Part shown: positions 1-32,000 of the stretch, one piece after another
Layout of the letters: the number at the start of each line of letters is the position of its first letter
Position numbering within the stretch: the stretch's first letter is position 1
DNA from: Methanothermobacter thermautotrophicus str. Delta H
GTDB lineage: Archaea; Methanobacteriota; Methanobacteria; Methanobacteriales; Methanothermobacteraceae
Assembly: GCF_000008645.1 (NCBI RefSeq)
Contig: NC_000916.1
Span: forward strand, 210,001 to 242,000
Length of the DNA stretch: 32,000 bases
Direction: 5' to 3'
Notes under the pieces: generated by a model
Databases searched by the model: none
The model's input: the letters and a program-made list of their open reading frames with translations, nothing else
What the model was told of the DNA's origin: nothing
Made by a program: the position numbers and the translations under genes

Positions 1-6
1 GAGGGG

Positions 7-486
7 ATGAAGGAGGAGCTGGGTGCAGATACCGGGGCTGATCTCTACGGGAGGTTAAAGGAATTTGATGCCGTGCTCTTTGCTGACAGGTTCCATGACA
101 GCCATGAATTCTCCAGCTTCTCCGGTTTCAGCCAGTGGACCAGAAATGGGGGCCTGGAGCCACTCAGGTTTTACCTTAAATGTGCAGGGGAGTACCTCAA
201 AAACAGGAGGGTCCTTGCGGAGGTCAACATCATCTTTCAGACAGCATGGAGGTTTTACTTCAGGGGTAAAAAGTATGACCTCTTCACTGATATCCCGGTT
301 ATTTCTTCTCTCCTGTTTCATACACTTTCAATCCCCTTCAGGGCGGTGAAAATAGATTACAGTAGAAAGGAAACCTTAAATATTATAAGGGCCCACCTTG
401 ATGCTGATGAATCTGAGATCCAGAGACTGATTGACCTCTACGGCTGCAGACCAAGGATCATAATGGAGAAGCTGGGATCATGCTGA
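7..486 (+). CDS. hypothetical protein (may be 5'-truncated by the window edge)
   Basis: 159-aa ORF. The frame stays open back to nt 1. Its stop (484-486) overlaps the ATG (480) of the next gene, which suggests co-translation. I recognised no motif. Confidence 0.5.
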   Translation: MKEELGADTGADLYGRLKEFDAVLFADRFHDSHEFSSFSGFSQWTRNGGLEPLRFYLKCAGEYLKNRRVLAEVNIIFQTAWRFYFRGKKYDLFTDIPVISSLLFHTLSIPFRAVKIDYSRKETLNIIRAHLDADESEIQRLIDLYGCRPRIIMEKLGSC

Positions 487-1265
487 GGACACTCCTTCGT
501 TCAACAAGGATGAGCTGGGGCGCCAAGAACATCCACATGTACCTCCTTGCACTCACCTATGCATCGGCTGCAGACCCCTTCAGATTCCTTGCCGGGCTAC
601 TCCTTGTCACATTACTCTGGGGTGCCCTTTACTCACTGAATGACCTCACAGACATTGATAATGATAGAAAGGACAGGATGAAGAGGAAGAGGCCCTTCAT
701 AGAGAACCATGTGGATCCCCGGAAGGTGCTGCTCTTTGTGGGTCTCCTCCTTCTGGTGTCCCTTGCTGGGGCCTGTCTCCTGGACAGGGTATTCTGTCTG
801 ATACTCCTTCTGATGGTCCTGAACCAGTTCCTGTACACACTGCCGCCTGTGAGGCTTAAGGATACTGTCATCGCCCCCCTTGCAAGCACCGCAACAAACA
901 CAGTCCTGAGACTTGCATCTGCCGCTGTACTCCTGGGGGGTCTCCTGGTGGTACCTGTACCCGTATATGTGCTCATGTACCTGGCGGGTATGGGGACATA
1001 CCTCATGTACAAGGAGATGCGCGGCCTCACAACTCTGGTGTCCACGGCATTCTGCATTTTACTTGCCTTCTCTTACCTCTGGGGGTATATCAGCATCCTC
1101 CAGATTCTCCTGGTCATAGTACCACCCTTCCTTGCAACGGTACCCCTCTATCTCTCAAACTTCCGGGACAGGGAGCGCATGGTTGAGGTGGCCGATGTGA
1201 TCTATCACAGGGTTCTTGTGACCATATACATGATATGCATACTTGTGCTCCTCTTCCTGAGGTGA
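480..1265 (+). CDS. UbiA-family aromatic/isoprenoid prenyltransferase (polytopic membrane protein)
   Basis: 261 aa and strongly hydrophobic throughout. It has the Asp-rich motif NDLTDIDNDRKD (NDxxDxxxD) typical of UbiA prenyltransferases. It is coupled to the upstream ORF. Confidence 0.7.
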   Translation: MLRTLLRSTRMSWGAKNIHMYLLALTYASAADPFRFLAGLLLVTLLWGALYSLNDLTDIDNDRKDRMKRKRPFIENHVDPRKVLLFVGLLLLVSLAGACLLDRVFCLILLLMVLNQFLYTLPPVRLKDTVIAPLASTATNTVLRLASAAVLLGGLLVVPVPVYVLMYLAGMGTYLMYKEMRGLTTLVSTAFCILLAFSYLWGYISILQILLVIVPPFLATVPLYLSNFRDRERMVEVADVIYHRVLVTIYMICILVLLFLR

Positions 1266-1389
1266 TGCAGATTATCATTCAGGATTTTTTAGGGTTGGGG
1301 GTGTTAAAGGTTGTCTCTCCTGCCCTCTATTTCAGGAGAGTCCTGATTTTTCTGGAGAGGTGAGGAACTTCATCTGCAGTCAGATATGC

Positions 1390-1396
1390 AAAAAAA
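1390..1396 (-). terminator. oligo-T tract (T7 on the minus strand) downstream of the 1424..1810 gene
   Basis: A7 on the plus strand, about 28 nt past the stop of the minus-strand gene. Archaeal terminators are oligo-T runs. Confidence 0.4.
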
Positions 1397-1423
1397 CTAA
1401 TATTTGGAAGAGTTCAGAACCCT

Positions 1424-1810
1424 TCATTCAGTGAAATGCGCTCTGAAAATTTCCTTGAGGATCCCCCAGCAGAATTTGCATGCGGGTGTCTGGAGGAACC
1501 CTGCAACTCTAAAATCACTCTTATTAAACCTTTGAGATTCTGGCTCAATCACCTTTTTATTGTCTGAAAAAATGCCGAAGATGACCAGCAGGTAAGCTAT
1601 GATCCGGATTATTATAAGTGCCACCGCACCACTTGGGTATCCTGCCAGCTGGGCTAGATGTGATACTCCAAATAAGCCGAAGGCTATTCCGATGTAAAGG
1701 AGCAGCGGACTTTCAAGTTTCCTGAAGCCCAGGTATCCCATTACAAGGATTATCATGCAGAATATAAAATTAATGGTAAGCACAGGTTCCATGATAAATG
1801 CCATCTTCAA
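1424..1810 (-). CDS. small integral membrane protein, unknown function
   Basis: 128 aa with about 3-4 hydrophobic helices. A GGGGGTGAT Shine-Dalgarno-like sequence lies just upstream of ATG 1810. Confidence 0.55.
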   Translation of the reverse strand: MKMAFIMEPVLTINFIFCMIILVMGYLGFRKLESPLLLYIGIAFGLFGVSHLAQLAGYPSGAVALIIIRIIAYLLVIFGIFSDNKKVIEPESQRFNKSDFRVAGFLQTPACKFCWGILKEIFRAHFTE

Positions 1811-2026
1811 TCACCCCCTTTATAATTAATAGTAACATTCTCTATTTCCTATTATTTAATATCTGCAGTTTTCGTCTCACAGGAGATCTCAGGATCTTAA
1901 AAAGTAGGATTCATGAAAACTGGTCCTCATGGGTATGGGGGTATGGAACTGATCAGTTTATCAGCCAGCGAAGATGATACCAGCAGCTCATGTTCCTCTC
2001 ATTAAATGAAGAAAATTAGAATTTTA

Positions 2027-3220
2027 TTAGAAGAGTTTTCCGAGTTTGAGCAGAGCCTTTGGCGAAACCTTTATGAGCTTCTTCACAAGCTCGGTGGTGC
2101 TCACCTTCTCAAATTCAACGTCCTGGAAGGCCTCTGCAATTGAGTCGAGCTCACTGTCACTGAGTGTAAGCAGGTACTCCTTGACCTTGAGATACTTTGA
2201 TATCTCATCCCCGATCTCTTCACGGCAGAGCCTCTCATACTCACCGAGCCGCCTGGCAGTTACATCACCCTCAGAGACAGCTGCAGCTGCAACCTGGCCT
2301 GCGAGCATACCCCCCTTCATACCGCTTATTATACCTCCACCTGTGAGGGGGTTGACCTGACCTGCGGCGTCACCCACAACCATGAGGCTGTCGGCCACCA
2401 GTTTCTTTGGCATGCCACCAACCGGGTCACCTCCAATGTTGAGTTCAACCGGCTGCGCGTTCCTGGTGGCAGGGCATGATTCAACGAACTCAAGGAGGTG
2501 CTCATAGGCGCTCTTATCGGTCTCTGTTGAAAGAACCCCAAGGCCAACATTGGCGATGTCATCGCCTTCGGGAATATCCAGGGCATAACCGCCAGGAGCA
2601 ACGCTTCCAAAGTAGAACTCTATACAGTTGTTGTCCTCCATCTCAACACCGACCATCTCAAACTGGGCCGCTGACTCCATATCCTTCGGCCTTGTGGCTG
2701 TGTTGAGGCCGGCCCACCTTGCAACCCTTGATTCGGGTCCATCTGCAGCGATGACTATCCTGGCCTTTATCTCAAATTTCTCTCCCATGCACTCTGCACT
2801 TACAAGGTAGCCGTCATCGGTCCTCTCCATTCCGGTTGCAATGGTCTTCACCATTATCCTGGAGCCGGCCCTTGCAGCGTCCATGGCCATGAATTTGTCG
2901 AAGACCTTCCTCTCAAGGATGTAACCTGCCTCAGGGAGCTCGACCTTATCGGATGTTAACCATACATCGGTGCCGTTTGGTGAAACCATGCGGACACCGT
3001 CGAGTTTCTTTGTGATCCAGCGGGGGTTTGGCTCTATACCCAGGGATTCAAGGCCCCCTATGGACACGCCCTCAGCACACCTCTTCGGGGCTCCTATCTC
3101 TGATTTCTTGTCTATAAGGAGTACATCGGCTCCTCCAAGGGCTGCATGTTTTGCTGCGGTTGAACCGGCTGGTCCGGCTCCGATTACAAGTACATCCACT
3201 TCAGTCACCATGATGATCAC
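2027..3220 (-). CDS. geranylgeranyl reductase family flavoprotein (archaeal lipid/digeranylgeranylglycerophospholipid reductase type)
   Basis: 397 aa with an N-terminal FAD fold, VLVIGAGPAGSTAAKHAA (GxGxxG). Length and layout are typical of archaeal GGR. The likely true start is ATG 3211 (MVTEVDV...), 6 nt after the stop of the upstream ferredoxin ORF. Confidence 0.9.
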   Translation of the reverse strand: MIIMVTEVDVLVIGAGPAGSTAAKHAALGGADVLLIDKKSEIGAPKRCAEGVSIGGLESLGIEPNPRWITKKLDGVRMVSPNGTDVWLTSDKVELPEAGYILERKVFDKFMAMDAARAGSRIMVKTIATGMERTDDGYLVSAECMGEKFEIKARIVIAADGPESRVARWAGLNTATRPKDMESAAQFEMVGVEMEDNNCIEFYFGSVAPGGYALDIPEGDDIANVGLGVLSTETDKSAYEHLLEFVESCPATRNAQPVELNIGGDPVGGMPKKLVADSLMVVGDAAGQVNPLTGGGIISGMKGGMLAGQVAAAAVSEGDVTARRLGEYERLCREEIGDEISKYLKVKEYLLTLSDSELDSIAEAFQDVEFEKVSTTELVKKLIKVSPKALLKLGKLF

Positions 3221-3378
3221 CTCTCAAGGGCCCTGACCGGGCACACCTGTATGCATATGTTGCATTCCCTGCACTCATCCTCTCTGAATTTGAGGGATGT
3301 CTCCCTAACCTCTATGAGGTTCCGTGGGCATACACCTGCACATTCCCCACAGAACATACACCATTCCTTAACCTTCAT
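3217..3378 (-). CDS. 2x[4Fe-4S] ferredoxin (53 aa), not in the supplied ORF track
   Basis: My own minus-strand translation gives MKVKEWCMFCGECAGVCPRNLIEVRETSLKFREDECRECNICIQVCPVRALER. It contains two CxxCxxCxxxCP motifs. It sits directly upstream of, and is coupled to, the geranylgeranyl reductase, which is a common archaeal pairing. Confidence 0.8.
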   Translation of the reverse strand: MKVKEWCMFCGECAGVCPRNLIEVRETSLKFREDECRECNICIQVCPVRALER

Positions 3379-3490
3379 GGTTATCAACCTAAAATCAATT
3401 CTTCAGATCATGAATCTTTTATCATGGGGTTGCTTATACTTTGGGGTTAACCCTTTATAGTTCCTAATCTTTCACTGGAGGAGTATTTAT

Positions 3491-3600
3491 ATGTTTATAT
3501 GTTATGGCTCTGTTTGCGGGAACTGCCTCATCCTATGTTTATATGTTATGGCTCTGTTTGCGGGAACTGCCTCATCCTATGTTTATATGTTATGGCTCTG
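3491..3600. repeat. perfect 44-bp tandem repeat, 2.5 copies
   Basis: The unit atgtttatatgttatggctctgtttgcgggaactgcctcatcct occurs at 3491-3534 and 3535-3578, with a 22-bp partial copy at 3579-3600. Each unit carries a TTTATAT motif. Confidence 0.95.
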
Positions 3601-3709
3601 ATTCGGGACCGGCATCAGCTACTGCCTTGATAGGAGATGGGAGCACTCAGGTCAACCTCGCGAAAATTATAAATCCAGTCACTGACAATAATTATTAGGG
3701 AGGTTAATT

Positions 3710-4210
3710 ATGAAGAAGATTTTATTTCTGGTTCTTGTGGCCGCAACGGTGCTTGTATAGGGTTGTGTGAGTGAGGAACCCCAGTATAAGAGTTTCTCTG
3801 AGGGAACACTGAACTTCACCTATCCTGCGGCATGGGAGACATTTAACCCTGAGAATGCCCAGAGTGCCTTCACAAAGGAACCCGGAATTTCAAAGGATGT
3901 TATAGTCTATGTGGGTAACAGCAGTCATGATTTTGCCGCTGCAAAGGTCACGGCACGATCAGGTTACTACCTCAAGGACGTCGAGACAGTAAAAAATCAG
4001 ATGGCTAAAAATGAGGGTGTTACATCTGCAGAGATACGCAGTATAGCGGGGCGTAACGCTGCAGTGGTAACAGCCACGGACTCAACAACGCGCACCACCT
4101 TCGTTTACCTGAAGCTCAGCAGGACCAGTGGCTATGCCTTCATGTATGAGGGCCCACTATCTGATACTGCAACCCTTGAGGCCATACTCAGCAGTGTCAG
4201 GATAACATAA
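3710..4210 (+). pseudogene. putative secreted lipoprotein interrupted by an in-frame TAG in the lipobox (or N-terminally truncated product starting at GTG 3767)
   Basis: A GGGAGGT SD at 3698-3704 is followed by ATG 3710, encoding MKKILFLVLVAATVLV-TAG(3758-3760)-GCVSEEPQYKS... in the same frame as track ORF 3767..4210. This is a classic signal peptide plus a lipobox Cys. Confidence 0.6.
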
Positions 4211-4220
4211 ACCCTCTCTT

Positions 4221-6290
4221 TTATTTTTTCTGGTTCAGTACCATCATGACCTCTGACATGAATTCATTCTCCCCCAGACGTTTCATTGTGGCTGCAAGCC
4301 TCTCCCTCTGGGGCTTATCTGCGCAACTCCCGTACACATCCAGGACGGCGTCTATGCAGTCAAGTATTTCACCGGGATCATCAATGCGCATGCTCAGACC
4401 CTCCCTGAGTTCTCTTCCAGCTTTACCGCCAATGTAGAGCACATAACCCTTATCCTTAACCTCCCTTGCGCTGTGCGGACATGATTTTATGCACTTCCCG
4501 CAGCCCACACAGAGGTCATAGCTGGTGTAGGATGTCTCCCCCCTTACGCTGACTGCCTCAACCTTGCAGACCTCTTCACATCTTCCGCAGCCATTGCAGA
4601 GATCCTCAGAGGTTACGGGAAATTCGACACCCACCACTCCAATGTCATGTATCTGGGGCCTCATGCACTTGTTAGGACATCCGCTTACAGCTATCTTGAA
4701 TTTGTAGGGGGCTGGTCTCTCCCTGAACCGTTCCTCGATTGCGGTGCAGATCTCCTCTGTGTCTATGATCCCCGTTCCGCAGTTCTCCTTACCCGGACAT
4801 GCGAGGGTTGCCCTTACAAGGGGGCCCTCTGAACCTGTGAGGAGACCGGCGGAGTTCAGTTCATTGACGGCGTCTTCAACATCAAAGCCATTTATTCCGT
4901 GGAGTTCATAGGATCCCCTGTTGGTGATTTTGATCCTTGCACCGTATTTCTCTGCCACCTGAACGATGTCCATGATTCTGTCGGGGCTGTACCATCCTGC
5001 TGGATGTGCCCTTATCCTTATGAAGTATGTTCCATCAGCCCTCTCTGAGACCCCCGGGTGATCTGAGGTCCAGTAGAAGGATATGTAATCACCGTTTTCT
5101 CTTCTTTTCTCAATTTCCCTTCTGAATCTTTTTAGCTTCAGTTTCCTCAGCCTTTCGATGGCCTCCCTGTCTGCGCCCTCCAGCAGATCCAGGGCCTCCC
5201 TGATTTCAGCACCCCTATCTGTCCTTATTATGACGGTTGAGTACCCATCAGGGCTTCCGGCAGAGCCTATGGAGACGTCTGCAAGTTCAGCATCGAAGTC
5301 CCTGCAGAGCCTGCAGCCATCACAGAGCCCTATCCTGCTGAGTTCAATGGTGCGTTCACCTCCATCGAGATGGACAACCATTTTACCTCTTCGGATGTCG
5401 AACTTTTTGACTTCGCTGATATCAATGCCCTCATCCATGAGTGCCTCCCTGAGGTCAGTGTATTCGAATTTCTCTGTGCAGAAGAGGCCTATGAGGTACC
5501 TTATCTCGGGGAGCTTCACGGGTCTGCCGCTCCTTCCAAGTTCAGGGTCATGCTTTGCAAGGTATGGGAAGTACTGAAGCTTACGCAGTCCATTGATCTG
5601 GCATGGCAGCGCAACAACCGCCACACTCTCAAGGCCAAGTTCTGATGCTGTTTTAAGTGCTTCAAGGGTTGATATGCTGTACTTTGAACCGCTCGTTGCT
5701 TCGAGGTCATCTGTGCTCTGGACAACCAGCGATACTGGTTTCCATTTTTCATGACCCACAACTATGGCGCCGTCTATCCGGTCATTCTCCATGAGGTACC
5801 TCAGGAAGGATGTTACCACTCCACCGTCCTGCCCCCTGGCAGTGCCCCTTCCGTAGAGGATCTCCTCCCTGAAGTTTTCACGTATCCCTATCTGGTATTT
5901 GCCTGATGACACCCGGGGGCATACCTCGAAGCACATCCCGTGACCATTTCTCAGGCATTCCTCTGTTAGTTCGGGTCTGCCATTGAATGTCAGGATGTTG
6001 TTGGGACATATCACTGCACAGGTCCCGCACCTTGCACAGATCCCACCATCGACGATTCCCTCCAGTTTCCATTTTCTGATTGATGGGTACATTCTCGCAA
6101 GTTTTTCGGGGGATCCCATACGTGAAATGGCCTCCAGGATCACATCCTCATTCACGCTGGTTTTTCTGCTGGCTGCTATCGCCTCTGCGCTGTCAAGTAT
6201 ATGTGTTTCCAGTTCACGTGCAACCTCCTCCCTCTCCTCAGGGGGCATCCTTCTGGTCACAGCTGCTATGAATTCATCAACTTTATTCAT
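4221..6290 (-). CDS. fsr: F420-dependent sulfite reductase-like fusion (FrhB/FdhB-type F420 domain + siroheme sulfite/nitrite reductase half) with an extra N-terminal HAAS/DUF1700-like helical module
   Basis: 689 aa. Residues ~1-70 (MNKVDEFIAAVTRRMPPEEREEVARELETHILDS...GSPEKLARMY) resemble the helical module usually encoded next to PadR regulators. Next come ferredoxin Cys clusters (CARCGTCAVICP, CFEVCP) and an FrhB-like core (GQDGGVVTSFL...ALPCQINGL...GLFCTEKF). The C-terminal SiR half follows (TLACPGKENCGTG, AVSGCPNKCMRPQ, CNGCGRCEEVC, CVGCGKCIKSCP). Confidence 0.85.
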   Translation of the reverse strand: MNKVDEFIAAVTRRMPPEEREEVARELETHILDSAEAIAASRKTSVNEDVILEAISRMGSPEKLARMYPSIRKWKLEGIVDGGICARCGTCAVICPNNILTFNGRPELTEECLRNGHGMCFEVCPRVSSGKYQIGIRENFREEILYGRGTARGQDGGVVTSFLRYLMENDRIDGAIVVGHEKWKPVSLVVQSTDDLEATSGSKYSISTLEALKTASELGLESVAVVALPCQINGLRKLQYFPYLAKHDPELGRSGRPVKLPEIRYLIGLFCTEKFEYTDLREALMDEGIDISEVKKFDIRRGKMVVHLDGGERTIELSRIGLCDGCRLCRDFDAELADVSIGSAGSPDGYSTVIIRTDRGAEIREALDLLEGADREAIERLRKLKLKRFRREIEKRRENGDYISFYWTSDHPGVSERADGTYFIRIRAHPAGWYSPDRIMDIVQVAEKYGARIKITNRGSYELHGINGFDVEDAVNELNSAGLLTGSEGPLVRATLACPGKENCGTGIIDTEEICTAIEERFRERPAPYKFKIAVSGCPNKCMRPQIHDIGVVGVEFPVTSEDLCNGCGRCEEVCKVEAVSVRGETSYTSYDLCVGCGKCIKSCPHSAREVKDKGYVLYIGGKAGRELREGLSMRIDDPGEILDCIDAVLDVYGSCADKPQRERLAATMKRLGENEFMSEVMMVLNQKK

Positions 6291-6619
6291 TGATCAACCT
6301 CCGTAAGGTCTTCAAGGGACCTGTTTATTGATCTGAAGAGTTCAAGCCACTTTTTTCTGACTCTCTTCCCGTAATCTGTCACAGTATAGTATTTCCTTGG
6401 TCGTGTGTCGTCCGTGCTCCACCTGCTGCTGAGGATTCCCTCCCCTTCAAGTCTTCTAAGGAGGGGGTATAGGGTTCCTTCCTCGACGCGAAATCCGGAT
6501 TCTTTGAGTTTTTTAACAATTTCGTATCCGTATCTCTCATTTTCAAGTAGACAGATCACTTCAAGCTGTATTGCGCCGCGCCTCAGCTCCCTTTCAAATC
6601 TTTCACAGACACTGCTCAT
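6287..6619 (-). CDS. PadR-family winged-helix transcriptional regulator
   Basis: The sequence ...YGYEIVKKLKESGFRVEEGTLYPLLRRLEGEGILSSRWSTDDTRPRKYYTVTDYGK matches the PadR signature. The likely start is ATG 6619 (MSSVCERF), preceded by GTGAGGGAT; the track start at 6661 would lie inside the promoter. The stop overlaps the fsr-like ATG as ATGA (6287-6290). Confidence 0.9.
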   Translation of the reverse strand: MSSVCERFERELRRGAIQLEVICLLENERYGYEIVKKLKESGFRVEEGTLYPLLRRLEGEGILSSRWSTDDTRPRKYYTVTDYGKRVRKKWLELFRSINRSLEDLTEVDQ

Positions 6620-6642
6620 TGGATGATCCCTCACATGATATG

Positions 6643-6690
6643 GCACATATATGTGCTGCACACAGTACCTTGTACCACACAGTATATAAA
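6643..6690 (-). promoter_or_regulatory. PadR-operon promoter: TATA-like box (6683-6690) plus a perfect 14-bp palindrome gcacatatatgtgc (6643-6656)
   Basis: Read on the minus strand, TTTATATA is followed ~25-30 nt later by the palindrome, about 25 nt upstream of ATG 6619. That geometry fits an autoregulatory operator over the transcription start. Confidence 0.45.
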
Positions 6691-6700
6691 CCTTGTCACG

Positions 6701-6860
6701 CAGGGAGTGCCTTCACCAGAAACAGGGATCTCAAAGGATGCTTAAAGTAATATGAAGCTTCTGCAGAGATCACCGCACCATCAGCTTATTACCGCAGGGA
6801 CTTTGAGACCCTAAAGAATCAGATGGCCAGGAAGGAGGGCGTTACATCTGCAGATGCTAG
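6701..6860 (+). pseudogene. decayed remnant of a paralogue of the 3710..4210 lipoprotein gene
   Basis: There is clear nucleotide and peptide similarity to 3859-4035, for example ...PETGISKDA vs ...KEPGISKDV and ETLKNQMARKEGVTSAD vs ETVKNQMAKNEGVTSAE. The remnant has a stop, a frame change and no N-terminus. Confidence 0.6.
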
Positions 6861-6920
6861 CCAATCCAGAGTGTATCAGAAACAGCTGATAGGACACCCG
6901 TGTAGGGATCCTGAATCTCA

Positions 6921-7847
6921 TCAGATCCCATTTTTTATTCCTCCAAAGTTCTGGAGGATTTCAATTTCTTCTTCAGATAGTTCAGGGACACCCTTTATGA
7001 TCACAGGTATTTCGCTGATTGGCTTTGCCCTTGTCACATCATTTTGGAGTTTCTGATATACAGCATCTATGGCCCAGCCATAGTTAAGGTCATCTGCTTC
7101 GGTGATCCAGAGGGTGTCGATGTCTGCGTTTCTCGCATTTTTTGTTTTCTCATCCCACATGCTGATGAATAACCTGTCTTCCTGTCTCCATGAGTATTCA
7201 GCATCACCGATTATACCCACAACCTCCTTTACACCATCCTCAAGGAACTTTGAGTGACCGCAGACGCGGCAGACCACGAACTGGCCCTCCCGGGTGTGGA
7301 TTTTCTTTGGTCTGAAGAGGTCCCTCCCGCATATCAGTGTCCCGTAATTATCCTTCAGGGGCCTCTGAGCCTTCTTCAGTTTCTCAATGGCCTTCCTGGT
7401 AGCTACCCTGACAGTTTCATGGGGGTCGTTGAGGGCTTCCCTCAGTGCATCAAGGACCACGGCGTCCCCTGTCTCTCCAAGGTAATCTGCGGCCCTGGCC
7501 CTCACCTCTGGATCAGAGGAGTCCCTGAGGTATCCAGTGATCTTTTTAATTACATCCCCGTATTCAGGGCTCTCAGGGTCAAGTCCGTCCCTCAAGCCAT
7601 TCAGGGCGATCATATCACCATTTATGGGCGGCACTGTTTTGGCGGAAGCATGGGTTCCGGGATGCTCCTGCTGATCAGGGGAGCCTGAAATACCTACCAA
7701 GAACAATAAGAGAACAATGATGGCTATCAGGGCCAGATAACCCCACACACCTATCCATGATATTATTAGATAGGATACAAAAAGGATTACAATCAGAAAT
7801 AGACAGCCAGCGCAGGTATCCTCTCCTTCCATAGACACCACCCTCAA
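6921..7847 (-). CDS. membrane-anchored HEAT-repeat protein with Zn-ribbon-like CxxC pair and unknown C-terminal domain
   Basis: 308 aa with two N-terminal TM helices. HEAT/PBS-lyase-type repeats are present (DPEVRARAADYLGETGDAVVLDALREALNDPHETVRVATRKAIEKL). These are followed by ICGRD...VCRVCGH. An alternative start is ATG 7832. Confidence 0.7.
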   Translation of the reverse strand: MRVVSMEGEDTCAGCLFLIVILFVSYLIISWIGVWGYLALIAIIVLLLFLVGISGSPDQQEHPGTHASAKTVPPINGDMIALNGLRDGLDPESPEYGDVIKKITGYLRDSSDPEVRARAADYLGETGDAVVLDALREALNDPHETVRVATRKAIEKLKKAQRPLKDNYGTLICGRDLFRPKKIHTREGQFVVCRVCGHSKFLEDGVKEVVGIIGDAEYSWRQEDRLFISMWDEKTKNARNADIDTLWITEADDLNYGWAIDAVYQKLQNDVTRAKPISEIPVIIKGVPELSEEEIEILQNFGGIKNGI

Positions 7848-7858
7848 CTTTTACAGTG

Positions 7859-7917
7859 TGATGATTAGATTAAATTTCATTCATCTAATAAAGTTAACTA
7901 ATCATCATTTTATAAAT
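7859..7917 (+). promoter_or_regulatory. putative promoter of the 7955-15622 cluster: 10-bp inverted repeat (7859-7868 / 7898-7907) abutting TATA box TTTATAAATA (7908-7917)
   Basis: tgatgattag and ctaatcatca are exact reverse complements separated by 29 nt. A nested ttagat/atctaa pair lies at 7865-7870 and 7883-7888. The TATA-like box is ~38 nt upstream of GTG 7955 and ~65 nt upstream of ATG 7982. Confidence 0.4.
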
Positions 7918-7954
7918 AAAGTTAAAAACAATTAAAGTATAATCATACCATAAT

Positions 7955-8908
7955 GTGGTTCAGTTAATTTATGGTGATTCTATGAGTGGACTTAAATTCT
8001 CGCCGGTTGAGTTTGAAAGGGAGATTCAGGCAAGGGAGATGGCATTATCGGGTATAGCCAGTTCAAGGACCAGGATTGAGGGTCTGAAGTCGGAGATACT
8101 GAGAAACCTGGATGAAATTCCTGATGGGGCATGGAAGAGGTCTCCTGAAATTGCGGGGGTGAAATCCTGGATTAATGGGGCCACGGATGTATATATCGAC
8201 AGCACGATGAACAGCAACGAACTCCAGAAAATTGAGAGTGACCTCAAACGTACTGAGAAGATGGCCAGGGAACTGCTGGGGACCGTGGTCGATATAAAGG
8301 TTAAGGCCAGAAGGGAAAGGAGGGTCATGTTAAAACTTGAGAGTATCAATGCAGGATTTAATTGGAAAAAGGACCTTCTTGAGAAGTGGAAGTCTTCGGA
8401 TTCAGAGAGGTTCAGGGAGAAGATTGAGAGGGCCATGGAGGCCGTGAAAAGGGGGGACTTCAGCGGGGCCGAAACCAGGATTCCAGGTCTTGAAGATGAA
8501 CTGAGAGACCTCATCGAGGAAGCCGAGAAACTCGAATCAAACGACAGGATGCGCAGGCATGTTCTCTCTTCCGTTAAAGAGGTCGCTGAAAGGATGGGCT
8601 GGAAGGAAGTTTCAGAACCATACCTTGAGGATGATAAGGACCCATCCAGCCCCCTCATATATGAGCTGAAATCATATTCCGCGGGAAAGATGCGCTTTTC
8701 ACTTACCATGGACAGAATAGATGTTGAATCACCATTTTCAGCTGAAGATGGAGCCTGTTATGAACAGTTCGACAGATTCTCAGAGAAACTCCAGGAATAT
8801 GGTATCCGGACAAAATTCGAAGGGAACCAGGGAGGACCCAGGAATAAACCAGTCTTAAAGGAGAAGAAAGCAAAGAGGCTTCCAGAAAGTCGCATGAGAA
8901 GGATATGA
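7955..8908 (+). CDS. coiled-coil protein, unknown function (cluster gene 1)
   Basis: 317 aa, rich in charged and heptad-like helical sequence, with a small C-terminal mixed domain. An alternative start is ATG 7982, preceded by GGTGAT. I recognised no catalytic motif. Confidence 0.7.
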   Translation: MVQLIYGDSMSGLKFSPVEFEREIQAREMALSGIASSRTRIEGLKSEILRNLDEIPDGAWKRSPEIAGVKSWINGATDVYIDSTMNSNELQKIESDLKRTEKMARELLGTVVDIKVKARRERRVMLKLESINAGFNWKKDLLEKWKSSDSERFREKIERAMEAVKRGDFSGAETRIPGLEDELRDLIEEAEKLESNDRMRRHVLSSVKEVAERMGWKEVSEPYLEDDKDPSSPLIYELKSYSAGKMRFSLTMDRIDVESPFSAEDGACYEQFDRFSEKLQEYGIRTKFEGNQGGPRNKPVLKEKKAKRLPESRMRRI

Positions 8909-8923
8909 TGGAGATGTTGATCC

Positions 8924-10774
8924 ATGGCAGTATGGCAGGATAACCTTAAAAGACTGCTGAATCAGAAAGAGGTACTCATAATCCACGGAAACATAAGGGA
9001 CACCGCATACCTCACCGAGGAAGGAAACCTCGTCAGGGGCCTCACAGACCTTATCAACAGGACCGGCAGGGAACTTGGATACGATAAGACAGTGAGCTGG
9101 GGTTCATTCTTTGACCATGAAGGGAGGGGCCACTCCCCCATGTGGTCACTTGAAAGGATCACACCACTCAATGGGGACCAGCCAGAGATAAGGGAAACCG
9201 AAAGCCAGGACAGAGTCAGTGACGTACTCCACAGATGGCTGGAGGACGAAATAACCTCCATTGATGAGAAAAAGATCTTTATTATAAATTACATCGACAA
9301 GATCACAGGCTACGCTCCAGATGGAATGTACTCTGAACCCACAGCAGAACTTGTGACGCTCATACAGAAGATAATAGAGAACATATCTGAAAACAACCGC
9401 CTCATAATGATCGCCCTCAGGGACACGATGATCCCGGTTGAGTACTATACGAACTCGCCCCGTGTAGCAGTGATGGAGATACCCCTCCCTGACAGAGCAG
9501 AGAGACACCTTTACTATTCCACAACACTGGCCTCAGCAAGCATCCCATCCGATCAGATAGACTTACTCTCCAACATCACAGAGGGCCTCTACATGAAGGA
9601 CCTCGAAAACATCCTCAGCGACGTCCTGGAAGAAATTGATGAGAACCAGGAAGTCTCCTCTTCAATGCTGAGAAAAATAGTTAACAGGTACCGTATAGGT
9701 ACCGAAGAGGATCCATGGAGCAGGATACCACTCACAGGGCCTCCAAAGGGGCTTCTGGACTCGGCAGAGAACTGGTTTCTGGAGAGGGTTGTCGGACAGG
9801 ATCATGCGGTCAGGGAGATAGTGAATGCAATAAAGAAGGCACGTTCAGGTGTCGTGGGCCTTTCATCGGGGGGACAGTCAAAACCAAAGGCAACGTTCTT
9901 CTTCGCAGGGCCTACAGGTGTTGGTAAAACATTCCTGGCCAAAAAACTGGCAGAGTACCTGTTTGATACGGAGGAAGCATTTTTAAGGTTTGACATGAGT
10001 GAATTCAAGGAAGAGCACACAGTATCAAAGCTCATAGGTTCTCCTCCAGGTTATGTTGGATATGAACAGGGAGGACAGCTCACCAACGCCATAAAGAACA
10101 GACCATTCTCGGTCATCCTCTTTGATGAGATCGAAAAGGCTCACCCCAAGATAATGGATATATTCCTTCAGATCCTTGATGATGGACGCCTCACAGACAG
10201 CAGGGGACAGACGGTCTTCTTCACAGAGAGCGTGATAATATTCACATCCAACATCGGGACCAGAACCGTGGACAGCAGGGGAAACACCACATCTGAACAG
10301 AGGAAACTTGATGAAATAATAAATGACAGCGATCTCTCTGACTCTGAAAGGGAGAGAAGGGTGAGGGAACACTTCACGCGCAGTGTTAGAGAGTTCTTCA
10401 TGCATGAGATATCAAGAAGAGAACTTCTTAACAGGATAGGCTCACATATAATAGCCTTCAACTACCTGAAAAAATCAGATTACCAGGTGAACATAATTGA
10501 AAACAAACTCAAGGACATTTCAGAGAACTTCCGCGACAAATTCGCAGGCAGGGGGCACCGGCTCCACCTCTCCGGGGAATTAACTGGATATTTCCTTGAG
10601 AAGTATGGAGATTCAATATCAGAGTTCGGGGGCAGAGGTCTTGTAAATGCCCTTGAAGATGAAATAGGGAACATAGTGGCTGACCAGCTGCTCCTTGCAG
10701 AGGAGAGGGGAATGTCAGATATAAATTTCGAAGTATATGTTGATGGGGATGTAATCAGATGCCGGAGATCATGA
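8924..10774 (+). CDS. tandem AAA+ ATPase: degenerate N-terminal AAA-like half + ClpA/ClpB D2-type active half with ClpB_D2-small-like C-terminus (cluster gene 2)
   Basis: Walker A GPTGVGKT is at 9908-9931 and Walker B VILFDEIEKA at ~10115-10141. Clp-D2 hallmarks are present: LRFDMSEFKEEHTVSKLIGSPPGYVGYEQGGQLT and DGRLTDSRGQTV..IIFTSN. The N-terminal half has HGNIRDT where a P-loop would sit, so there is no GK[ST]. Confidence 0.85.
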   Translation: MAVWQDNLKRLLNQKEVLIIHGNIRDTAYLTEEGNLVRGLTDLINRTGRELGYDKTVSWGSFFDHEGRGHSPMWSLERITPLNGDQPEIRETESQDRVSDVLHRWLEDEITSIDEKKIFIINYIDKITGYAPDGMYSEPTAELVTLIQKIIENISENNRLIMIALRDTMIPVEYYTNSPRVAVMEIPLPDRAERHLYYSTTLASASIPSDQIDLLSNITEGLYMKDLENILSDVLEEIDENQEVSSSMLRKIVNRYRIGTEEDPWSRIPLTGPPKGLLDSAENWFLERVVGQDHAVREIVNAIKKARSGVVGLSSGGQSKPKATFFFAGPTGVGKTFLAKKLAEYLFDTEEAFLRFDMSEFKEEHTVSKLIGSPPGYVGYEQGGQLTNAIKNRPFSVILFDEIEKAHPKIMDIFLQILDDGRLTDSRGQTVFFTESVIIFTSNIGTRTVDSRGNTTSEQRKLDEIINDSDLSDSERERRVREHFTRSVREFFMHEISRRELLNRIGSHIIAFNYLKKSDYQVNIIENKLKDISENFRDKFAGRGHRLHLSGELTGYFLEKYGDSISEFGGRGLVNALEDEIGNIVADQLLLAEERGMSDINFEVYVDGDVIRCRRS

Positions 10775-11826
10775 ACCTTTACTGTGAGGTGAACCTGACA
10801 ACGCCCCTGGTCCTTGTGCTTGAGCCATCACCGGTCCTCTGGGAGGATATAATGAAGGTTTCAGCTGAAGTTATCGATTCCTTCCCGGGGAGGGTTAACA
10901 GGGTCTACTTCCCTGGCCAGAGGGAACACGAAGCCATCAGAACCTCCGGGGACCTCCGGAGAGATGGTCCGCGATGTCTCAGCAGGGGCAGGAACAGACC
11001 CCTTCTAATAAACCCGGTCCTTGAGAAACTCAATGAGGAAAAATTCACAGGTATCATAATCCTTGTTTCATCACGGGTCCCCATTGATATTGAGGACTGG
11101 GAGGGTACGGATGTCCCTGAGAGGCTGGTCTTCATCAACATGGGTGATGGGGACATTGAAGGCCCCTACAGGGTTATCGGCAGATCAAACATCAACCTCC
11201 AGATAGCTCCCCTCCTAAACAATGAGCCTACCGAGGTTTTTGTTTCCGGTGATGGCTTTGTCCCGTTGCGTTACAGTGTTGAGCCATTCAGATCATCAGA
11301 GATAGTGTTCAGGGATGGGGACTTCCTCCTGAATATTGAACCATCATCTGAGCCTTTAAAAATCCACCTTGCAGCAATCTGTAAGGACAGAGTTCCAGAA
11401 CTCAATATAAGACGTCAGAGGGGGTCACTGACAGAGAGGGTAGGTTTTAAGGAGGAAAGGCCCTGGTTTGATCAGAAATGGAATAAGATCCCTGATGATC
11501 TGAGGGACATCATCAGATCCGCCACAGAGAAAAGGGACTTCAAATGCCCCAGCTGCGGTGAAAAACACGCCTTTGATACCATGACATGCCCCTCCGGGGA
11601 CCTGATTTTAAGGGGACTGCCCGCAGGCAGATGCATCCTCTTCAGGGGAGATGAATACATTTCACTGGCAGATGCCCATGCATATCCCCTGGAGGATGGG
11701 AAGATAATAACCGCGGAGGGTAAGATTTACCGTCTGAAGGATGATGGTGGATGGGAGTACCTGAAGGACGTGGAACCATACGAGAGGGTTGATGATGATC
11801 TATTCGCATTATTCTATAGTATTTGA
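10759..11826 (+). CDS. degenerate vWA-like domain protein with C-terminal Zn-ribbon (cluster gene 3)
   Basis: ATG 10771 overlaps the upstream stop as ATGA (10771-10774). The strand pattern LVLVLEPSPV...GRNRPLLINPVLEKL...GIIILVSSRVPID resembles a vWA fold with the MIDAS DxSxS replaced by EPSPV. A CPSCGEKHAFDTMTCPSGD Zn-ribbon follows. The domain call is by eye only. Confidence 0.6.
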   Translation: MPEIMNLYCEVNLTTPLVLVLEPSPVLWEDIMKVSAEVIDSFPGRVNRVYFPGQREHEAIRTSGDLRRDGPRCLSRGRNRPLLINPVLEKLNEEKFTGIIILVSSRVPIDIEDWEGTDVPERLVFINMGDGDIEGPYRVIGRSNINLQIAPLLNNEPTEVFVSGDGFVPLRYSVEPFRSSEIVFRDGDFLLNIEPSSEPLKIHLAAICKDRVPELNIRRQRGSLTERVGFKEERPWFDQKWNKIPDDLRDIIRSATEKRDFKCPSCGEKHAFDTMTCPSGDLILRGLPAGRCILFRGDEYISLADAHAYPLEDGKIITAEGKIYRLKDDGGWEYLKDVEPYERVDDDLFALFYSI

Positions 11827-12390
11827 TCGAACAGGATTTCCATTGATCCAGCTGGACAGCTGGGATCATTCCATCGGCCTGTTCCCTGTCAGCAAGTACC
11901 AGTTTGAACGTTTCCTTGTGGATGATGAGGGCTCTGACTACACCGATGAGTGGTACAGGGGGGTCCTGGAATTGAATCCCCGCAGGAGCTGAGGAACCCG
12001 GGTGATAGGGTATGGGAGTTATTCATCACGGGTCTGGATCTTGATGTTATTGAGGACTTCCTCGGCTACCTCGGACCTGAATACAGACTGCCCACCCTGG
12101 ATGAATGGAAGGCCCTTCTTGAACTATCTGAGGGTATAGCTGAAGTATCCCCTGCTCTTAAAATGATCTGCAATGGTAGATCCCCGGAGCCGGTTCTTCA
12201 CTGGCTGGAAGCCGGTCTCTGTCCCCTTATGAGGGAGGGAATTTTTGAGAGGATCCATGGAATTGAGAATAGGGTCGCTGGAAAACCCTTTCACAGTCTT
12301 CTCCCAAATACATGGGCCCCAGAAGAACTCAAGGAGGTTAAAATGGACATGGTTCAGGGCATGATTGGATTCAGGGTTGTAAGGGGATGA
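11789..12390 (+). pseudogene. minimal FGE-sulfatase (SUMF1/'FGS')-like domain protein, split by one frame break (cluster gene 4)
   Basis: Two collinear ORFs, 11789..11992 in frame 2 and 11950..12390 in frame 1. Together they carry PVSKYQFERFL, YRLPTLDEWKALLE (compare RLPTEAEWE) and the terminal IGFRVVRG, all typical FGE-sulfatase landmarks. The break lies between 11950 and 11992, near G6 (11958-11963) and C4 (11978-11981). Confidence 0.6.
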
Positions 12391-12510
12391 TGGTGGTGTG
12401 TCCGTGTGAATTCTGCAGTGGGTGCTGAATTATTTATGGGGGATGATGGTGTATCTCTACGTCCTGGTTTAGGAGGTACTGAATCTGTACTGGAATCATG
12501 GAGGTATATT

Positions 12511-13119
12511 ATGGGTAAACTGAGGGTTGGCAGGTTTCTTATATCCTCAAGGGTTAATGGTCCTGGAAGAAGGTTTGTCATATGGTTTCAGGGGTGTCCC
12601 ATCCGCTGCAGGGGGTGTCTGAATCCGGAGTTCCATGATGAGGATGGCGGCCATCTCATTGAAACTGCCCGGCTGGTTGATATGATCAGGGATCTCAGGG
12701 ATGAAATAGAGGGGGTGACCTTCACCGGTGGCGAACCCCTCGCCCAGGCCATGGAGCTGGTGAAGCTTGCCGGGGCTGTTAAGTCGATGGGCCTCACAGT
12801 GGTATGCTTCACAGGATATGAAATGGATGAAATCCTTAAAGGGAACATAGAGGGCGGGCTCGAGCTCCTTGAATTTGTAGATGTGCTCATAGACGGCCCT
12901 TACATTGAGGAAAAGAGTGCGCCGTTGCTCTGGCGTGGAAGCACAAATCAGGATGTTTATTTTCTTACAGAACGCTATGCTGAATTCAGGGACAGGGTGA
13001 TGGCCTGTTCTGAAATGGAAGCTGAACTCAAAGTAGGTGCAGATGGTGTTTACATGACCGGAATCTTTGATGTTGAATTCTGGGAGGAACTCAGAAGGAG
13101 GCTGGGTGATGGATCTTAG
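12511..13119 (+). CDS. NrdG/PflA-type radical-SAM activating-enzyme homologue (cluster gene 5)
   Basis: VNGPGRRFVIWFQGCPIRCRGCLNPE contains the Cx3Cx2C cluster at 12595-12618. FTGGEPL, CFTGYEMDEIL and VDVLIDGPYIEEKSAPLLWRGSTNQ are collinear with class III RNR activase NrdG. The probable start is ATG 12511 after GGAGGT; the track ORF starts at 12406. Confidence 0.85.
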   Translation: MGKLRVGRFLISSRVNGPGRRFVIWFQGCPIRCRGCLNPEFHDEDGGHLIETARLVDMIRDLRDEIEGVTFTGGEPLAQAMELVKLAGAVKSMGLTVVCFTGYEMDEILKGNIEGGLELLEFVDVLIDGPYIEEKSAPLLWRGSTNQDVYFLTERYAEFRDRVMACSEMEAELKVGADGVYMTGIFDVEFWEELRRRLGDGS

Positions 13120-14122
13120 ATGTCCCTACTGCCTGAATGAGACCAGACCTGAACTCAAACCGGGGATCGGCTACTGCTGCAGGGAATGTCAGGAGGCACT
13201 CCCAAAGGATTATGTTGACCCCCTTAACTCAAGGGCCAGGATAGGTCTTGTCGGATTCACGGGTCACGGAAAGACGGTTTATCTTACAAGCCTCTTTTAT
13301 ACCCTGAGGGTCCTTTCAAACAGGGATATATGGAGGAACTTCTCATGGCGCACCTGTGATGACCACACCCATAAAATAAAATATTCAGATGTCAGGAAAT
13401 TTGAAAACTCAAGGCTTCCAGCGAGCACACCTGAAAATTTTCCCAGACCCGCCCTCATACATCTGCAGAATGTTCCATCCATGGGTGACATCTTCCTCAG
13501 CTTCTATGATACGGCGGGAAGGGTTTATGAAAGCGCCGAAAAGATAACCGATATGGGAAGATTCGTTGCCCATGCCGACACGGTGTTCTTTCTCATAAGC
13601 CTCAGTGAGAGCGGCCTTGGTGAGTGTGATATGGGTGATGTGAGTTTTGAAATGGAGCGTCTCCTTGATATATACATAAGGGGGGTCTATGAGAAGATGC
13701 ATGTTGACCTTTCAGATAAGCAGGAAATGGTTGTGCTTCTGACAAAGGCCGATGAGATTGACATCCTCCCTGAGGACCTCCATAAATTTTTAAACGAATC
13801 TTCATGTAACTGGTGGATGAATGATGACCTGGAGGCCAGATTCAGTGCCCTTGATAACTATTCTGAGAGGATAAGGGAATGGCTGAGAAGTGAGGGCTGT
13901 GGAGGATTTGTTAATCTGGCTGAAAACAATTTTAAAGGTGTTAAGTATACACTGATCTCATCAACAGGTGCCAGTCCAGTGGGGGATACCCTGGTCACGA
14001 AACTTGAACCGGAGCACCCAAAGGGGGTCATCAATCCACTCGTCTTTGCAATGAGGAGCGCATGCTCCCGTGAATCAGCACAGGGTGTCAGGAGTTTTAT
14101 TGGCAAAATCAGGAGGAGGTAG
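13109..14122 (+). CDS. Zn-ribbon + TRAFAC-class P-loop GTPase (cluster gene 6)
   Basis: The N-terminus CPYC...CCRECQ is a Zn-ribbon. G1 GFTGHGKT is at 13253-13276, G3 DTAG at 13508-13519 and G4 TKAD at 13742-13753. The probable start is ATG 13109, 8 nt after GGAGG, overlapping the radical-SAM stop; the track start is 13067. Confidence 0.8.
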   Translation: MDLRCPYCLNETRPELKPGIGYCCRECQEALPKDYVDPLNSRARIGLVGFTGHGKTVYLTSLFYTLRVLSNRDIWRNFSWRTCDDHTHKIKYSDVRKFENSRLPASTPENFPRPALIHLQNVPSMGDIFLSFYDTAGRVYESAEKITDMGRFVAHADTVFFLISLSESGLGECDMGDVSFEMERLLDIYIRGVYEKMHVDLSDKQEMVVLLTKADEIDILPEDLHKFLNESSCNWWMNDDLEARFSALDNYSERIREWLRSEGCGGFVNLAENNFKGVKYTLISSTGASPVGDTLVTKLEPEHPKGVINPLVFAMRSACSRESAQGVRSFIGKIRRR

Positions 14123-15622
14123 GTGTTCATGGAAATATACCAGTTTGTATACACCAAGGTGCCACCTGAAGAATCTCCATGGAATATAAGGGATTTTCAC
14201 ACAGTCTTCTATCCTGTGGATCTTATTTCAAGGGAAGACCTTTATGAAATGGAGAGAATGATACACAAGCCACAGATAGATGGCTTTAGAGATAAATTAA
14301 CGGTTTTTTACAGGAAGATAGATGATATGGATTATCTTGCAATCCTTTACCTCACTGACCTTCCTGAGGAGAGGGATGTCTTTGGGAGGGGAGGCCTCTT
14401 CCTGTGCCATGGATTTTTATTCCCGCCTGAAATCTGGATGATGGCTCAAACACCCCTTGAACTCTTTGATATCGTGAAAGGCCATGTATTTAATGGGATC
14501 GAAGACCTTTTAAACTCAGGAATCGTTGACAGGAATAGCGGTAACATTGAGGCTATAGAGATTTCAGGTTATTCTCCCCCCGGGGATATGCGCCCCCCAC
14601 TGTCCGATGACCTTAAACTGAAGATAACATCATACCTTTTTAAGATGGCTTCAGGGATCAGGGACTGCCCACCTCTGCTTTTAGCCGGTGAACCCTCTGA
14701 TGTATCAGAACTGCTGGATGAGGTTCTCTTCTACATCCCGGATGAACTGAAGGTCAACCTTGGATGGGATTCAGCCTTTGATGGAGGCAGCCTCTACCAT
14801 TATCCCCTTAAAATACTCGGATTCCAGGAGGAAATGCCCTATGGAGGGAACCCTGTTTCTGTTGACCTGTATAACCGAACAGTTGATTGCCCGGGCGAAT
14901 CAGCAGGGCTTTTACATCCCGTTTCAACCTATGAGAGATGGCTGGAGAACTGTGATGAAAGAGTTTCAAGGGAGGATATCAATGCAGCCTACCGGCTGTC
15001 GCTCCTGGTTGATTCCATGGAGCCACCCTCCTCAGTTGAGGAGGTAATGCCCCAGCTGGAAAACTTTTCTTACATCAACAGGGACCCCATTGAGGGGCAG
15101 TTCAGGAGAAAATTCCATGAAGTCTTTGGCATGACCCTCACTGATCCTGATTTACCTCCGGCGACCATGCTGAAGTTCCTCATTGAGGGCGCATCATGTG
15201 ATTCCATGGCGGGTTTCATTGAGTCACTGGTTCTTGATGGTTATCTCACTGAGGAGGACATAAAACTTCCAGGGGAGGTCACAGAGAGGAGCAGGATTCT
15301 GATGACCATTCAGAGGTTATGGGATGGTGCTGATATCACTGACGAAATCATGGAATCTGATTCTGAAGAACGCCGCCATATATTCGCATATCTAATCGGA
15401 ACCGGACTTTTGATGAAAAATGAATCACTTAAAGACTTATTGAGGGATAATGAGGATTTTAACGCTTTACTGGAGGAGAGGGAGGATCTTTTTGATATTT
15501 TAAATAACTCTGGATTCTCTGTATCTGGAAGTGAGTCCGCAGATGATCCTGAAGATGGATCTGACATCATAAATCTGAATAAAGTGAAGATGGTAATATC
15601 AGGGTTATTCAGGAGGCACTGA
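14123..15622 (+). CDS. large unknown protein, possible GTPase-associated (GAP1-like) partner (cluster gene 7)
   Basis: 499 aa, abutting the GTPase stop (14120-14122) with an AGGAGGAGG SD; an ATG is at 14129. The N-terminal YQFVYTKV... and ...RDVFGRGGLFLCHGFLFP resemble my recollection of GAP1-N-type domains, but that family assignment is unverified. The C-terminus is acidic and helical. Confidence 0.7.
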   Translation: MFMEIYQFVYTKVPPEESPWNIRDFHTVFYPVDLISREDLYEMERMIHKPQIDGFRDKLTVFYRKIDDMDYLAILYLTDLPEERDVFGRGGLFLCHGFLFPPEIWMMAQTPLELFDIVKGHVFNGIEDLLNSGIVDRNSGNIEAIEISGYSPPGDMRPPLSDDLKLKITSYLFKMASGIRDCPPLLLAGEPSDVSELLDEVLFYIPDELKVNLGWDSAFDGGSLYHYPLKILGFQEEMPYGGNPVSVDLYNRTVDCPGESAGLLHPVSTYERWLENCDERVSREDINAAYRLSLLVDSMEPPSSVEEVMPQLENFSYINRDPIEGQFRRKFHEVFGMTLTDPDLPPATMLKFLIEGASCDSMAGFIESLVLDGYLTEEDIKLPGEVTERSRILMTIQRLWDGADITDEIMESDSEERRHIFAYLIGTGLLMKNESLKDLLRDNEDFNALLEEREDLFDILNNSGFSVSGSESADDPEDGSDIINLNKVKMVISGLFRRH

Positions 15623-15688
15623 GTGTCTTCATAGTCTGAATGGACAATATAAGAAAAATAAAAAAGGGATATCAGCTCACCATCCATT

Positions 15689-16198
15689 TCAAGTGCAGAA
15701 CTTTCCTGATGGAGTTAACAGGTTACCACGGGCCGTGATACCAAAGAATACCACATCCTCAGGTCCGTAGCCCTCATCGAAGCTCCAGTCTGTTGTTTCA
15801 AAATAGGCCCTTTCACCTGGTCCCAGGGTGTTTATGAGGGATGACCCTCTGAATACCGGAGCCATTCCAATGGCTATGAGATCTCCATCACTGTTAAATC
15901 CCTTGACCCAGACATAATCGATATGCATGGCTGAGCTGTATCTGTTCTGGATCTCCCCTTTCACAACATAGTCTCCAGTGTAATCTGAGAAGACAGTGTA
16001 GTTGAGGACCTCTACCTGGGCTTTACTCTCGATGACCTCATCGACAGCTGACGACCCATTAATATGACCCAACACAAAACTGAGGAATCCCACTATTAGT
16101 AAGGATATTATGATCAGGGTTGCCTTTGTAAAGGTACTCCTTCTACTCCACCATCCACCTGATCTGCCAGTTTTTCCATCATCAACATCTGAAGACAT
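15689..16198 (-). CDS. N-terminally anchored membrane protein with FxLYD/DUF3426-like beta-sandwich ectodomain (paralogue A)
   Basis: 169 aa: MSSDVDDGKTGRSGGWWSRRS, a TM helix, then ...VEVLNYTVFSDYTGDYVVKGEIQNRYSSAMHIDYVWVKGFNSDGDLIA. The domain call is by eye. Confidence 0.6.
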   Translation of the reverse strand: MSSDVDDGKTGRSGGWWSRRSTFTKATLIIISLLIVGFLSFVLGHINGSSAVDEVIESKAQVEVLNYTVFSDYTGDYVVKGEIQNRYSSAMHIDYVWVKGFNSDGDLIAIGMAPVFRGSSLINTLGPGERAYFETTDWSFDEGYGPEDVVFFGITARGNLLTPSGKFCT

Positions 16199-16235
16199 TA
16201 AATCACCTTATTAAGTCAATCAAAGCTTAAGTCCT

Positions 16236-16682
16236 CTAAAAAACGTGTGCTTGTGTTTGAAGTCCAACAGTAAGAATGTTGGGATGTTCCTCCCAGATGA
16301 TCCCTTCGATTCTGGTCTTCTTACCAGGGGGGAGTACATAATACCCAAAAGCCCACCCATGCAAACGATCTTCACTTGAGTTAAAACCTGTTATGCTGAT
16401 ATCATCAACAAACACGGTTTCTTCATAGTTGTTCTGAATCTCAAAGGTGATATTGTAAATACCGTCATGATCATGAGTTATGGTGTAATTTACGATATTC
16501 ACATGAAATCTTTCATCGTCCATTTCTGTGGCAGAGTCCACCCCCTCGCTGTAACCCAGTGAGTAGGTGATGCATACCCAGAGTATTATGCCGAGGATTA
16601 TGATACCCTTTCTGCTGTAACTGCTCCTTTTACTCCACCATCCACGTAATCTGCCAGTTTTTCCGTCATCATCTGAAGACAT
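16236..16682 (-). CDS. paralogue B of the 15689..16198 protein
   Basis: 148 aa: MSSDDDGKTGRLRGWWSKRS, a TM helix, then ...VNIVNYTITHDHDGIYNITFEIQNNYEETVFVDDISITGFNSSEDRL. The architecture and N-terminal motif match the neighbouring gene. Confidence 0.6.
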   Translation of the reverse strand: MSSDDDGKTGRLRGWWSKRSSYSRKGIIILGIILWVCITYSLGYSEGVDSATEMDDERFHVNIVNYTITHDHDGIYNITFEIQNNYEETVFVDDISITGFNSSEDRLHGWAFGYYVLPPGKKTRIEGIIWEEHPNILTVGLQTQAHVF

Positions 16683-17211
16683 ATTATATCACCTTATTCA
16701 TTAACTGTTCTGTTTTATTATTAACTTGTTCAATAATTACAGCATAATTGAATGTTTATATAATTAAAAGTTTCTATTTGAAATTTAGATGTCAATTTAA
16801 TTAACTCATAATTAATTATTGAATCTGACTACTTCAAAAAATGTTTTTAACTTATAAATTGAAATTTAAAAAATAACTGACATTATCTGGAATCATTCTC
16901 TCTTCTGTTTCTATCTTTGAGACTTCAGATTCTTTATCCGTTATTTTCCCGCCCGTCCATCTGCAGTAACTTCTGTTTGCAGTCAGATCACAATTAAATG
17001 ACCATAAACTCAGTGTTTTTGCTGCTGAAGGTGTTTCTTATGTAACCGTGACCTTTGAGTTACATAAGAAGCCGGTACTCGCCGGACGTGAAACACCGAA
17101 TCTCCGCCGGCAGGCCTTAAAATGGTTATTATCCTGTCAGTTCCCCCAGATATTCCATTTAAAGATTTTTTCGAAAAAATATTTATTATATCATGTTTAT
17201 AGATCAGAAAG

Positions 17212-18906
17212 GTGATTGAAATGGGCTCTGCAGCTTTATTAAGACCAGAATCCCTCGATGAAAAGATAACACTTTCAATGAGCATTTCTGTACTCACAAT
17301 ATCCGTCATGGCACTGATTCTATGGTTAACCGGGGCACTCCAGACACCCAAGGTTGGACCCTTCCTTGATAAGGACCCGACCATATTCATGAGCTTCATT
17401 CTCCTGGCCGCCGCCATACTCGCCCTGAAGGCTTCTAGGAAAGTAACATCCCTCGTTCTATCACTGATGGTCCTGGCCATCCAGTTCTCTGGAGGTAGCC
17501 AGCCCCTCCACCCTCAGGCATGGACAGTAACATCCATGATAATCATATCATACTCCACTGCAGTGATCCTTTTTTCAATTGAAAGATACTCGGCTGCCCA
17601 GATAATCAGTTACACTGCGGGTACAGTGGCATATGCACTGTTCCTATCAGAGATTACAGGGATTACGGAAACAGAGCCGCATTTCAGGGCATGCATAACC
17701 TCTGCTGCAATGATGGTGTTCCTGGCCATAGGTCTCCTCAGCACCCACCCATCCCATGGTGTTGTGGAGCCACTCTATTCAGGGAGGATCGGGGGCTACA
17801 CCGGGAGGATGCTGATACCCATCGTGATAGGGTCCCTGACCCTCACGTCATTCATAGTAATCAGCGGCAGCAGCCACATACCATTCTCTGCCGATGTCTT
17901 CCTGGCCACCCTGAACCTGGCACTTTTAATTGTAATAATAACATTCACAGCCTACAAACTCAACGTGGTGGATTATGAGAGAATAAAAAATCAGAGGAAA
18001 AGCCAGAGGATGTGGAGGTTCTTCAGGAATGTTGTGGATAACCTTGAGGAGGCGGTGGCGGTCCTGGACCGTAACGGGGAAGTCCTGCACAGCAACACCG
18101 CGATGAAGAACCTGGAACTGGACCTCAGGAGACTGTGGAGGGAAAACCTGGAGGGTAAGGATCTTCCACAGCCCATAGGAACCATCAGGTCAGGTGGGAG
18201 GTACTTCACGGGATGGGCCATACCCCTGGATGATGGTGGGATCATATCCCTGATGGATATAAGCGGGCTTGTGGAGGTACAGGAGGACCTGCGGTCATCC
18301 CTCAGGGAGAAGGAGGCGCTGCTGAGGGAACTTCAGCACAGGGTCAGGAACAACCTTCAGATAATCACAAGCCTCATAAACATCCAGCTTCAGGATGCAG
18401 ATGGCCCGGTAAAGGAGGCGCTCCTGGCTACCCAGACCAGGGTGAGGGCCATGACCATAATACAGGAGTCACTCTACAGCACTGATGGCTACAGCAGTGT
18501 ACACATCGAATCATGCATCTCCCGGATGACAGAGCACCTCAAATCCCTGCTGGGTGCACATGGTGTGGGATTCAATATCAGGGCTGACCTCAGACTCAAC
18601 CTTGAAACAGCAATGCCCCTCTGCCTCATGGTGAATGAGCTTGTGACAAATGCCATAAAACATGCATTCCCTGAGGGGAAGGGAGAGGTCCACATTGAGA
18701 TAGATGAGGGGGAATCGGGGTACCACATGCGCTTTGCAGATGATGGCATTGGGTTCAGTGGGGAGGGGGAAGGCACCGGCCTGAAACTTGTAAGGATCCT
18801 TGTGGAGCAGCTTGAGGGTGACCTGAAGATACTTGTAGATGAGGAGAAAGGGGGGACAGAGATACTGGTGCCCTTCAGGGAACTCCAGTACAGGGAGAGG
18901 ACCTAG
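17212..18906 (+). CDS. membrane sensor histidine kinase (multi-TM N-terminus, PAS-like linker, HisKA_2 + HATPase_c)
   Basis: H-box LLRELQHRVRNNLQIITSLINIQ, N-box NELVTNAIKHAF, DDGIGF and GTGLKLVRILVEQLEG. About 7-8 hydrophobic helices lie in the first 260 aa. The likely start is ATG 17221 after AAAGGTGAT. No response regulator is adjacent. Confidence 0.9.
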   Translation: MIEMGSAALLRPESLDEKITLSMSISVLTISVMALILWLTGALQTPKVGPFLDKDPTIFMSFILLAAAILALKASRKVTSLVLSLMVLAIQFSGGSQPLHPQAWTVTSMIIISYSTAVILFSIERYSAAQIISYTAGTVAYALFLSEITGITETEPHFRACITSAAMMVFLAIGLLSTHPSHGVVEPLYSGRIGGYTGRMLIPIVIGSLTLTSFIVISGSSHIPFSADVFLATLNLALLIVIITFTAYKLNVVDYERIKNQRKSQRMWRFFRNVVDNLEEAVAVLDRNGEVLHSNTAMKNLELDLRRLWRENLEGKDLPQPIGTIRSGGRYFTGWAIPLDDGGIISLMDISGLVEVQEDLRSSLREKEALLRELQHRVRNNLQIITSLINIQLQDADGPVKEALLATQTRVRAMTIIQESLYSTDGYSSVHIESCISRMTEHLKSLLGAHGVGFNIRADLRLNLETAMPLCLMVNELVTNAIKHAFPEGKGEVHIEIDEGESGYHMRFADDGIGFSGEGEGTGLKLVRILVEQLEGDLKILVDEEKGGTEILVPFRELQYRERT

Positions 18907-18985
18907 CAGTTAAACCATGGAGGTGAATGGAATACGGTGGCTGGCATCTGACATGTACTGTCACTGTATCTGAGGGGGGAAACAT

Positions 18986-19519
18986 TTGATAGGAATGAAC
19001 TCCATAGATATTTATATGACCCTTGAGGAGAGAATATCCTCGGCCTTCCGGATGGATGAGGAAACATGGTTGAGGCATGCAAATCCATGGAGTGTCTGGA
19101 CAAGACTCACGGCACTGCCCCTTCTTGTTGCAGCGTTCTGGAGCAGGGAGTGGCTGGGCTGGTGGGCTATCATACCGGTAACCCTCGCGGTCCTCTGGAC
19201 CTATCTGAATCCCAGGATATTTAAAAGACCGGAATCTACGGACAGCTGGGCATCCAGGTCGGTTCTCGGTGAGAGGGTCTGGTTGAACCGTGATAGGATC
19301 CCTGTACCCGAGCATCACAGGAGGGTCCCGGTCATACTGAACCTCATAGCAGCCACCGGGACGGTCCCCATTGTTTGGGGTGTCTACCGCCTGGAGGTGT
19401 GGCCGCTCTTACCTGGATTTGCAATGGTCTACCTTGGCAAGCTGTGGTACCTTGACAGGATGGTCTGGCTGTACCAGGACATGAAGGAAAACCCTGAATA
19501 CAGGGACTGGCTCTATTGA
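18986..19519 (+). CDS. membrane protein, unknown function
   Basis: 177 aa with several Trp-rich hydrophobic segments (LPLLVAAFWSREWLGWWAIIPVTLAVLW). It is on the same strand as, and just downstream of, the kinase. Confidence 0.55.
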   Translation: MIGMNSIDIYMTLEERISSAFRMDEETWLRHANPWSVWTRLTALPLLVAAFWSREWLGWWAIIPVTLAVLWTYLNPRIFKRPESTDSWASRSVLGERVWLNRDRIPVPEHHRRVPVILNLIAATGTVPIVWGVYRLEVWPLLPGFAMVYLGKLWYLDRMVWLYQDMKENPEYRDWLY

Positions 19520-19662
19520 TGGTTTTCCTGTTCTCCACAACTTTCTGGCTTTTTCTTATATTTCATGAATACTGAGCGGCCAATTTAATAGTTCTCCATG
19601 AATCCGGGACATAAAAACTAACCGGAACTTTGAGATCTGGAGTTTAAAAATCTGATATTGGA

Positions 19663-20127
19663 TTAGATGGCTTTAGGAGGTCTTCCCCGATACTTCATGG
19701 CCTCTTTCCGGATTTCCTGCCGGGCCTCTTCGTCCCATAGATATATCCGTACATAATCAGTTCCCATGAAAATAATATGCCCGCACTCATATTCCCTGTA
19801 TCTTTTTTCGTACATTATTCCGTCCTTCTCGTACCATGGAACATCATAACTGTACGAGAAGGGAGCCCCACAGTAGGGGCACCTTGATTGGTCCACCCAG
19901 TTCTCTGGCATTGGCTTGATTCTGTCAATGCTTTCGTTATTGGATGAGGTCGGGTTCTTTATTGTGTTAACATCATAACTGAAGGAATTATTCTGTGAAT
20001 CCACCTCAACGTTGAGCATCATACCCGCCATAAATGAAAGCGCCCCAAAGAGAACAAGACAAACTACAATCAATATTTTTGTCAGTTTATCCACTGATAT
20101 TCCCCCTGAATCAAAATATTGAAGCAC
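19663..20127 (-). CDS. N-terminally anchored protein with Cys/His cluster, unknown function
   Basis: 154 aa with one TM helix (ILIVVCLVLFGALSFMAGMML), then CPYCGAP...YECGH. Confidence 0.55.
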   Translation of the reverse strand: MLQYFDSGGISVDKLTKILIVVCLVLFGALSFMAGMMLNVEVDSQNNSFSYDVNTIKNPTSSNNESIDRIKPMPENWVDQSRCPYCGAPFSYSYDVPWYEKDGIMYEKRYREYECGHIIFMGTDYVRIYLWDEEARQEIRKEAMKYRGRPPKAI

Positions 20128-20374
20128 CTCTGATGATAATATAAAAAAACTTTAATATATAGTAATAGTCCATAATCTATATCGAAGGCGCTGAATGAGG
20201 ATTCTACATACATAAACCCGGTATCAGGACCGTGAATGGATCAGGGGACGTCCTGTGAAGACAGGGAATCTGCTGGTAGGAATGCGTGGATAAATTGCTC
20301 AAACAGCACTGCTCCATGAACCCAGTTTATGTTATACGGGGTGATTTTTTTGGATAGGGGAGCAAGGGTTCTTC

Positions 20375-20719
20375 TTGTGTTATGTTTCATCATGGTGGGG
20401 GCAGTGGCCTTTAATGGCAGGGATACTTTTCGAAGAGGTTCAACACAAAGGGGATTCACCCATATCATCAGATAGTGATACCCTCAATAGGAAACCTGCT
20501 GTAGATTATTCGGTGGATATGGGGGAGGATTCCGGGACAGACTCAGCCCGTCCACCGGGGGCTGCACCAGGCCATCGCATACGGGGCCCAGTCTACTATT
20601 TATATGATGATGAAATCACCCATGGATGGGTGGCCTGGTACTATGATGTGGATGCAGGACAGTACTTCTCGGAATATGACTCATGGGACCCCAATGCAGG
20701 TGCTACCATGATTAATTAA
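20375..20719 (+). CDS. hypothetical protein (weak call)
   Basis: 114-aa ORF. The only plausible internal start is MAGILFEE. The C-terminus is aromatic-rich (YYLYDDEITHGWVAWYYDVDAGQYFSEYDSW). I see no SD or motif. Confidence 0.3.
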   Translation: MCYVSSWWGQWPLMAGILFEEVQHKGDSPISSDSDTLNRKPAVDYSVDMGEDSGTDSARPPGAAPGHRIRGPVYYLYDDEITHGWVAWYYDVDAGQYFSEYDSWDPNAGATMIN

Positions 20720-21024
20720 CCAGAGCATCTGCCGCCAGGTGAATTATTAGTTACAGGGATAATCCTGGAGAAAGCTTCATTTCAATATTTTTATTAAATG
20801 GTGTACCGGACCACACGTTCGTAATAGAGAACTATTACGAAGTTCACCATCCCTCATTAGGCCTCCACCTTTAGGCTTCCCTGAGGCTTAAGCCGGAGGA
20901 CCCACCGTTAAACCTTTTCCAGATGAGGGTATACATTTATATTGTACAGTGTGCAGAATGACTGCATGGGATCATATAATGGTTCACTTCGGGGATCTGA
21001 TCCCTGAGCCAGGGGGGTTATATT

Positions 21025-21144
21025 ATGGTTTACTGTCGTGAATGCGGGGAGCTTAATCGTGATGGGGCAAACTACTGTCTTAAATGTGGCAGCCCCTCAG
21101 GGGGAGTGAAGGGGAGGATACCAGGCCTCAACCGGCCCGGATGA
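21025..21144 (+). CDS. 39-aa zinc-ribbon mini-protein, or the N-terminal Zn-ribbon of the next gene separated by a frame break
   Basis: My translation is MVYCRECGELNRDGANYCLKCGSPSGGVKGRIPGLNRPG, with CxxC-x12-CxxC. Its TGA (21142-21144) overlaps ATG 21141 of the next ORF as ATGA. Confidence 0.5.
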   Translation: MVYCRECGELNRDGANYCLKCGSPSGGVKGRIPGLNRPG

Positions 21145-22343
21145 AGGCGGGTCCAAGGACCATAACACTCACGGCCAGTGACGACACTGAAAACCTGGGC
21201 AGACTGACCCCTGAGATCCTCAGGATGGACAATGAAACACTCATGAAATGCAACGATGAGATAAAGGAGCTCGTGAAGAAAAGGAGGATCAGAAGAGGCG
21301 ACTTTGAGGGGTCCATGGAGGAACTCATGGCTGAGATAAGATCAAGACTCGAGGCACTGAGTGGGGAGCTCAGGGCACTGAGTCCGCAGCTTCTAAGGGT
21401 CACGGTGGAGATCGACAGGAGTAAACCTGATGTGAAGATCACAACATCCCTGGATAAGGACCGCATGGAAGGCTACCTTGAGAAGATTAAGAGCAGGCAG
21501 CTCTCAGACCAGTCCCCGGCAGCCCCATCATGGAGGGACCTCTGCCCTGTCTGCAGGGAAGCACCATTAACACCATTCCCAAAAAGGAGGGTCCCTGGAA
21601 GGTCTAAGAGGAATATGCGCTGCAGTAACTGCGGCGCAGTCTTCATTTACAAGGGAAATGGGTACCTTCTCAGCAGGGTCTCAAACAGGAACACCAGGGC
21701 CTGGCGCCTGTACGGTGGGAAGACACTCACAGAGGAGGAATGGACCAGGATAGCAAATGGCGGAGTATCCAATGAACTCCAGAGGGAGATCCAGAGAAAG
21801 AGGGATATTGAAGAGAGAAGGAGGGACATTGAAGGATGGCTTAAAAGTGCAGCAGAGGGGAATGTCACATTCAGAGAGCCCCAAACTCCCATAATACTCA
21901 GGAAGAACGAGAGGGCGGTCCTCGTACTCCACAACATTGACCTCTACGAACCGAGGGCCGTTAGAAGGACTGCCGGCGGATACGGGGGCCCCACCATAAG
22001 GGTGTCAAAGAATCTCTCATTCAGGATGGGGGCCCTCAATGCCATAAGCGAATCCCGTGACGAACTCCGGAGGATAGACACCGGTACACTGACCCTGACG
22101 ACACGGAGGATGATATTCACAGGGACAAAGAGGACAACGAACATAGACCTCAGGAAGGTCCTAGCCATCCAGCCCTACACCAATGGCATAGCGGTCCAGA
22201 GGGAGAACAAGAAGAGAACTGAACACTTCCTCAACACGGAAAAAACACTGCTGAACATCACCCACTCCGGGAGGACCCACACAGTCCCCGCAGATGGTGC
22301 GGTGATGAAGGCGGTGATTGAGGGACTTATAAGGAAGCTCTGA
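21141..22343 (+). CDS. coiled-coil / internal Zn-ribbon / C-terminal bacterial-PH (YokE-like) domain protein
   Basis: The track ORF 21084..22343 has its frame opening at 21084, and ATG 21141 gives MKAGPRTITL... Motifs include CPVCREAP...CSNCGAVF. The C-terminal pattern IDTGTLTLTTRRMIFTGTKRTTNIDLRKVLAIQPYTNGIAVQ is typical of bPH-type domains (by eye). Confidence 0.65.
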   Translation: MKAGPRTITLTASDDTENLGRLTPEILRMDNETLMKCNDEIKELVKKRRIRRGDFEGSMEELMAEIRSRLEALSGELRALSPQLLRVTVEIDRSKPDVKITTSLDKDRMEGYLEKIKSRQLSDQSPAAPSWRDLCPVCREAPLTPFPKRRVPGRSKRNMRCSNCGAVFIYKGNGYLLSRVSNRNTRAWRLYGGKTLTEEEWTRIANGGVSNELQREIQRKRDIEERRRDIEGWLKSAAEGNVTFREPQTPIILRKNERAVLVLHNIDLYEPRAVRRTAGGYGGPTIRVSKNLSFRMGALNAISESRDELRRIDTGTLTLTTRRMIFTGTKRTTNIDLRKVLAIQPYTNGIAVQRENKKRTEHFLNTEKTLLNITHSGRTHTVPADGAVMKAVIEGLIRKL

Positions 22344-22372
22344 CCAAAAAATAACTCAGAGGAGAGAATAAC

Positions 22373-25007
22373 TTGAGAGGAACTCTAAAGAAGATTGGGG
22401 GGATAGAATTTGGTCTCATGTCCCCAGAGGATATCAGGAAGATATCCGTCGCCCAGATCGTCACCCCGGACACCTACAACGAGGACGGGTACCCCATAGA
22501 GAACGGACTCATGGATCCCAGGCTCGGTGTGATAGACCCCCGGTTCCGCTGCTGGACCTGCGGCGCAAGGGGAGGGGAGTGCCCGGGACACTTCGGGAGC
22601 ATAAACCTTGCAAGGCCGGTCATACACGTGGGATTCGCAGACACCATACACAAGATCCTGCGGTCAACCTGCAGAAAATGTGGGAGGGTCCTCCTCACCG
22701 GGACTGAAATCGAGGAATATATCAGAGGATACTTGAAGCCATGGAGAAAGAGGAAAACTTCACGCCACTGGTAAACAGGGTATACTCCCTTGCAAGGAGG
22801 GACAGGTGCCCCCACTGTGAGGAGGAACAGCAGGAGATCAAACTCGACAAGCCCGTCTCAATCGTCGAGGGAGACTACAAGCTCACACCCAGTGAGGTGA
22901 AGGAGCGTCTTGAGAGGATAAGCGATGACGACGCCCTCATCCTCGGTGTCAACCCCCAGGTTGCAAGGCCAGAATGGATGGTCCTGACAGTCCTCCCGGT
23001 CCCCCCGTAACGATGAGGCCCTCAATCACCCTCAAAAACGGTGAAAGGTCAGAGGACGACCTGACCCATAAACTGGTCGATATACTCAGGATAAACCAGC
23101 GCCTCAAGGAGAACATGGAGGCAGGGGCTCCCCAGCTGATCGTGGAGGACCTCTGGGAACTCCTGCAGTACCATGTGACCACCTACTTCGATAACGAGGC
23201 CTCTGGTGTAACCCCTGCAAGGCAACGATCTGGAAGGCAGCTGCTGACGTTAATGCAGCGCTTAAAGAGCAAAAAGGGGATGTTCAGCAGTGAACTTTCA
23301 AAAGGACGGTTTAGGGGCAACCTTTCAGGTAAGAGGGTTAACTTCTCTGCCCGTACTGTCATCTCCCCGGATCCCAACATCAGCATAAACGAGGTGGGTG
23401 TCCCTGAAATCATAGCCAGGGAGGTTACCGTACCGGTCTACGTCACAGAATGGAACATAGACCGTATGAGGGAGTACATAGAAAACGGGCCAGACGTCCA
23501 CCCGGGAGCCAACTACGTCATAAGACCCGACGGACGCAGGATAAGAATCTCCTCTAAAAACACGGAAACTGTCATTGAGAACCTGAAACCTGGATACGTG
23601 GTTGAGAGACACCTCAAGGATGGTGACATCGTACTGTTCAACCGTCAACCATCCCTCCACAGGATGTCCCTCATGGCCCACCGGGCCCGTGTACTGCCCT
23701 ACAAGACCTTCCGCCTCAACCTGTGTGTATGCCCACCCTACAACGCCGACTTTGACGGTGACGAGATGAATATTCATGTACTGCAAACAGAGGAGTCCAG
23801 GGCAGAGGCAAAAACCTTAATGCTCGTCCAAGAACACATGATATCCCCCAGATTCGGGGGGCCTATAATAGGTAGTATAAATGACCAGATATCTGGATTG
23901 TATCTCCTCACAAGAAAATTTGCAGAATTTGAAGAGGAAGAGGTATTCCAGCTACTTAGAAGCGCTGGAATTTCATTACCATCTAGAAGGGGCACTAAAT
24001 GGAGTGGTAAAGAAATATTTAGCCTGATACTCCCAGATGACCTCAGCATGACCTACAGGGCAGATGTATGCAGAAGATGTCAGGAATGCATCGAAGATGG
24101 ATGTGAATATGATGCATATGTAGTAATAGAAAATGGAAGGCTCGAATCAGGCGTTATTGACAAAAAAACATGCGGGGCATTTTCAGGTAGATTGCTGGGA
24201 CATATAATCAGGGAATATGGTACTGATGAGGCCCGTGAATTCTTGGAATCAGCCAGCAGGCTGGCCATAGCAGTACTCATGAGGACAGGGTTCACGACAA
24301 GTATCATGGACTTTGACGTGCCCGAAGAAGCTAGACAAATGATAGATTCAGTGCTTGGAATGGTTATGGATCGTGTGGAAGGGCTCACTGAGGACAAGGA
24401 GGATGGGAGAGTCGAACCAGTGCAAGTAATGAGTTCGGAGAAGAACTTTGAGATTACGATAATGAAGGTCCTGGCCGGGGCAAGGGAGAGGGGAGGGGAA
24501 ATAGCCAGGAAGTACCTTGGGGTGGATGGAAACCAGGGATATATGATAACCCGGACGGGTCTGAAGTGTTCATTGCTTAACTTCACCCAGATAACAGCCT
24601 GTTTGGGGCAGCAGTCCGTCAGGGGTGAGCGTATCAGCAGGGGATACGATAACAGGACACTCCCTCACTTCAGGAAGGGAGAGCTCGGGGCAAAGTCCCG
24701 GGGATTCGTACAATCAAGTTACAGGGAAGGTCTGGATCCCATTGAATTCTTCTTCCACGCCATGGGTGGAAGGGATGCCCTCGTGGATACAGCCGTCCGC
24801 ACAGCCCAGAGCGGTTACATGCAGAGGCGTCTCATAAACGCTCTCCAGGACCTCACAGTCGATGAGGATGGCAGGGTAAGGGATAGCTGCGGTAACGTGA
24901 TTCAGATACTCTACGGCGAGGACGGGGTAAGCCCCTGGAGGGGGAAAAATGGCGAAATAGTGGATCTGGAACAGCTGGTCTATGAGATCAGGAGAAAAAG
25001 CCCATGA
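22373..25007 (+). pseudogene. rpoA1: DNA-directed RNA polymerase subunit A' (Rpo1N) paralogue, split into three frames; orphan (no rpoH/rpoB/rpoA'' neighbours)
   Basis: Three collinear ORFs, 22373..22774 (frame 2), 22741..23010 (frame 1) and 22974..25007 (frame 3), together give a full-length A'. Landmarks are the Zn site [25 protein letters not shown]|[36 protein letters not shown] and catalytic NADFDGDEMN (23742-23771). The frame breaks are at ~22718-22740 (tatat) and at or next to C6 23001-23006. Confidence 0.9.
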
Positions 25008-25087
25008 ACTGATCTCTGATTCTGAAGCAGACCATTTAAGAGCCATCAGAGGAAATTCCTTAAAAAATACATACCAGCATCTAAAGA

Positions 25088-25100
25088 CTTTATTTTTTTT
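25088..25100 (+). terminator. oligo-T terminator (ctttaTTTTTTTT) downstream of the rpoA'-like gene
   Basis: T8 at 25093-25100, about 85 nt after the stop at 25007. Confidence 0.45.
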
Positions 25101-25282
25101 GAATTGTTTAAACGGGACCAGCCATCGTTAATTATGAAACCACTGCCATCACTGCCCTTGCAGTGCTTCCAGTTATTCAGTGGCTACCATCCAGGCAACG
25201 CAACAAGCGGCTTCGATGGGATTTCATCAGCTGACATAAACTAGATATACCCTGAGATACAGATACATAGCTGGGAATCTAT

Positions 25283-25801
25283 ATGAGACGTGCTTTAATT
25301 TTGATGGCCATGATATGCTCCACTTTAGCTATCTCTGGCTGTACACAAACAGGTAACAACACCTTATCTGAGAGTACAGGTGTGCCGGTGGCCGAAGTGC
25401 CTGAAATAGCCTACAGGGTTTCAGTTGCCAGTGGAACCATAGATTCAATAGAATATAAGGGCCTCAACCTTTCAATGAACCAGTGCCTCTACATATTCGC
25501 CCGGGCCATAGTCATGCTGGACAGTAACGATAAGGGTAACATACCGGTAAGGGAATATGGCAACCCTGAGAGTCCTGATGGCCGGTTAAGCTCCGCAACA
25601 TTAACAAGGGCCGAGTATGTTGACATGGCCGGCAGGACCTACAGGTGGATGGATTCAGAATGGAAGGGTCCGAATCATGTTGGAATAAGGCAGGAGGGGG
25701 CAGGGGACCTCTCACCGGATATCCTGCTCAGGGCATTTGTCAGGGTCCTCACAGAGTACAGGTCCACGGGTAAACTCCCTGACAGGGTTACTGTACCATG
25801 A
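25283..25801 (+). CDS. secreted lipoprotein with pseudomurein-binding-repeat-like segments
   Basis: Signal peptide plus lipobox MRRALILMAMICSTLAISGC. The segments LSMNQCLYIFARAIVML and LLRAFVRVLTEYRSTGKLPDRVTV resemble PMBR units (by eye). Confidence 0.6.
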   Translation: MRRALILMAMICSTLAISGCTQTGNNTLSESTGVPVAEVPEIAYRVSVASGTIDSIEYKGLNLSMNQCLYIFARAIVMLDSNDKGNIPVREYGNPESPDGRLSSATLTRAEYVDMAGRTYRWMDSEWKGPNHVGIRQEGAGDLSPDILLRAFVRVLTEYRSTGKLPDRVTVP

Positions 25802-25850
25802 TAGAAGAGAATATCGGGTAAACTCCCTGACACCATGATAGAAGAGAATA
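25768..25850. repeat. local tandem duplication spanning the stop codon of the 25283..25801 gene
   Basis: gggtaaactccctgaca[gggttactgta]ccatgatagaagagaata lies at 25768-25813. It is repeated at 25816-25850 without the bracketed 11 nt. Confidence 0.9.
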
Positions 25851-25890
25851 CCAGTGATATGCCCACCTTCTGTGCCTTTAAGGGATTCCT

Positions 25891-26436
25891 CTAACCAGTG
25901 ACAGACCCGAATAAATTCTGGAAGAACTGTATTATGCTGTTTATGAAGCCCTGGATTGCTTCAAGGACCCCTCCCTGGGCCTCCTCTGTCCCGGTCCCGT
26001 TACCGGTATATGTGAGGGGTTTGCCGCCTGAGGATCCTGTTTCAGTCTTCCCATCTATTTTTGCACTTATTATTTTTCCGCTTTCTGCATCAACATAGAT
26101 GGTCCCGACGATGTTCCCTGAGCTGTCGCGGACCCTCACAACCCATGCATCAGCTATGTACTTGTATTTACCGGTTCCCTCAAATGCATCCTCTTTATAT
26201 TCCCCGAAGGGTATCCATTTAACCTCCCCGGTCTTATTAACCCTCACCTTCGCCTTCCAGTCACTGTAGGCAGGGGTCATGGCCGTGTAGGGCAGACCCT
26301 TTGAGTCCAGGTAGTCCTGTGCCAGTGCCGTTGCCTGGGCCCTCTCAATAATGGGTCCGGAGTCGGCAGAAACCGTTCCAAGAAAAACCAGAACGGTTAA
26401 TATGGATAGAAGTTTTGCAAAGTTCTTAAGGTACAT
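25891..26436 (-). CDS. secreted protein, PepSY-like domain (tentative)
   Basis: 181 aa with an N-terminal signal/anchor, MYLKNFAKLLSILTVLVFLGTVSA. AQATALAQDYLDSKGLPY...VYVDAESGKIISAKIDG resembles PepSY (by eye). Confidence 0.5.
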   Translation of the reverse strand: MYLKNFAKLLSILTVLVFLGTVSADSGPIIERAQATALAQDYLDSKGLPYTAMTPAYSDWKAKVRVNKTGEVKWIPFGEYKEDAFEGTGKYKYIADAWVVRVRDSSGNIVGTIYVDAESGKIISAKIDGKTETGSSGGKPLTYTGNGTGTEEAQGGVLEAIQGFINSIIQFFQNLFGSVTG

Positions 26437-26505
26437 AAAACACCTCCCTCATAATTTATGTTATGAAAAGCATATAGTTCTTTGCCTTTTTTTGGTTGAA
26501 GGAGG

Positions 26506-27543
26506 TCACTGGAGGAGGTCCCACATCCCTCTGACAAGGAAAATGGCTTCAATACTGTACTCGACCATGTCAGCCATGGCATCCATGTGCCCTTCAAGGG
26601 CTTCCCTTCCACCTGACTCCTCAATGAGGTTGCTGAAGGTGTCACGGTCTGAGAGGTATCCCGGTATCTCGGTGATGGTGCTGTGGACACCCCCACTGGA
26701 GGGGTCCCTCATGGAGACCAGGAAGGTTGAGGGGACACCTGCAACTGAGAATGGGAGGTAAACGTGGCTTATGGCCTGCTCGCCCGCCGGTGTTGAGGCC
26801 GCCATGAAATCAACCACATCGGCCCTGATACCGTGAAGGCGGGCGTTGAGGGCAATTAGGCCGACAAGGGCTGGGCTGCTGTCAGCGTAGTAGTCCCTCC
26901 TCACAATGCAGGGGCTCCCCATGCCCATGGCCTCCAGGCTGATAACCGCAATGGTTCTGTTCACCTCCTCCTGCCTGTTAAGGACGTGGTGCCTTGCACC
27001 TACCAGGTAGGGCAGATAGACTATCTGGTGGTATGCGTCAGGGGAGAGGGACGTCCTTTTCGGGGTTACCAGGGGGAAGGTGAAGCCATCCTCCCCGGCA
27101 CCGAAGGCGATGAGTTTGATTGTGTATGGTGGCCTCCGGTCATGGTACCTCTCTGCAATTTCAAGGAGCAGTGCAAGTCCGGTTGCATCATCGTTGGCCC
27201 CGGATGAGTAGTTCCCGCTCACGGGATCCACAGGAGTGTCCAGATCGGCGCAGATTATGATTTCACGCTCTGAATCACCCTCAATGGTGGCTATAACATT
27301 GCATGACCTCCTCACCCCCGGAGAGGTTAATGAGTAGTACCTGAATTCCTCCAGCTCCGTCTTTATCCCCATGGCCTGGAACCGTGAGGCAATGTACTCG
27401 GCGGCCATCCTTTCACTGGCTGAACCGGCGGGTCTTGGACCCACATCCTCTGAAAGGTGCTTCACTTCCCCCACCATATCCACGGGGTGAACCGGCTGGA
27501 TCGAAAAAATCAGAATGATAATGATCAGGGCCTTTAACTTCAT
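26506..27543 (-). CDS. secreted M28-family (aminopeptidase-like) metallopeptidase homologue
   Basis: Signal peptide MKLKALIIIILIFSIQPVHP. GANDDATGLALLLEIAERY matches the M28 GAxDDxSG block, and the overall length and order are M28-like. Confidence 0.75.
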   Translation of the reverse strand: MKLKALIIIILIFSIQPVHPVDMVGEVKHLSEDVGPRPAGSASERMAAEYIASRFQAMGIKTELEEFRYYSLTSPGVRRSCNVIATIEGDSEREIIICADLDTPVDPVSGNYSSGANDDATGLALLLEIAERYHDRRPPYTIKLIAFGAGEDGFTFPLVTPKRTSLSPDAYHQIVYLPYLVGARHHVLNRQEEVNRTIAVISLEAMGMGSPCIVRRDYYADSSPALVGLIALNARLHGIRADVVDFMAASTPAGEQAISHVYLPFSVAGVPSTFLVSMRDPSSGGVHSTITEIPGYLSDRDTFSNLIEESGGREALEGHMDAMADMVEYSIEAIFLVRGMWDLLQ

Positions 27544-27693
27544 ACAACCACACTGATATTATGTCGCCCGGGTAATTAAATCATGGCATGATCAGATCTT
27601 CTGCCCGCCATACTGGTAAAGTTGTGATCTTTCTGCAGAAACCAGAGGGCTGAAGGATTTCCTGTCCTGAACCTGGCTGATAAAGGTTGGAGC

Positions 27694-28155
27694 TTAACCG
27701 GACGGCTGCATGCCCTGATCCTGTTCCTCATCATTCAATGAGTCAAGGATGGCTTTAATTTTCTCTGTAAACTCACGGAAGTCACTCAGGTGTTCCTGGA
27801 GTATTCTGAATGTTATACGGTCGTCTATCTTCCCGTACCGGCGCACCACGATATTCCTGAAGCCCCTCATGGCCTTTATCTTTTTGAATGTGTCCTCATC
27901 GATTATGCCTGATCTGAGGAGGTTCTCCAGGACCTCGCCATCGGAACCTGGCACGCCAAGGTTGAGGTCAGAGTTGAGGATTGAACATATGTCATAGACG
28001 TTTTCAACTGCAAATTCAAGTCTCTTATACATCCCGTCCCTTATGAGCCCAAGTTCTGAGAATTCACCGAAACTTTCAGGAAGGTTCTCCTCTATGAGTC
28101 CCACACTCTCCTCAATTTCGCGTATCTTGGTGAGTACAACGACCTTTCTGACCAT
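27694..28155 (-). CDS. hepT: HepT-like HEPN (DUF86) toxin with variant active-site motif
   Basis: The probable start is ATG 28155 (MVRKVVVL...) after GGGGGTGTGAG, 10 nt downstream of the MNT stop. The motif FRNIVVRRYGKIDD (27835-27858 encodes RNIVVRRY) aligns to the canonical RNxxxHxY with Arg in place of His. Confidence 0.75.
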   Translation of the reverse strand: MVRKVVVLTKIREIEESVGLIEENLPESFGEFSELGLIRDGMYKRLEFAVENVYDICSILNSDLNLGVPGSDGEVLENLLRSGIIDEDTFKKIKAMRGFRNIVVRRYGKIDDRITFRILQEHLSDFREFTEKIKAILDSLNDEEQDQGMQPSG

Positions 28156-28165
28156 CTCACACCCC

Positions 28166-28555
28166 CTAACCCATCCTTTCAAGGCCAATGTAATCATAGA
28201 ATCTATGTCTGAAGTCATCGAAGTCCCTGATGGTCTTCCAGGCGGTATCATAGAGGAATCTTTGATCATCACAGTAGATGACCTCACCCCTGAGTACCTC
28301 AACCTGGACGTAGAGTGGTAATTGCTGGAAGATCTGGACGTCGAAAATCTCATCAACCTCACTCAGGACCCGGAACCTGTAGTATGATGCCTCATCCTCT
28401 TCAGCATCATAGTAAATTGCCAGGTCTATATCAGACCATTCACCGCCCCTGAGGGCGGAACCGTATAGTATTATGAAACGGATCCTCTCTGAGCCCTCAA
28501 TTTTCCTGATTACCCTCAGGAACCTGTCGACGTGTTTTCTGATAACTTCATCCAT
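28166..28555 (-). CDS. mntA: MntA-like minimal nucleotidyltransferase antitoxin
   Basis: 129 aa. ILYGSALRGGEWSDIDLAIYY carries the GSxxRG...DxD motif of the MNT/Pol-beta superfamily. It lies directly upstream of the HEPN gene. Confidence 0.85.
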   Translation of the reverse strand: MDEVIRKHVDRFLRVIRKIEGSERIRFIILYGSALRGGEWSDIDLAIYYDAEEDEASYYRFRVLSEVDEIFDVQIFQQLPLYVQVEVLRGEVIYCDDQRFLYDTAWKTIRDFDDFRHRFYDYIGLERMG

Positions 28556-28703
28556 ACCTTATGTTCTGTCTTTCATTTTTAGTATCCCTTTGCTTTGCAG
28601 CAGATATCACAGTAGAGTCATCCATTGTATATGATCATGCTTCTCTGGGGGCTTCTGAATAAATAGTAAATGATAATAATGAATACAGTCAAGATATCTA
28701 CCG

Positions 28704-29723
28704 GTGTTTCATGTGCTGGGATCCCTCTATGAAGAAGCGGCCCTCAGGGGGAGGATGCTGAAATCCTCAGCTGAATCCAGGCTCCAGGAACTTCCTGATG
28801 TCAGTGAATACTGGATCAGGCATGAGTCCATGGATGACTCACTCTCAACTGCAGCGGCTGATGGGGGCTCGGGTTTTAAGGAATTTTCAGGCCTCATACT
28901 CGCAGCCATCAACACCGCCGTGCTCTCAGATTCGGGTGAGATTGTTGAGGGGAGCTTCCTGGACATCCTAGGACCCCAGTCAGGCATAAGGGAGCGGGTG
29001 AGGAACCTCACAGCCATATGTGAATTCAAGAACAGCATAATCGCCATGGAGGACCTCCAGCCCGACCTCCTCATCCTGGACGGCTCCCTCATAGGGACCA
29101 TCCTGAGGCCTGTGAAGTATGATGGGGTTCTGGGGAATGATGTTAAGGGATGGATAAGGAGTCACTGCCTGAGGGAGGTGGCAGCATCAATGGATGGGGT
29201 CCATGTACATTCAAGGTCCATGGAGGACACCATCAGGGACGCCCTAAGGTCTGAAAGACCCGTGGTTTACCTTGAGGGCATTGAGAGGATGGTATCCATA
29301 TGGAAGCTACTCAAGAAGAGCAGGGACATCGTGGCGGTATCTGAGAGGTCAACCATGTCAGACATATTCGGGGATATGTCTGATCTCTCTGTATTCAATA
29401 CACTCACAGCTGGCCCCGGCCACTCCGTCCCGATTCACAGAGAACTATCAGGTCTCAAGGGCAGGTTCCCTGTCCTTGATGCGTTCTTCAGCAGCCTTGA
29501 ATTCACGGTGTTCTATGCCAAGCTCGAGGAGAACGGCAGGGTCCTTAAATTCGAGGTACCGCGACGTCTGGGCACCGCTGAAATTGGTGAATACCTTGAG
29601 GGTCTCAGGGCATCATCGGCGGACGGCTACCCCCACATCCTCAGAAGGGTGAAGGAGGATGTAAGGATAACAGCCTCTGAGATGGATATCATCGCCGGGA
29701 TGGTCCTTGAGGGCCTCATCTAA
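28704..29723 (+). CDS. nurA: NurA-like nuclease
   Basis: 339 aa. AADGGSGF and LLILDGSLIG match the conserved NurA acidic DGS motifs. It overlaps and is coupled to the downstream HerA-type ATPase. Confidence 0.65.
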   Translation: MFHVLGSLYEEAALRGRMLKSSAESRLQELPDVSEYWIRHESMDDSLSTAAADGGSGFKEFSGLILAAINTAVLSDSGEIVEGSFLDILGPQSGIRERVRNLTAICEFKNSIIAMEDLQPDLLILDGSLIGTILRPVKYDGVLGNDVKGWIRSHCLREVAASMDGVHVHSRSMEDTIRDALRSERPVVYLEGIERMVSIWKLLKKSRDIVAVSERSTMSDIFGDMSDLSVFNTLTAGPGHSVPIHRELSGLKGRFPVLDAFFSSLEFTVFYAKLEENGRVLKFEVPRRLGTAEIGEYLEGLRASSADGYPHILRRVKEDVRITASEMDIIAGMVLEGLI

Positions 29724-31182
29724 AGATACTGGAGGTTCGGTCTTGGGATTCGTGGGAAGGTGCTATGGTGAGACATCACCCTGGAGGGTGAGTTTCGTAT
29801 CAAGGGAGATGCCCGGGGTTGGCGAGTACGTTGTGATGGAGTATGATGGACGGAGAATACTGGGGATGGTGGAGTCGCTCCTACGGGGCGTCCCGGGCGT
29901 CACCGAGGACCTGAATGACCCTGAGACGGTTGAGAGGATAATCAGGGTCACAGGGGGGAGGCAGTACGTCAGGGGCACCGTCAGGATACTGGGTGATGTT
30001 GAAACCCTGGAGATACCAAGGGTGCCGCCAGGTCCAGGGACGGAGGTGAGGTCAGCCGACCCGGAGACCCTCGGGAGGATATTCGGGCGCGGAAACCTGA
30101 CCCTCGGGAGGCTGCTCACAGCCGACGCACCATTCACTGTTGACATCAACCGCATGGTCACAAGGCACCTGGCGGTCCTTGCAGTCACAGGGGCGGGTAA
30201 ATCCAACACCGTGGCGGTGATAGTGGACGGGCTCCTCAGGGCAGGGGGTACCGTCATAATCTTCGACATGCACTCAGAGTACGTCAACGCCAGGTTCACA
30301 GGTGGAAGGGTTAACAGAATAGGGGCATCCATAAACCCTGCCCACCTCTCACTCAGAGAGATTAAGAGACTCAGCAACGTCAGGGATAACGCCTACGTCC
30401 AGGAAAGGTACCTTGCAAGGGCCCACAGGAGGGTAAGGTCCGGGATGAAGGATGGCAGCTCATCACCAGCTGAATTCTTCAGGAGGATGGATGAGAAACT
30501 GGATGAGCTTCTCTCAGAGAACAGCAGCGACAGGAGGAGCATAATCGATGTCCAGAACAAGCTGGAGCACATGCGTGAATCCTATGAGGAGATAATAGAC
30601 CTTGAGTCTGAGGGGATAATTGAGAGGCTCAGATTAAACCATGTCAATGTGATCGACCTCGGCTCAGTGGATGAGACAGGTTCCGATGTCATTGTGAGTC
30701 ATGTGCTCCAGGAGGTCCTCCAGAGCAGGAAGGAGTATCTCAGGCATGGAACTGGCCTTGAGACACCAGTATTCATGGTCCTTGAGGAGGCCCACATCCT
30801 CGCACCCTCTGACCGGCCAACCGAGTCAAGGTACTGGATAGGCAGGGTCGCCAGGGAGGGGAGGAAGTTCGGGGTCGGCCTCTGTCTGGTGAGCCAGAGC
30901 CCCAAGTCCCTTGACCATGAGGCCCTCTCCCAGGCCAACAATATGATCGTAATGCGCCTCATTGAACCCAATGACCAGCTGCATGTCCAGAGGGCCAGTG
31001 AGGCCCTCAGTGATGACCTCCTCTCACACCTCCCCTCACTGAACATCGGGGAGGCGGTTGTGGTCGGCCTCATGGCACCCTTACCGGCCATTGTGAGGAT
31101 AGAGGAATTTGAGGGTAAGCTCTCGGGCGGTGACCTTGACGTTGCCGGGATATGGAGTGGTATGCGGGTAGGGGATGAGTAG
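29707..31182 (+). CDS. herA: HerA/DUF87-type FtsK-like hexameric ATPase/helicase
   Basis: There is an N-terminal HAS-barrel-like region (GEYVVMEYDGRRILGMVESL), Walker A AVTGAGKSNT, Walker B VFMVLEEAHI and the segment GVGLCLVSQSP. The likely start is TTG 29743, 6 nt after GGAGGT (29731-29736). Confidence 0.85.
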   Translation: MRASSKDTGGSVLGFVGRCYGETSPWRVSFVSREMPGVGEYVVMEYDGRRILGMVESLLRGVPGVTEDLNDPETVERIIRVTGGRQYVRGTVRILGDVETLEIPRVPPGPGTEVRSADPETLGRIFGRGNLTLGRLLTADAPFTVDINRMVTRHLAVLAVTGAGKSNTVAVIVDGLLRAGGTVIIFDMHSEYVNARFTGGRVNRIGASINPAHLSLREIKRLSNVRDNAYVQERYLARAHRRVRSGMKDGSSSPAEFFRRMDEKLDELLSENSSDRRSIIDVQNKLEHMRESYEEIIDLESEGIIERLRLNHVNVIDLGSVDETGSDVIVSHVLQEVLQSRKEYLRHGTGLETPVFMVLEEAHILAPSDRPTESRYWIGRVAREGRKFGVGLCLVSQSPKSLDHEALSQANNMIVMRLIEPNDQLHVQRASEALSDDLLSHLPSLNIGEAVVVGLMAPLPAIVRIEEFEGKLSGGDLDVAGIWSGMRVGDE

Positions 31183-31249
31183 TTTGCTGCCGCATCTCCA
31201 TGTCTTTGGGGGTAAAGGATAAGTATCTTGATGTGTAAAGTATTCTACA

Positions 31250-31684
31250 GTGGTATTCATGACAGAGTCAGATTTTAGGGATTTCTATGATGTGCTTGTT
31301 GAAAACCTTGAATCATATAATGGGGAGTACGCATCCTTCATAGATTACGGGCCGAAACTCTTCAAGTTACTCACGGATTTTCTGGGCTATGAGCACCTTA
31401 AAGGCCAGCTTAAACTTAAGATTAGCGCTGCAATAGCCTACTACGTTGTTCCCATGGACATCATACCGGAGACAGTATACGGTGCATATGGCTACATCGA
31501 CGACATATTCATAACAGCATACGTTATAAGGATCCTGGCGGACGTTTACGGCTATGATCTACTCTCAGAGTACTGGGATGGGAAGGATGACCTTGAGGAG
31601 GTCGTCGAGCTCTGCTATGAGAGGTCAAAGGATGTCCTGAGGGATAAAACCAGTGATGTTCTGGATTATGTGGGGTTGCTCTGA
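31250..31684 (+). CDS. DUF1232 (YkvA-like) domain protein
   Basis: AAIAYYVVPMDIIPETVYGAYGYIDDIFITAYVI matches the DUF1232 Y..P.DlIP....G..DD signature. An ATG is at 31259. Confidence 0.7.
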   Translation: MVFMTESDFRDFYDVLVENLESYNGEYASFIDYGPKLFKLLTDFLGYEHLKGQLKLKISAAIAYYVVPMDIIPETVYGAYGYIDDIFITAYVIRILADVYGYDLLSEYWDGKDDLEEVVELCYERSKDVLRDKTSDVLDYVGLL

Positions 31685-32000
31685 TCAGCTATTCTCAGGA
31701 ACCCTGTTCTCCCATTTCATATCTTCAAGGACTCCGAGGACGTTTCCAAGGGATTGCTTCTCTACACTGATTTCAATCAGAAGTTCGAAGCACTCATCAT
31801 CCCTGAGGATCATGCACTTCTTCATTGAGGGTATGAGGTCCCTCAGTTCATTCATGGTCTCAATGACAACGTTACCGCTCACAATACAGTTCATCATGAG
31901 GTTGAGGTTTTCGCCGTCAGGGTTTATGTAGAGTATCTCCTTCCTCTGGACACCATTATCTTCAGGTTCTTCCTTTAATGCTTCCTTCTCTGGTTCTATC
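31685..32000 (-). CDS. hypothetical protein, 5' end beyond the window
   Basis: The track ORF is 31685..31897. My translation shows the minus-strand frame stays open to nt 32000 (...EPEKEALKEEPEDNGVQRKEILYINPDGENLNLMMNCIV...). I recognised no motif. Confidence 0.45.
   Translation of the reverse strand, partial: IEPEKEALKEEPEDNGVQRKEILYINPDGENLNLMMNCIVSGNVVIETMNELRDLIPSMKKCMILRDDECFELLIEISVEKQSLGNVLGVLEDMKWENRVPENS

What the first reader, a model, noticed from the sequence alone, without database searches (positions are those of the whole stretch)
4221..6661. PadR regulator translationally coupled to an Fsr-type F420-sulfite reductase carrying an extra N-terminal HAAS/DUF1700-like module
The PadR stop and the downstream ATG overlap as ATGA (6287-6290). 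The downstream protein is a complete Fsr-like fusion: ferredoxin clusters, then an FrhB-like F420 domain, then a siroheme SiR half. It also begins with ~70 extra residues, MNKVDEFIAAVTRRMPPEEREEVARELETHILDSAEAIAAS...AISRMGSPEKLARMY. To me these match the helical module that is normally the N-terminus of the membrane protein encoded beside PadR regulators (DUF1700/HAAS type), which is thought to bind and control the PadR partner. Here that regulator-binding module is fused to a soluble redox enzyme rather than a membrane sensor. This suggests that the catalytic or redox state of the sulfite reductase directly gates its own PadR repressor, making the enzyme a 'trigger enzyme'. I am not aware of this wiring having been described for Fsr.
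Basis: partly seen in the sequence, partly recalled or inferred. Interest (0 to 1): 0.65.

Follow-up and report, generated by a model that had tools for sequence, protein, structure and literature searches.

The report
Sulfite reductase carrying a repressor-docking module
In this methanogen, the enzyme that detoxifies sulfite carries at its front end a small helical module normally found on membrane sensors that partner with PadR repressors, and it is co-transcribed with such a repressor, so the enzyme may report on its own substrate to control its own gene.

Summary
On the minus strand, a 110-aa PadR gene (6287-6619) overlaps by ATGA a 689-aa gene (4221-6290). Residues 73-685 of that protein are a complete group I F420-dependent sulfite reductase (E 4e-291 to solved Fsr structures, all catalytic residues kept). 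Residues 6-66 match Pfam HAAS above threshold.

The extension is translated. It has its own Shine-Dalgarno site in all seven operons examined and a coding-type substitution pattern.

In 11 of 11 Methanothermobacter/Methanobacterium loci with this HAAS-Fsr, a PadR gene sits directly upstream. A TATA-abutting inverted repeat (TATACTRT-N7-AYAGTA) is exact in 8 of these promoters and occurs nowhere else in 82 loci.

The closest HAAS and PadR relatives form canonical PadR/HAAS-membrane-protein pairs, so the whole pair was co-opted. In an exhaustive profile search, Fsr was the only HAAS protein without transmembrane segments after the module.

Methanobrevibacter/Methanosphaera Fsr keep a homologous but degenerate extension and have no PadR neighbour. 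Methanococcales Fsr lack the extension.

The trigger-enzyme mechanism is plausible but untested. No paper found links PadR and Fsr. I rate it a new variant of a known kind, with moderate-high interest.

The parts
6683..6690 (-). Archaeal TATA box TTTATATA of the padR-fsr operon
   Evidence: Read. The block ATATACT is invariant in the alignment of seven orthologous promoters.
6666..6684 (-). Candidate PadR operator O1: inverted repeat TACTGT-N7-AAGGTA (consensus TACTRT-N7-AYAGTA) overlapping the 3' end of the TATA box
   Evidence: The window copy has 2 mismatches. The exact motif TATACTRT-N7-AYAGTA is present in 8 padR-fsr promoters and nowhere else in 82 loci. It sits at the same position in all loci.
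6643..6662 (-).
   Evidence: unique in the window, 0.07 expected. Orthologous promoters carry ATGT/ACAT- or TGTG/CACA-type palindromes at the same place, but not the same sequence.
6628..6632 (-). Shine-Dalgarno GAGGG for padR, 8 nt before ATG 6619
   Evidence: GGAGG-like sites occupy the same place in the orthologues.
6287..6619 (-). padR: 110-aa PadR-family winged-helix regulator (short subfamily)
   Evidence: PF03551 at 81 bits. It is the 110-aa form in most database entries. Orthologues are 59-72% identical in all HAAS-Fsr loci.
6298..6302 (-). Shine-Dalgarno GGAGG for fsr inside the padR 3' end, 7 nt before ATG 6290; the stop and start codons overlap as ATGA (6287-6290)
   Evidence: GGAGG or GGTGA lies 6-8 nt before the long-form start in six of the seven operons examined (not evident in L046); the padR stop to fsr start distance is -14 to +7 nt across the loci.
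6084..6290 (-). HAAS module, Fsr aa 1-69: helices 2-11, 17-41, 48-58, a kink at G59-S60-P61, then helix 61-67
   Evidence: PF22564 at 43.6/49.9 bits. All 10 orthologous extensions match HAAS. AF2 pLDDT is 78-96. Substitutions versus L001 are biased to the third codon position.
4221..6074 (-). Group I Fsr core, aa 73-689: N-terminal 2x[4Fe-4S] ferredoxin domain, FrhB-like F420H2 oxidase, siroheme sulfite reductase with inserted ferredoxin; stop codon included
   Evidence: Matches 7NP8/7NPA at E 4e-291 over aa 73-685. R425, R458, R493, K530, K532 and C498/C504/C538/C542 are present, equivalent to MjFsr R355, R388, R423, K460, K462 and the CX5C...CX3C motif (PMC10229431).

Best explanation
padR-fsr is a self-contained, autoregulated two-gene operon in which the enzyme is probably the sensor.

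Shown by sequence:
- One promoter, with a TATA box at 6683-6690, drives padR and the translationally coupled fsr.
- Fsr is a catalytically intact group I F420H2-dependent sulfite reductase.
- Its N-terminus carries a bona fide HAAS module. This module and the PadR partner were co-opted together from the PadR/HAAS-membrane-protein pairs common in Methanobacteria.

Inferred from conservation:
- A PadR dimer binds the inverted repeat that abuts the TATA box (6666-6684) and the palindromic region over the predicted transcription start (6643-6662). This would block TBP/TFB/RNA polymerase and repress both genes.

Inferred from the HAAS-PadR rule:
- The HAAS module contacts PadR through the surface around the ELxxHILDSA helix and the GxP kink.

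Speculative:
- Binding depends on the state of the enzyme. The HAAS ends about 15 residues before the first cluster cysteine of the N-terminal ferredoxin domain, which holds two [4Fe-4S] clusters of the electron relay.
- Sulfite or nitrite turnover drains this relay, while idle enzyme is kept reduced by F420H2.
- The substrate-engaged or oxidised tetramer would capture PadR and derepress the operon. Once sulfite is consumed, PadR would be released and the operon shut off.
For: - Domain identity: HAAS is above the Pfam cut-off and matches 10/10 orthologous extensions. The predicted fold is three helices with a GxP kink, as the family is defined (PMC11237479).
- Translation of the extension: a Shine-Dalgarno site precedes the long start in six of the seven operons examined, and none precedes the internal Met67. 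Substitutions by codon position are 17/10/37 in the extension versus 27/15/74 in the core.
- Strict pairing: PadR lies directly upstream in 11/11 canonical HAAS-Fsr loci although the flanking genes differ.
- Co-option of the whole pair: the nearest HAAS relatives (46-59% identical) are HAAS-TM proteins encoded after PadR genes, and those PadRs are 50-73% identical to the Fsr-linked ones.
- Shared signature: residues Y7, V11, E26, L27, H30, I31, D33, A35, A39, E53, G59, A65 and Y68 are conserved whether the module is fused to an enzyme or to TM helices. Several, notably H30, G59 and Y68, are lost where there is no PadR neighbour. This points to a common partner, not to contacts with the Fsr core.
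- Operator: TATACTRT-N7-AYAGTA is exact in 8 promoters and absent elsewhere in 82 loci.
- Intact enzyme.
- The HAAS-PadR pair is proposed to work by a conformational change in HAAS passed on to PadR (PMC11237479).
Against: - No HAAS-PadR physical interaction has been shown experimentally for any member, as far as the searched literature shows. The rule is itself comparative.
- Methanobrevibacter/Methanosphaera Fsr keep a homologous ~70-80-aa helical extension (hhalign probability 98%) with no PadR within about 6 kb. So the extension may also, or instead, have a PadR-independent role.
- In the window the O1 repeat is imperfect (2 mismatches, a level expected by chance 1.8 times per 32 kb). Its significance rests on position and cross-species conservation.
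- One Methanocaldococcus MAG has a PadR-family gene upstream of a short fsr without HAAS, so PadR control of fsr may not need HAAS.
- The direction of control and the signal are not constrained by any data here.
Confidence: 0.55

Rival explanations
1. PadR is a conventional ligand-responsive autorepressor that senses sulfite, a sulfite adduct or another small molecule directly. The N-terminal extension of Fsr serves the enzyme itself (assembly or stability of the tetramer, or docking of another partner) and does not signal to PadR.
For: - The extension persists in degenerate form in about 25 Methanobrevibacter/Methanosphaera loci that have no PadR neighbour.
- A PadR-family gene precedes a HAAS-less fsr in one Methanocaldococcus MAG.
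- Many PadR regulators bind small ligands directly (general knowledge of PadR and LmrR).
Against: - The residues most conserved in the Fsr module are the same as in HAAS modules fused to unrelated TM domains. They decay where PadR is absent, which is the opposite of what an enzyme-internal role predicts.
- Pairing is 11/11.
- Both partners derive from canonical pairs.
- Methanococcales Fsr form stable tetramers without any extension (PMC10229431).
Confidence: 0.28
2. HAAS binds PadR constitutively, so the pair works as a dosage feedback on enzyme abundance (Fsr titrates, or acts as co-repressor with, its 1:1 co-translated PadR) without sensing substrate or redox state. Induction by sulfite, if any, comes from elsewhere.
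For: - Tight translational coupling (ATGA, -14 to +7 nt in all loci) gives fixed stoichiometry.
- Nothing in the sequence shows a switch.
Against: - A constitutive 1:1 anti-repressor would cancel the repressor and make the circuit pointless.
- In all other contexts HAAS modules are attached to sensory or membrane domains (PMC11237479).
Confidence: 0.12
3. The extension is an annotation artefact. Translation starts near Met67, as in the 619/626-aa database entries, and the upstream in-frame codons are not part of the protein.
For: - Some database entries of the same cluster are 619 or 626 aa.
- Met67-Tyr-Pro resembles the MYEWKL start of Methanococcales Fsr.
Against: - There is no Shine-Dalgarno site before Met67, while GGAGG lies 7 nt before ATG 6290.
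- The extension is 74% identical between species, as conserved as the core, with third-position-biased substitutions.
- The Pfam HAAS match is significant.
- MYP is part of the HAAS family motif and is also present in the TM-fused forms.
Confidence: 0.02

Closest known systems
HAAS-PadR-like wHTH pairs (Ravi et al., mSystems 2024, PMC11237479), e.g. Listeria LltR/Lmo0600 (DUF1700 membrane protein) and LstR/Lmo0421 (PMC6624303)
   Same: - A short PadR gene is followed directly by a gene whose product starts with a three-helix HAAS module carrying a GxP kink.
- The operon appears autoregulated.
- Close archaeal paralogues of both partners exist as canonical PadR/HAAS-TM pairs (L077, L078).
   Different: - Here the HAAS is fused to a cytoplasmic multi-cluster redox enzyme. 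The published partners are multi-TM domains, Toastrack or pentapeptide repeats.
- In an exhaustive search, Fsr was the only full-length relative without TM segments after the module.
- The host is an archaeon and the promoter is TATA-box type.
Group I F420-dependent sulfite reductase, MjFsr/MtFsr (PDB 7NP8, 7NPA; PMC10229431)
   Same: - About 65% identity over the whole enzyme.
- Same domain order.
- All sulfite-binding and siroheme-cluster residues are kept.
   Different: - The characterised enzymes start at MYEWKL and have no N-terminal module.
- In the loci surveyed they have no adjacent PadR, except one Methanocaldococcus MAG with an unrelated long PadR.
- The extension and the PadR are not mentioned in the Fsr papers read.
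Trigger enzymes (enzymes that control a transcription factor by protein-protein contact depending on their catalytic state, e.g. Bacillus subtilis glutamine synthetase with TnrA/GlnR; from general knowledge)
   Same: The proposed logic: the enzyme that handles the metabolite is also the sensor, and it acts on a separate DNA-binding protein.
   Different: - No interaction has been shown here.
- In this case a dedicated, modular docking domain was grafted onto the enzyme, rather than an interaction surface evolving on the catalytic body.

Membership tests
HAAS domain / HAAS-PadR pair | Match to the HAAS profile (PF22564) above the curated cut-off | tested here: met
   43.6 bits in the whole protein and 49.9 bits alone, against a cut-off of 27. 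10/10 orthologous extensions match.
HAAS domain / HAAS-PadR pair | Three consecutive helices, the third kinked at a conserved GxP motif (PMC11237479) | tested here: met
   AF2 models give helices 2-11, 17-41, 48-58, a break at G59-S-P61, then 61-67, with pLDDT 78-96. This is a prediction only. No solved relative was found by sequence or by fold (best Foldseek E 0.14).
HAAS domain / HAAS-PadR pair | Gene neighbourhood contains a stand-alone PadR-like wHTH gene | tested here: met
   PadR lies directly upstream in the window and in 10/10 further canonical HAAS-Fsr loci.
HAAS domain / HAAS-PadR pair | HAAS sits at the N-terminus of a multi-TM or known intracellular sensory domain (typical architecture) | tested here: not met
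   The downstream part is a soluble Fsr enzyme with no hydrophobic segment. All other full-length relatives have TM segments from about aa 75-100.
HAAS domain / HAAS-PadR pair | HAAS physically modulates the PadR partner | not testable with these tools
   Complex modelling is not available here, and no experiment was found in the literature.
Group I Fsr (F420H2-dependent sulfite reductase) | Single chain with the order ferredoxin, FrhB-like oxidase, then siroheme SiR with inserted ferredoxin, collinear with MjFsr/MtFsr | tested here: met
   Pfam domains. Gap-free alignment of aa 73-685 to 7NP8 residues 3-615, E 4e-291.
Group I Fsr (F420H2-dependent sulfite reductase) | Sulfite-binding R355/R423/K460/K462, R388, and the CX5C...CX3C siroheme-cluster motif (MjFsr numbering) | tested here: met
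   R425, R493, K530, K532, R458 and C498/C504/C538/C542 are present (offset +70; residues listed in PMC10229431).
Group I Fsr (F420H2-dependent sulfite reductase) | F420H2-dependent sulfite reduction; induction by sulfite | not testable with these tools
   This is biochemistry and expression data, which was not found for this organism in the searched papers.
PadR family repressor (short, ~110 aa type) | PadR winged-helix domain | tested here: met
   PF03551 at 81.2 bits, cut-off 27.
PadR family repressor (short, ~110 aa type) | Binds an inverted repeat in its own promoter | tested here: inconclusive
   A conserved TATA-abutting inverted repeat exists, but binding was not tested. The window copy is imperfect.
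Trigger enzyme | State-dependent control of a transcription factor by the enzyme | not testable with these tools
   This is inference only.

The most novel reading that the evidence does not exclude
Fsr of Methanothermobacter/Methanobacterium is a true trigger enzyme. The occupancy or redox state of its siroheme/[4Fe-4S] relay is transmitted to the grafted HAAS module, which reversibly sequesters the PadR repressor. Sulfite (or nitrite) would then be sensed by the detoxifying enzyme itself. This would be the first soluble, biochemically tractable HAAS-PadR signalling pair and the first described regulator of fsr in a methanogen.
Probability: 0.33. Interest if true: 0.75.

Novelty: new variant of a known kind. 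Interest (0 to 1): 0.6.

Why it matters
How methanogens switch on Fsr when toxic sulfite appears is not explained in any of the Fsr papers read here. This locus offers a concrete two-protein, one-promoter circuit to test, apparently in Methanothermobacter thermautotrophicus (the window's proteins map to a 1,751,377-bp contig, and near-identical entries carry Methanothermobacter names).

It also bears on HAAS-PadR pairs, which were proposed only from comparative genomics as an alternative to two-component systems. Nearly all known members are membrane proteins and hard to study. A soluble HAAS fused to an enzyme whose substrates, cofactors and structure are known would allow direct tests of whether and how HAAS controls PadR.

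Finally, it is an example of a regulatory docking module being moved from a membrane sensor to a metabolic enzyme.

Tried and rejected
- **Fossil start idea.** I considered that Met67-Tyr-Pro is the fossil start codon of an ancestral short Fsr (MYEWKL), marking a gene fusion. I dropped this because MYP is part of the HAAS motif in the TM-fused paralogues too.
- **Short-start annotation (619/626 aa).** Rejected on the Shine-Dalgarno site, conservation and codon-position evidence.
- **Solved structures.** A sequence search of the PDB with the HAAS profile gave nothing meaningful (best E 0.03). Foldseek of the isolated HAAS model against the PDB gave only non-significant histone-fold-like hits (best E 0.14, TM 0.53). 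No structural membership test against a solved HAAS/DUF1048 was therefore possible.
- **Degenerate extensions.** A Pfam scan of the Methanobrevibacter/Methanosphaera extensions gave 0/24 HAAS hits. Homology appeared only by profile-profile comparison.
- **PadR near the degenerate forms.** Searches for PadR within about 6 kb, by phmmer and by a 9-sequence HMM, found none.
[quoted passage not shown] It is not.
- **NCBIfam.** It gave only sub-threshold hints (perm_prefix_1 at 24.8 bits, padR_acidobact at 51 bits).
- **Fsr tree.** A neighbour-joining tree of Fsr cores suggests the extension is older than the split from the extension-less Methanococcales clade. The rooting and the AT-rich long branches make this unreliable, so I draw no conclusion on gain versus loss.
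- **Complex modelling.** PadR-HAAS complex modelling was not possible with the tools.
Full report
**1. What is in the sequence**

On the minus strand an ORF runs 6661-6287. Its likely start is ATG 6619, preceded by GAGGG at 6628-6632, and most database entries are the 110-aa form. It is a PadR-family regulator (PF03551, 81 bits).

Its TGA stop overlaps the ATG of the next ORF as ATGA at 6287-6290. That ORF (6290-4221, 689 aa) has ferredoxin, FrhB_FdhB_N/C, NIR_SIR_ferr and NIR_SIR domains. It also has a HAAS match (PF22564) at aa 6-66, scoring 43.6 bits in the whole protein and 49.9 bits alone, against a cut-off of 27.

Against solved structures, aa 73-685 align without gaps to residues 3-615 of the Fsr chains 7NP8 and 7NPA (E 4e-291 and 8e-290). 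The sulfite-binding and siroheme-cluster residues listed for MjFsr (PMC10229431) are all present at an offset of +70. The window's proteins map to a 1,751,377-bp contig, and near-identical proteins are named from Methanothermobacter.

The operon is bicistronic. The next gene downstream is convergent, and the next gene upstream ends about 230 bp before the TATA box.

**2. The extension is real protein**

- GGAGG lies 7 nt before ATG 6290. An equivalent GGAGG or GGTGA precedes the long start in five of the six orthologous loci examined.
- There is no such site before the internal Met67.
- Between the window and a 72%-identical Methanothermobacter locus, substitutions in codons 1-72 fall 17/10/37 on codon positions 1/2/3. 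In the next 156 codons the figures are 27/15/74.
- The extension is 74% identical to its nearest named homologue, the same as the whole protein.
- Some database entries call a 619- or 626-aa product. These are most likely short-start calls.

**3. Distribution**

Of 111 Fsr homologues, those from Methanococcales, Methanothermus and Methanohalobium are about 615-625 aa and start at MYEWKL. Those from Methanothermobacter, Methanobacterium, Methanobrevibacter and Methanosphaera mostly carry 65-80 extra residues.

All ten Methanothermobacter/Methanobacterium extensions scanned match HAAS. None of 24 Methanobrevibacter/Methanosphaera extensions does. Yet the two sets are homologous by profile-profile comparison (probability 98%, E 2e-13 over 72 columns).

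In genome context (then):
- A PadR gene ends -14 to +7 nt from the fsr start in the window and in 10 of 10 further loci with a canonical HAAS. The flanking genes differ among them.
- No PadR lies within about 6 kb in roughly 25 loci with the degenerate extension.
- No PadR lies in about ten Methanococcales loci, with one exception (section 8).

The survey is limited to the best 80 hits and one genome per species.

**4. Origin**

Profile searches with the module find 59 cluster representatives. Apart from Fsr, every full-length one has hydrophobic segments starting right after the module.

The closest, at 46-59% identity, are small HAAS-2TM or HAAS-6/7TM proteins. In the two contexts retrieved they follow a PadR gene. 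Those PadRs are 50-73% identical to the Fsr-linked ones, and the better preserved of their two promoters (L078) has the same TATA-plus-repeat layout, with the repeat less clear in L077. So both halves of a canonical pair were co-opted.

A set of residues (Y7, V11, E26, L27, H30, I31, D33, A35, A39, E53, G59, A65, Y68) is at least 80% conserved in both the Fsr-fused and the TM-fused modules. Several of them, notably H30, G59 and Y68, are lost in the PadR-less lineages. That pattern fits a surface for the shared partner, not one for the fused domain.

**5. Promoter**

All seven promoters first compared share an invariant ATATACT block followed at fixed distance by ...AGTA. This is a TATA box abutted by the inverted repeat TACTRT-N7-AYAGTA.

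The motif TATACTRT-N7-AYAGTA is exact in eight padR-fsr promoters and occurs nowhere else in 82 fetched loci. The Methanothermobacter copies have one degenerate arm: window 6666-6684 has 2 mismatches, and L082 is similar.

Downstream, over the expected transcription start, each promoter has a second palindrome of ATGT/ACAT or TGTG/CACA type. A repressor bound there would occlude the archaeal pre-initiation complex. Binding itself is not shown.

**6. Structure**

AF2 of the full protein (pLDDT 86) and of the module alone (pLDDT 88.7) give helices 2-11, 17-41 and 48-58, a break at G59-S-P61, then helix 61-67. This matches the published description of HAAS (PMC11237479). There is no solved relative to compare with.

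**7. Mechanism and literature**

The HAAS-PadR pair was proposed from comparative genomics as a signalling unit in which HAAS relays a conformational change to PadR. Experimental work covers the PadR repressors and their operons in Listeria, not the interaction itself. The Fsr papers read do not mention the extension, PadR or any regulator. No paper holds both PadR and F420-dependent sulfite reductase.

The most likely reading is that PadR autorepresses padR-fsr and that the HAAS on Fsr couples PadR activity to the enzyme. Whether this depends on substrate or redox state is open. The module's position, about 15 residues before the first cluster cysteine of the N-terminal ferredoxin domain, makes that attractive but proves nothing.

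The main counter-evidence is that a degenerate extension persists without PadR in other genera.

**8. Side observations**

In one Methanocaldococcus MAG, a 154-aa PadR-family gene lies 190 bp upstream of a short fsr. Its C-terminal part is not HAAS-like. An RNA polymerase A' gene in the window is split over three overlapping ORFs.

**9. Verdict**

The homology and architecture claims are supported, and the trigger-enzyme mechanism is plausible but untested. This is a new variant of a known kind: a HAAS-PadR pair grafted onto a soluble redox enzyme. It is directly testable, apparently in Methanothermobacter thermautotrophicus.

Noticed in passing
window 22373-25007 (+): An RNA polymerase subunit A'/Rpb1-like gene (Pfam Rpb1 domains 1-5) is spread over three overlapping ORFs (22373-22774, 22741-23010, 22974-25007). 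This implies two frameshifts: a pseudogene, sequencing errors, or something programmed.
   Followed up: no
L047 1010-1474 (+), fsr fragment 1664-2083; the same gene continues in L021: In one Methanocaldococcus MAG, a 154-aa PadR-family protein (PF03551, 61 bits) with a non-HAAS C-terminal helical tail is encoded 190 bp upstream of a short-form fsr. It is absent from the other Methanococcales loci, where the same divergent membrane-protein gene abuts fsr directly.
   Followed up: partly
L011, L014-L017, L019, L022-L032, L035, L036, L044, L045 (fsr N-termini): Methanobrevibacter/Methanosphaera Fsr keep a 70-90-aa helical N-terminal extension homologous to HAAS. It has lost H30, G59 and Y68 and much of the rest of the helix-2 signature (ELxxHILDSA), and it has no PadR neighbour. 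Its function there is unexplained.
   Followed up: partly
L078 873-3574: A canonical archaeal PadR / HAAS / DUF5518 membrane protein / ABC transporter cluster has the same TATA-abutting TACTGT-N7-ACAGCA repeat as the fsr operons. Cross-talk between paralogous PadRs is therefore possible.
   Followed up: partly
L026 2261-3022 (+), upstream of fsr 3253-5094: A short-form Methanobacteriaceae fsr (no extension) is preceded by a 253-aa ORF that looks like a TrmB-type regulator, judged from its N-terminal sequence only. This hints that different lineages wire fsr to different regulators.
   Followed up: no
window 7955-11826 (+) and 15689-16682 (-): An AAA_2 (Cdc48/Clp-type) ATPase (8924-10774) is flanked by two ORFs with no Pfam match. 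Separately, there are two tandem paralogous small membrane proteins (169 and 148 aa) with nearly identical N-termini.
   Followed up: no

What the first reader, a model, noticed from the sequence alone, without database searches (positions are those of the whole stretch)
7955..15622. Seven-gene coupled cluster (coiled-coil / Clp-type AAA+ / vWA-like-ZnR / FGE-like / NrdG-type radical SAM / ZnR-GTPase / 499-aa partner): candidate uncharacterised NTP-dependent conflict system
Seen directly: seven same-strand ORFs joined by very small gaps or overlaps. The junctions are a 15-nt gap at 8908/8924, an ATGA overlap at 10771-10774, an overlap at 11789-11826, an overlap at 13109-13119 and an abutment at 14122/14123. 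Only one larger gap (12391-12510) exists, and only if the rSAM gene starts at ATG 12511. One AT-rich promoter region precedes the set, and convergent genes end it at 15623-15688. From established family knowledge, the cluster combines two NTPases of different classes (a ClpB-D2-like AAA+ and a TRAFAC GTPase with G1/G3/G4 motifs). It adds two Zn-ribbon proteins, a vWA-like fold with a degenerate MIDAS, an FGE-sulfatase-type putative ligand-binding domain and a radical-SAM enzyme. I know of no housekeeping pathway that joins these parts. AAA+/vWA pairs, FGE-sulfatase ('FGS') sensor domains and GTPase-plus-partner modules are recurring building blocks of computationally predicted prokaryotic conflict systems (Aravind-lab comparative genomics). 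I know of no experimentally characterised defence system with this composition. The functional reading is inference.
Basis: partly seen in the sequence, partly recalled or inferred. Interest (0 to 1): 0.85.

Follow-up and report, generated by a model that had tools for sequence, protein, structure and literature searches.

The report
Eight-gene GTPase, unfoldase, radical-SAM cluster
This is a real, tightly conserved eight-gene system in Methanothermobacter and several bacterial phyla that joins a GTPase switch with a DENN-like partner, a ClpB-type unfoldase with a vWA/lectin-like pair and a radical-SAM activase; its function is untested and it looks like a new variant of the computationally predicted "GTPase-centric conflict systems".

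Summary

Three corrections apply.
- The FGE-like gene is broken by a fixed 1-nt deletion at 11990/11991.
- The conserved unit has eight genes. The divergent gene 6921-7847(-) belongs to it; it encodes TM helices, HEAT repeats, a Zn ribbon and a conserved C-domain.
- The GTPase and the 499-aa partner are not orphans. They are a divergent DO-GTPase2/GAP1 pair (Kaur et al. 2020, eLife).

All eight families recur together in at least seven bacterial lineages. Module order is shuffled, and GTPase::GAP1 fusions occur. The same block is kept in three Methanothermobacter-type lineages, and all genes are under purifying selection.

The GAP1-like partner models confidently, and its best PDB matches are C9orf72, DENND10 and FNIP2 (longin-DENN regulators).

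The theme of rSAM plus ClpB-like AAA+, vWA and FGS is not described in the source paper. PADLOC recognises only the AAA+.

A conflict or immune role remains an inference. Flanking genes are ordinary, and no plasmid or phage copies were found.

Verdict: new variant of a known, still uncharacterised kind. It is testable in M. thermautotrophicus Delta H.

The parts
6921..7847 (-). It carries 2 N-terminal TM helices, a short HEAT_2 array, a Zn ribbon and a conserved ~140-aa C-domain with motifs K-x-V-[VI]-G-[LI]-I-G and ARNADID.
   Evidence: Pfam HEAT_2 1.2e-9. Hydrophobic segments at about residues 13-33 and 35-56. Homologues of the C-domain occur in 1-2 copies in nearly all related loci, usually directly upstream of the rSAM gene.
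7848..7981 (.). AT-rich divergent intergenic region (21.6% GC) between the HEAT gene and g1. It contains TTTATAAATA at about 7909-7918 and is the presumed divergent archaeal promoter region.
   Evidence: Sequence; GC content. Promoter function is inferred and was not tested.
7982..8908 (+). g1: coiled-coil protein with a conserved MSG[LV]K[YF]S N-terminus and a C-terminal alpha/beta domain. It is 308 aa from ATG 7982; the ORF opens at GTG 7955.
   Evidence: ORF. Homologues in 13 related loci start at MSG.K. Only weak coiled-coil-type Pfam/NCBIfam hits. The Delta H name 'protein kinase' is unsupported.
8924..10774 (+). g2: 616-aa AAA+ protein. The N-terminal ~240 aa are unassigned. The rest is a ClpB/Hsp104 NBD2-type unfoldase module with intact Walker A/B, a GYVGY pore loop, sensor and Arg motifs.
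   Evidence: Pfam AAA_2 5.1e-54. NCBIfam ClpB 2.9e-80, far below the equivalog cut-off. PADLOC PDC-M37B 3.7e-32 and DolB 1.3e-21. PDB ClpB D2 4e-63. 62-66% identity to bacterial orthologues.
10759..11826 (+). g3: vWA domain with a degenerate MIDAS (E-P-S), then a beta-sandwich, a Zn ribbon (CPxC...H...CP) and a C-terminal beta domain.
   Evidence: No Pfam hit. AF2 pLDDT 90.6, pTM 0.80. Foldseek PDB: integrin beta3 1e-6, ArnB paralogue vWA2 5a8j 4e-6, Sec23/24, ITIH1. Alignment invariants.
11795..11992 (+). g4, N-terminal fragment of the FGE-sulfatase-like (FGS/C-type-lectin-fold) gene. It is terminated by a frameshift-induced TGA.
   Evidence: The exact 65-aa product is on 61 contigs.
11950..12390 (+). 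g4, C-terminal fragment in the other frame. A 1-nt deletion lies between 11990 and 11991. The intact gene is 198-204 aa in relatives.
   Evidence: DNA alignment to L009 and L001. 9/9 intact homologues hit Pfam FGE-sulfatase. NCBI names the intact form 'formylglycine-generating enzyme family protein'.
12383..12451 (.). Lineage-specific 56-nt insertion bounded by direct repeats GGGGATGATGGTG, in the g4-rSAM spacer.
12511..13119 (+). g5: 202-aa NrdG/PflA-type radical-SAM activase. It has a CX3CX2C motif, a GGE SAM motif and a ~50-aa C-terminal extension.
   Evidence: Pfam Fer4_12 9e-35. NCBIfam NrdG 2.5e-33 (115 bits vs cut-off 126). PDB PFL-activase 5e-8. The 202-aa form is the one seen in relatives.
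13109..14122 (+). g6: Zn-ribbon TRAFAC GTPase of the DO-GTPase2 family. Motifs: G1 GxxGHGKT, G3 DTxG, G4 TKxD, G5 SSTG.
   Evidence: Pfam DO-GTPase2 1.3e-5 for the window protein (25.5 bits, GA 27). 15/15 family members hit, best 3.9e-8.
14129..15622 (+). g7: divergent GAP1 (GTPase-associated protein 1). It has a longin-like N domain, an alpha/beta middle domain and a helical C domain. Conserved SP and FGRGG..CHGF motifs.
   Evidence: No Pfam hit by itself. A profile search finds 300 representatives, and the distant ones hit GAP1-N2/GAP1-M. hhalign vs the GAP1-N2 set: prob 100%, E=6.5e-48, 456 columns. AF2 pLDDT 91. Foldseek top hits C9orf72, DENND10, FNIP2.

Best explanation
The locus is one functional unit of eight genes: a new 'theme' of the GTPase-centric (DO-GTPase/GAP1) NTP-dependent systems. 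Aravind's group predicted this class to be biological-conflict or stress systems.

Shown here:
- A Zn-ribbon DO-GTPase2 and a GAP1 protein form the constant core. The GAP1 model has a longin + DENN-like + helical architecture. The two are fused in some bacteria.
- An NrdG-type radical-SAM activase is translationally coupled upstream of the GTPase.
- A protein with variable TM/HEAT repeats and a constant Zn-ribbon C-domain usually sits directly upstream of the activase.
- A second NTPase module always travels as a triad: a ClpB-NBD2-type unfoldase, then a vWA-sandwich-Zn-ribbon protein, then an FGS lectin-fold protein.
- A coiled-coil protein completes the set.

Inferred mechanism:
1. The variable, membrane-anchored HEAT protein and the vWA/FGS proteins bind a trigger or target. 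This would be an invader-derived or stress-derived protein or ligand near the membrane.
2. GAP1 acts on the GTPase as a DENN/folliculin-type regulator and sets a GTP-dependent threshold. The near-invariant Arg in the FGRGG loop is a candidate arginine finger.
3. The active switch then licenses two outputs. One is radical chemistry by the activase, on a protein glycine or another substrate. The other is ATP-driven threading or unfolding of vWA-bound polypeptide by the Hsp100-like ring, scaffolded by the coiled-coil protein.

In Delta H the FGS gene is frameshifted, so this copy runs without an intact FGS or is partly disabled.
For: Co-occurrence:
- All eight families occur in bacterial contigs L007, L012, L015, L016, L018, L025 and L036. 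Module order is permuted, but the internal order AAA+ -> vWA -> FGS and rSAM -> GTPase -> GAP1 is constant.
- The GTPase is adjacent to, or fused with, GAP1 in about 21 of 23 informative lineages. rSAM is present in about 16 of 19. These are hand tallies.
- GTPase::GAP1 fusions are P0013 and P0033.

Conservation in archaea:
- The same eight-gene block is kept in three archaeal lineages while the flanks rearrange.
- dN/dS is 0.08-0.30 for all eight genes.

Family links:
- DO-GTPase2 hits in 15/15 homologues.
- GAP1 link at E=6.5e-48.
- The class description is in PMC7159879.

Folds.

Variable accessory parts, as expected for the class:
- Kinase-TPR-WD40 replaces rSAM in L033.
- A DUF4062-STAND-TPR protein is a neighbour in L024.
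- An S-layer domain is fused to the GTPase in L018.
- An IS element lies next to L004.

Other support:
- The HEAT and coiled-coil genes are the most divergent. Their synonymous divergence (dS 1.0-1.3) is also higher than for the other genes (0.3-0.6), which suggests cassette replacement.
- ClpB-like ATPases occur in known or candidate defence systems: PADLOC DolB and PDC-M37B.
Against: - No component other than the AAA+ matches any PADLOC model.
- There are no copies on plasmids or phages.
- Flanking genes in archaea and bacteria are ordinary: Fsr/PadR, GGR, histidine kinases, UvrA, CstA, peptidase M1.
- In Methanothermobacter the block looks vertically conserved, not strain-variable.
- The conflict role of the whole DO-GTPase/GAP1 class is itself only a computational prediction (PMC7159879).
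- The radical-SAM substrate is unknown.
- The DENN-like similarity rests on Foldseek hits with low TM-scores (0.19-0.34) and no sequence-level support.
Confidence: 0.45

Rival explanations
1. The eight genes form a cellular (non-immune) machine. It would be a GTPase-gated, membrane-proximal protein-remodelling or envelope/proteostasis stress system. An Hsp100-like unfoldase and a radical-SAM enzyme would act on host proteins. This is analogous to chaperone or assembly systems built on AAA+/vWA pairs.
For: - Vertical conservation and purifying selection in Methanothermobacter.
- Ordinary flanking genes and no defence-island context.
- AAA+/vWA pairs are classically assembly chaperones (PMC7159879, section on MoxR-vWA).
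- DO-GTPases have been suggested to act in membrane stress (PMC11237479).
- TM and HEAT components are present.
Against: - The distribution across phyla is patchy and includes one archaeal genus, with 62-66% AAA+ identity across domains. This indicates horizontal transfer.
- No conserved client gene lies next to the block.
- Accessory parts are variable: kinase-WD40, STAND-TPR.
- The HEAT/coiled-coil pair appears to be swapped as a cassette.
- The FGS gene is tolerated as a pseudogene in Delta H.
Confidence: 0.3
2. It is a maturation system for a metallo- or radical enzyme. The combination of radical SAM, GTPase and an AAA+/vWA chaperone would parallel HydE/G/F or CoxD/E-type systems.
For: The part list resembles cofactor-maturation kits, and most hosts are anaerobes: Methanothermobacter, Thermodesulfobacteriota, Desulfococcaceae. 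This is a resemblance from general knowledge only.
Against: - No target enzyme is linked in any of about 25 lineages.
- The GTPase is of the DO-GTPase family with a GAP1 partner, not a SIMIBI metallochaperone.
- The activase is NrdG/PflA-type, not a cofactor-building rSAM.
- In L033 the rSAM is replaced by a kinase-WD40 protein.
Confidence: 0.07
3. The locus is two or three unrelated operons that merely lie side by side: rSAM-GTPase-GAP1, AAA+-vWA-FGS and HEAT/coiled coil.
For: - Some contigs show only the GTPase-GAP1(-rSAM) part: L008, L021, L024, L033.
- There is one orphan GAP1 (L006).
- A 120-nt gap separates the two halves in the window.
Against: - The modules co-occur in at least 7 bacterial and 3 archaeal lineages in different relative orders, with overlapping or abutting genes.
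- In L001 the g4-rSAM gap is only 12 nt.
- Most 'partial' loci are truncated contigs.
Confidence: 0.08

Closest known systems
GAP1-N2-type GTPase-centric (DO-GTPase/GAP1) systems, Kaur, Burroughs, Iyer & Aravind, eLife 2020 (PMC7159879)
   Same: - The GTPase is a Zn-ribbon TRAFAC GTPase of the DO-GTPase2 family.
- GAP1 is encoded immediately downstream, or fused.
- Homology to GAP1-N2 proteins runs along the full length.
- TM-containing and repeat-containing variable components are present.
- vWA and FGS domains occur as accessory parts.
- A chaperone-type ATPase is present, parallel to the HSP70/GrpE/DnaJ theme.
   Different: - The window proteins fall below Pfam thresholds and form their own subfamily of about 75 close 50%-identity representatives.
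- There is a single GTPase.
- The accessory set is an NrdG-type radical SAM, a ClpB-NBD2 AAA+, a vWA-sandwich-ZnR protein, a stand-alone FGS, a coiled-coil protein and a HEAT/TM-ZnR-C-domain protein. None of the three themes in that paper (tubulin, HSP70, kinase/PP2C) has this set.
- It occurs in a methanogen and in thermophilic or anaerobic bacteria, rather than in actinobacteria, firmicutes or planctomycetes.
MoxR-vWA ternary conflict systems with FGS effectors (same paper)
   Same: An AAA+ ATPase gene is followed by a vWA protein and an FGS (FGE-sulfatase/C-type-lectin fold) domain. The MIDAS is degenerate, as in some of those vWA components.
   Different: - The ATPase is a ClpB/Hsp104 NBD2-type threading unfoldase, not MoxR.
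- FGS is a separate 198-aa protein.
- There is no VMAP or iSTAND third component.
- No diversity-generating retroelement or TR/VR repeat was found.
Dodola (DolA/DolB) and PADLOC candidate PDC-M37
   Same: The AAA+ D2 module matches DolB (1.3e-21) and PDC-M37B (3.7e-32).
   Different: None of the partner proteins of those systems is present. The match covers only the generic ClpB-like ATPase domain.
Glycyl-radical enzyme/activase pairs (NrdD-NrdG, PflB-PflA)
   Same: - The activase is NrdG/PflA-type.
- A gene encoding a Zn ribbon, followed about 15 residues later by an invariant Gly in [KR]-x-V-x-G-x-[LI]-G, usually lies directly upstream. This recalls the NrdD C-terminus (CxxC-x16-RRVCGYLG) and the nrdD-nrdG gene order.
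   Different: - No glycyl-radical barrel is present.
- The motif similarity (hhalign P=0.004) is no better than Zn-knuckle-only controls (P=0.002).
Eukaryotic longin-DENN GTPase regulators (C9orf72-SMCR8, DENND10, FLCN-FNIP)
   Same: - The predicted GAP1-like structure has a beta-beta-alpha-beta-beta-beta-alpha-alpha longin-type N domain, an alpha/beta middle domain and an all-helical C domain.
- The three best PDB Foldseek hits are DENN-family proteins.
- Like them, it partners a P-loop GTPase.
   Different: - There is no sequence-level similarity.
- TM-scores are low.
- The partner GTPase is not Ras-like.
- Whether it has GEF or GAP activity is unknown.

Membership tests
DO-GTPase/GAP1 GTPase-centric system (PMC7159879) | TRAFAC GTPase of the DO-GTPase family, commonly with N-terminal Zn ribbon(s) | tested here: met
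   PF19993 DO-GTPase2 hit in 15/15 family members (best 3.9e-8). The window protein scores 25.5 bits, just under GA 27. The CPYC...CxxC ribbon and G1/G3/G4/G5 motifs are conserved.
DO-GTPase/GAP1 GTPase-centric system (PMC7159879) | GAP1 protein (N, M and C domains) encoded directly downstream of, or fused to, the GTPase | tested here: met
   Adjacent in about 21 of 23 informative lineages (hand tally). Fused in P0013/L007 and P0033. hhalign against a set in which 27/29 members hit GAP1-N2: prob 100%, E=6.5e-48, 456 columns. The window protein alone has no Pfam hit at E<=1.
DO-GTPase/GAP1 GTPase-centric system (PMC7159879) | Conserved glutamate in the Walker B motif of the GTPase | tested here: inconclusive
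   Walker B reads hhhYDTxG with an invariant Asp. A Glu follows the Gly in only about half of the sequences, and a Y/F-E lies 3-4 residues later. I could not map the paper's feature precisely.
DO-GTPase/GAP1 GTPase-centric system (PMC7159879) | Variable effector or sensor components and a mobile neighbourhood | tested here: met
   HEAT arrays range from 2 to about 20 repeats, or are replaced by TM regions. Kinase-WD40, STAND-TPR and S-layer-domain variants exist. Module order is shuffled and the flanks differ in every locus. Within Methanothermobacter, however, the block is stable.
Experimentally defined anti-phage defence systems (PADLOC-DB v2) | All required proteins of a listed system are present | tested here: not met
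   Only the AAA+ hits, with DolB, PDC-M37B and weak IetA/mad8 matches. rSAM has only marginal pVip hits (1.6e-4). g1, g3, g4, g6 and g7 have none.
MoxR-vWA ternary systems | MoxR-clade AAA+ paired with a vWA protein | tested here: not met
   The ATPase is the ClpB/ClpA/Hsp104 NBD2 type. The vWA fold itself is confirmed.
Glycyl-radical enzyme + activase | NrdG/PflA-family radical-SAM activase with CX3CX2C | tested here: met
   Fer4_12 9e-35. TIGR02491 NrdG 115 bits, against a cut-off of 126, so not an equivalog. PFL-AE is the best PDB match.
Glycyl-radical enzyme + activase | Substrate protein with a glycyl-radical motif (RVxG[FWY]) in a GRE fold | tested here: inconclusive
   The partner's C-terminal 'ISGL' is not conserved. 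The ZnR C-domain aligns its invariant Gly to NrdD's radical Gly (P=0.0039), but ZnR-only controls score the same (P=0.0017-0.0019).
Longin-DENN module | Tripartite longin / DENN (alpha-beta) / d-DENN (helical) fold | tested here: inconclusive
FGE-sulfatase (FGS) domain | Match to PF03781, with the catalytic Cys pair if enzymatic | tested here: met
   9/9 intact homologues hit PF03781, all below the gathering score (best 5e-6; member 1 14.2 bits vs 23.3). No invariant Cys is present, so the domain is probably a non-catalytic binding domain. The window copy is frameshifted.

The most novel reading that the evidence does not exclude
The system is a radical-based switchable device. GAP1 is a true prokaryotic homologue of the eukaryotic longin-DENN regulators and gates a DO-GTPase. 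The NrdG-type activase installs a glycyl radical on the invariant Gly of the Zn-ribbon C-domain, an NrdD-C-terminus-like module fused to variable HEAT/TM sensors. This would create a new class of glycyl-radical protein used as an immune or suicide effector. It would also point to a prokaryotic conflict-system origin for DENN/folliculin-type GTPase regulators.
Probability: 0.1. Interest if true: 0.9.

Novelty: new variant of a known kind. Interest (0 to 1): 0.62.

Why it matters
- No DO-GTPase/GAP1 system has been characterised experimentally.
- This variant sits in M. thermautotrophicus Delta H, a model methanogen. It has compact intact bacterial versions, for example the 9.3-kb eight-gene L012, that could be expressed heterologously.
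- It couples two different NTPase 'threshold' modules to a radical-SAM activase. I found no description of this combination in the searchable literature.
- The predicted longin-DENN-like architecture of GAP1 would, if confirmed, give DENN/folliculin/C9orf72-type regulators a prokaryotic relative outside Asgard archaea. It would also suggest how the GTPase is controlled.
- The NrdG-type enzyme is annotated in genomes as an anaerobic ribonucleotide reductase activase. That annotation is very likely wrong for this gene.

Tried and rejected
1. Partner as a glycyl-radical protein via its C-terminal 'VISGLF': rejected, because that Gly is not conserved.
2. 'Cluster absent from Delta H / strain-variable', which I inferred from the genome-contig scan finding only two bacterial loci: wrong. 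The exact look-up shows the window is Delta H or a near-identical strain (AAB84789-95), and the scan was a false negative.
3. Frameshift as a sequencing error: rejected, because both halves are exact on 61-67 contigs.
4. Plasmid or phage carriage: no tblastn hits.
5. A diversity-generating retroelement acting on the FGS gene: no TR/VR-like repeat in the window. Rfam gave no hits.
6. Sequence-level links: GAP1 to solved structures found none. The ZnR C-domain to PDB or Pfam found none.
7. NrdD-like glycyl-radical motif in the C-domain: hhalign aligned the expected Gly, but Zn-ribbon controls scored equally, so I keep it only as a lead.
9. Literature searches by MTH gene names found nothing.
10. 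Defence-island context in bacterial loci: the flanks are ordinary genes.

Full report
**1. What is in the sequence**

The window is Methanothermobacter thermautotrophicus Delta H or a near-identical strain. Exact protein look-ups return AAB84789.1-AAB84795.1 on a 1.75-Mb record.

- a 15-nt gap at 8909-8923;
- an ATGA overlap at 10771-10774;
- a g3/g4 overlap ending at 11826;
- an rSAM/GTPase overlap at 13109-13119;
- the partner gene ending at 15622, before a 66-nt convergent spacer.

The upstream intergenic region 7848-7981 is 21.6% GC, against 47.7% for the cluster.

Homologues refine three starts:
- g1 starts at ATG 7982 (MSGLK...).
- rSAM starts at ATG 12511 (202 aa).
- The partner starts at ATG 14129.

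The FGE-like gene is split into two frames (11795-11992 and 11950-12390) by a 1-nt deletion between 11990 and 11991. This is seen against a 97-99% identical relative (L009) and against a more distant lineage (L001). Both fragments occur as exact sequences on 61-67 independent contigs, so the frameshift is fixed in the Delta H lineage. Intact 198-204-aa versions exist in M. defluvii and other lineages.

The g4-rSAM spacer also carries a lineage-specific 56-nt insertion bounded by GGGGATGATGGTG repeats.

**2. Domain calls**

*g2 (AAA+).* It is a ClpB/Hsp104 NBD2-type AAA+.
- Pfam AAA_2 5e-54; PDB ClpB D2 about 1e-63.
- Read directly from the sequence, it has intact Walker A/B, a GYVGY pore loop and sensor motifs.
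- Its first ~240 residues match nothing.

*g3 (vWA).* It has no Pfam hit, but a 13-sequence alignment gives an AF2 model with pLDDT 90.6.
- The best PDB matches are integrin beta3 (1e-6), the Sulfolobus ArnB paralogue vWA2 (4e-6), Sec23/24 and ITIH1.
- This indicates a vWA domain plus beta-sandwich, followed by a Zn ribbon and a small beta domain.

*g4 (FGE-like).* All nine intact homologues hit Pfam FGE-sulfatase below threshold (best 5e-6). No invariant Cys is present, so it is probably a non-catalytic FGS binding domain.

*g5 (radical SAM).* It is an NrdG/PflA-type activase.
- Fer4_12 9e-35.
- TIGR02491 115 bits against a cut-off of 126.
- PFL-AE is the best solved relative.

*g6 (GTPase).* It is a Zn-ribbon TRAFAC GTPase. 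All 15 family members tested hit Pfam DO-GTPase2 (best 3.9e-8; the window protein scores 25.5 bits against GA 27).

*g7 (partner).* The window protein itself hits nothing in Pfam.
- An exhaustive profile search finds 300 50%-identity representatives.
- The distant ones carry Pfam GAP1-N2 and GAP1-M.
- A profile-profile comparison to that set gives probability 100%, E=6.5e-48 over 456 columns.

The GTPase and its partner are therefore a divergent DO-GTPase2/GAP1 pair. This is the core of the 'GTPase-centric systems' described computationally by Kaur et al. 2020 (PMC7159879).

**3. The unit has eight genes**

tblastn of the window proteins against 45 related loci was used to map the components. 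The loci came from the look-up of encoding contigs, a genome scan and a metagenome scan. The divergent upstream gene 6921-7847(-) also has homologues in nearly every related locus.

That protein has four parts:
- two TM helices;
- a short HEAT array;
- a Zn ribbon;
- a conserved ~140-aa C-domain with an invariant Gly in K-x-V-[VI]-G-[LI]-I-G and an ARNADID motif.

In bacteria the N-terminal part varies, from TM regions to about 20 HEAT repeats. There are often two paralogues, and the gene usually overlaps the start of the rSAM gene.

Complete bacterial versions:
- L012: rSAM, TM/C-domain, GTPase, GAP1, coiled coil, AAA+, vWA, FGS.
- L015/L016: AAA+, vWA, FGS, HEAT/C-domain, rSAM, GTPase, GAP1, coiled coil, TM/C-domain.
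- L018, L025, L036 and L007 show further permutations. In L007 the GTPase and GAP1 are fused into one 1102-aa protein.

Hand tallies over non-redundant lineages from the tblastn maps:
- The GTPase is next to, or fused with, GAP1 in about 21 of 23 informative cases.
- rSAM is present in about 16 of 19.
- AAA+ -> vWA -> FGS always travel together in that order.

Variants replace or add parts:
- A Ser/Thr kinase-TPR-WD40 protein replaces rSAM in L033.
- A DUF4062-STAND-TPR protein is a neighbour in L024.
- An S-layer domain is fused to the GTPase in L018.
- An IS element lies next to L004.

Named hosts are Methanothermobacter, Thermodesulfobacteriota, Desulfococcaceae, Candidatus Kryptonium, Candidatus Ratteibacteria and an unclassified vent bacterium.

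**4. Evolution in archaea**

Three archaeal lineages keep the same eight-gene block while the flanks are inverted or reshuffled. They are the Delta H-like lineage, the L001 lineage at about 85% nucleotide identity, and the L045 lineage at about 55% protein identity.

- dN/dS between the window and L001 is 0.08-0.30 for every gene. Two flanking control genes give 0.08 and 0.21.
- The HEAT and coiled-coil genes stand out with dS 1.0-1.3, against 0.3-0.6 for the rest.
- Their nucleotide identity is 68%, against 85% elsewhere. This suggests replacement of that divergent gene pair by a distant allele.
- Across domains the AAA+ is 62-66% identical, whereas the other components are 30-50% identical.

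I had first inferred from the genome scan that Delta H lacks the cluster. One search shows that was a false negative. In Methanothermobacter the block is conserved, not strain-variable.

**5. Structure of the GAP1-like partner**

A 60-sequence alignment gives an AF2 model with pLDDT 91 and pTM 0.86. The order of secondary-structure elements is:
- beta-beta-alpha-beta-beta-beta-alpha-alpha (residues 1-130), a longin-type pattern;
- an alpha/beta domain (145-300);
- an all-helical domain (309-462).

The three best Foldseek hits in the PDB are all longin-DENN GTPase regulators:

| Rank | Chain | Protein | E-value | Probability |
|---|---|---|---|---|
| 1 | 7mge_C | C9orf72 | 3.9e-4 | 0.97 |
| 2 | 8p0v_M | DENND10 | 4.4e-3 | 0.96 |
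| 3 | 6ulg_N | a chain of the FLCN-FNIP2 complex | 5.9e-2 | 0.28 |

The source paper does not mention longin or DENN for GAP1. Zhang et al. 2012 describe the DENN and d-DENN domains as known only within the DENN module, which they analyse in eukaryotes.

The near-invariant motifs are E-x-S-P before strand 2 and F-G-R-G-G before strand 5. They sit where GAP-type longins carry their GP motif and arginine finger according to PMC12290439. The mapping of the Arg is my inference.

**6. The radical-SAM enzyme**

It is catalytically complete and belongs to the glycyl-radical activase family, but no classical glycyl-radical enzyme is present.

One lead concerns the Zn-ribbon C-domain gene, which usually sits directly upstream, as nrdD does relative to nrdG.
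- Its pattern is CxxC-G-x13-[KR]-x-V-x-G-x-[LI]-G.
- This resembles the E. coli NrdD C-terminus, CPKCG-x10-RRVCGYLG.
- hhalign places the invariant Gly on the radical Gly (P=0.014 against one sequence; P=0.0039 against a seven-sequence NrdD profile).

Controls argue for caution. The GTPase Zn ribbon (P=0.0019) and the g3 Zn ribbon (P=0.0017) score equally well against the same NrdD profile. The similarity is therefore not distinguishable from a generic Zn knuckle. I keep it as a hypothesis only.

**7. Function**

Nothing here demonstrates a function. PADLOC recognises only the AAA+ (DolB, PDC-M37B). No plasmid or phage copies exist in the collections searched. Flanking genes are ordinary.

The case for a conflict-type role rests on:
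- membership of the DO-GTPase/GAP1 class;
- the two NTPase 'threshold' modules;
- variable repeat and TM sensors;
- accessory kinase-WD40 and STAND-TPR variants;
- horizontal, patchy distribution across phyla;
- cassette-like divergence of the HEAT/coiled-coil pair.

The main rival is a cellular membrane-proximal remodelling or stress machine. Its support comes from stable inheritance in Methanothermobacter and the absence of a defence-island context.

I commit to the GTPase-gated, two-output model in the best explanation at 0.45. That the eight genes form one functional unit I hold at about 0.9.

**8. Novelty**

The class is known, but only as a computational prediction and only in one paper in the searchable library. 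This accessory theme is not described there. The theme comprises an NrdG-type rSAM, a ClpB-type AAA+/vWA/FGS triad, a coiled-coil protein and a HEAT/TM-ZnR-C-domain protein. It is therefore a new variant of a known kind.

GenBank names in Delta H are misleading: 'protein kinase' for g1, 'Clp protease regulatory subunit' for g2 and 'anaerobic RNR activating protein' for g5.

Noticed in passing
window 22974-25007 (+), within 20848-25235: A stand-alone 677-aa ORF carries RNA polymerase Rpb1 domains 1-5 (RpoA'-like; Pfam E down to 2e-73). It lies in a segment with no counterpart at this position in the L001 lineage. It may be an extra or fragmentary RNAP large-subunit paralogue.
   Followed up: partly
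window 12383-12451: A 56-nt insertion bounded by two GGGGATGATGGTG copies lies in the spacer between the FGE-like gene and the rSAM gene. L009 lacks it, and L001 has only a 12-nt spacer. The junction seems to have been duplicated stepwise.
   Followed up: yes
window 6921-8527 vs L001 2619-4292: The divergent HEAT and coiled-coil gene pair is 68% identical in DNA between lineages, against about 85% for the rest. Its dS is 1.0-1.3, against 0.3-0.6. This looks like allele or cassette replacement rather than only faster protein evolution.
   Followed up: partly
window 3490-3621: A tandem 44-nt repeat (two exact copies plus a 61% copy) lies in an intergenic region near the geranylgeranyl-reductase/ferredoxin genes.
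   Followed up: no
window 3939-4032 and 6761-6854: A 94-nt direct repeat (81% identity) brackets the F420-dependent sulfite-reductase-like gene (4221-6290, with an N-terminal HAAS domain) and its PadR regulator (6287-6661). The second copy lies just beyond the 3' end of the HEAT gene, at a rearrangement breakpoint relative to L001.
   Followed up: partly
window 1999-4552 vs L001 1-2398; L045: The left flank is inverted relative to the L001 lineage. In L045 the eight-gene block sits in a different order relative to the two small membrane proteins and the HisKA_2 kinase. The block stays intact while its surroundings are reshuffled.
   Followed up: partly
window 15689-16198 (-) and 16236-16682 (-): Two paralogous small proteins (169 and 148 aa, each with a hydrophobic stretch near the N-terminus, 37% identical, no Pfam hit) lie directly downstream. 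They are linked to the block in all three archaeal lineages but not in bacteria.
   Followed up: no
L033 242-3358; L024 6777-11576; L018 4768-6744: Bacterial variants of the system carry three different accessory parts. One is a Ser/Thr kinase-TPR-WD40 protein in place of the rSAM. One is a neighbouring DUF4062-STAND(AAA_16)-TPR protein. One is a GTPase with an N-terminal S-layer-type domain.
   Followed up: partly
Genome-contig scan: The species-representative genome scan returned no Methanothermobacter locus, although Delta H encodes exact matches to both search patterns. Absence in that scan should not be read as absence of the gene.
   Followed up: yes
window 7955-8908: The Delta H GenBank annotation of g1 as 'protein kinase' (AAB84789.1) has no support from Pfam, NCBIfam or PADLOC. 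It probably stems from coiled-coil similarity; there is a weak DMPK_coil hit.
   Followed up: yes

Follow-up and report, generated by a model that had tools for sequence, protein, structure and literature searches.

The window, the whole 32,000-nt stretch of Methanothermobacter thermautotrophicus DNA that was analysed, contains an ATPase gene with a Clp-like C-terminal half and a degenerate N-terminal half, followed by a vWA-like gene and an FGE-sulfatase-like (FGS) gene, and the question that it raises is what such a trio does in a methanogen. The most likely answer is that it serves as the switch arm of a putative anti-invader system rather than as a heat-shock chaperone. With slightly better than even confidence, we place the cassette to which the trio belongs (Table 1) among the predicted GTPase-centric conflict systems, as a new variant built around a Clp ATPase and a vWA protein, and these genes are its predicted switch arm against invaders.

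Table 1. Features of the cassette, in positions of the 32,000-nt window.
Feature	Position	Strand	Remarks
HEAT-repeat protein	6921-7847	-	308 aa; Pfam HEAT_2, E 1e-9; divergent from the cassette
Coiled-coil protein A	7982-8908	+	308 aa from ATG 7982; mechanical ORF from GTG 7955
ATPase, N-terminal half	8924-9703	+	aa 1-260; AAA+-like, without P-loop
ATPase, C-terminal half	9704-10774	+	complete Clp/Hsp100 D2 motor and D2-small domain
vWA / β-sandwich / CCHC zinc knuckle / C-terminal β domain protein	10759-11826	+	355 aa
FGE-sulfatase (FGS, C-type-lectin fold) gene	11795-12390	+	one-base deletion splits the gene at ~11991
NrdG-like radical-SAM protein	12511-13119	+	202 aa; ORF from 12406; start at 12511 likely, by comparison with orthologues
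DO-GTPase2-like GTPase	13109-14122	+	ORF from 13067
GAP1-N2-type partner protein	14123-15622	+	499 aa

The ORF at 8924-10774 encodes the 616-aa ATPase, and its C-terminal half contains the intact Clp D2 module that the sequence-only reading had recognized. The motifs GPTGVGKT, ILFDEIEKA, and GSPPGYVGYEQGG are present, residues 320-495 match Pfam AAA_2 (PF07724) with an E-value of 5e-54 (183 bits against a cut-off of 27), and the best sequence match in the PDB is the ClpB D2 structure 4lj4 (E 4e-63), with local identity to ClpB D2 of about 60%. Across 53 family members, the Walker A residues K335 and T336, the Walker B residues D401 and E402, the sensor-1 residue N443, and the arginine finger R498 are invariant, and the pore-loop residue Y377 and sensor-2 residue R571 are at least 90% conserved. 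From these residues, the second tier is predicted to have everything that a threading motor needs. A motor of the MoxR clade (AAA_3 or AAA_5/CbbQ type) was considered and rejected, with the match to AAA_5 (E 3.5e-10) reflecting only generic P-loop similarity and AAA_2/Clp being the best family.

The N-terminal ~260 residues had been described as AAA-like but without a P-loop, and this description is confirmed. The sequence HGNIRDT occupies residues 21-27 (nt 8984-9004), immediately 3' of the first β-strand, and within it G22, N23, R25, and D26 are invariant across the family; the Walker B position of this half reads YIDK and the lid junction IPLPDxxxR. Because the P-loop is replaced by the invariant G-N-x-R-D loop, the first tier probably cannot bind nucleotide in the canonical manner. 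In the predicted model, the order of the secondary structure elements fits an AAA β-α-β core followed by a helical lid, the latter consisting of four short helices (residues 191-257), and the model of the whole ATPase aligns in both tiers to two-ring ClpC/ClpB chains over about 650 columns. A profile of the N-terminal half finds p97-D2, Vps4, and spastin, with their classical AAA lids (E 3e-4), and AAA ATPases make up 59 of 60 among the matches listed. With hhalign, the half is in register with classical AAA domains (Cdc48, PAN, and similar) over 167 columns (E 8e-5, probability 61%), and no sequence similarity is found to the ClpB/ClpA D1 profile (probability 0.1%). The domain is restricted to this ATPase family, occurring in 52 representative clusters that are nearly all ~600-aa full-length proteins or fragments thereof. 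Together, the predicted model and the moderate profile scores argue with moderate strength, short of proof, that the half is AAA-derived.

One explanation for such a protein is that it is the general Hsp100/ClpB-type disaggregase of the methanogen, a housekeeping stress chaperone that has lost D1 activity, as might be expected of the only Clp/Hsp100-family gene in the genome, with an intact D2 motor and pore loop and with the database name of Clp ATP-binding subunit. However, the ClpB equivalog model (TIGR03346/NF008118) scores the ATPase at 270.8 bits against a cut-off of 1232.1, with only model positions 512-844, which are D2, being aligned, and the protein falls below every NCBIfam equivalog cut-off. 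In a D2 tree, a branch with 100/100 support separates all 20 family members from the four ClpB, three ClpC-like, ClpA, ClpV, and one further Clp sequence that were included. There is no Pfam Clp_N match in the ATPase, and its model contains no long coiled coil equivalent to the M-domain, the element that couples ClpB to DnaK. The family is also missing from five of the nine Methanothermobacter species and from all 52 other Methanobacteriales searched, it coexists in its bacterial carriers with canonical ClpB, ClpC, ClpA, or ClpV, and it is always found inside the same cassette, all of which makes a housekeeping disaggregase highly improbable. A partnership with ClpP was likewise rejected: none of the 53 members has the ClpP-docking loop ([LIVM]-G-[FL] or [LIVM]G[FLM]) in the segment that joins sensor 1 to the helix after it, and neither ClpP (PF00574) nor a second Clp ATPase was found in the 99.9%-complete genome. 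By tree and profile the ATPase is a distinct Clp/Hsp100 family and, as the sequence-only reading had anticipated, not of the ClpB type. It is similar to ClpB/Hsp104, ClpA/ClpC, and ClpV in its D2 module and two-tier predicted structure, but differs in having no N-domain, M-domain, or ClpP loop, and in having a D1 without Walker A.

Comparators with a similar arrangement are CLPB/Skd3 and the Dodola protein DolB, which likewise have one active Clp D2 motor after a non-catalytic N-terminal region, though that region differs, being here an AAA-like pseudo-ATPase and not ankyrin repeats. The PADLOC DolB model matches residues 283-489 of the ATPase (E 1e-21) and PDC-M37B matches with an E-value of 4e-32, in both cases through the shared D2 core only. 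Identity with Dodola was rejected, since the DolB match is partial and no DolA (DUF6414) or PDC-M37A partner is present among the cassette neighbours.

The 355-aa protein encoded by the next ORF (10759-11826) had been proposed to be ATGA-coupled to the ATPase and to begin with a vWA-like fold. The coupling holds for the second ATG at 10771, which gives a 351-aa protein and an ATGA overlap with the ATPase stop, but not for the first ATG, which overlaps the ATPase gene by 16 nt. The fold is supported by the AF2 model (pLDDT 88.4), for which the top Foldseek matches are the ArnB paralogue VWA2 (5a8j), SpaC (6m3y), Sec23/24, integrin beta, and TRAP, with the top vWA-type matches having E-values of 1e-6 to 3e-4 and probabilities of 0.95-1.0; Pfam gives no vWA match for this protein. 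The domain order is vWA, β-sandwich (residues 157-229), CCHC zinc knuckle, and C-terminal β domain. In the case of the Sulfolobus ArnB/VWA2 proteins and the Sec23/24 trunk, there is the same succession of vWA then β-sandwich, with a zinc finger also in Sec23/24, yet these best structural matches share only 8-13% sequence identity with the window protein, differ from it in how many extra domains they have and how these are ordered, and belong to archaellum regulation and to the COPII coat, respectively. The MIDAS position of the window protein reads E-P-S-P-V and aligns exactly to the D-x-S-x-S of bacterial orthologues, which agrees with the substitution noted from the sequence. D-x-S-x-S is kept in 12 of 13 bacterial orthologues outside the degenerate subclade, the exception being D-A-A-R-T in locus L020. 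Because the degeneracy is common to the whole subclade of the window protein, which includes bacteria with otherwise intact cassettes, MIDAS loss is an old, tolerated state.

The other members of the cassette are less uniform in how well they match known families. Protein A, which has a Shine-Dalgarno-like GGTGA upstream of its ATG at 7982 and orthologues in nearly all loci, has a conserved N-terminal M-S-G-x-K-x-S (in 21 of the 23 distinct loci with an A ORF complete at the N-terminus) and an α/β domain at its C-terminal end, and it gives no Pfam, PHROG, or PDB matches beyond coiled-coil noise. The HEAT protein is a recurrent component, found next to the module in L001, L007, L003, L074, L076, and L010, and the 308-aa window protein matches the module-flanking HEAT proteins of L003 by blastp at 4e-34. 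The radical-SAM protein matches Pfam Fer4_12 (E 9e-35) and scores 115 bits with TIGR02491 NrdG against a cut-off of 126. The window GTPase reaches 25.3 bits with PF19993, under the cut-off of 27, and its orthologues in L021 (35.2) and L012 (29.5) are above it. The 499-aa protein is orthologous to proteins of L005, L009, and L010 (blastp 1e-18 to 2e-11), and these score 24.7-37.5 bits with PF20013 GAP1-N2 against a cut-off of 24; the L009 protein narrowly misses GAP1-M (23.9 bits, cut-off 24).

About 30 loci in unrelated taxa have this gene set in common, a recurrence far beyond chance. Protein A, ATPase, vWA, and FGS are found as a group in four of nine Methanothermobacter species and in bacteria of more than 12 phyla, usually accompanied by the NrdG-like radical-SAM, DO-GTPase2, and GAP1-N2 genes, and sometimes by HEAT proteins only. 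The vWA gene is present in 24 and the FGS gene in 24 of the 28 non-redundant ATPase-carrying loci, and these two genes still lie side by side or overlap where the ATPase is elsewhere (L076); this pair, the most tightly linked of the cassette, has its counterpart in the vWA-FGS fusions of MoxR-vWA conflict systems. A minimal module of A, ATPase, vWA, FGS, and HEAT occurs in L003 and L074, with no radical-SAM, GTPase, or GAP1 gene within 10 kb, and these two kinds of loci lend support to the suggestion that the AAA+/vWA trio is a module. The nearest relatives of the ATPase are bacterial, with 53-63% identity in the N-domain. Some loci have PemK toxin or DUF559 genes inserted within the cassette; in L074 it is flanked by IS elements, in L005 there are type III CRISPR genes nearby, and in L001 its neighbour is a HepT/MNT pair. 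Between two Methanothermobacter species, the adaptor and partner proteins are 51-55% identical compared with 83% for the motor, and judged by these values they evolve much faster than it. The patchy distribution, the insertions, the CRISPR and HepT/MNT neighbours, and the fast-evolving partners are hallmarks of an accessory or conflict element. Against a conflict role, no classical toxin or nuclease effector is found in the cassette, and several loci lie among ordinary metabolic genes. By these comparisons, the trio makes up the core of a cassette that is conserved, that moves horizontally, and that the methanogen has acquired, with mobility being deduced only from phylogenetic patchiness and insertions, since searches of IMG/VR viral contigs and PLSDB plasmids gave no member of the ATPase family.

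The closest known relatives of the full cassette are the DO-GTPase/GAP1 systems, which are predicted conflict systems (Kaur, Burroughs, Iyer & Aravind, eLife 2020; PMC7159879). The GAP1-N2 systems described there have the same DO-GTPase2 gene followed immediately by a GAP1-N2 gene, and they share with the cassette the vWA and FGS domains, the superstructure-forming HEAT and coiled-coil parts, and a chaperone-type NTPase; the HSP70 and tubulin/vWA "themes" of that paper resemble the chaperone-type NTPase and vWA content of the cassette, and vWA-FGS fusions are described there in the related predicted MoxR-vWA conflict systems. A Clp-type ATPase and an NrdG-like radical-SAM protein set the cassette apart, neither being mentioned for these systems in the text of PMC7159879 or in one of its supplements. 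The cassette also differs from the GAP1-N2 systems compared in that the copy here is archaeal, in that its Clp/vWA/FGS/coiled-coil/HEAT part can stand without the GTPase and GAP1 genes, and in that the hallmark FNIII-repeat protein was not detected, with no fn3 match in any cassette protein scanned. No experimental support for an immune role was found in the literature for the DO-GTPase/GAP1 systems or the ATPase family.

In the MoxR-vWA ternary systems, as in RavA-ViaA, CbbQ-CbbO, and NorQ-NorD, an AAA+ gene is likewise coupled to a vWA gene, and the intact MIDAS of the bacterial cassette members is also a feature of MoxR-vWA systems. The vWA of those systems is fused to FGS, whereas here FGS is a separate, overlapping gene, and in place of a single-tier MoxR there is a Clp/Hsp100 D2 motor of the HCLR clade that has a threading pore loop and is preceded by an additional, dead AAA tier. 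None of the third components of MoxR-vWA ternary systems (VMAP, iSTAND, FtsH) is found in the cassette.

Known AAA+/vWA pairs of the maturation type are CbbQ-CbbO, NorQ-NorD, CoxD-CoxE, and BchI-BchD, and an AAA+ gene beside a vWA gene with an intact MIDAS is the signature of such activases, with BchD also carrying a dead AAA+ module. It is conceivable that the pair is a dedicated enzyme maturation or activation machine that remodels a client for cofactor or radical installation by the NrdG-like enzyme, with the GTPase helping, and this would suit the gene order, the intact bacterial MIDAS, the affinity of the radical-SAM protein to glycyl-radical activases, which are its closest relatives, and the position of several loci amid ordinary metabolic genes. 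What makes it doubtful is that the cassette flanks differ in every locus with no conserved client enzyme adjacent, that neither the radical-SAM nor the GTPase gene is part of the minimal module, that the motor, with its threading pore loop, is of the Clp and not the MoxR type, that the GTPase is a DO-GTPase2 with a GAP1 partner and not a G3E metallochaperone, and that the distribution is patchy, with toxin-antitoxin and IS elements inserted.

If the cassette is instead a switch arm of a GTPase-centric conflict system, the ATPase would act as a hexamer in which the D2 ring is the working part and the dead ring a platform for assembly and docking. Recruitment of the ATPase would fall to the vWA protein, by a MIDAS contact that needs metal in the bacterial clade and by a metal-independent contact in the Methanothermobacter clade, and the FGS and HEAT proteins would recognize the trigger, presumably an invader component. 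The D2 motor might then remodel or unfold a partner, a role for which the coiled-coil protein A is the strongest candidate, as its conserved N-terminal MSGxKxS peptide resembles an engagement tag. In the full cassette, this remodelling would switch on an output consisting of the DO-GTPase2/GAP1-N2 pair and the NrdG-like radical-SAM enzyme. A bolder proposal, which we consider unlikely, is that protein A, the half-dead Clp motor, vWA, FGS, and HEAT together make up a novel type of immune machine that needs no further parts, with an unfoldase as effector or signal-releaser. In such a machine, a vWA-FGS-HEAT sensor would capture an invader protein that the D2 ring then unfolds, or the motor would unfold protein A, gripped at its MSGxKxS N-terminus, and thereby release a signal; the GTPase, GAP1, and radical-SAM genes would be an optional second stage, and the module would have passed from bacteria to thermophilic methanogens.

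For the switch arm proposed in the preferred reading, one consideration in this genome is the state of the FGS gene, which had been taken for a minimal FGE-sulfatase domain. The FGS assignment comes from the orthologues, with PF03781 scoring 35.9 bits in L005 (cut-off 23.3) and 18.6-19.7, below the cut-off, in L001, L003, and L010, though the gene is not minimal: the 146-aa ORF at 11950-12390, which itself gives no PF03781 match, is only the C-terminal part of a gene for ~200 aa whose start, in a different frame, lies at 11795. A tblastn search with an intact 198-aa orthologue matches the window in two frames, the N-terminal part at 11795-11989 and the C-terminal part from ~12010 to 12390 in the frame of the 146-aa ORF, and identity to the L001 protein is 66% for one piece and 72% for the other. 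In the DNA alignment, one G at ~11991 is missing from the window, L068, L069, and L072, and present in L070, L071, and L007. The deletion is real, being common to several independent assemblies, and it represents strain-level pseudogenisation within the cassette; with the FGS gene broken, the sensing arm is probably impaired in this genome. This break, found in the window and three other assemblies, together with the degenerate MIDAS, could mean that the cassette here no longer functions and is decaying as a relic. Such a relic also seems unlikely, as the remaining seven genes are intact, the MIDAS loss is common to the whole subclade, strains that have the FGS deletion and strains that lack it share an ATPase with 100% identity, and intact FGS alleles persist in sister strains.

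The C-terminal half of the 616-aa ATPase is an intact Clp/Hsp100 D2 module, as the sequence-only reading had stated (Pfam AAA_2, E 5e-54; E 4e-63 against crystal structures of ClpB D2). Among 53 aligned full-length relatives (44-94% identical), the Walker A Lys and Thr, the Walker B Asp-Glu, the pore-loop Tyr of GYVG, the sensor-1 Asn, the Arg finger (SRPELLNR), and the sensor-2 Arg (GGRG) are all invariant or at least 90% conserved, and because these catalytic and pore residues are conserved the D2 half should be a working threading motor. The protein nevertheless misses the NCBIfam equivalog cut-offs by a wide margin (271 bits versus 1232 for ClpB, 238 versus 993 for ClpA, and 215 versus 885 for ClpV), with the alignments to all three models confined to D2, and neither a Clp_N domain nor an M-domain coiled coil is present in the Pfam search or the AF2 model. 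In a maximum-likelihood tree of D2, which is unrooted and so speaks to separation and not to direction, 20 family members lie on one side of a long branch with 100/100 support, and four ClpB, three ClpC-like, one ClpA, one ClpV, and one other Clp sequence lie on the other. The scores, the architecture, and the tree rule out membership of the ClpB, ClpA, or ClpV families, which bears out the initial view that this is no ClpB-type disaggregase. A role as a ClpP-coupled protease is likewise ruled out, since the [LIVM]G[FLM] tripeptide found at the ClpP-docking-loop region of ClpA, ClpC, and ClpX occurs in none of the 53 family members, extending the earlier observation on the single protein, and the complete 1,751,377-bp single-contig genome contains no ClpP and no second Clp-type ATPase. 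That this sole Clp-type ATPase acts as a housekeeping disaggregase we regard as highly improbable; in five bacterial genomes the family coexists with canonical Clp ATPases identified by NCBIfam. Membership of the Dodola or PDC-M37 systems was also rejected, as the PADLOC matches are limited to the D2 core and the partner gene is absent.

The N-terminal 260 aa of the ATPase have no Pfam match, and among 1.8 billion representative proteins this N-domain is limited to 52 clusters, whose members are nearly always proteins with this ~600-aa architecture or pieces of such proteins. In an AF2 model based on the alignment of 53 relatives (pLDDT 86, pTM 0.75), the predicted elements of the N-half follow the AAA order of beta-1, loop, and helix, then beta-2, an insertion, and a helix, then beta-3 and a helix, beta-4, and beta-5, with a four-helix lid after them. 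With Foldseek, the entire model matches two-ring ClpC, ClpB, and ClpA chains (570-600 residues) over ~650 columns at E 1e-31 to 1e-27, but the TM-scores of ~0.5 were computed on the entire model and may be carried mostly by D2 alone, and independent sequence evidence was for this reason sought for the N-half. A profile of the N-domain matches p97-D2, Vps4, spastin, NSF, and PAN near the IPLPDxxxR strand-lid junction (best E 3e-4), with classical AAA ATPases accounting for 59 of the 60 matches listed, and it also picks up PAN-like genes in two related genomes. Alignment by hhalign to classical AAA domains from this genome and its relatives runs in register over 167 columns (E 8e-5, probability 61%), with the post-P-loop helix, the strands bearing Walker B and sensor 1, and the beta-5 and lid segment all in correspondence. 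The corresponding hhalign comparison with ClpB and ClpA D1 gave no similarity (probability 0.1%), and descent from Clp D1 is accordingly not part of the claim: the N-half is AAA-like by profile and predicted fold, as had been proposed. Where a P-loop would be expected there is instead a loop of 17 residues, starting with the HGNIRDT noted from the sequence, in which G22, N23, R25, and D26 are invariant in the family alignment, and the Walker-B position reads YIDK, with D125 invariant and K126 at least 90% conserved. This strong conservation suggests a non-catalytic pocket kept for a structural or ligand-binding role, rather than simple decay.

The 355-aa protein encoded next has no match in Pfam, NCBIfam, PADLOC, or PHROG, a single-sequence search finds four relatives only, and its bacterial orthologues (22-25% identity) were reached only through gene context. 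Its AF2 model from a nine-sequence alignment (pLDDT 88, pTM 0.78) is predicted to open with an alpha/beta domain (aa 1-155) and to close with a beta domain, between which lie a beta-sandwich (~157-229), a short helix, and a zinc-knuckle region. All of its best Foldseek matches are vWA proteins, led by the Sulfolobus ArnB paralogue VWA2 (E 1.4e-6) and including the pilus adhesin SpaC, Sec23/Sec24, integrin beta subunits, and TRAP (probability 0.95-1.0), so that the predicted structure agrees with the suggestion of a vWA-like fold. The zinc site C-x2-C-x3-H-x6-C (C263, C266, H270, C277) is kept in nearly all members. At the metal site (MIDAS), 12 bacterial orthologues have D-x-S-x-S, typically D-A-S-E-S, and the bacterial locus L020 has D-A-A-R-T, whereas the window protein and its whole subclade, comprising Methanothermobacter and MAGs of Kryptonia, Acidobacteriota, and proteobacteria, have E-P-S-P-V or similar followed directly by a three-residue deletion. 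The changed MIDAS was thus read correctly and is no local accident, because the entire subclade is degenerate relative to the bacterial orthologues. A helical protein of ~520-570 aa with weak HEAT/ARM similarity is found in 13 of 13 loci outside this subclade (L005, L009, L010, L019-L026, L028, and L030) and in none of the 10 MIDAS-degenerate loci, which have HEAT_2-type proteins instead; the comparison group without the helical protein consisted of the window, L001, L003, L007, and L011-L017. As this split separates two lineages, it is an association and not independent evidence.

The genes of the cassette on the + strand are close-packed or overlap one another.

Cassette genes of the window and their predicted products
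Gene	Coordinates	Strand	Features
HEAT-repeat gene	6921-7847		Divergent from cassette
Coiled-coil protein A	7982-8908	+	
ATPase, 616 aa	8924-10774	+	Clp/Hsp100 D2 and P-loop-less N-half
vWA protein, 355 aa	10759-11826	+	Assigned by predicted structure
FGE-sulfatase-like gene	11795-12390	+	Frame-broken
NrdG-like radical-SAM gene	12511-13119	+	
DO-GTPase2-like gene	13109-14122	+	
GAP1-N2-type partner, 499 aa	14123-15622	+	

The mechanical ORFs of the radical-SAM gene (12406-13119) and the GTPase gene (13067-14122) probably begin too far upstream, and the starts in the table (~12511 and ~13109) come from orthologue alignments and sister-strain gene calls. For protein A the mechanical ORF is 7955-8908, and the start is placed at the ATG at 7982, which is preceded by GGTGA, because a conserved N-terminal M-S-G-x-K-x-S fixes the position; this peptide is present in 21 of the 23 distinct loci with an N-terminally complete A ORF, across archaea and many bacterial phyla. 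Protein A consists of ~190 aa of coiled coil followed by a conserved alpha/beta domain, and has no informative Pfam, PHROG, or PDB match. As the conserved peptide is short and terminal, and as its coiled-coil carrier constantly accompanies an unfoldase, it is plausible that MSGxKxS is an engagement tag for the unfoldase, though it may alternatively be a modification site.

The third gene of the trio was described as a minimal FGE-sulfatase (FGS) domain, and the domain identity is supported through its orthologues, but the minimal size is not, since the 146-aa ORF is a frameshift fragment. In a tblastn search, the uninterrupted 198-aa orthologue aligns to two reading frames, at 72% identity over 11795-11989 and at 66% over 12010-12384, and DNA alignment shows that one G at ~11991 is absent from the window and from three other assemblies, two complete genomes and one metagenome contig, whose ATPases are 100% identical. 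The G is present and the gene uninterrupted, at no more than ~200 aa (gene calls of 182, 204, and 198 aa), in two strains with a 100% identical ATPase and in a 94%-identity relative. A sequencing artefact of an old genome is thereby ruled out, as the same G is lost from the three further assemblies and an intact allele occurs in closely related strains whose ATPase is identical, and from these alignments the break is judged real and recent, a strain polymorphism rather than an error. That the system is a relic in this strain, a reading compatible with the conflict-system function favoured below, is quite unlikely in our estimation. The Pfam FGE-sulfatase score is above the cut-off for the orthologue in the bacterial locus L005 (35.9 bits) and slightly below it for others (18.6-19.7 bits), and the intact product is a predicted non-catalytic FGS domain of C-type-lectin fold as described by Kaur et al. 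2020 (PMC7159879), where FGS domains are fused to vWA proteins in conflict systems. The cassette arrangement agrees with these fusions, since its vWA and FGS genes are constantly adjacent and mostly overlapping, even where they lie apart from the ATPase (L017, L023, L029, and L076).

Component HMMs run on six-frame ORFs of all fetched loci show that the vWA and FGS genes are each present in 24 of 28 non-redundant ATPase-bearing loci. Locus L016 has a partial vWA match ended by the contig end; of the remaining three, L018 and L031 are ended by a contig end or have a truncated ATPase copy, and L027 has 2.5 kb downstream of the ATPase with neither gene. L031:6676-8276, on a second contig of the Aminicenantes MAG that bears L023, holds a radical-SAM gene and, after it, an ORF with similarity to the ATPase N-domain alone, possibly a truncated second ATPase copy. 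Protein A is found in nearly all loci, and the radical-SAM, DO-GTPase2, and GAP1-N2 genes in most. Because orthologues of the 499-aa window protein match GAP1-N2 and those of the GTPase match DO-GTPase2, the cassette is assigned, on domain matches, to the GTPase-centric systems of GAP1-N2 type that PMC7159879 describes. It differs from the systems described there in adding a Clp-type ATPase and an NrdG-like radical-SAM enzyme, neither of which is mentioned in the text and one supplement of that work, and the FNIII protein that is a hallmark of those systems was undetected among the cassette proteins; no description of a Clp/vWA/radical-SAM variant was found in the open-access literature. In two kinds of loci, L003/L004 and L074, protein A, the ATPase, vWA, FGS, and HEAT occur alone within +/-10 kb, without the radical-SAM, GTPase, and GAP1 genes, which supports the proposal that the trio is a separable arm; in the D2 tree, their ATPases rank with the closest relatives that the window protein has outside Methanothermobacter. 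An enzyme-maturation machine, against which the absence of the radical-SAM gene from this minimal module speaks, seems unlikely to us.

We lean toward the cassette being a conflict-system switch built on the ATPase/vWA/FGS/HEAT arm. The ATPase would assemble as a hexamer in which the P-loop-less dead tier provides a stable ring and docking surface and substrate is threaded by the D2 tier. An adaptor role would fall to the vWA protein, and the FGS and HEAT proteins would provide recognition and a scaffold. The threshold for the output enzyme would then be set when protein A or the GTPase-GAP1 complex is remodelled. Nucleotide-inert tiers serve as assembly tiers elsewhere, as in NSF D2 and p97 D1. 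To our knowledge, every well-studied AAA+/vWA pair is built on a single-tier MoxR motor, whereas the motor that appears to be coupled to the vWA adaptor in this cassette is a threading one of Clp/Hsp100 type and includes a conserved pseudo-ATPase tier. If this is correct, the idea of a chaperone plus co-chaperone as a threshold switch would reach another motor class. The predicted GTPase-centric conflict systems also gain a tractable entry point through a motor with known mutational handles (Walker A/B and pore loop), and the sole "Clp" gene in this model methanogen is read anew, and not as a heat-shock disaggregase. Natural comparisons are at hand in the strains with broken and intact FGS and in the MIDAS-intact and MIDAS-lost clades.

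Several observations point to an accessory, probably mobile character. Of nine species representatives of Methanothermobacter, four have the ATPase family, which was absent from the 52 other Methanobacteriales searched; outside the genus the closest relatives come from bacteria, with 53-63% identity in the N-domain, and the bacterial hosts belong to more than 12 phyla. The motor is 83% identical when two Methanothermobacter species are compared, versus 51-55% for A, the vWA protein, and GAP1. Two unrelated bacterial loci have PemK-type toxin-antitoxin pairs and a gene resembling a DUF559 endonuclease inserted into the cassette, between its genes (L010:5598-6156, L010:13808-14215, and L075:13046-13562). 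L005 has type III CRISPR/CARF genes upstream, and L001 has a HepT/MNT pair after its cassette. The N-domain was found neither on IMG/VR contigs by pattern scan nor on PLSDB plasmids by tblastn. IS transposases flank the minimal module of L074, and upstream of it on the 590-kb contig (L074:1802-7040) are genes for a CbbQ-like MoxR ATPase, DUF3150, a CobT-like vWA protein, and RadC/JAB, a set that is typical of integrative elements, with the IS transposases downstream.

Elsewhere in the window, 4221-6661 on the - strand encodes a protein of the F420-dependent sulfite-reductase type whose N-terminal domain is HAAS, and overlaps a PadR-family regulator gene, and a 677-aa ORF in 21084-25007 corresponds to RNA polymerase subunit A' domains 1-5 without the start of domain 1, with other ORFs upstream.

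Follow-up and report, generated by a model that had tools for sequence, protein, structure and literature searches.

GTPase-centric conflict systems of the DO-GTPase/GAP1-N2 kind were predicted by Kaur, Burroughs, Iyer and Aravind (eLife 2020; PMC7159879), and their conflict role is itself a prediction. Three themes have been published for them (tubulin, HSP70 and kinase/PP2C), and radical-SAM (rSAM) proteins are mentioned only for the FtsH ternary systems (PMC7159879). In the window, by which we mean the whole 32-kb stretch of Methanothermobacter DNA analyzed here, we found a gene cassette that shares with these systems a TRAFAC GTPase whose N-terminus bears a Zn ribbon, a GAP1 gene that follows it directly, fusions of the two in relatives, and a mobile neighborhood rich in vWA and FGE-sulfatase (FGS) proteins with one membrane-anchored component. 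Its chaperone-type ATPase parallels the HSP70/GrpE/DnaJ theme (PMC7159879). The cassette differs from the predicted systems in the lack of an FNIII-repeat protein, in having a single GTPase instead of a pair, in its archaeal host, and in the Arg that replaces the Walker-B-adjacent Glu in the subclade of the window GTPase. Its set of rSAM, ClpB-D2-like, coiled-coil, vWA/Zn-knuckle and C120 proteins lies outside the three published themes (PMC7159879), and such an accessory set is undescribed for systems of this kind. An earlier note on this DNA knew of no described system with an rSAM-GTPase module of this kind, and our literature search likewise found no paper describing a pairing of rSAM with DO-GTPase/GAP1.

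The rSAM protein resembles NrdG (TIGR02491) and PFL-AE (3c8f/3cb8) in being a small partial-barrel enzyme with NGPGxR, CX3CX2C, GGEP and WRGSxNQ motifs, and differs from both in an extra C-terminal extension and in having its gene coupled to that of a GTPase or those of AAA+ ATPases. With the prokaryotic viperins (pVips) the cassette shares an rSAM in a predicted immune context and the notion that radical chemistry yields an antiviral product; however, there is no specific sequence relationship, and pVips are single-gene or kinase-linked, in contrast to an NTPase-regulated cassette of eight genes. As in the AAA+/vWA 'ternary' systems (MoxR-vWA), an AAA+ ATPase is accompanied by a vWA protein together with modules of the FGS or HEAT type, although the window ATPase is ClpB-D2-like and not a MoxR. 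This ClpB-like protein also links the cassette to two PADLOC candidates, PDC-M37 and DolB, through matches to the PDC-M37B (E 4e-32) and DolB (E 1e-21) models.

Organization and distribution of the cassette

The earlier note had singled out the rSAM, GTPase and 499-aa proteins. This trio is real and linked, but its scope was too narrow: it forms the 3' end (12511-15622) of an eight-gene cassette (6921-15622), and five more conserved genes had been missed (Table 1). Their products are a ClpB-D2-like unfoldase, three proteins of the coiled-coil, vWA/Zn-knuckle and FGE-sulfatase-like types, and a membrane HEAT protein whose C-terminal domain is adaptor-like. The HEAT-C120 gene is divergently transcribed from the seven plus-strand genes, and there is a 16-nt overlap between the ClpB-like and vWA genes. 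We read the locus as a horizontally mobile, NTPase-centred conflict system of the DO-GTPase2/GAP1-N2 kind, most likely antiviral, and give this reading about an even chance of being right.

Table 1. Cassette features and RxxG[YF] matches, with positions in the window.
Feature	Position	Strand	Basis or remark
Membrane-anchored HEAT-repeat protein with C-terminal 'C120' domain	6921-7847	-	Pfam HEAT_2 only
Coiled-coil protein 'CC317'	7982-8908	+	ORF opens at 7955; no Pfam family
ClpB-D2-like AAA+ ATPase	8924-10774	+	Pfam AAA_2 E 5e-54
vWA-like protein with CxxC...H...C zinc knuckle ('p355')	10759-11826	+	Conserved residues, PDB profiles
FGE-sulfatase-like (FGS) domain protein ('p203')	11789-12390	+	Intact homologues in L004, L047
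Intergenic stretch with ~108-nt insertion relative to syntenic L047	12391-12510	+	DNA alignment
NrdG-derived radical-SAM protein, glycyl-radical-activase type (predicted)	12511-13119	+	Pfam/NCBIfam, AF2, Foldseek, tree
Zn-ribbon GTPase, DO-GTPase2 family (predicted)	13109-14122	+	ORF opens at 13067
Divergent GAP1 (GTPase-associated protein 1, N2 type), 499 aa (predicted)	14123-15622	+	Profile-profile
RxxG[YF] match	17212-18906		Histidine kinase
RxxG[YF] match	1424-1810	-	Predicted membrane ORF ending RVAGF
RxxG[YF] match	3767-4210		ORF without family match

The C120 domain comprises about 120-140 aa (residues ~166-308 of the HEAT protein) and contains a CxxC. In phmmer and jackhmmer searches it recurred C-terminally, behind variable N-termini, in most GTPase-GAP1-like loci, with five tandem paralogues in one Bacteroidia locus (L013). 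The HEAT-C120 gene is syntenic in L047 and L004, and its product is probably an adaptor-like eighth component. CC317 opens with an invariant MSGxK[YF]S and carries a long coiled coil, an acidic KGExxLP tail and a C-terminal alpha/beta domain in which Gly235 and Cys259 are invariant; its PDB profile search returned coiled coils only. The ClpB-like protein retains both Walker motifs (A, GPTGVGKT; B, LFDEIE) and a GYVG pore loop (GSPPGYVGYEQGG). It matches ClpB TIGR03346 with an E-value of 3e-80, well below the cut-off of that model, its N-terminal 280 aa have no Pfam match, and the Methanothermobacter and Kryptonium orthologues are 66% identical. PADLOC gave no specific model match for the other seven cassette proteins. 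In p355, C263, C266, H270 and C277 are invariant, and the MIDAS-type LDASES motif kept by distant orthologues is degenerate in the window copy; its top PDB profiles were vWA domains at non-significant E-values (0.16-0.25). A 1-nt deletion near 11991, seen in the DNA alignment, breaks the FGE-like gene into two frames (11789-11992 and 11950-12390), so the window copy of the cassette may be inactive; in L004 the gene is unbroken (203 aa), as it is in L047 (198 aa). The Pfam FGE-sulfatase model scored 24.3 bits with homologue L036 (cut-off 23.3) and 16.3 bits with that of L004, and FGE-like homologues are fused to bDLD1 or a protein kinase. The intergenic stretch that follows this gene, with its insertion seen in the alignment with L047, contains a direct repeat of GGGGATGATGGTG.

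The cassette gene set was found in at least 10 bacterial lineages. All seven plus-strand genes occur, in shuffled order, in Ca. Kryptonium, Gammaproteobacteria, Acidobacteriota, Thermodesulfobacteriota, Aminicenantes, Methylococcales, Verrucomicrobiota and Methanothermobacter, and loci of Armatimonadota and Planctomycetota carry the majority of the set. In 23 of the 23 loci that have both genes (about 20 non-redundant), the immediate upstream neighbor of the GTPase gene is the rSAM gene, on the same strand and with a spacing of -53 to +51 nt. Homologues of the GTPase and the 499-aa protein do co-occur with rSAM genes across many lineages, a pairing on which the earlier note had made its reading depend. 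Related systems without the rSAM share a core of Zn-ribbon GTPase, GAP1-like protein, a protein ending in C120 and usually an FGE-sulfatase-like protein, to which the window cassette adds CC317, the ClpB-like ATPase, the vWA/Zn-knuckle protein and the rSAM; in sister GTPase-GAP1-like loci of Bacteroidota, the rSAM set is replaced by two caspase-domain proteins and a 2285-aa toxin with eCIS-core, TNT and deaminase domains. The cassette adjoins transposases, its flanking genes vary by host, and its sporadic spread suggests horizontal transfer. We count the sister loci, the FGE-like fusions and the sporadic spread, along with the Methanothermobacter-Kryptonium identity, as hallmarks of a conflict system.

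AAA+ ATPases, vWA proteins, GTPases and rSAM proteins each occur in cofactor-assembly pathways, and their combination in one cassette could also indicate a machine that matures or repairs a metallo- or radical cofactor. Models would be the GTPase HydF with the rSAM enzymes HydE/HydG in [FeFe]-hydrogenase maturation, a precedent for a GTPase physically working with rSAM enzymes, or AAA+/vWA chelatase-type pairs such as CoxD/CoxE; the window cassette, moreover, has no toxin-like domain recognizable by Pfam, PADLOC or NCBIfam. We nevertheless consider such a machine improbable. No conserved client enzyme adjoins the cassette across the loci compared, the sporadic distribution comes with nearby transposases, and in Moellerella a GTPase-less relative has ArdA and an integrase in its vicinity. 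Caspases, polymorphic toxins, death-like domains and PIN nucleases are found in sister systems. The families are unrelated to those of HydF, HydE and HydG, HydE ranks only 23rd among the fold matches of the rSAM (E 0.04), and the window has no hydrogenase context. The GTPase and GAP1 families have so far been found only in predicted conflict neighborhoods (PMC7159879). The cassette is most likely a conflict system and not part of nucleotide metabolism.

Assignment of the GTPase and the 499-aa protein

We place the start of the GTPase at ATG 13109, which matches a homologue of 337 aa (P0013) and gives an overlap of 11 nt with the rSAM stop (13119). Its translation contains the CPYC...CCRECQ ribbon, G1 (GFTGHGKT), G3 (DTAG), G4 (TKAD) and G5 (SSTGA); all motifs quoted earlier for this protein and for the rSAM are present. 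The Pfam DO-GTPase2 model gave 25.3 bits, under its cut-off of 27, most homologues carry a precomputed PF19993 match, and no solved relative was found. On these profile comparisons the protein is assigned to the DO-GTPase2 family.

The 499-aa ORF abuts the GTPase gene, as the earlier note had seen, beginning one base past its stop, and homologues start at the second Met (14129). The protein had no direct match in Pfam, NCBIfam or PADLOC. However, its profile retrieves 300 relatives, the distant ones bearing Pfam GAP1-N2 (37.8 bits for P0241, cut-off 24), and hhalign of its family against the GAP1-N2-bearing proteins gave a probability of 100% (E 1e-41, 430 columns). The GAP1-N resemblance suggested tentatively in the earlier note was therefore correct, and no match to an unrelated family was seen. 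Natural GTPase-GAP1-like fusions occur in P0119, P0139 and L008. We assign the protein, from its profiles, as a divergent GAP1 of the N2 type. Its AF2 model (pLDDT 81, pTM 0.75) had no significant PDB neighbor, with DENND10, FNIP2 and GATOR1 as weak top matches.

Relationships of the rSAM protein

Translation from ATG 12511, where the gene also starts in the syntenic locus L047, yields RVNGPGRRFVIWFQGCPIRCRGC (CX3CX2C), TGGEPL, FTGYEMDE and LIDGPY...LLWRGSTNQ. The protein matches Pfam Fer4_12 (E 5.8e-35) and Radical_SAM (E 3.8e-10), and its top NCBIfam model, NrdG TIGR02491, gives 115.8 bits, short of the cut-off of 126.1. Among solved sequences the closest is PFL-AE (3c8f, E 5e-8), which is also first in Foldseek (E 3e-8), followed by QueE (E 2e-4); the clade is 28-30% identical to PFL-AE. 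The viperin analogy of the earlier note found no sequence support: the NCBIfam viperin model scored 16.4 bits (cut-off 180), the QueE model 27.7 bits (cut-off 300), and PADLOC returned only weak generic pVip matches (E 1e-4).

The search for a glycyl-radical enzyme bore out the claim that the window encodes none. Pfam scans of its large ORFs found no NrdD/PFL domain, and an HMM built from 20 NrdG-adjacent NrdD genes had no match in the window at E<=10. A motif scan for RxxG[YF] gave three matches (Table 1), taken as chance. In a neighbor-joining tree of 154 sequences, computed without bootstrap support and labeled for genomic context from our own ORF calls and HMMs, the smallest clade holding all 21 GTPase-linked rSAMs has 58 members and includes 0 of the 44 NrdD-adjacent NrdGs. 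By these comparisons the clade is NrdG-derived and in none of its 58 members nrdD-adjacent. Comparative sequence evidence thus shows the rSAM to be distinct from the class III ribonucleotide reductase activase.

That the protein is simply the housekeeping NrdG for an nrdD outside the window, with coincidental neighbors, we regard as very improbable. NrdG is its best-scoring named family, JGI pipelines label its homologues anaerobic RNR activase, and the analysis covers a 32-kb window of this genome. Against this stand the score under the NrdG cut-off, a clade that is never NrdD-linked and an rSAM-GTPase adjacency kept in 23 loci of unrelated lineages. A search with a GTPase-matching peptide pattern, over one genome per species, returned no Methanothermobacter locus, and the 499-aa protein was found on only a few contigs; such a sporadic distribution is not expected of an essential gene.

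A related possibility is that the NrdG-like rSAM targets a host or viral NrdD/PFL encoded elsewhere, as a sensor bait or to sabotage dNTP supply. Its core is nearly collinear with NrdD-linked NrdGs, conserved positions being shared, and NrdD-NrdG pairs are common on viral contigs. However, the absence of nrdD beside any clade member, the sub-threshold equivalog score, and the presence of the clade on plasmids of aerobes (such as Paenarthrobacter, Rhodococcus and Bacillus cereus) all argue against it, and it leaves the tight rSAM-GTPase coupling, the ClpB-like protein and CC317 without a role. We give it little weight.

Proposed mechanism and substrate of the rSAM protein

Within the conflict-system reading, we infer that the rSAM acts as an effector controlled by the GTPase and its adaptor. 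The FGE-like (ligand-binding), vWA and HEAT-C120 proteins would bind an invader-derived cue, the GAP1-like protein would pass it to the GTPase, and the nucleotide state of the GTPase would license the rSAM; the rSAM gene is in each case the immediate upstream neighbor of the GTPase gene and often overlaps it. The rSAM would then reductively cleave SAM, and the 5'-deoxyadenosyl radical would abstract a hydrogen atom from a polypeptide loop presented in extended form by the ClpB-like unfoldase. The best candidate for this loop is the CC317 C-terminal domain with its invariant Gly and Cys; a protein radical there could lead to an irreversible change (cleavage, cross-linking or activation) that arrests the infected cell. 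A polypeptide substrate is our leading guess, about as likely to be right as wrong if the cassette is a conflict system, based on the retained NrdG motifs (NGPGxR, GGEP, WRGSxNQ), PFL-AE as the nearest structure, the GYVG pore loop and the rSAM, ClpB-like and CC317 triad. Counting against it, a glycyl-radical domain or RVxG[FYW] motif is absent from all cassette proteins, a stable glycyl radical would not survive in the aerobic plasmid hosts, and the invariant Gly of CC317, at a beta-turn predicted from sequence pattern, may have a purely structural role.

The same conflict system could instead use a small-molecule substrate (an NTP, GTP from the adjacent GTPase, or SAM), with a chain-terminating or signalling nucleotide or SAM depletion as the viperin-like outcome. 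Besides DO-GTPase and ClpB-like/CC317-like genes, the neighbors of the clade include SF1 helicases, IetA-like AAA+ ATPases and an NB-ARC-TPR protein, and its pairings with ClpB-like, IetA-like and NB-ARC NTPases extend to plasmids of cultivable bacteria. No one partner protein is common to all contexts: CC317 was found only with the ClpB-like ATPase, and the IetA-like contexts have a different small protein, for which hhalign gave only 8% probability of relatedness to CC317. Without a constant protein partner, a universal small-molecule substrate is the simpler explanation. The occurrence in aerobes, the small-molecule enzyme QueE as second-closest fold, and the clade-specific C-terminal extension, ~50 aa modeled as a beta-hairpin plus helix (AF2 model of the rSAM, pLDDT 92), point the same way, the C-terminal extension of viperin being known to bind nucleotide. 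On the other hand, no nucleotide-binding motif is evident in the rSAM extension, the viperin and QueE models scored far under threshold, and the clade retains the motifs of NrdD-linked NrdGs, including the glycine-rich NGPGxR loop that contacts the peptide substrate in PFL-AE. We regard a small-molecule substrate as possible but rather unlikely.

Returning to the polypeptide substrate, GTPase-less loci combine the rSAM with a ClpB-like ATPase and the CC317 C-domain, so that the triad persists. This linkage may reflect a portable rSAM/unfoldase module instead of a stand-alone effector. In Moellerella and L073, a PIN nuclease gene lies alongside the GTPase-less rSAM/ClpB-like set, indicating that the role of killing effector need not fall to the rSAM.

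The GTPase and its GAP1-type partner

We confirmed that the three genes at the 3' end of the cassette, encoding the NrdG-type radical-SAM protein (rSAM), a GTPase and a 499-aa protein, sit exactly where the earlier note had placed them, with their motifs present. The GTPase start that matches its homologues overlaps the rSAM stop by 11 nt, and the 499-aa gene starts one base past the GTPase stop. The Zn-ribbon GTPase described as abutting the 499-aa protein was likewise borne out, with ribbon and G1-G5 intact and relatives in the DO-GTPase2 family. The window protein scores 25.3 bits against the Pfam model (PF19993; gathering score 27, E 1.4e-5), and a PF19993 match is precomputed for most of its 106 homologues, P0013 at 99% identity among them. 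Across 34 homologues, the G1 (GxxGHGKT), G3 (D(T)xG), G4 ((T/S)KxD) and G5 (S(A/S)xG) motifs are invariant or nearly so, and the CPxC...CxxC ribbon is nearly invariant; Zn ribbons are common in DO-GTPases generally (PMC7159879). The Walker B glutamate of DO-GTPases (PMC7159879) is missing from the window protein, which reads DTAGR. In the nearest subclade the Walker-B-adjacent Glu gives way to R, A, S or T, and a conserved Glu follows three residues on (VYE); the window sequence is DTAGRVYE (residues 147-155 in the A2 alignment), and more distant homologues have DTAGE. Judging from these alignments, the catalytic residue of the subclade may have shifted. Searches of IMG/VR viral contigs and PLSDB plasmids gave no member of the GTPase family.

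Features of the window and of the comparison loci, with positions on the sequence named
Feature	Sequence	Position	Strand	Remarks
128-aa ORF	Window	1424-1810	-	Ends RVAGF
HEAT protein	Window	6921-7847	-	Membrane protein, divergently transcribed; ends in C120 domain
p203 (FGE-sulfatase-like)	Window	11789-12390		Two frames by 1-nt deletion near 11991; intact 198-aa gene in L047
Insertion, ~108 nt	Window	12391-12510		Between p203 and rSAM gene; direct repeat of GGGGATGATGGTG; absent from L047
rSAM	Window	12511-13119	+	NGPGRR, CX3CX2C, GGEPL, TGY..DE, DGPY...WRGSTNQ in translation
Zn-ribbon GTPase	Window	13109-14122	+	ORF opens 13067; homologue-matching start 13109; CPYC...CCRECQ ribbon, intact G1-G5
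499-aa protein	Window	14123-15622	+	GAP1-like
Two paralogous small predicted membrane proteins	Window	15689-16682	-	169 and 148 aa
Region of 419-aa ORF and RNA polymerase A'-like gene	Window	21084-25007
RNA polymerase A' (Rpb1)-like gene	Window	22373-22774, 22741-23010, 22974-25007		Three frames, two frameshifts
HepT-like (HEPN) ribonuclease	Window	27694-28362	-
NurA-HerA pair	Window	28704-31182
GTPase-GAP1-like locus, Bacteroidota	L025	5554-19994		Non-rSAM
C120 paralogues, Bacteroidia	L013	13052-19153		Five in tandem
GTPase-less relative (L201), Moellerella wisconsensis plasmid pW18-2-a	NZ_CP093250.1	~178.8-188.8 kb		Near ArdA and integrase

The N-terminus of the 499-aa protein had been tentatively likened to the GAP1-N domains of GTPase-centred conflict systems. 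Scans against Pfam, NCBIfam and PADLOC gave no direct GAP1 match for this protein or for 11 close homologues. A word-indexed search with the protein returned 12 clusters only, which make up profile A1; used against 1.84 billion representatives, A1 retrieved 300 proteins at E<=1e-3, GTPase fusions among them. Its distant matches carry an N-terminal Pfam GAP1-N2 domain (PF20013), for which P0241 scores 37.8 bits against a gathering score of 24. Comparison by hhalign of A1 with A7, an alignment of GAP1-N2-bearing proteins, gave a probability of 100% and an E-value of 1e-41 over 430 columns, and the motif D..GR.G...H is common to both profiles. The link to GAP1, visible only through profile search and profile-profile comparison, shows that this likeness was right, and we assign the 499-aa protein as a GAP1 protein of the N2 type. 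GAP1-M and GAP1-C gave no Pfam match in it or in the scanned distant relatives; the 430-column homology runs well beyond the N domain. Fusions of the GTPase to the GAP1-like protein were found (P0119, P0139 and locus L008), and some loci have the GAP1-like gene at another place in the cassette. The AlphaFold model of the 499-aa protein (pLDDT 81, pTM 0.75) has no PDB neighbor at E<=0.001 in Foldseek. Its weak top matches, DENND10, FNIP2 and GATOR1, are eukaryotic GTPase regulators, a likeness that gives only a hint toward a longin/DENN-like GTPase regulator. The segment FGRGG.F.CHGF was considered as a radical site and rejected: D..GR.G...H is the general GAP1-N2 motif, which also occurs in relatives collected irrespective of rSAM linkage, and conservation does not extend to the Cys.

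Extent of the cassette and comparison with described systems

In a Ca. Kryptonium genome the trio is preceded by a ClpB-like ATPase and by proteins of 348, 203 and 311 aa, with HEAT proteins flanking. A GTPase profile scan of one genome per species yielded 41 loci, whose ORFs were then searched with HMMs of the window proteins. Seven plus-strand genes co-occur in shuffled order: those for a coiled-coil protein (CC317), a ClpB-D2-like ATPase, a vWA-like protein with a Zn knuckle (p355), an FGE-sulfatase-like protein (p203), rSAM, the GTPase and the GAP1-like protein. The set is found in Kryptonium, Gammaproteobacteria (including Methylococcales), Acidobacteriota, Thermodesulfobacteriota, Aminicenantes, Verrucomicrobiota and syntenic Methanothermobacter contigs, and most of it in Armatimonadota and Planctomycetota loci. 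The rSAM gene lies directly upstream of the GTPase gene in 23 loci (about 20 non-redundant), at a spacing of -53 to +51 nt. The unit is larger than the three genes of the original finding.

The ClpB-like protein retains Walker A, Walker B and the GYVG pore loop. Distant orthologues of p355 retain a MIDAS-type DxSxS motif, and its best PDB matches are vWA domains, which are not significant. One homologue of p203 scores above the Pfam cut-off as FGE-sulfatase-like. The GFRVV C-terminus of p203 was rejected as an RVxGF-like radical site; the FGE-sulfatase family match was confirmed, and we take GFRVV to be the usual C-terminal signature of that fold. The GTPase and p355 also lack a conserved Gly after their Zn ribbons, either of which might have mimicked the Zn-ribbon-plus-Gly loop of NrdD. 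The C-terminus of the HEAT protein is a CxxC-containing domain of about 120-140 aa, termed C120. It has no Pfam match, and most GTPase-GAP1-like loci encode proteins that end in it but differ in their N-termini. Since C120 recurs behind variable N-termini, its distribution suggests that the HEAT protein is an adaptor-like eighth component. When the plus-strand part of the cassette was scanned against PADLOC-DB v2, no single described system was matched: the ClpB-like ATPase alone matches candidate models (PDC-M37B, DolB), rSAM gives only generic pVip matches, and the six other scanned proteins match nothing.

The families of both the GTPase and GAP1 take their definition from a comparative-genomics survey in which conflict systems were predicted (PMC7159879). 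It lists tubulin, HSP70/GrpE/DnaJ and kinase/PP2C as themes of GAP1-N2 systems and mentions an rSAM only for unrelated FtsH ternary systems. In the GAP1-N2 GTPase-centric systems of Kaur et al. (2020), GAP1 is directly downstream of, or fused to, the DO-GTPase, and it is likewise placed in the window. Those systems are accompanied by an FNIII-repeat protein, whereas the cassette has a C120-ending protein as its recurrent extra instead; FNIII repeats had no match in any scanned window ORF. Literature searches found nothing on a combination of rSAM with GTPase/GAP1, in agreement with the earlier statement that no described system is known to pair such a GTPase module with an NrdG-like enzyme. 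The locus is a form, with an undescribed accessory set, of a known but purely predicted GTPase-centric system. The earlier proposal of a GTPase switch and adaptor controlling a radical-SAM effector stands in its family assignments and in the conserved rSAM-GTPase-GAP1 linkage; its control logic and chemistry are what we infer. DO-GTPase/GAP1 systems are known only from one computational survey, without an experimental handle, and since rSAM adds assayable chemistry (SAM cleavage, EPR, mass spectrometry), the whole family would become testable.

The closest GTPase-GAP1-like loci of the non-rSAM kind are the Bacteroidota loci L025 and L013, where two caspase-domain proteins and a polymorphic 2285-aa toxin with eCIS-core, TNT and YwqJ-deaminase domains replace the rSAM set. 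FGE-like homologues occur as fusions with a bacterial death-like domain or with a kinase. The distribution of the cassette is sporadic, and it appears to have moved across domains; the ClpB-like proteins of Methanothermobacter and Kryptonium are 66% identical. A transposase adjoins one copy. Along with the family assignments, these features are our grounds for reading the cassette as a putative conflict system.

The rSAM clade and its possible substrate

The rSAM protein matches Pfam Fer4_12 (E 5.8e-35), and its best named family is NrdG (TIGR02491), at 115.8 bits under a 126.1-bit equivalog cut-off (NCBIfam). The activase hallmarks (CX3CX2C, the GGEP SAM motif and a glycine-rich N-terminal (D/N)GxGxR loop) are present and conserved throughout its clade, which keeps nearly every position conserved in NrdD-linked NrdGs. 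The first Foldseek neighbor of the rSAM model (pLDDT 92) is PFL-AE (E 3e-8, 28-30% identity), followed by QueE (E 2e-4). The motif set and the PFL-AE-like fold are common to rSAM and the glycyl-radical-enzyme activases of the PFL-AE/NrdG type. NrdG works with an NrdD whose gene usually adjoins its own; rSAM falls short of the equivalog score, and the window has no NrdD. The analogy with viperins drawn earlier was not supported by the family models: rSAM scores 16.4 bits against NF038283 (NCBIfam cut-off 180), its PADLOC pVip match (E 1e-4) is confined to the generic rSAM core, and viperins appear in the Foldseek list at a non-significant E of 0.01-0.1.

The absence of a glycyl-radical enzyme from the 32 kb held up as well, both in Pfam scans of all large window ORFs and with an HMM built from NrdG-adjacent NrdD genes, which found nothing in the window. 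Pfam and motif scans of the cassette proteins found neither a Gly_radical domain nor an RVxG[FYW] motif, and the three RxxG[YF] matches in the window look like chance. The 128-aa ORF ending RVAGF recalls GrcA; we regard this ending as chance, because the ORF looks like a membrane protein of three helices and gives no Gly_radical match.

Close homologues of rSAM, roughly 200 aa long, numbered about 120 in a search and are often labelled anaerobic RNR activase by JGI. The rSAM profile found two kinds of proteins on metagenomic and viral contigs: canonical NrdGs, which match only to about residue 150 and adjoin an NrdD ending RRITGY, and long-form proteins, which match through the C-terminal extension. 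In a neighbor-joining tree of 154 non-identical sequences, built without support values, the smallest clade to enclose the 21 GTPase-linked rSAMs comprises 58 sequences, among them none of the 44 NrdD-adjacent ones. For about 58 of the 154 sampled sequences, the activase label given by public pipelines is probably incorrect. Outside the GTPase context, the clade is most consistently partnered by a ClpB-like ATPase and the CC317 domain, the CC317-type gene preceding that of the ATPase. A PIN nuclease gene joins this set in locus L073 and on the conjugative plasmid of Moellerella, an enterobacterium; the module of that plasmid (large AAA protein, PIN-domain protein, CC317-like protein, ClpB-like ATPase and long-form rSAM) is absent from E. 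coli genomes. Elsewhere in the clade the neighbor is an IetA-like AAA+ ATPase, accompanied by a small conserved protein and in some cases by WD40 proteins, or an NB-ARC-TPR protein, or an SF1 helicase. Homology of the CC317 C-terminal domain to the small protein of the IetA-like systems is unsupported (hhalign probability 8%). On plasmids of Bacillus cereus (L199) and Paenarthrobacter (L200), the IetA-like set of clade rSAM, AAA ATPase and small conserved protein also includes DUF2997 and a helix-hairpin-helix protein. A part in electron supply is hinted at by a cyanobacterial DUF2997-DUF1257 pair, which clusters with fed7, a ferredoxin gene (PMC4284462). Given the ClpB-like, IetA-like AAA+, NB-ARC-TPR and SF1 helicase contexts, rSAM is a recurrent module of NTPase-centred systems. 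This NrdG-derived clade has left ribonucleotide reduction and has been recruited repeatedly to DO-GTPase, ClpB-like, IetA-like AAA+ and NB-ARC systems. The plasmid relatives in Moellerella wisconsensis, Bacillus cereus, Paenibacillus polymyxa and Paenarthrobacter offer cultivable starting points.

In PFL-AE the glycine-rich loop contacts the peptide substrate, and activation needs an exposed Gly loop in that substrate. Together with a threading ATPase as constant neighbor, this makes a polypeptide our leading guess for the rSAM substrate. The candidate is the C-terminal domain of CC317, which has an invariant Gly and Cys; Gly235 may be the residue concerned. Against this, the cassette proteins show no glycyl-radical signature, the clade has no partner common to all its members, and it is found on plasmids of aerobes. 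These points favor transient radical chemistry or a small-molecule substrate; we rate this alternative about half as highly as a protein substrate. If rSAM acts on nucleotides, viperin-like chemistry would have arisen a second time, independently of viperins; if on proteins, rSAM would be a glycyl-radical-type activase working outside metabolism. Elaborated into a mechanism, the polypeptide reading becomes one of immunity by protein radical, which we consider unlikely as a whole. The GTPase/GAP1 switch would gate a ribonucleotide-reductase-free, NrdG-derived activase, the ClpB-like unfoldase would feed the substrate, and rSAM would install a backbone radical, glycyl or similar, on the dedicated coiled-coil substrate CC317. 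The radical would trigger irreversible cleavage, cross-linking or assembly, aborting the infection. The module of rSAM, AAA+ protein and small substrate would be a portable output device, also serving PIN-nuclease, IetA-like AAA+ and NB-ARC systems in bacteria, archaea and plasmids.

State of the window copy and neighboring genes

Compared with the syntenic Methanothermobacter locus L047, the window copy has a split p203, which could be a pseudogene or an assembly error, and an insertion that abolishes the tight gene spacing seen in L047. The RNA polymerase A'-like gene, preceded by a 419-aa ORF of no known kind, is also broken. It is not in an rpoB context, and L047 has a beta-helix/PMBR protein at that position; the gene is a divergent paralogue in decay, or else its breaks point to assembly indel errors. 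Because this gene too is frameshifted, the window indels may be assembly errors rather than decay. A sigma-70 promoter scan was set aside as uninformative, the host being an archaeon.

The window also encodes an F420-dependent sulfite reductase, a geranylgeranyl reductase and pseudomurein-binding repeats. Its source is a Methanothermobacter-like methanogen, and the nearest homologues bear the name Methanothermobacter thermautotrophicus. About 12 kb downstream of the cassette lie a HepT-like gene, which suggests a toxin-antitoxin system, and a NurA-HerA pair. Immediately downstream of the cassette, the two paralogous small membrane proteins both begin MSSD(V)DDGKTGR..GWWS.RS and have no family match; L047 has two ORFs similar to them in size and position.

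Follow-up and report, generated by a model that had tools for sequence, protein, structure and literature searches.

Paralogues of the largest subunit founded the specialised RNA polymerases I, II and III of eukaryotes and the plant polymerases IV and V, which are built on NRPD1 and NRPE1. Some actinomycetes carry a second, rifampicin-resistant rpoB gene which provides an inhibitor-insensitive enzyme. Archaea, to our knowledge, are taken to have a single RNA polymerase. The 1997 paper of Smith et al. on the genome of Methanothermobacter thermautotrophicus ΔH reportedly mentions a 'second A′ subunit-encoding gene at a remote location', which we take to be the locus described here. The second A′ gene of ΔH has been known and annotated since 1997: GenBank names AAB84803.1, AAB84804.1 and AAB84805.1 'DNA-dependent RNA polymerase, subunit A′', and these are the three open reading frames (ORFs) that we analysed. 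Our literature search, which covered work other than Smith et al. 1997, returned nothing on an A′ paralogue in Methanothermobacter and no account of the pseudogene status of the ΔH gene, its intact orthologues, a family that includes genes of M. marburgensis-group strains or a conversion mosaic. Paralogous bacterial RNA polymerase subunits are also known from Francisella, as α1 and α2 (PMC3294249).

We analysed a stretch of 32,000 nt of the ΔH genome (the window). It very probably contains a second, non-operonic A′ gene that was inactivated by two 1-nt deletions and is a pseudogenised member of a paralogue family, which we name A′2.

The A′ paralogue is spread over three reading frames

Three collinear ORFs in the window, at 22373-22774 (frame 2), 22741-23010 (frame 1) and 22974-25007 (frame 3), rebuild an archaeal A′ (Rpo1N) of 878 aa after one T and one C are added back. 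The features of the locus are:

21026..22343, + strand, upstream gene for a 439-aa Zn-ribbon protein (DUF7577), 29-nt gap to the paralogue
22373..22720, + strand, segment 1 of the A′ paralogue, residues 1-116, frame 2, ORF stop at 22774
22718..22722, + strand, break 1, loss of one T, TATAT against TATTAT in intact orthologues
22721..23006, + strand, segment 2, residues about 117-211, frame 1, ORF as called 22741-23010
23001..23006, + strand, break 2, loss of one base, C6 against C7 (M. defluvii) or C6T (metagenome copy L002)
23007..25007, + strand, segment 3, residues 212-878 and stop codon, frame 3, ORF as called 22974-25007
23274..23300, + strand, 27-nt in-frame insertion (KGMFSSELS) of the type I allele only, del27@907 in the canonical gene and type II alleles
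23766..24575, + strand, AT-rich paralogue-specific core, codons 466-735
25088..25103, + strand, oligo-T run about 85 nt past the stop codon, read from the sequence
25283..25801, + strand, downstream gene for a 172-aa protein with pseudomurein-binding repeats (PMBR) and a lipoprotein-like signal peptide (LAISGC)

In the Pfam search, the successive ORFs matched positions 2-110, 125-215 and 213-309 of the Rpb1 domain 1 profile, and the rest of the rebuilt gene matched domains 2, 3 and 4 and then the first 66 positions of domain 5. The E-values for Rpb1 domains across the three ORFs were between 1e-13 and 1e-73. The repaired protein scored 1344 bits with TIGR02390 (cut-off 1042, in full 1042.55), where the canonical protein scored 1532, and 1346.8 bits with NF006336 (cut-off 819). 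The intact M. defluvii protein (P0001) gave 1337.7 and 1340.6 bits with the same two models. The catalytic NADFDGDEMN, the Zn-binding motifs and the bridge helix are all present in the translated ΔH paralogue, and ORF3 contains SGKRVNFSARTV, NRQPSLHRMS and NADFDGDEMN. A preliminary description of this DNA had seen in the three collinear ORFs an essentially full-length A′ with an intact Zn-binding N-terminus and both of the latter motifs; the collinear domains, the repaired length and the translations bear this out. The frame for the full subunit is interrupted in ΔH (three ORFs, two 1-nt deletions), and the gene lies outside the rpoH-rpoB-rpoA′-rpoA″ operon.

Segment 1 has a TTG start with GGAGAG ahead of it and carries the Zn-binding motif CWTCGARGGECPGH; its exact 133-aa ORF is AAB84803.1 and was found on 19 contigs. 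The second Zn motif, CRKC...CPHC, is in segment 2, whose exact 89-aa ORF (AAB84804.1) is present in at least 23 contigs. Segment 3 comprises the remaining part of Rpb1 domain 1, domains 2-4 and the N-terminal part of domain 5, with NADFDGDEMN and the bridge helix within it, and its ORF (P0004) is 100% identical to AAB84805.1 of ΔH. Here the inserted KGMFSSELS looks like a diverged tandem copy of KGRFRGNLS just after it. The core spans the end of domain 2, the pore-1 domain 3 and the first half of the funnel domain 4. Peptides found only in the core include FAEFEEEEVFQLLR and VEGLTEDKEDGR, and the junction peptides expected across the breaks are EEYYQR and VPPVTMR. The oligo-T run is probably the end of the transcription unit.

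The canonical A′ gene lies in the rpo operon elsewhere in the genome

A search of the ΔH genome for the canonical operon, which the preliminary description had proposed, located rpoH-rpoB″-rpoB′-rpoA′-rpoA″-L30e-NusA at about 958 kb, with an intact A′ of 870 aa. Since the normal rpo operon sits elsewhere, the gene in the window is a second copy. This removes the earlier option of a sole A′ gene or a rearranged operon, and upholds the main proposal of an orphan, frame-broken and decaying A′ duplicate outside any rpo operon. Neither rpoB nor rpoA″ was found in the 22 kb upstream or in the 10 kb downstream, the latter read from the M. defluvii locus.

Overall, the paralogue is about 75% identical to the canonical A′ (AAB85542/O27125). 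It shares the order of Rpb1 domains 1-5N, the Zn motifs, NADFDGDEMN and the bridge helix, and also passes the TIGR02390 and NF006336 equivalog cut-offs. However, it is non-operonic, frame-broken in ΔH and lower in GC3, and its pore/funnel core is just 33-70% identical at the amino acid level. Sites that do not vary among 19 canonical A′ proteins carry 32 substitutions in the paralogue, whose dN/dS is 10-40 times higher.

The flanking genes had been described as a Zn-ribbon/PH-like gene and a lipoprotein gene instead of rpo genes, and both the profiles and the signal peptide agree with this. The C-terminus of the Zn-ribbon protein gave a weak Vps36/PH/GLUE-like match, below the cut-off. Because the gap is just 29 nt, the Zn-ribbon gene and the paralogue are probably co-transcribed. 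Their adjacency is kept in all loci of the M. thermautotrophicus group (L001, L085-L092 and L184). The surroundings are variable and defence-rich (HepT/MNT, NurA/HerA, a ClpB-like PDC-M37B/DolB-type ATPase), and in some strains an integrase adjoins the block.

Both frame breaks recur in other strains

The window and the intact M. defluvii gene are 98.9% identical at the nucleotide level, and their frame differences are exactly two 1-nt deletions. Break 1 reads GAATA-TATCAG in the window and GAATATTATCAG in intact orthologues; at break 2 one C is missing and an in-frame TAA follows directly. Both lie where they had first been placed, at 22718-22722 and in the C6 run at 23001-23006, and reading across them gives EEY|[12 protein letters not shown] and VLPVPP|VTMRPSITL. 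The syntenic gene is intact in M. defluvii and on one metagenome contig (L002). Break 1 (del1@348) is found in every broken allele with at least two lesions, and break 2 (del1@630) occurs also in alleles without break 1 (P0145, P0149).

The breaks could be errors of the 1997 Sanger assembly, and the second A′ gene of ΔH would then be whole and working. Three points would favour such errors: re-sequencing of ΔH (CP064324.1) showed 448 single-nucleotide differences and 247 indel bases relative to the 1997 sequence (PMC10579436), each break is the loss of 1 nt from a short repeat (TT, C7), and the M. defluvii orthologue is intact. However, at least 23 contigs that were assembled independently, from other strains and metagenomes, share the identical two deletions. 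These contigs include the complete genome of EMTCatA1, AP018336.1 and JGI and ENA assemblies. Moreover, sister alleles carry additional lesions: del@1979 in L085, del@1065 in L091 and a split into 212+86+537 aa in L184. The 90% cluster of P0001 contains no intact ΔH-type protein, although the re-sequenced ΔH proteins are in that database. We consider assembly errors, an option of the preliminary description, very improbable, since both deletions recur in so many independent assemblies.

Orthologues with zero, one, two and three lesions exist side by side. Because other lineages have one or three lesions, the alleles appear to form a graded series of decay. This coexistence also bears on expression despite the breaks, by programmed -1 frameshifting, transcriptional slippage or a three-piece split subunit resembling the A′/A″ division. 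The same -1 shift would be needed at both breaks, the sequence at break 2 (C CCC CCG, with a stop codon after it) has the formal X XXY YYZ pattern of a slippery heptamer, and ORF2 and ORF3 begin with ATG, each overlapping the ORF before; most broken alleles also keep the third ORF, of 677 aa, open. Against this, the stretch around break 1 from the frame-1 stop at about 22704 to the frame-2 stop at 22774 contains no slippery heptamer, neither break is followed by a stable structure (z -1.20 and -1.59) and no convincing Shine-Dalgarno sequence precedes ORF2 or ORF3. The mixture of intact, one-lesion and three-lesion alleles fits decay and not a conserved recoding signal, and we give recoding or splitting hardly any weight.

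The broken alleles are nearly identical to each other, and the dN/dS of 0.15-0.39 is a long-term value that stems from the time before inactivation. We infer that the ΔH copy would make no functional subunit; an N-terminally truncated or split product could, formally, still come from the third ORF.

The ΔH gene belongs to a family with a fast-evolving core

In neighbour-joining trees of the core all paralogues group together with 100% bootstrap, the deep placement of their clade being possibly due to long-branch attraction. A recent ΔH-specific duplicate is contradicted by the core, which falls into one clade with the second A′ of the M. marburgensis group. Judged by these alignments and trees, the ΔH gene appears to be a pseudogenised member of an old Methanothermobacter paralogue family. 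Intact A′2 is found in M. defluvii and in strains of the M. marburgensis group, with THM-2, DP, K4 and relatives among the intact carriers. The ΔH-type and THM-2-type loci show weak synteny; besides A′, they have in common only a DUF1232 gene (51% aa identity) and a 62-aa histidine-kinase stretch (48%). The KEPCO-1 paralogue has NAGFDGDEMN instead of NADFDGDEMN.

The core dN/dS is 0.14-0.39 in the paralogues and 0.01 in the canonical genes, and these values are rough since the core dS is saturated (1.5-2). With a dN/dS of roughly 0.2-0.4 against 0.01, the core evolves about 20 times as fast as the canonical subunit. Of the 363 sites that do not vary among 19 canonical A′ proteins, 9% have changed in the paralogues, compared with 28-31% of the variable sites (p about 1e-13 to 1e-16). 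Type I, type II and marburgensis-type lineages all keep the 270 codons of the core open, and 12 shared substitution positions fall on sites of the pore, the funnel and the neighbouring cleft that are otherwise invariant.

The paralogue is a mosaic

Against the canonical ΔH gene, codons 15-460 are for the most part 90-99% identical in nucleotide sequence, interrupted at 105-150, 270-300 and 375-405 by short patches of 62-82% identity. The values are 52-78% at codons 465-735 and 82-91% at codons 735-825. GC content is 0.42-0.45 at 23750-24350 and 0.51-0.59 across the remaining gene, so windowed GC agrees with the earlier impression, gained by eye, that about 23860-24400 is richer in AT. GC3 in this segment is 0.23-0.50, compared with 0.60-0.80 in the canonical gene. 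The AT-rich part had been taken for a possible recombined patch; identity, dS and the trees reverse this and point to an old paralogue-specific core. The GC-richer remainder appears to be the part overwritten by gene conversion from the canonical copy, because most of the gene is 90-99% identical to it.

In the N-terminal region, dS is 0.24-0.26 between the two copies in one genome and 0.78-0.88 between species. The neighbour-joining trees of this region join the marburgensis-group paralogues to the canonical gene of their own group (80% bootstrap), while the ΔH-type paralogues remain a separate clade. In KEPCO-1 the paralogue contains the 282-aa insertion that marks the marburgensis canonical gene, and P0149 has a canonical-type patch spanning break 1. 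An intein in the A′ proteins of 1137-1153 aa was rejected by eye, the insertion being a Lys/Glu-rich repeat.

The paralogue, or at least its AT-rich core, might also have been gained horizontally from a virus, a plasmid or another archaeal lineage. The core tree puts the paralogue clade outside all canonical Methanobacteriales genes, the core GC3 is 0.38-0.50 in the paralogues and 0.62-0.67 in the canonical genes, and the neighbourhood is variable and defence-rich, with an integrase beside the block in some strains. However, the basal position is expected from long-branch attraction of a fast-evolving clade, and the GC3 of the ΔH core as a whole (0.45) is inside the range of the neighbouring chromosomal genes (0.44-0.69). 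Nothing above 50% identity to the core was found among 1.84 billion cluster representatives; viral contigs yielded only giant-virus Rpb1 at 43% or less, and plasmids only bacterial rpoC at 26%. The virus or mobile-element option raised earlier has no support in these searches. Only two sites were informative in a synapomorphy test of where the core came from. We regard a horizontal origin as rather unlikely.

On the most probable reading, A′2 was inactivated in the ΔH lineage by two single-base deletions, with further decay in sister lineages. Repeated conversion from the canonical rpoA′ probably keeps the N-terminal half and part of the C-terminus near-identical to that gene, and the unconverted pore/funnel core evolves fast under some purifying selection.

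Possible role and significance

Going by sequence, the intact A′2 proteins may once have served, or may serve today, as functional alternative A′ subunits. It is conceivable, if doubtful, that those of M. defluvii, THM-2, DP, K4 and relatives replace A′ in part of the RNA polymerase and give a second enzyme form with a remodelled secondary channel (pore and funnel). An arms race with secondary-channel inhibitors, or a specialised role in transcription, would fit the fast diversification into three allele classes, the 12 shared substitutions and the defence-rich location. If such an alternative subunit exists, the system would be polymorphic and dispensable, and ΔH would have lost its allele only recently.

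In ΔH itself the locus is an annotated pseudogene that would make no difference to the organism's transcription. The whole genus, however, keeps, loses and reshuffles a second gene for a catalytic subunit, which could interest the archaeal transcription field. With the genetic tools and multi-omics data now available for Methanothermobacter (PMC8609365, PMC10579436), it is directly testable whether an intact A′2 enters the enzyme. The long, near-identical stretches shared by the copies also cause metagenome assemblies of the rpo operon to break or become chimeric, as in L089, L090 and Logan contigs that stop inside the gene. This matters in practice, as rpo genes are widely used phylogenetic markers.

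Comparison with known systems

As in Pol I/II/III and Pol IV/V, it is the catalytic largest subunit that was duplicated in Methanothermobacter, and the fast duplicate has changed at invariant sites but kept the metal-binding motif. Unlike the subunits of those polymerases, A′2 is only a candidate for assembly into an enzyme and has no dedicated partner subunits, and its ΔH copy is probably dead. Like Francisella α1/α2 and the second actinomycete rpoB, A′2 is a second copy of a core RNA polymerase subunit outside the main operon. It is, however, a different subunit in a different domain of life, and function has been demonstrated in the bacterial cases, while A′2 is described from its sequence. 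The altered secondary-channel region of A′2 might have a parallel in the inhibitor-insensitive enzyme of some actinomycetes.

A second A′ gene outside the rpo operon

The preliminary description had read three collinear ORFs as an archaeal A′ gene with intact motifs, two frame breaks and an AT-rich segment. This observation was confirmed in every detail.

Open reading frames of the paralogue
22373-22774, + strand: ORF1, frame 2
22741-23010, + strand: ORF2, frame 1
22974-25007, + strand: ORF3, frame 3

By Pfam, ORF1-3 cover Rpb1 domain 1 in order (profile positions 2-110, 125-215 and 213-309), followed by domains 2, 3 and 4 and positions 1-66 of domain 5, which is the architecture of archaeal A′ (Rpo1N). 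The motifs SGKRVNFSARTV, NRQPSLHRMS and NADFDGDEMN are all present, and both readings across the breaks (EEY plus 12 further residues; VLPVPP/VTMRPSITL) were reproduced. Since the frame index drops by one at both breaks, one base is missing at each. In the GC plot, GC was 0.42-0.45 at 23750-24350 against 0.51-0.59 in the rest of the gene.

Each ORF has a GenBank entry from M. thermautotrophicus ΔH under the name 'DNA-dependent RNA polymerase, subunit A′': AAB84803.1 (an exact match to ORF1), AAB84804.1 (an exact match to ORF2) and AAB84805.1 (100% identity to ORF3). The ΔH genome (1,751,377 bp) also encodes a normal 870-aa canonical A′ (AAB85542/O27125). It lies in the order rpoH-rpoB″-rpoB′-rpoA′-rpoA″-L30e-NusA-S12-S7-EF2-EF1α-S10, at ~958 kb in re-sequenced ΔH (CP064324.1). 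The gene in the window is thus genuinely a second copy. The headline reading of an orphan, frame-broken paralogue stands, and this operon refutes both the idea of a sole A′ gene and that of a rearranged rpo operon just beyond the window.

The breaks are real and belong to a decay series

The closest full-length relatives are intact, namely the M. defluvii protein P0001 (878 aa, 98% identical) and P0002 from a JGI metagenome contig (887 aa, 95%). Both share the same context of Zn-ribbon gene, A′, PMBR gene, 181-aa gene, M28 peptidase and HepT/MNT. DNA alignment with intact orthologues showed that one T was lost at break 1 (GAATA-TATCAG in the window, GAATATTATCAG in the orthologues) and one C at break 2 (C6 in the window, C7 in M. 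defluvii, CCCCCCT in the metagenome copy L002).

The 1997 ΔH sequence is not free of errors: the 2023 re-sequencing differs from it by 448 substitutions and 247 indel bases (PMC10579436). We rejected sequencing error in 1997 as the source of the breaks, because the exact 133-aa ORF occurs on 19 contigs and the exact 89-aa ORF on 28, both deletions recur at identical positions in the complete EMTCatA1 genome and in several JGI and ENA assemblies, and the cluster of P0001 holds no intact ΔH protein, though the collection includes the proteins of the re-sequenced genome. The recurrence of ORFs and deletions also disposes of the suggestion that the breaks are assembly errors. Bypass by recoding is unlikely, as break 1 has no slippery heptamer, there is no stable RNA structure 3' of either break (z -1.2 and -1.6) and the shift is not conserved across orthologues.

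Lesions in alleles of the paralogue (L, loci; P, proteins)
Intact: M. defluvii L001, L002
Break 2 only: 212-aa products P0145, P0149, P0152; L185, L186
Break 2 and another lesion: L184 (212+86+537 aa)
Breaks 1 and 2: ΔH, L086, L087, L088, L092, L093
Breaks 1 and 2 and a third deletion: EMTCatA1 L085 (at 1979), L091 (at 1065)

Such a graded series marks a gene that is no longer needed. The coexistence of alleles with zero to three lesions bears out the proposal of a decaying duplicate of an essential gene.

In two ENA metagenome loci (L089:3633-6243 and L090:3633-6243) the paralogue N-terminus with both deletions is fused to flanks of the canonical operon, with rpoB upstream in L089 and rpoA″ downstream in both. 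These joins are most likely assembly chimeras formed via near-identical stretches of the two copies; if real, an essential gene would be broken. Many short-read Logan contigs (L178-L183) stop 150-200 bp within the paralogue 3′ end; assembly seems to break down at the point where the paralogue sequence starts to resemble the canonical gene.

The paralogue is a mosaic shaped by gene conversion

The repaired paralogue was compared codon by codon with the canonical ΔH gene.

Nucleotide identity and GC3 along the paralogue
Codons 15-460 (most): 90-99% identity with three short divergent patches; GC3 alike
Codons 465-735 (window ~23770-24580): 52-78% identity; GC3 0.23-0.53 in the paralogue, 0.50-0.80 in the canonical gene
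Codons 735-825: 82-91% identity; GC3 alike

The mosaic explains the AT-rich patch. GC3 of the core (codons ~465-735) is 0.45, and accessory genes nearby span 0.44-0.69 (0.47 in the adjacent Zn-ribbon gene), so the patch is not a compositional alien. It had been suspected of being a recombined patch; the reverse is true. The core retains the paralogue's own low-bias codon usage, and the canonical gene, which is highly expressed, has been copied over the remainder.

Several results are evidence for this conversion. The N-terminal dS between the two copies within one genome is 0.26 (ΔH) and 0.24 (THM-2/Marburg), a third of the between-species value of either copy (0.78 and 0.88). In N-region trees, marburgensis-group paralogues join their own group's canonical gene (80% bootstrap), while ΔH-type paralogues stay a separate clade. 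The KEPCO-1 paralogue has acquired the 282-aa insertion that marks the canonical marburgensis gene, and the P0149 allele carries a canonical-type patch exactly over break 1.

A′2 is an old family with a fast-evolving core

Each of the M. marburgensis-group strains (THM-2, DP, K4, KEPCO-1, M. marburgensis draft) has its canonical A′ inside the operon and a second, orphan A′ of 868-873 or 1152 aa. The latter lies between DUF169 and a 2946-aa surface protein, a context unlike the ΔH type. In the core tree all paralogues form one clade (100% bootstrap) apart from every canonical Methanobacteriales sequence; the paralogue thus belongs to an old family (A′2) found across the genus. The KEPCO-1 copy (L095:6001-9459; P0138/P0140) is otherwise intact and reads NAGFDGDEMN. 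Unless this is a sequencing error, the change of the first catalytic Asp to Gly should abolish Mg2+ binding.

In the M. thermautotrophicus group the core occurs as type I (ΔH, M. defluvii, L088, L002) and type II (EMTCatA1 and others), with just 66-87% nucleotide identity in most core windows, and the broken N-terminal haplotype occurs with both. ΔH and M. defluvii (L001) diverge by 2-8% over 14839-23238, whereas over the 8.7 kb of 23239-32000 they differ by two bases and a few single-base gaps. This shift at ~23240, near codon 273-290, places a breakpoint of between-strain homologous recombination inside the paralogue, and the near-identity to its right marks a recent recombination tract. Type I alleles carry a 27-nt duplication-like in-frame insertion (KGMFSSELS; 23274-23300) just 5' of the conserved NLSGKRVNFSARTV motif, where L002 has a further in-frame 15-nt repeat (ARHRSARHRS; near 1112-1126).

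Core dN/dS is 0.01 (dN 0.011) for the canonical gene of ΔH and Marburg, 0.20 (dN 0.29) for type I and marburgensis-type paralogues and 0.39 for types I and II. Relative to the canonical subunit, the paralogue protein thus evolves at 20-30 times the rate, yet well under neutrality, and even at dS of 0.6-1.8 its 270-codon core remains open in each of the three lineages. Of the 363 positions invariant among 19 canonical A′ proteins (Thermococcus to Methanobacteriales), about 9% have changed in each of the two paralogue lineages, against 28-31% of variable positions. The two lineages share 12 changed invariant positions (490, 610, 626, 629, 685, 686, 691, 706, 727, 731, 732, 785), the majority in Pfam domains 3 and 4, pore 1 and the funnel of the secondary channel as named in the Pol II structure literature. 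These patterns suggest that for most of the time it has existed A′2 was a functional protein whose secondary-channel region was relaxed or shifted, and that its loss in the ΔH lineage would be recent.

Neighbour-joining placed the core clade below all Methanobacteriales, an artefact expected of a long branch. The synapomorphy test between within-genus duplication and an outside origin had two informative core sites only. Acquisition from a mobile element or virus, also considered earlier, found no positive evidence: viral contigs gave only giant-virus Rpb1 (<=43%), plasmids only bacterial rpoC, and exhaustive search of 1.84 billion cluster representatives nothing >50% identical to the core.

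Genomic context

The Zn-ribbon gene really starts at ATG 21026 (439 aa). The paralogue begins 29 nt downstream of it with TTG, preceded by a GGAGAG ribosome-binding site, and an oligo-T run follows its stop at ~25090. Together the two genes probably make up one unit, in which the paralogue comes second. The wider region is variable, with many defence-type genes; no tRNA genes were found within the window.

Defence-type genes in the window
8.9-15.6 kb: ClpB-like ATPase (PADLOC PDC-M37B/DolB match), radical-SAM protein, DO-GTPase2 protein
27.7-28.6 kb: HepT/MNT
28.7-31.2 kb: NurA/HerA

The first cluster (8924-15622, one strand) may be an uncharacterised defence system. Its ATPase is of the AAA type (DolB-like, E 4e-32), the radical-SAM protein has Fer4_12, the DO-GTPase2 match is weak, and 355-aa, 146-aa and 499-aa proteins are without assignment. 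At 27694-28555 (- strand) a HepT-like toxin is paired with an MNT (Polβ nucleotidyltransferase) antitoxin; the HepT ORF is 222 aa from a GTG start in the window and 153 aa as called in other genomes. Upstream, the Zn-ribbon gene is abutted by a 396-aa phage-type integrase gene in some strains (L087, L088, L090 at 809-1999) and by NurA/HerA in others, and similarity between L088 and the window begins at 20807, a variable junction. At 4221-6661 (- strand), adjoining a PadR regulator, a 689-aa fusion of FrhB/FdhB and nitrite/sulfite-reductase domains with an N-terminal HAAS domain looks like an F420-dependent sulfite reductase.

Relation to known A′ genes

Canonical A′ carries a 180-280-aa Lys/Glu-rich repeat insertion (…YNLTKQEIEKILEKIEE…) in the M. 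marburgensis group (1137-1153 aa) and M. tenebrarum-like genomes (~1050 aa), for example in L094:4001-7459 (M. marburgensis rpoA′) and in P0126, P0132, P0133, P0007, P0008 and P0011. It sits in Rpb1 domain 1, between VSIVE(N/G)DYKL and DYKLTPSEV, and an intein was rejected by eye. The insertion matches older biochemical work that put the largest RNAP subunit at 120 kDa for Marburg and 96 kDa for ΔH (PMC3087415).

Annotation of the locus as fragments of A′ dates back to 1997, and the finding itself is therefore already known. The abstract of Smith et al. 1997 (J Bacteriol 179:7135) reportedly mentions a second, remotely located A′ gene in ΔH. In the literature searched, we did not find described the decay series across populations, the intact orthologues, the genus-wide family, the concerted evolution with the essential copy or the fast evolution of the pore/funnel core. 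The A′2 family, and not the ΔH pseudogene itself, is therefore a reasonable experimental target.
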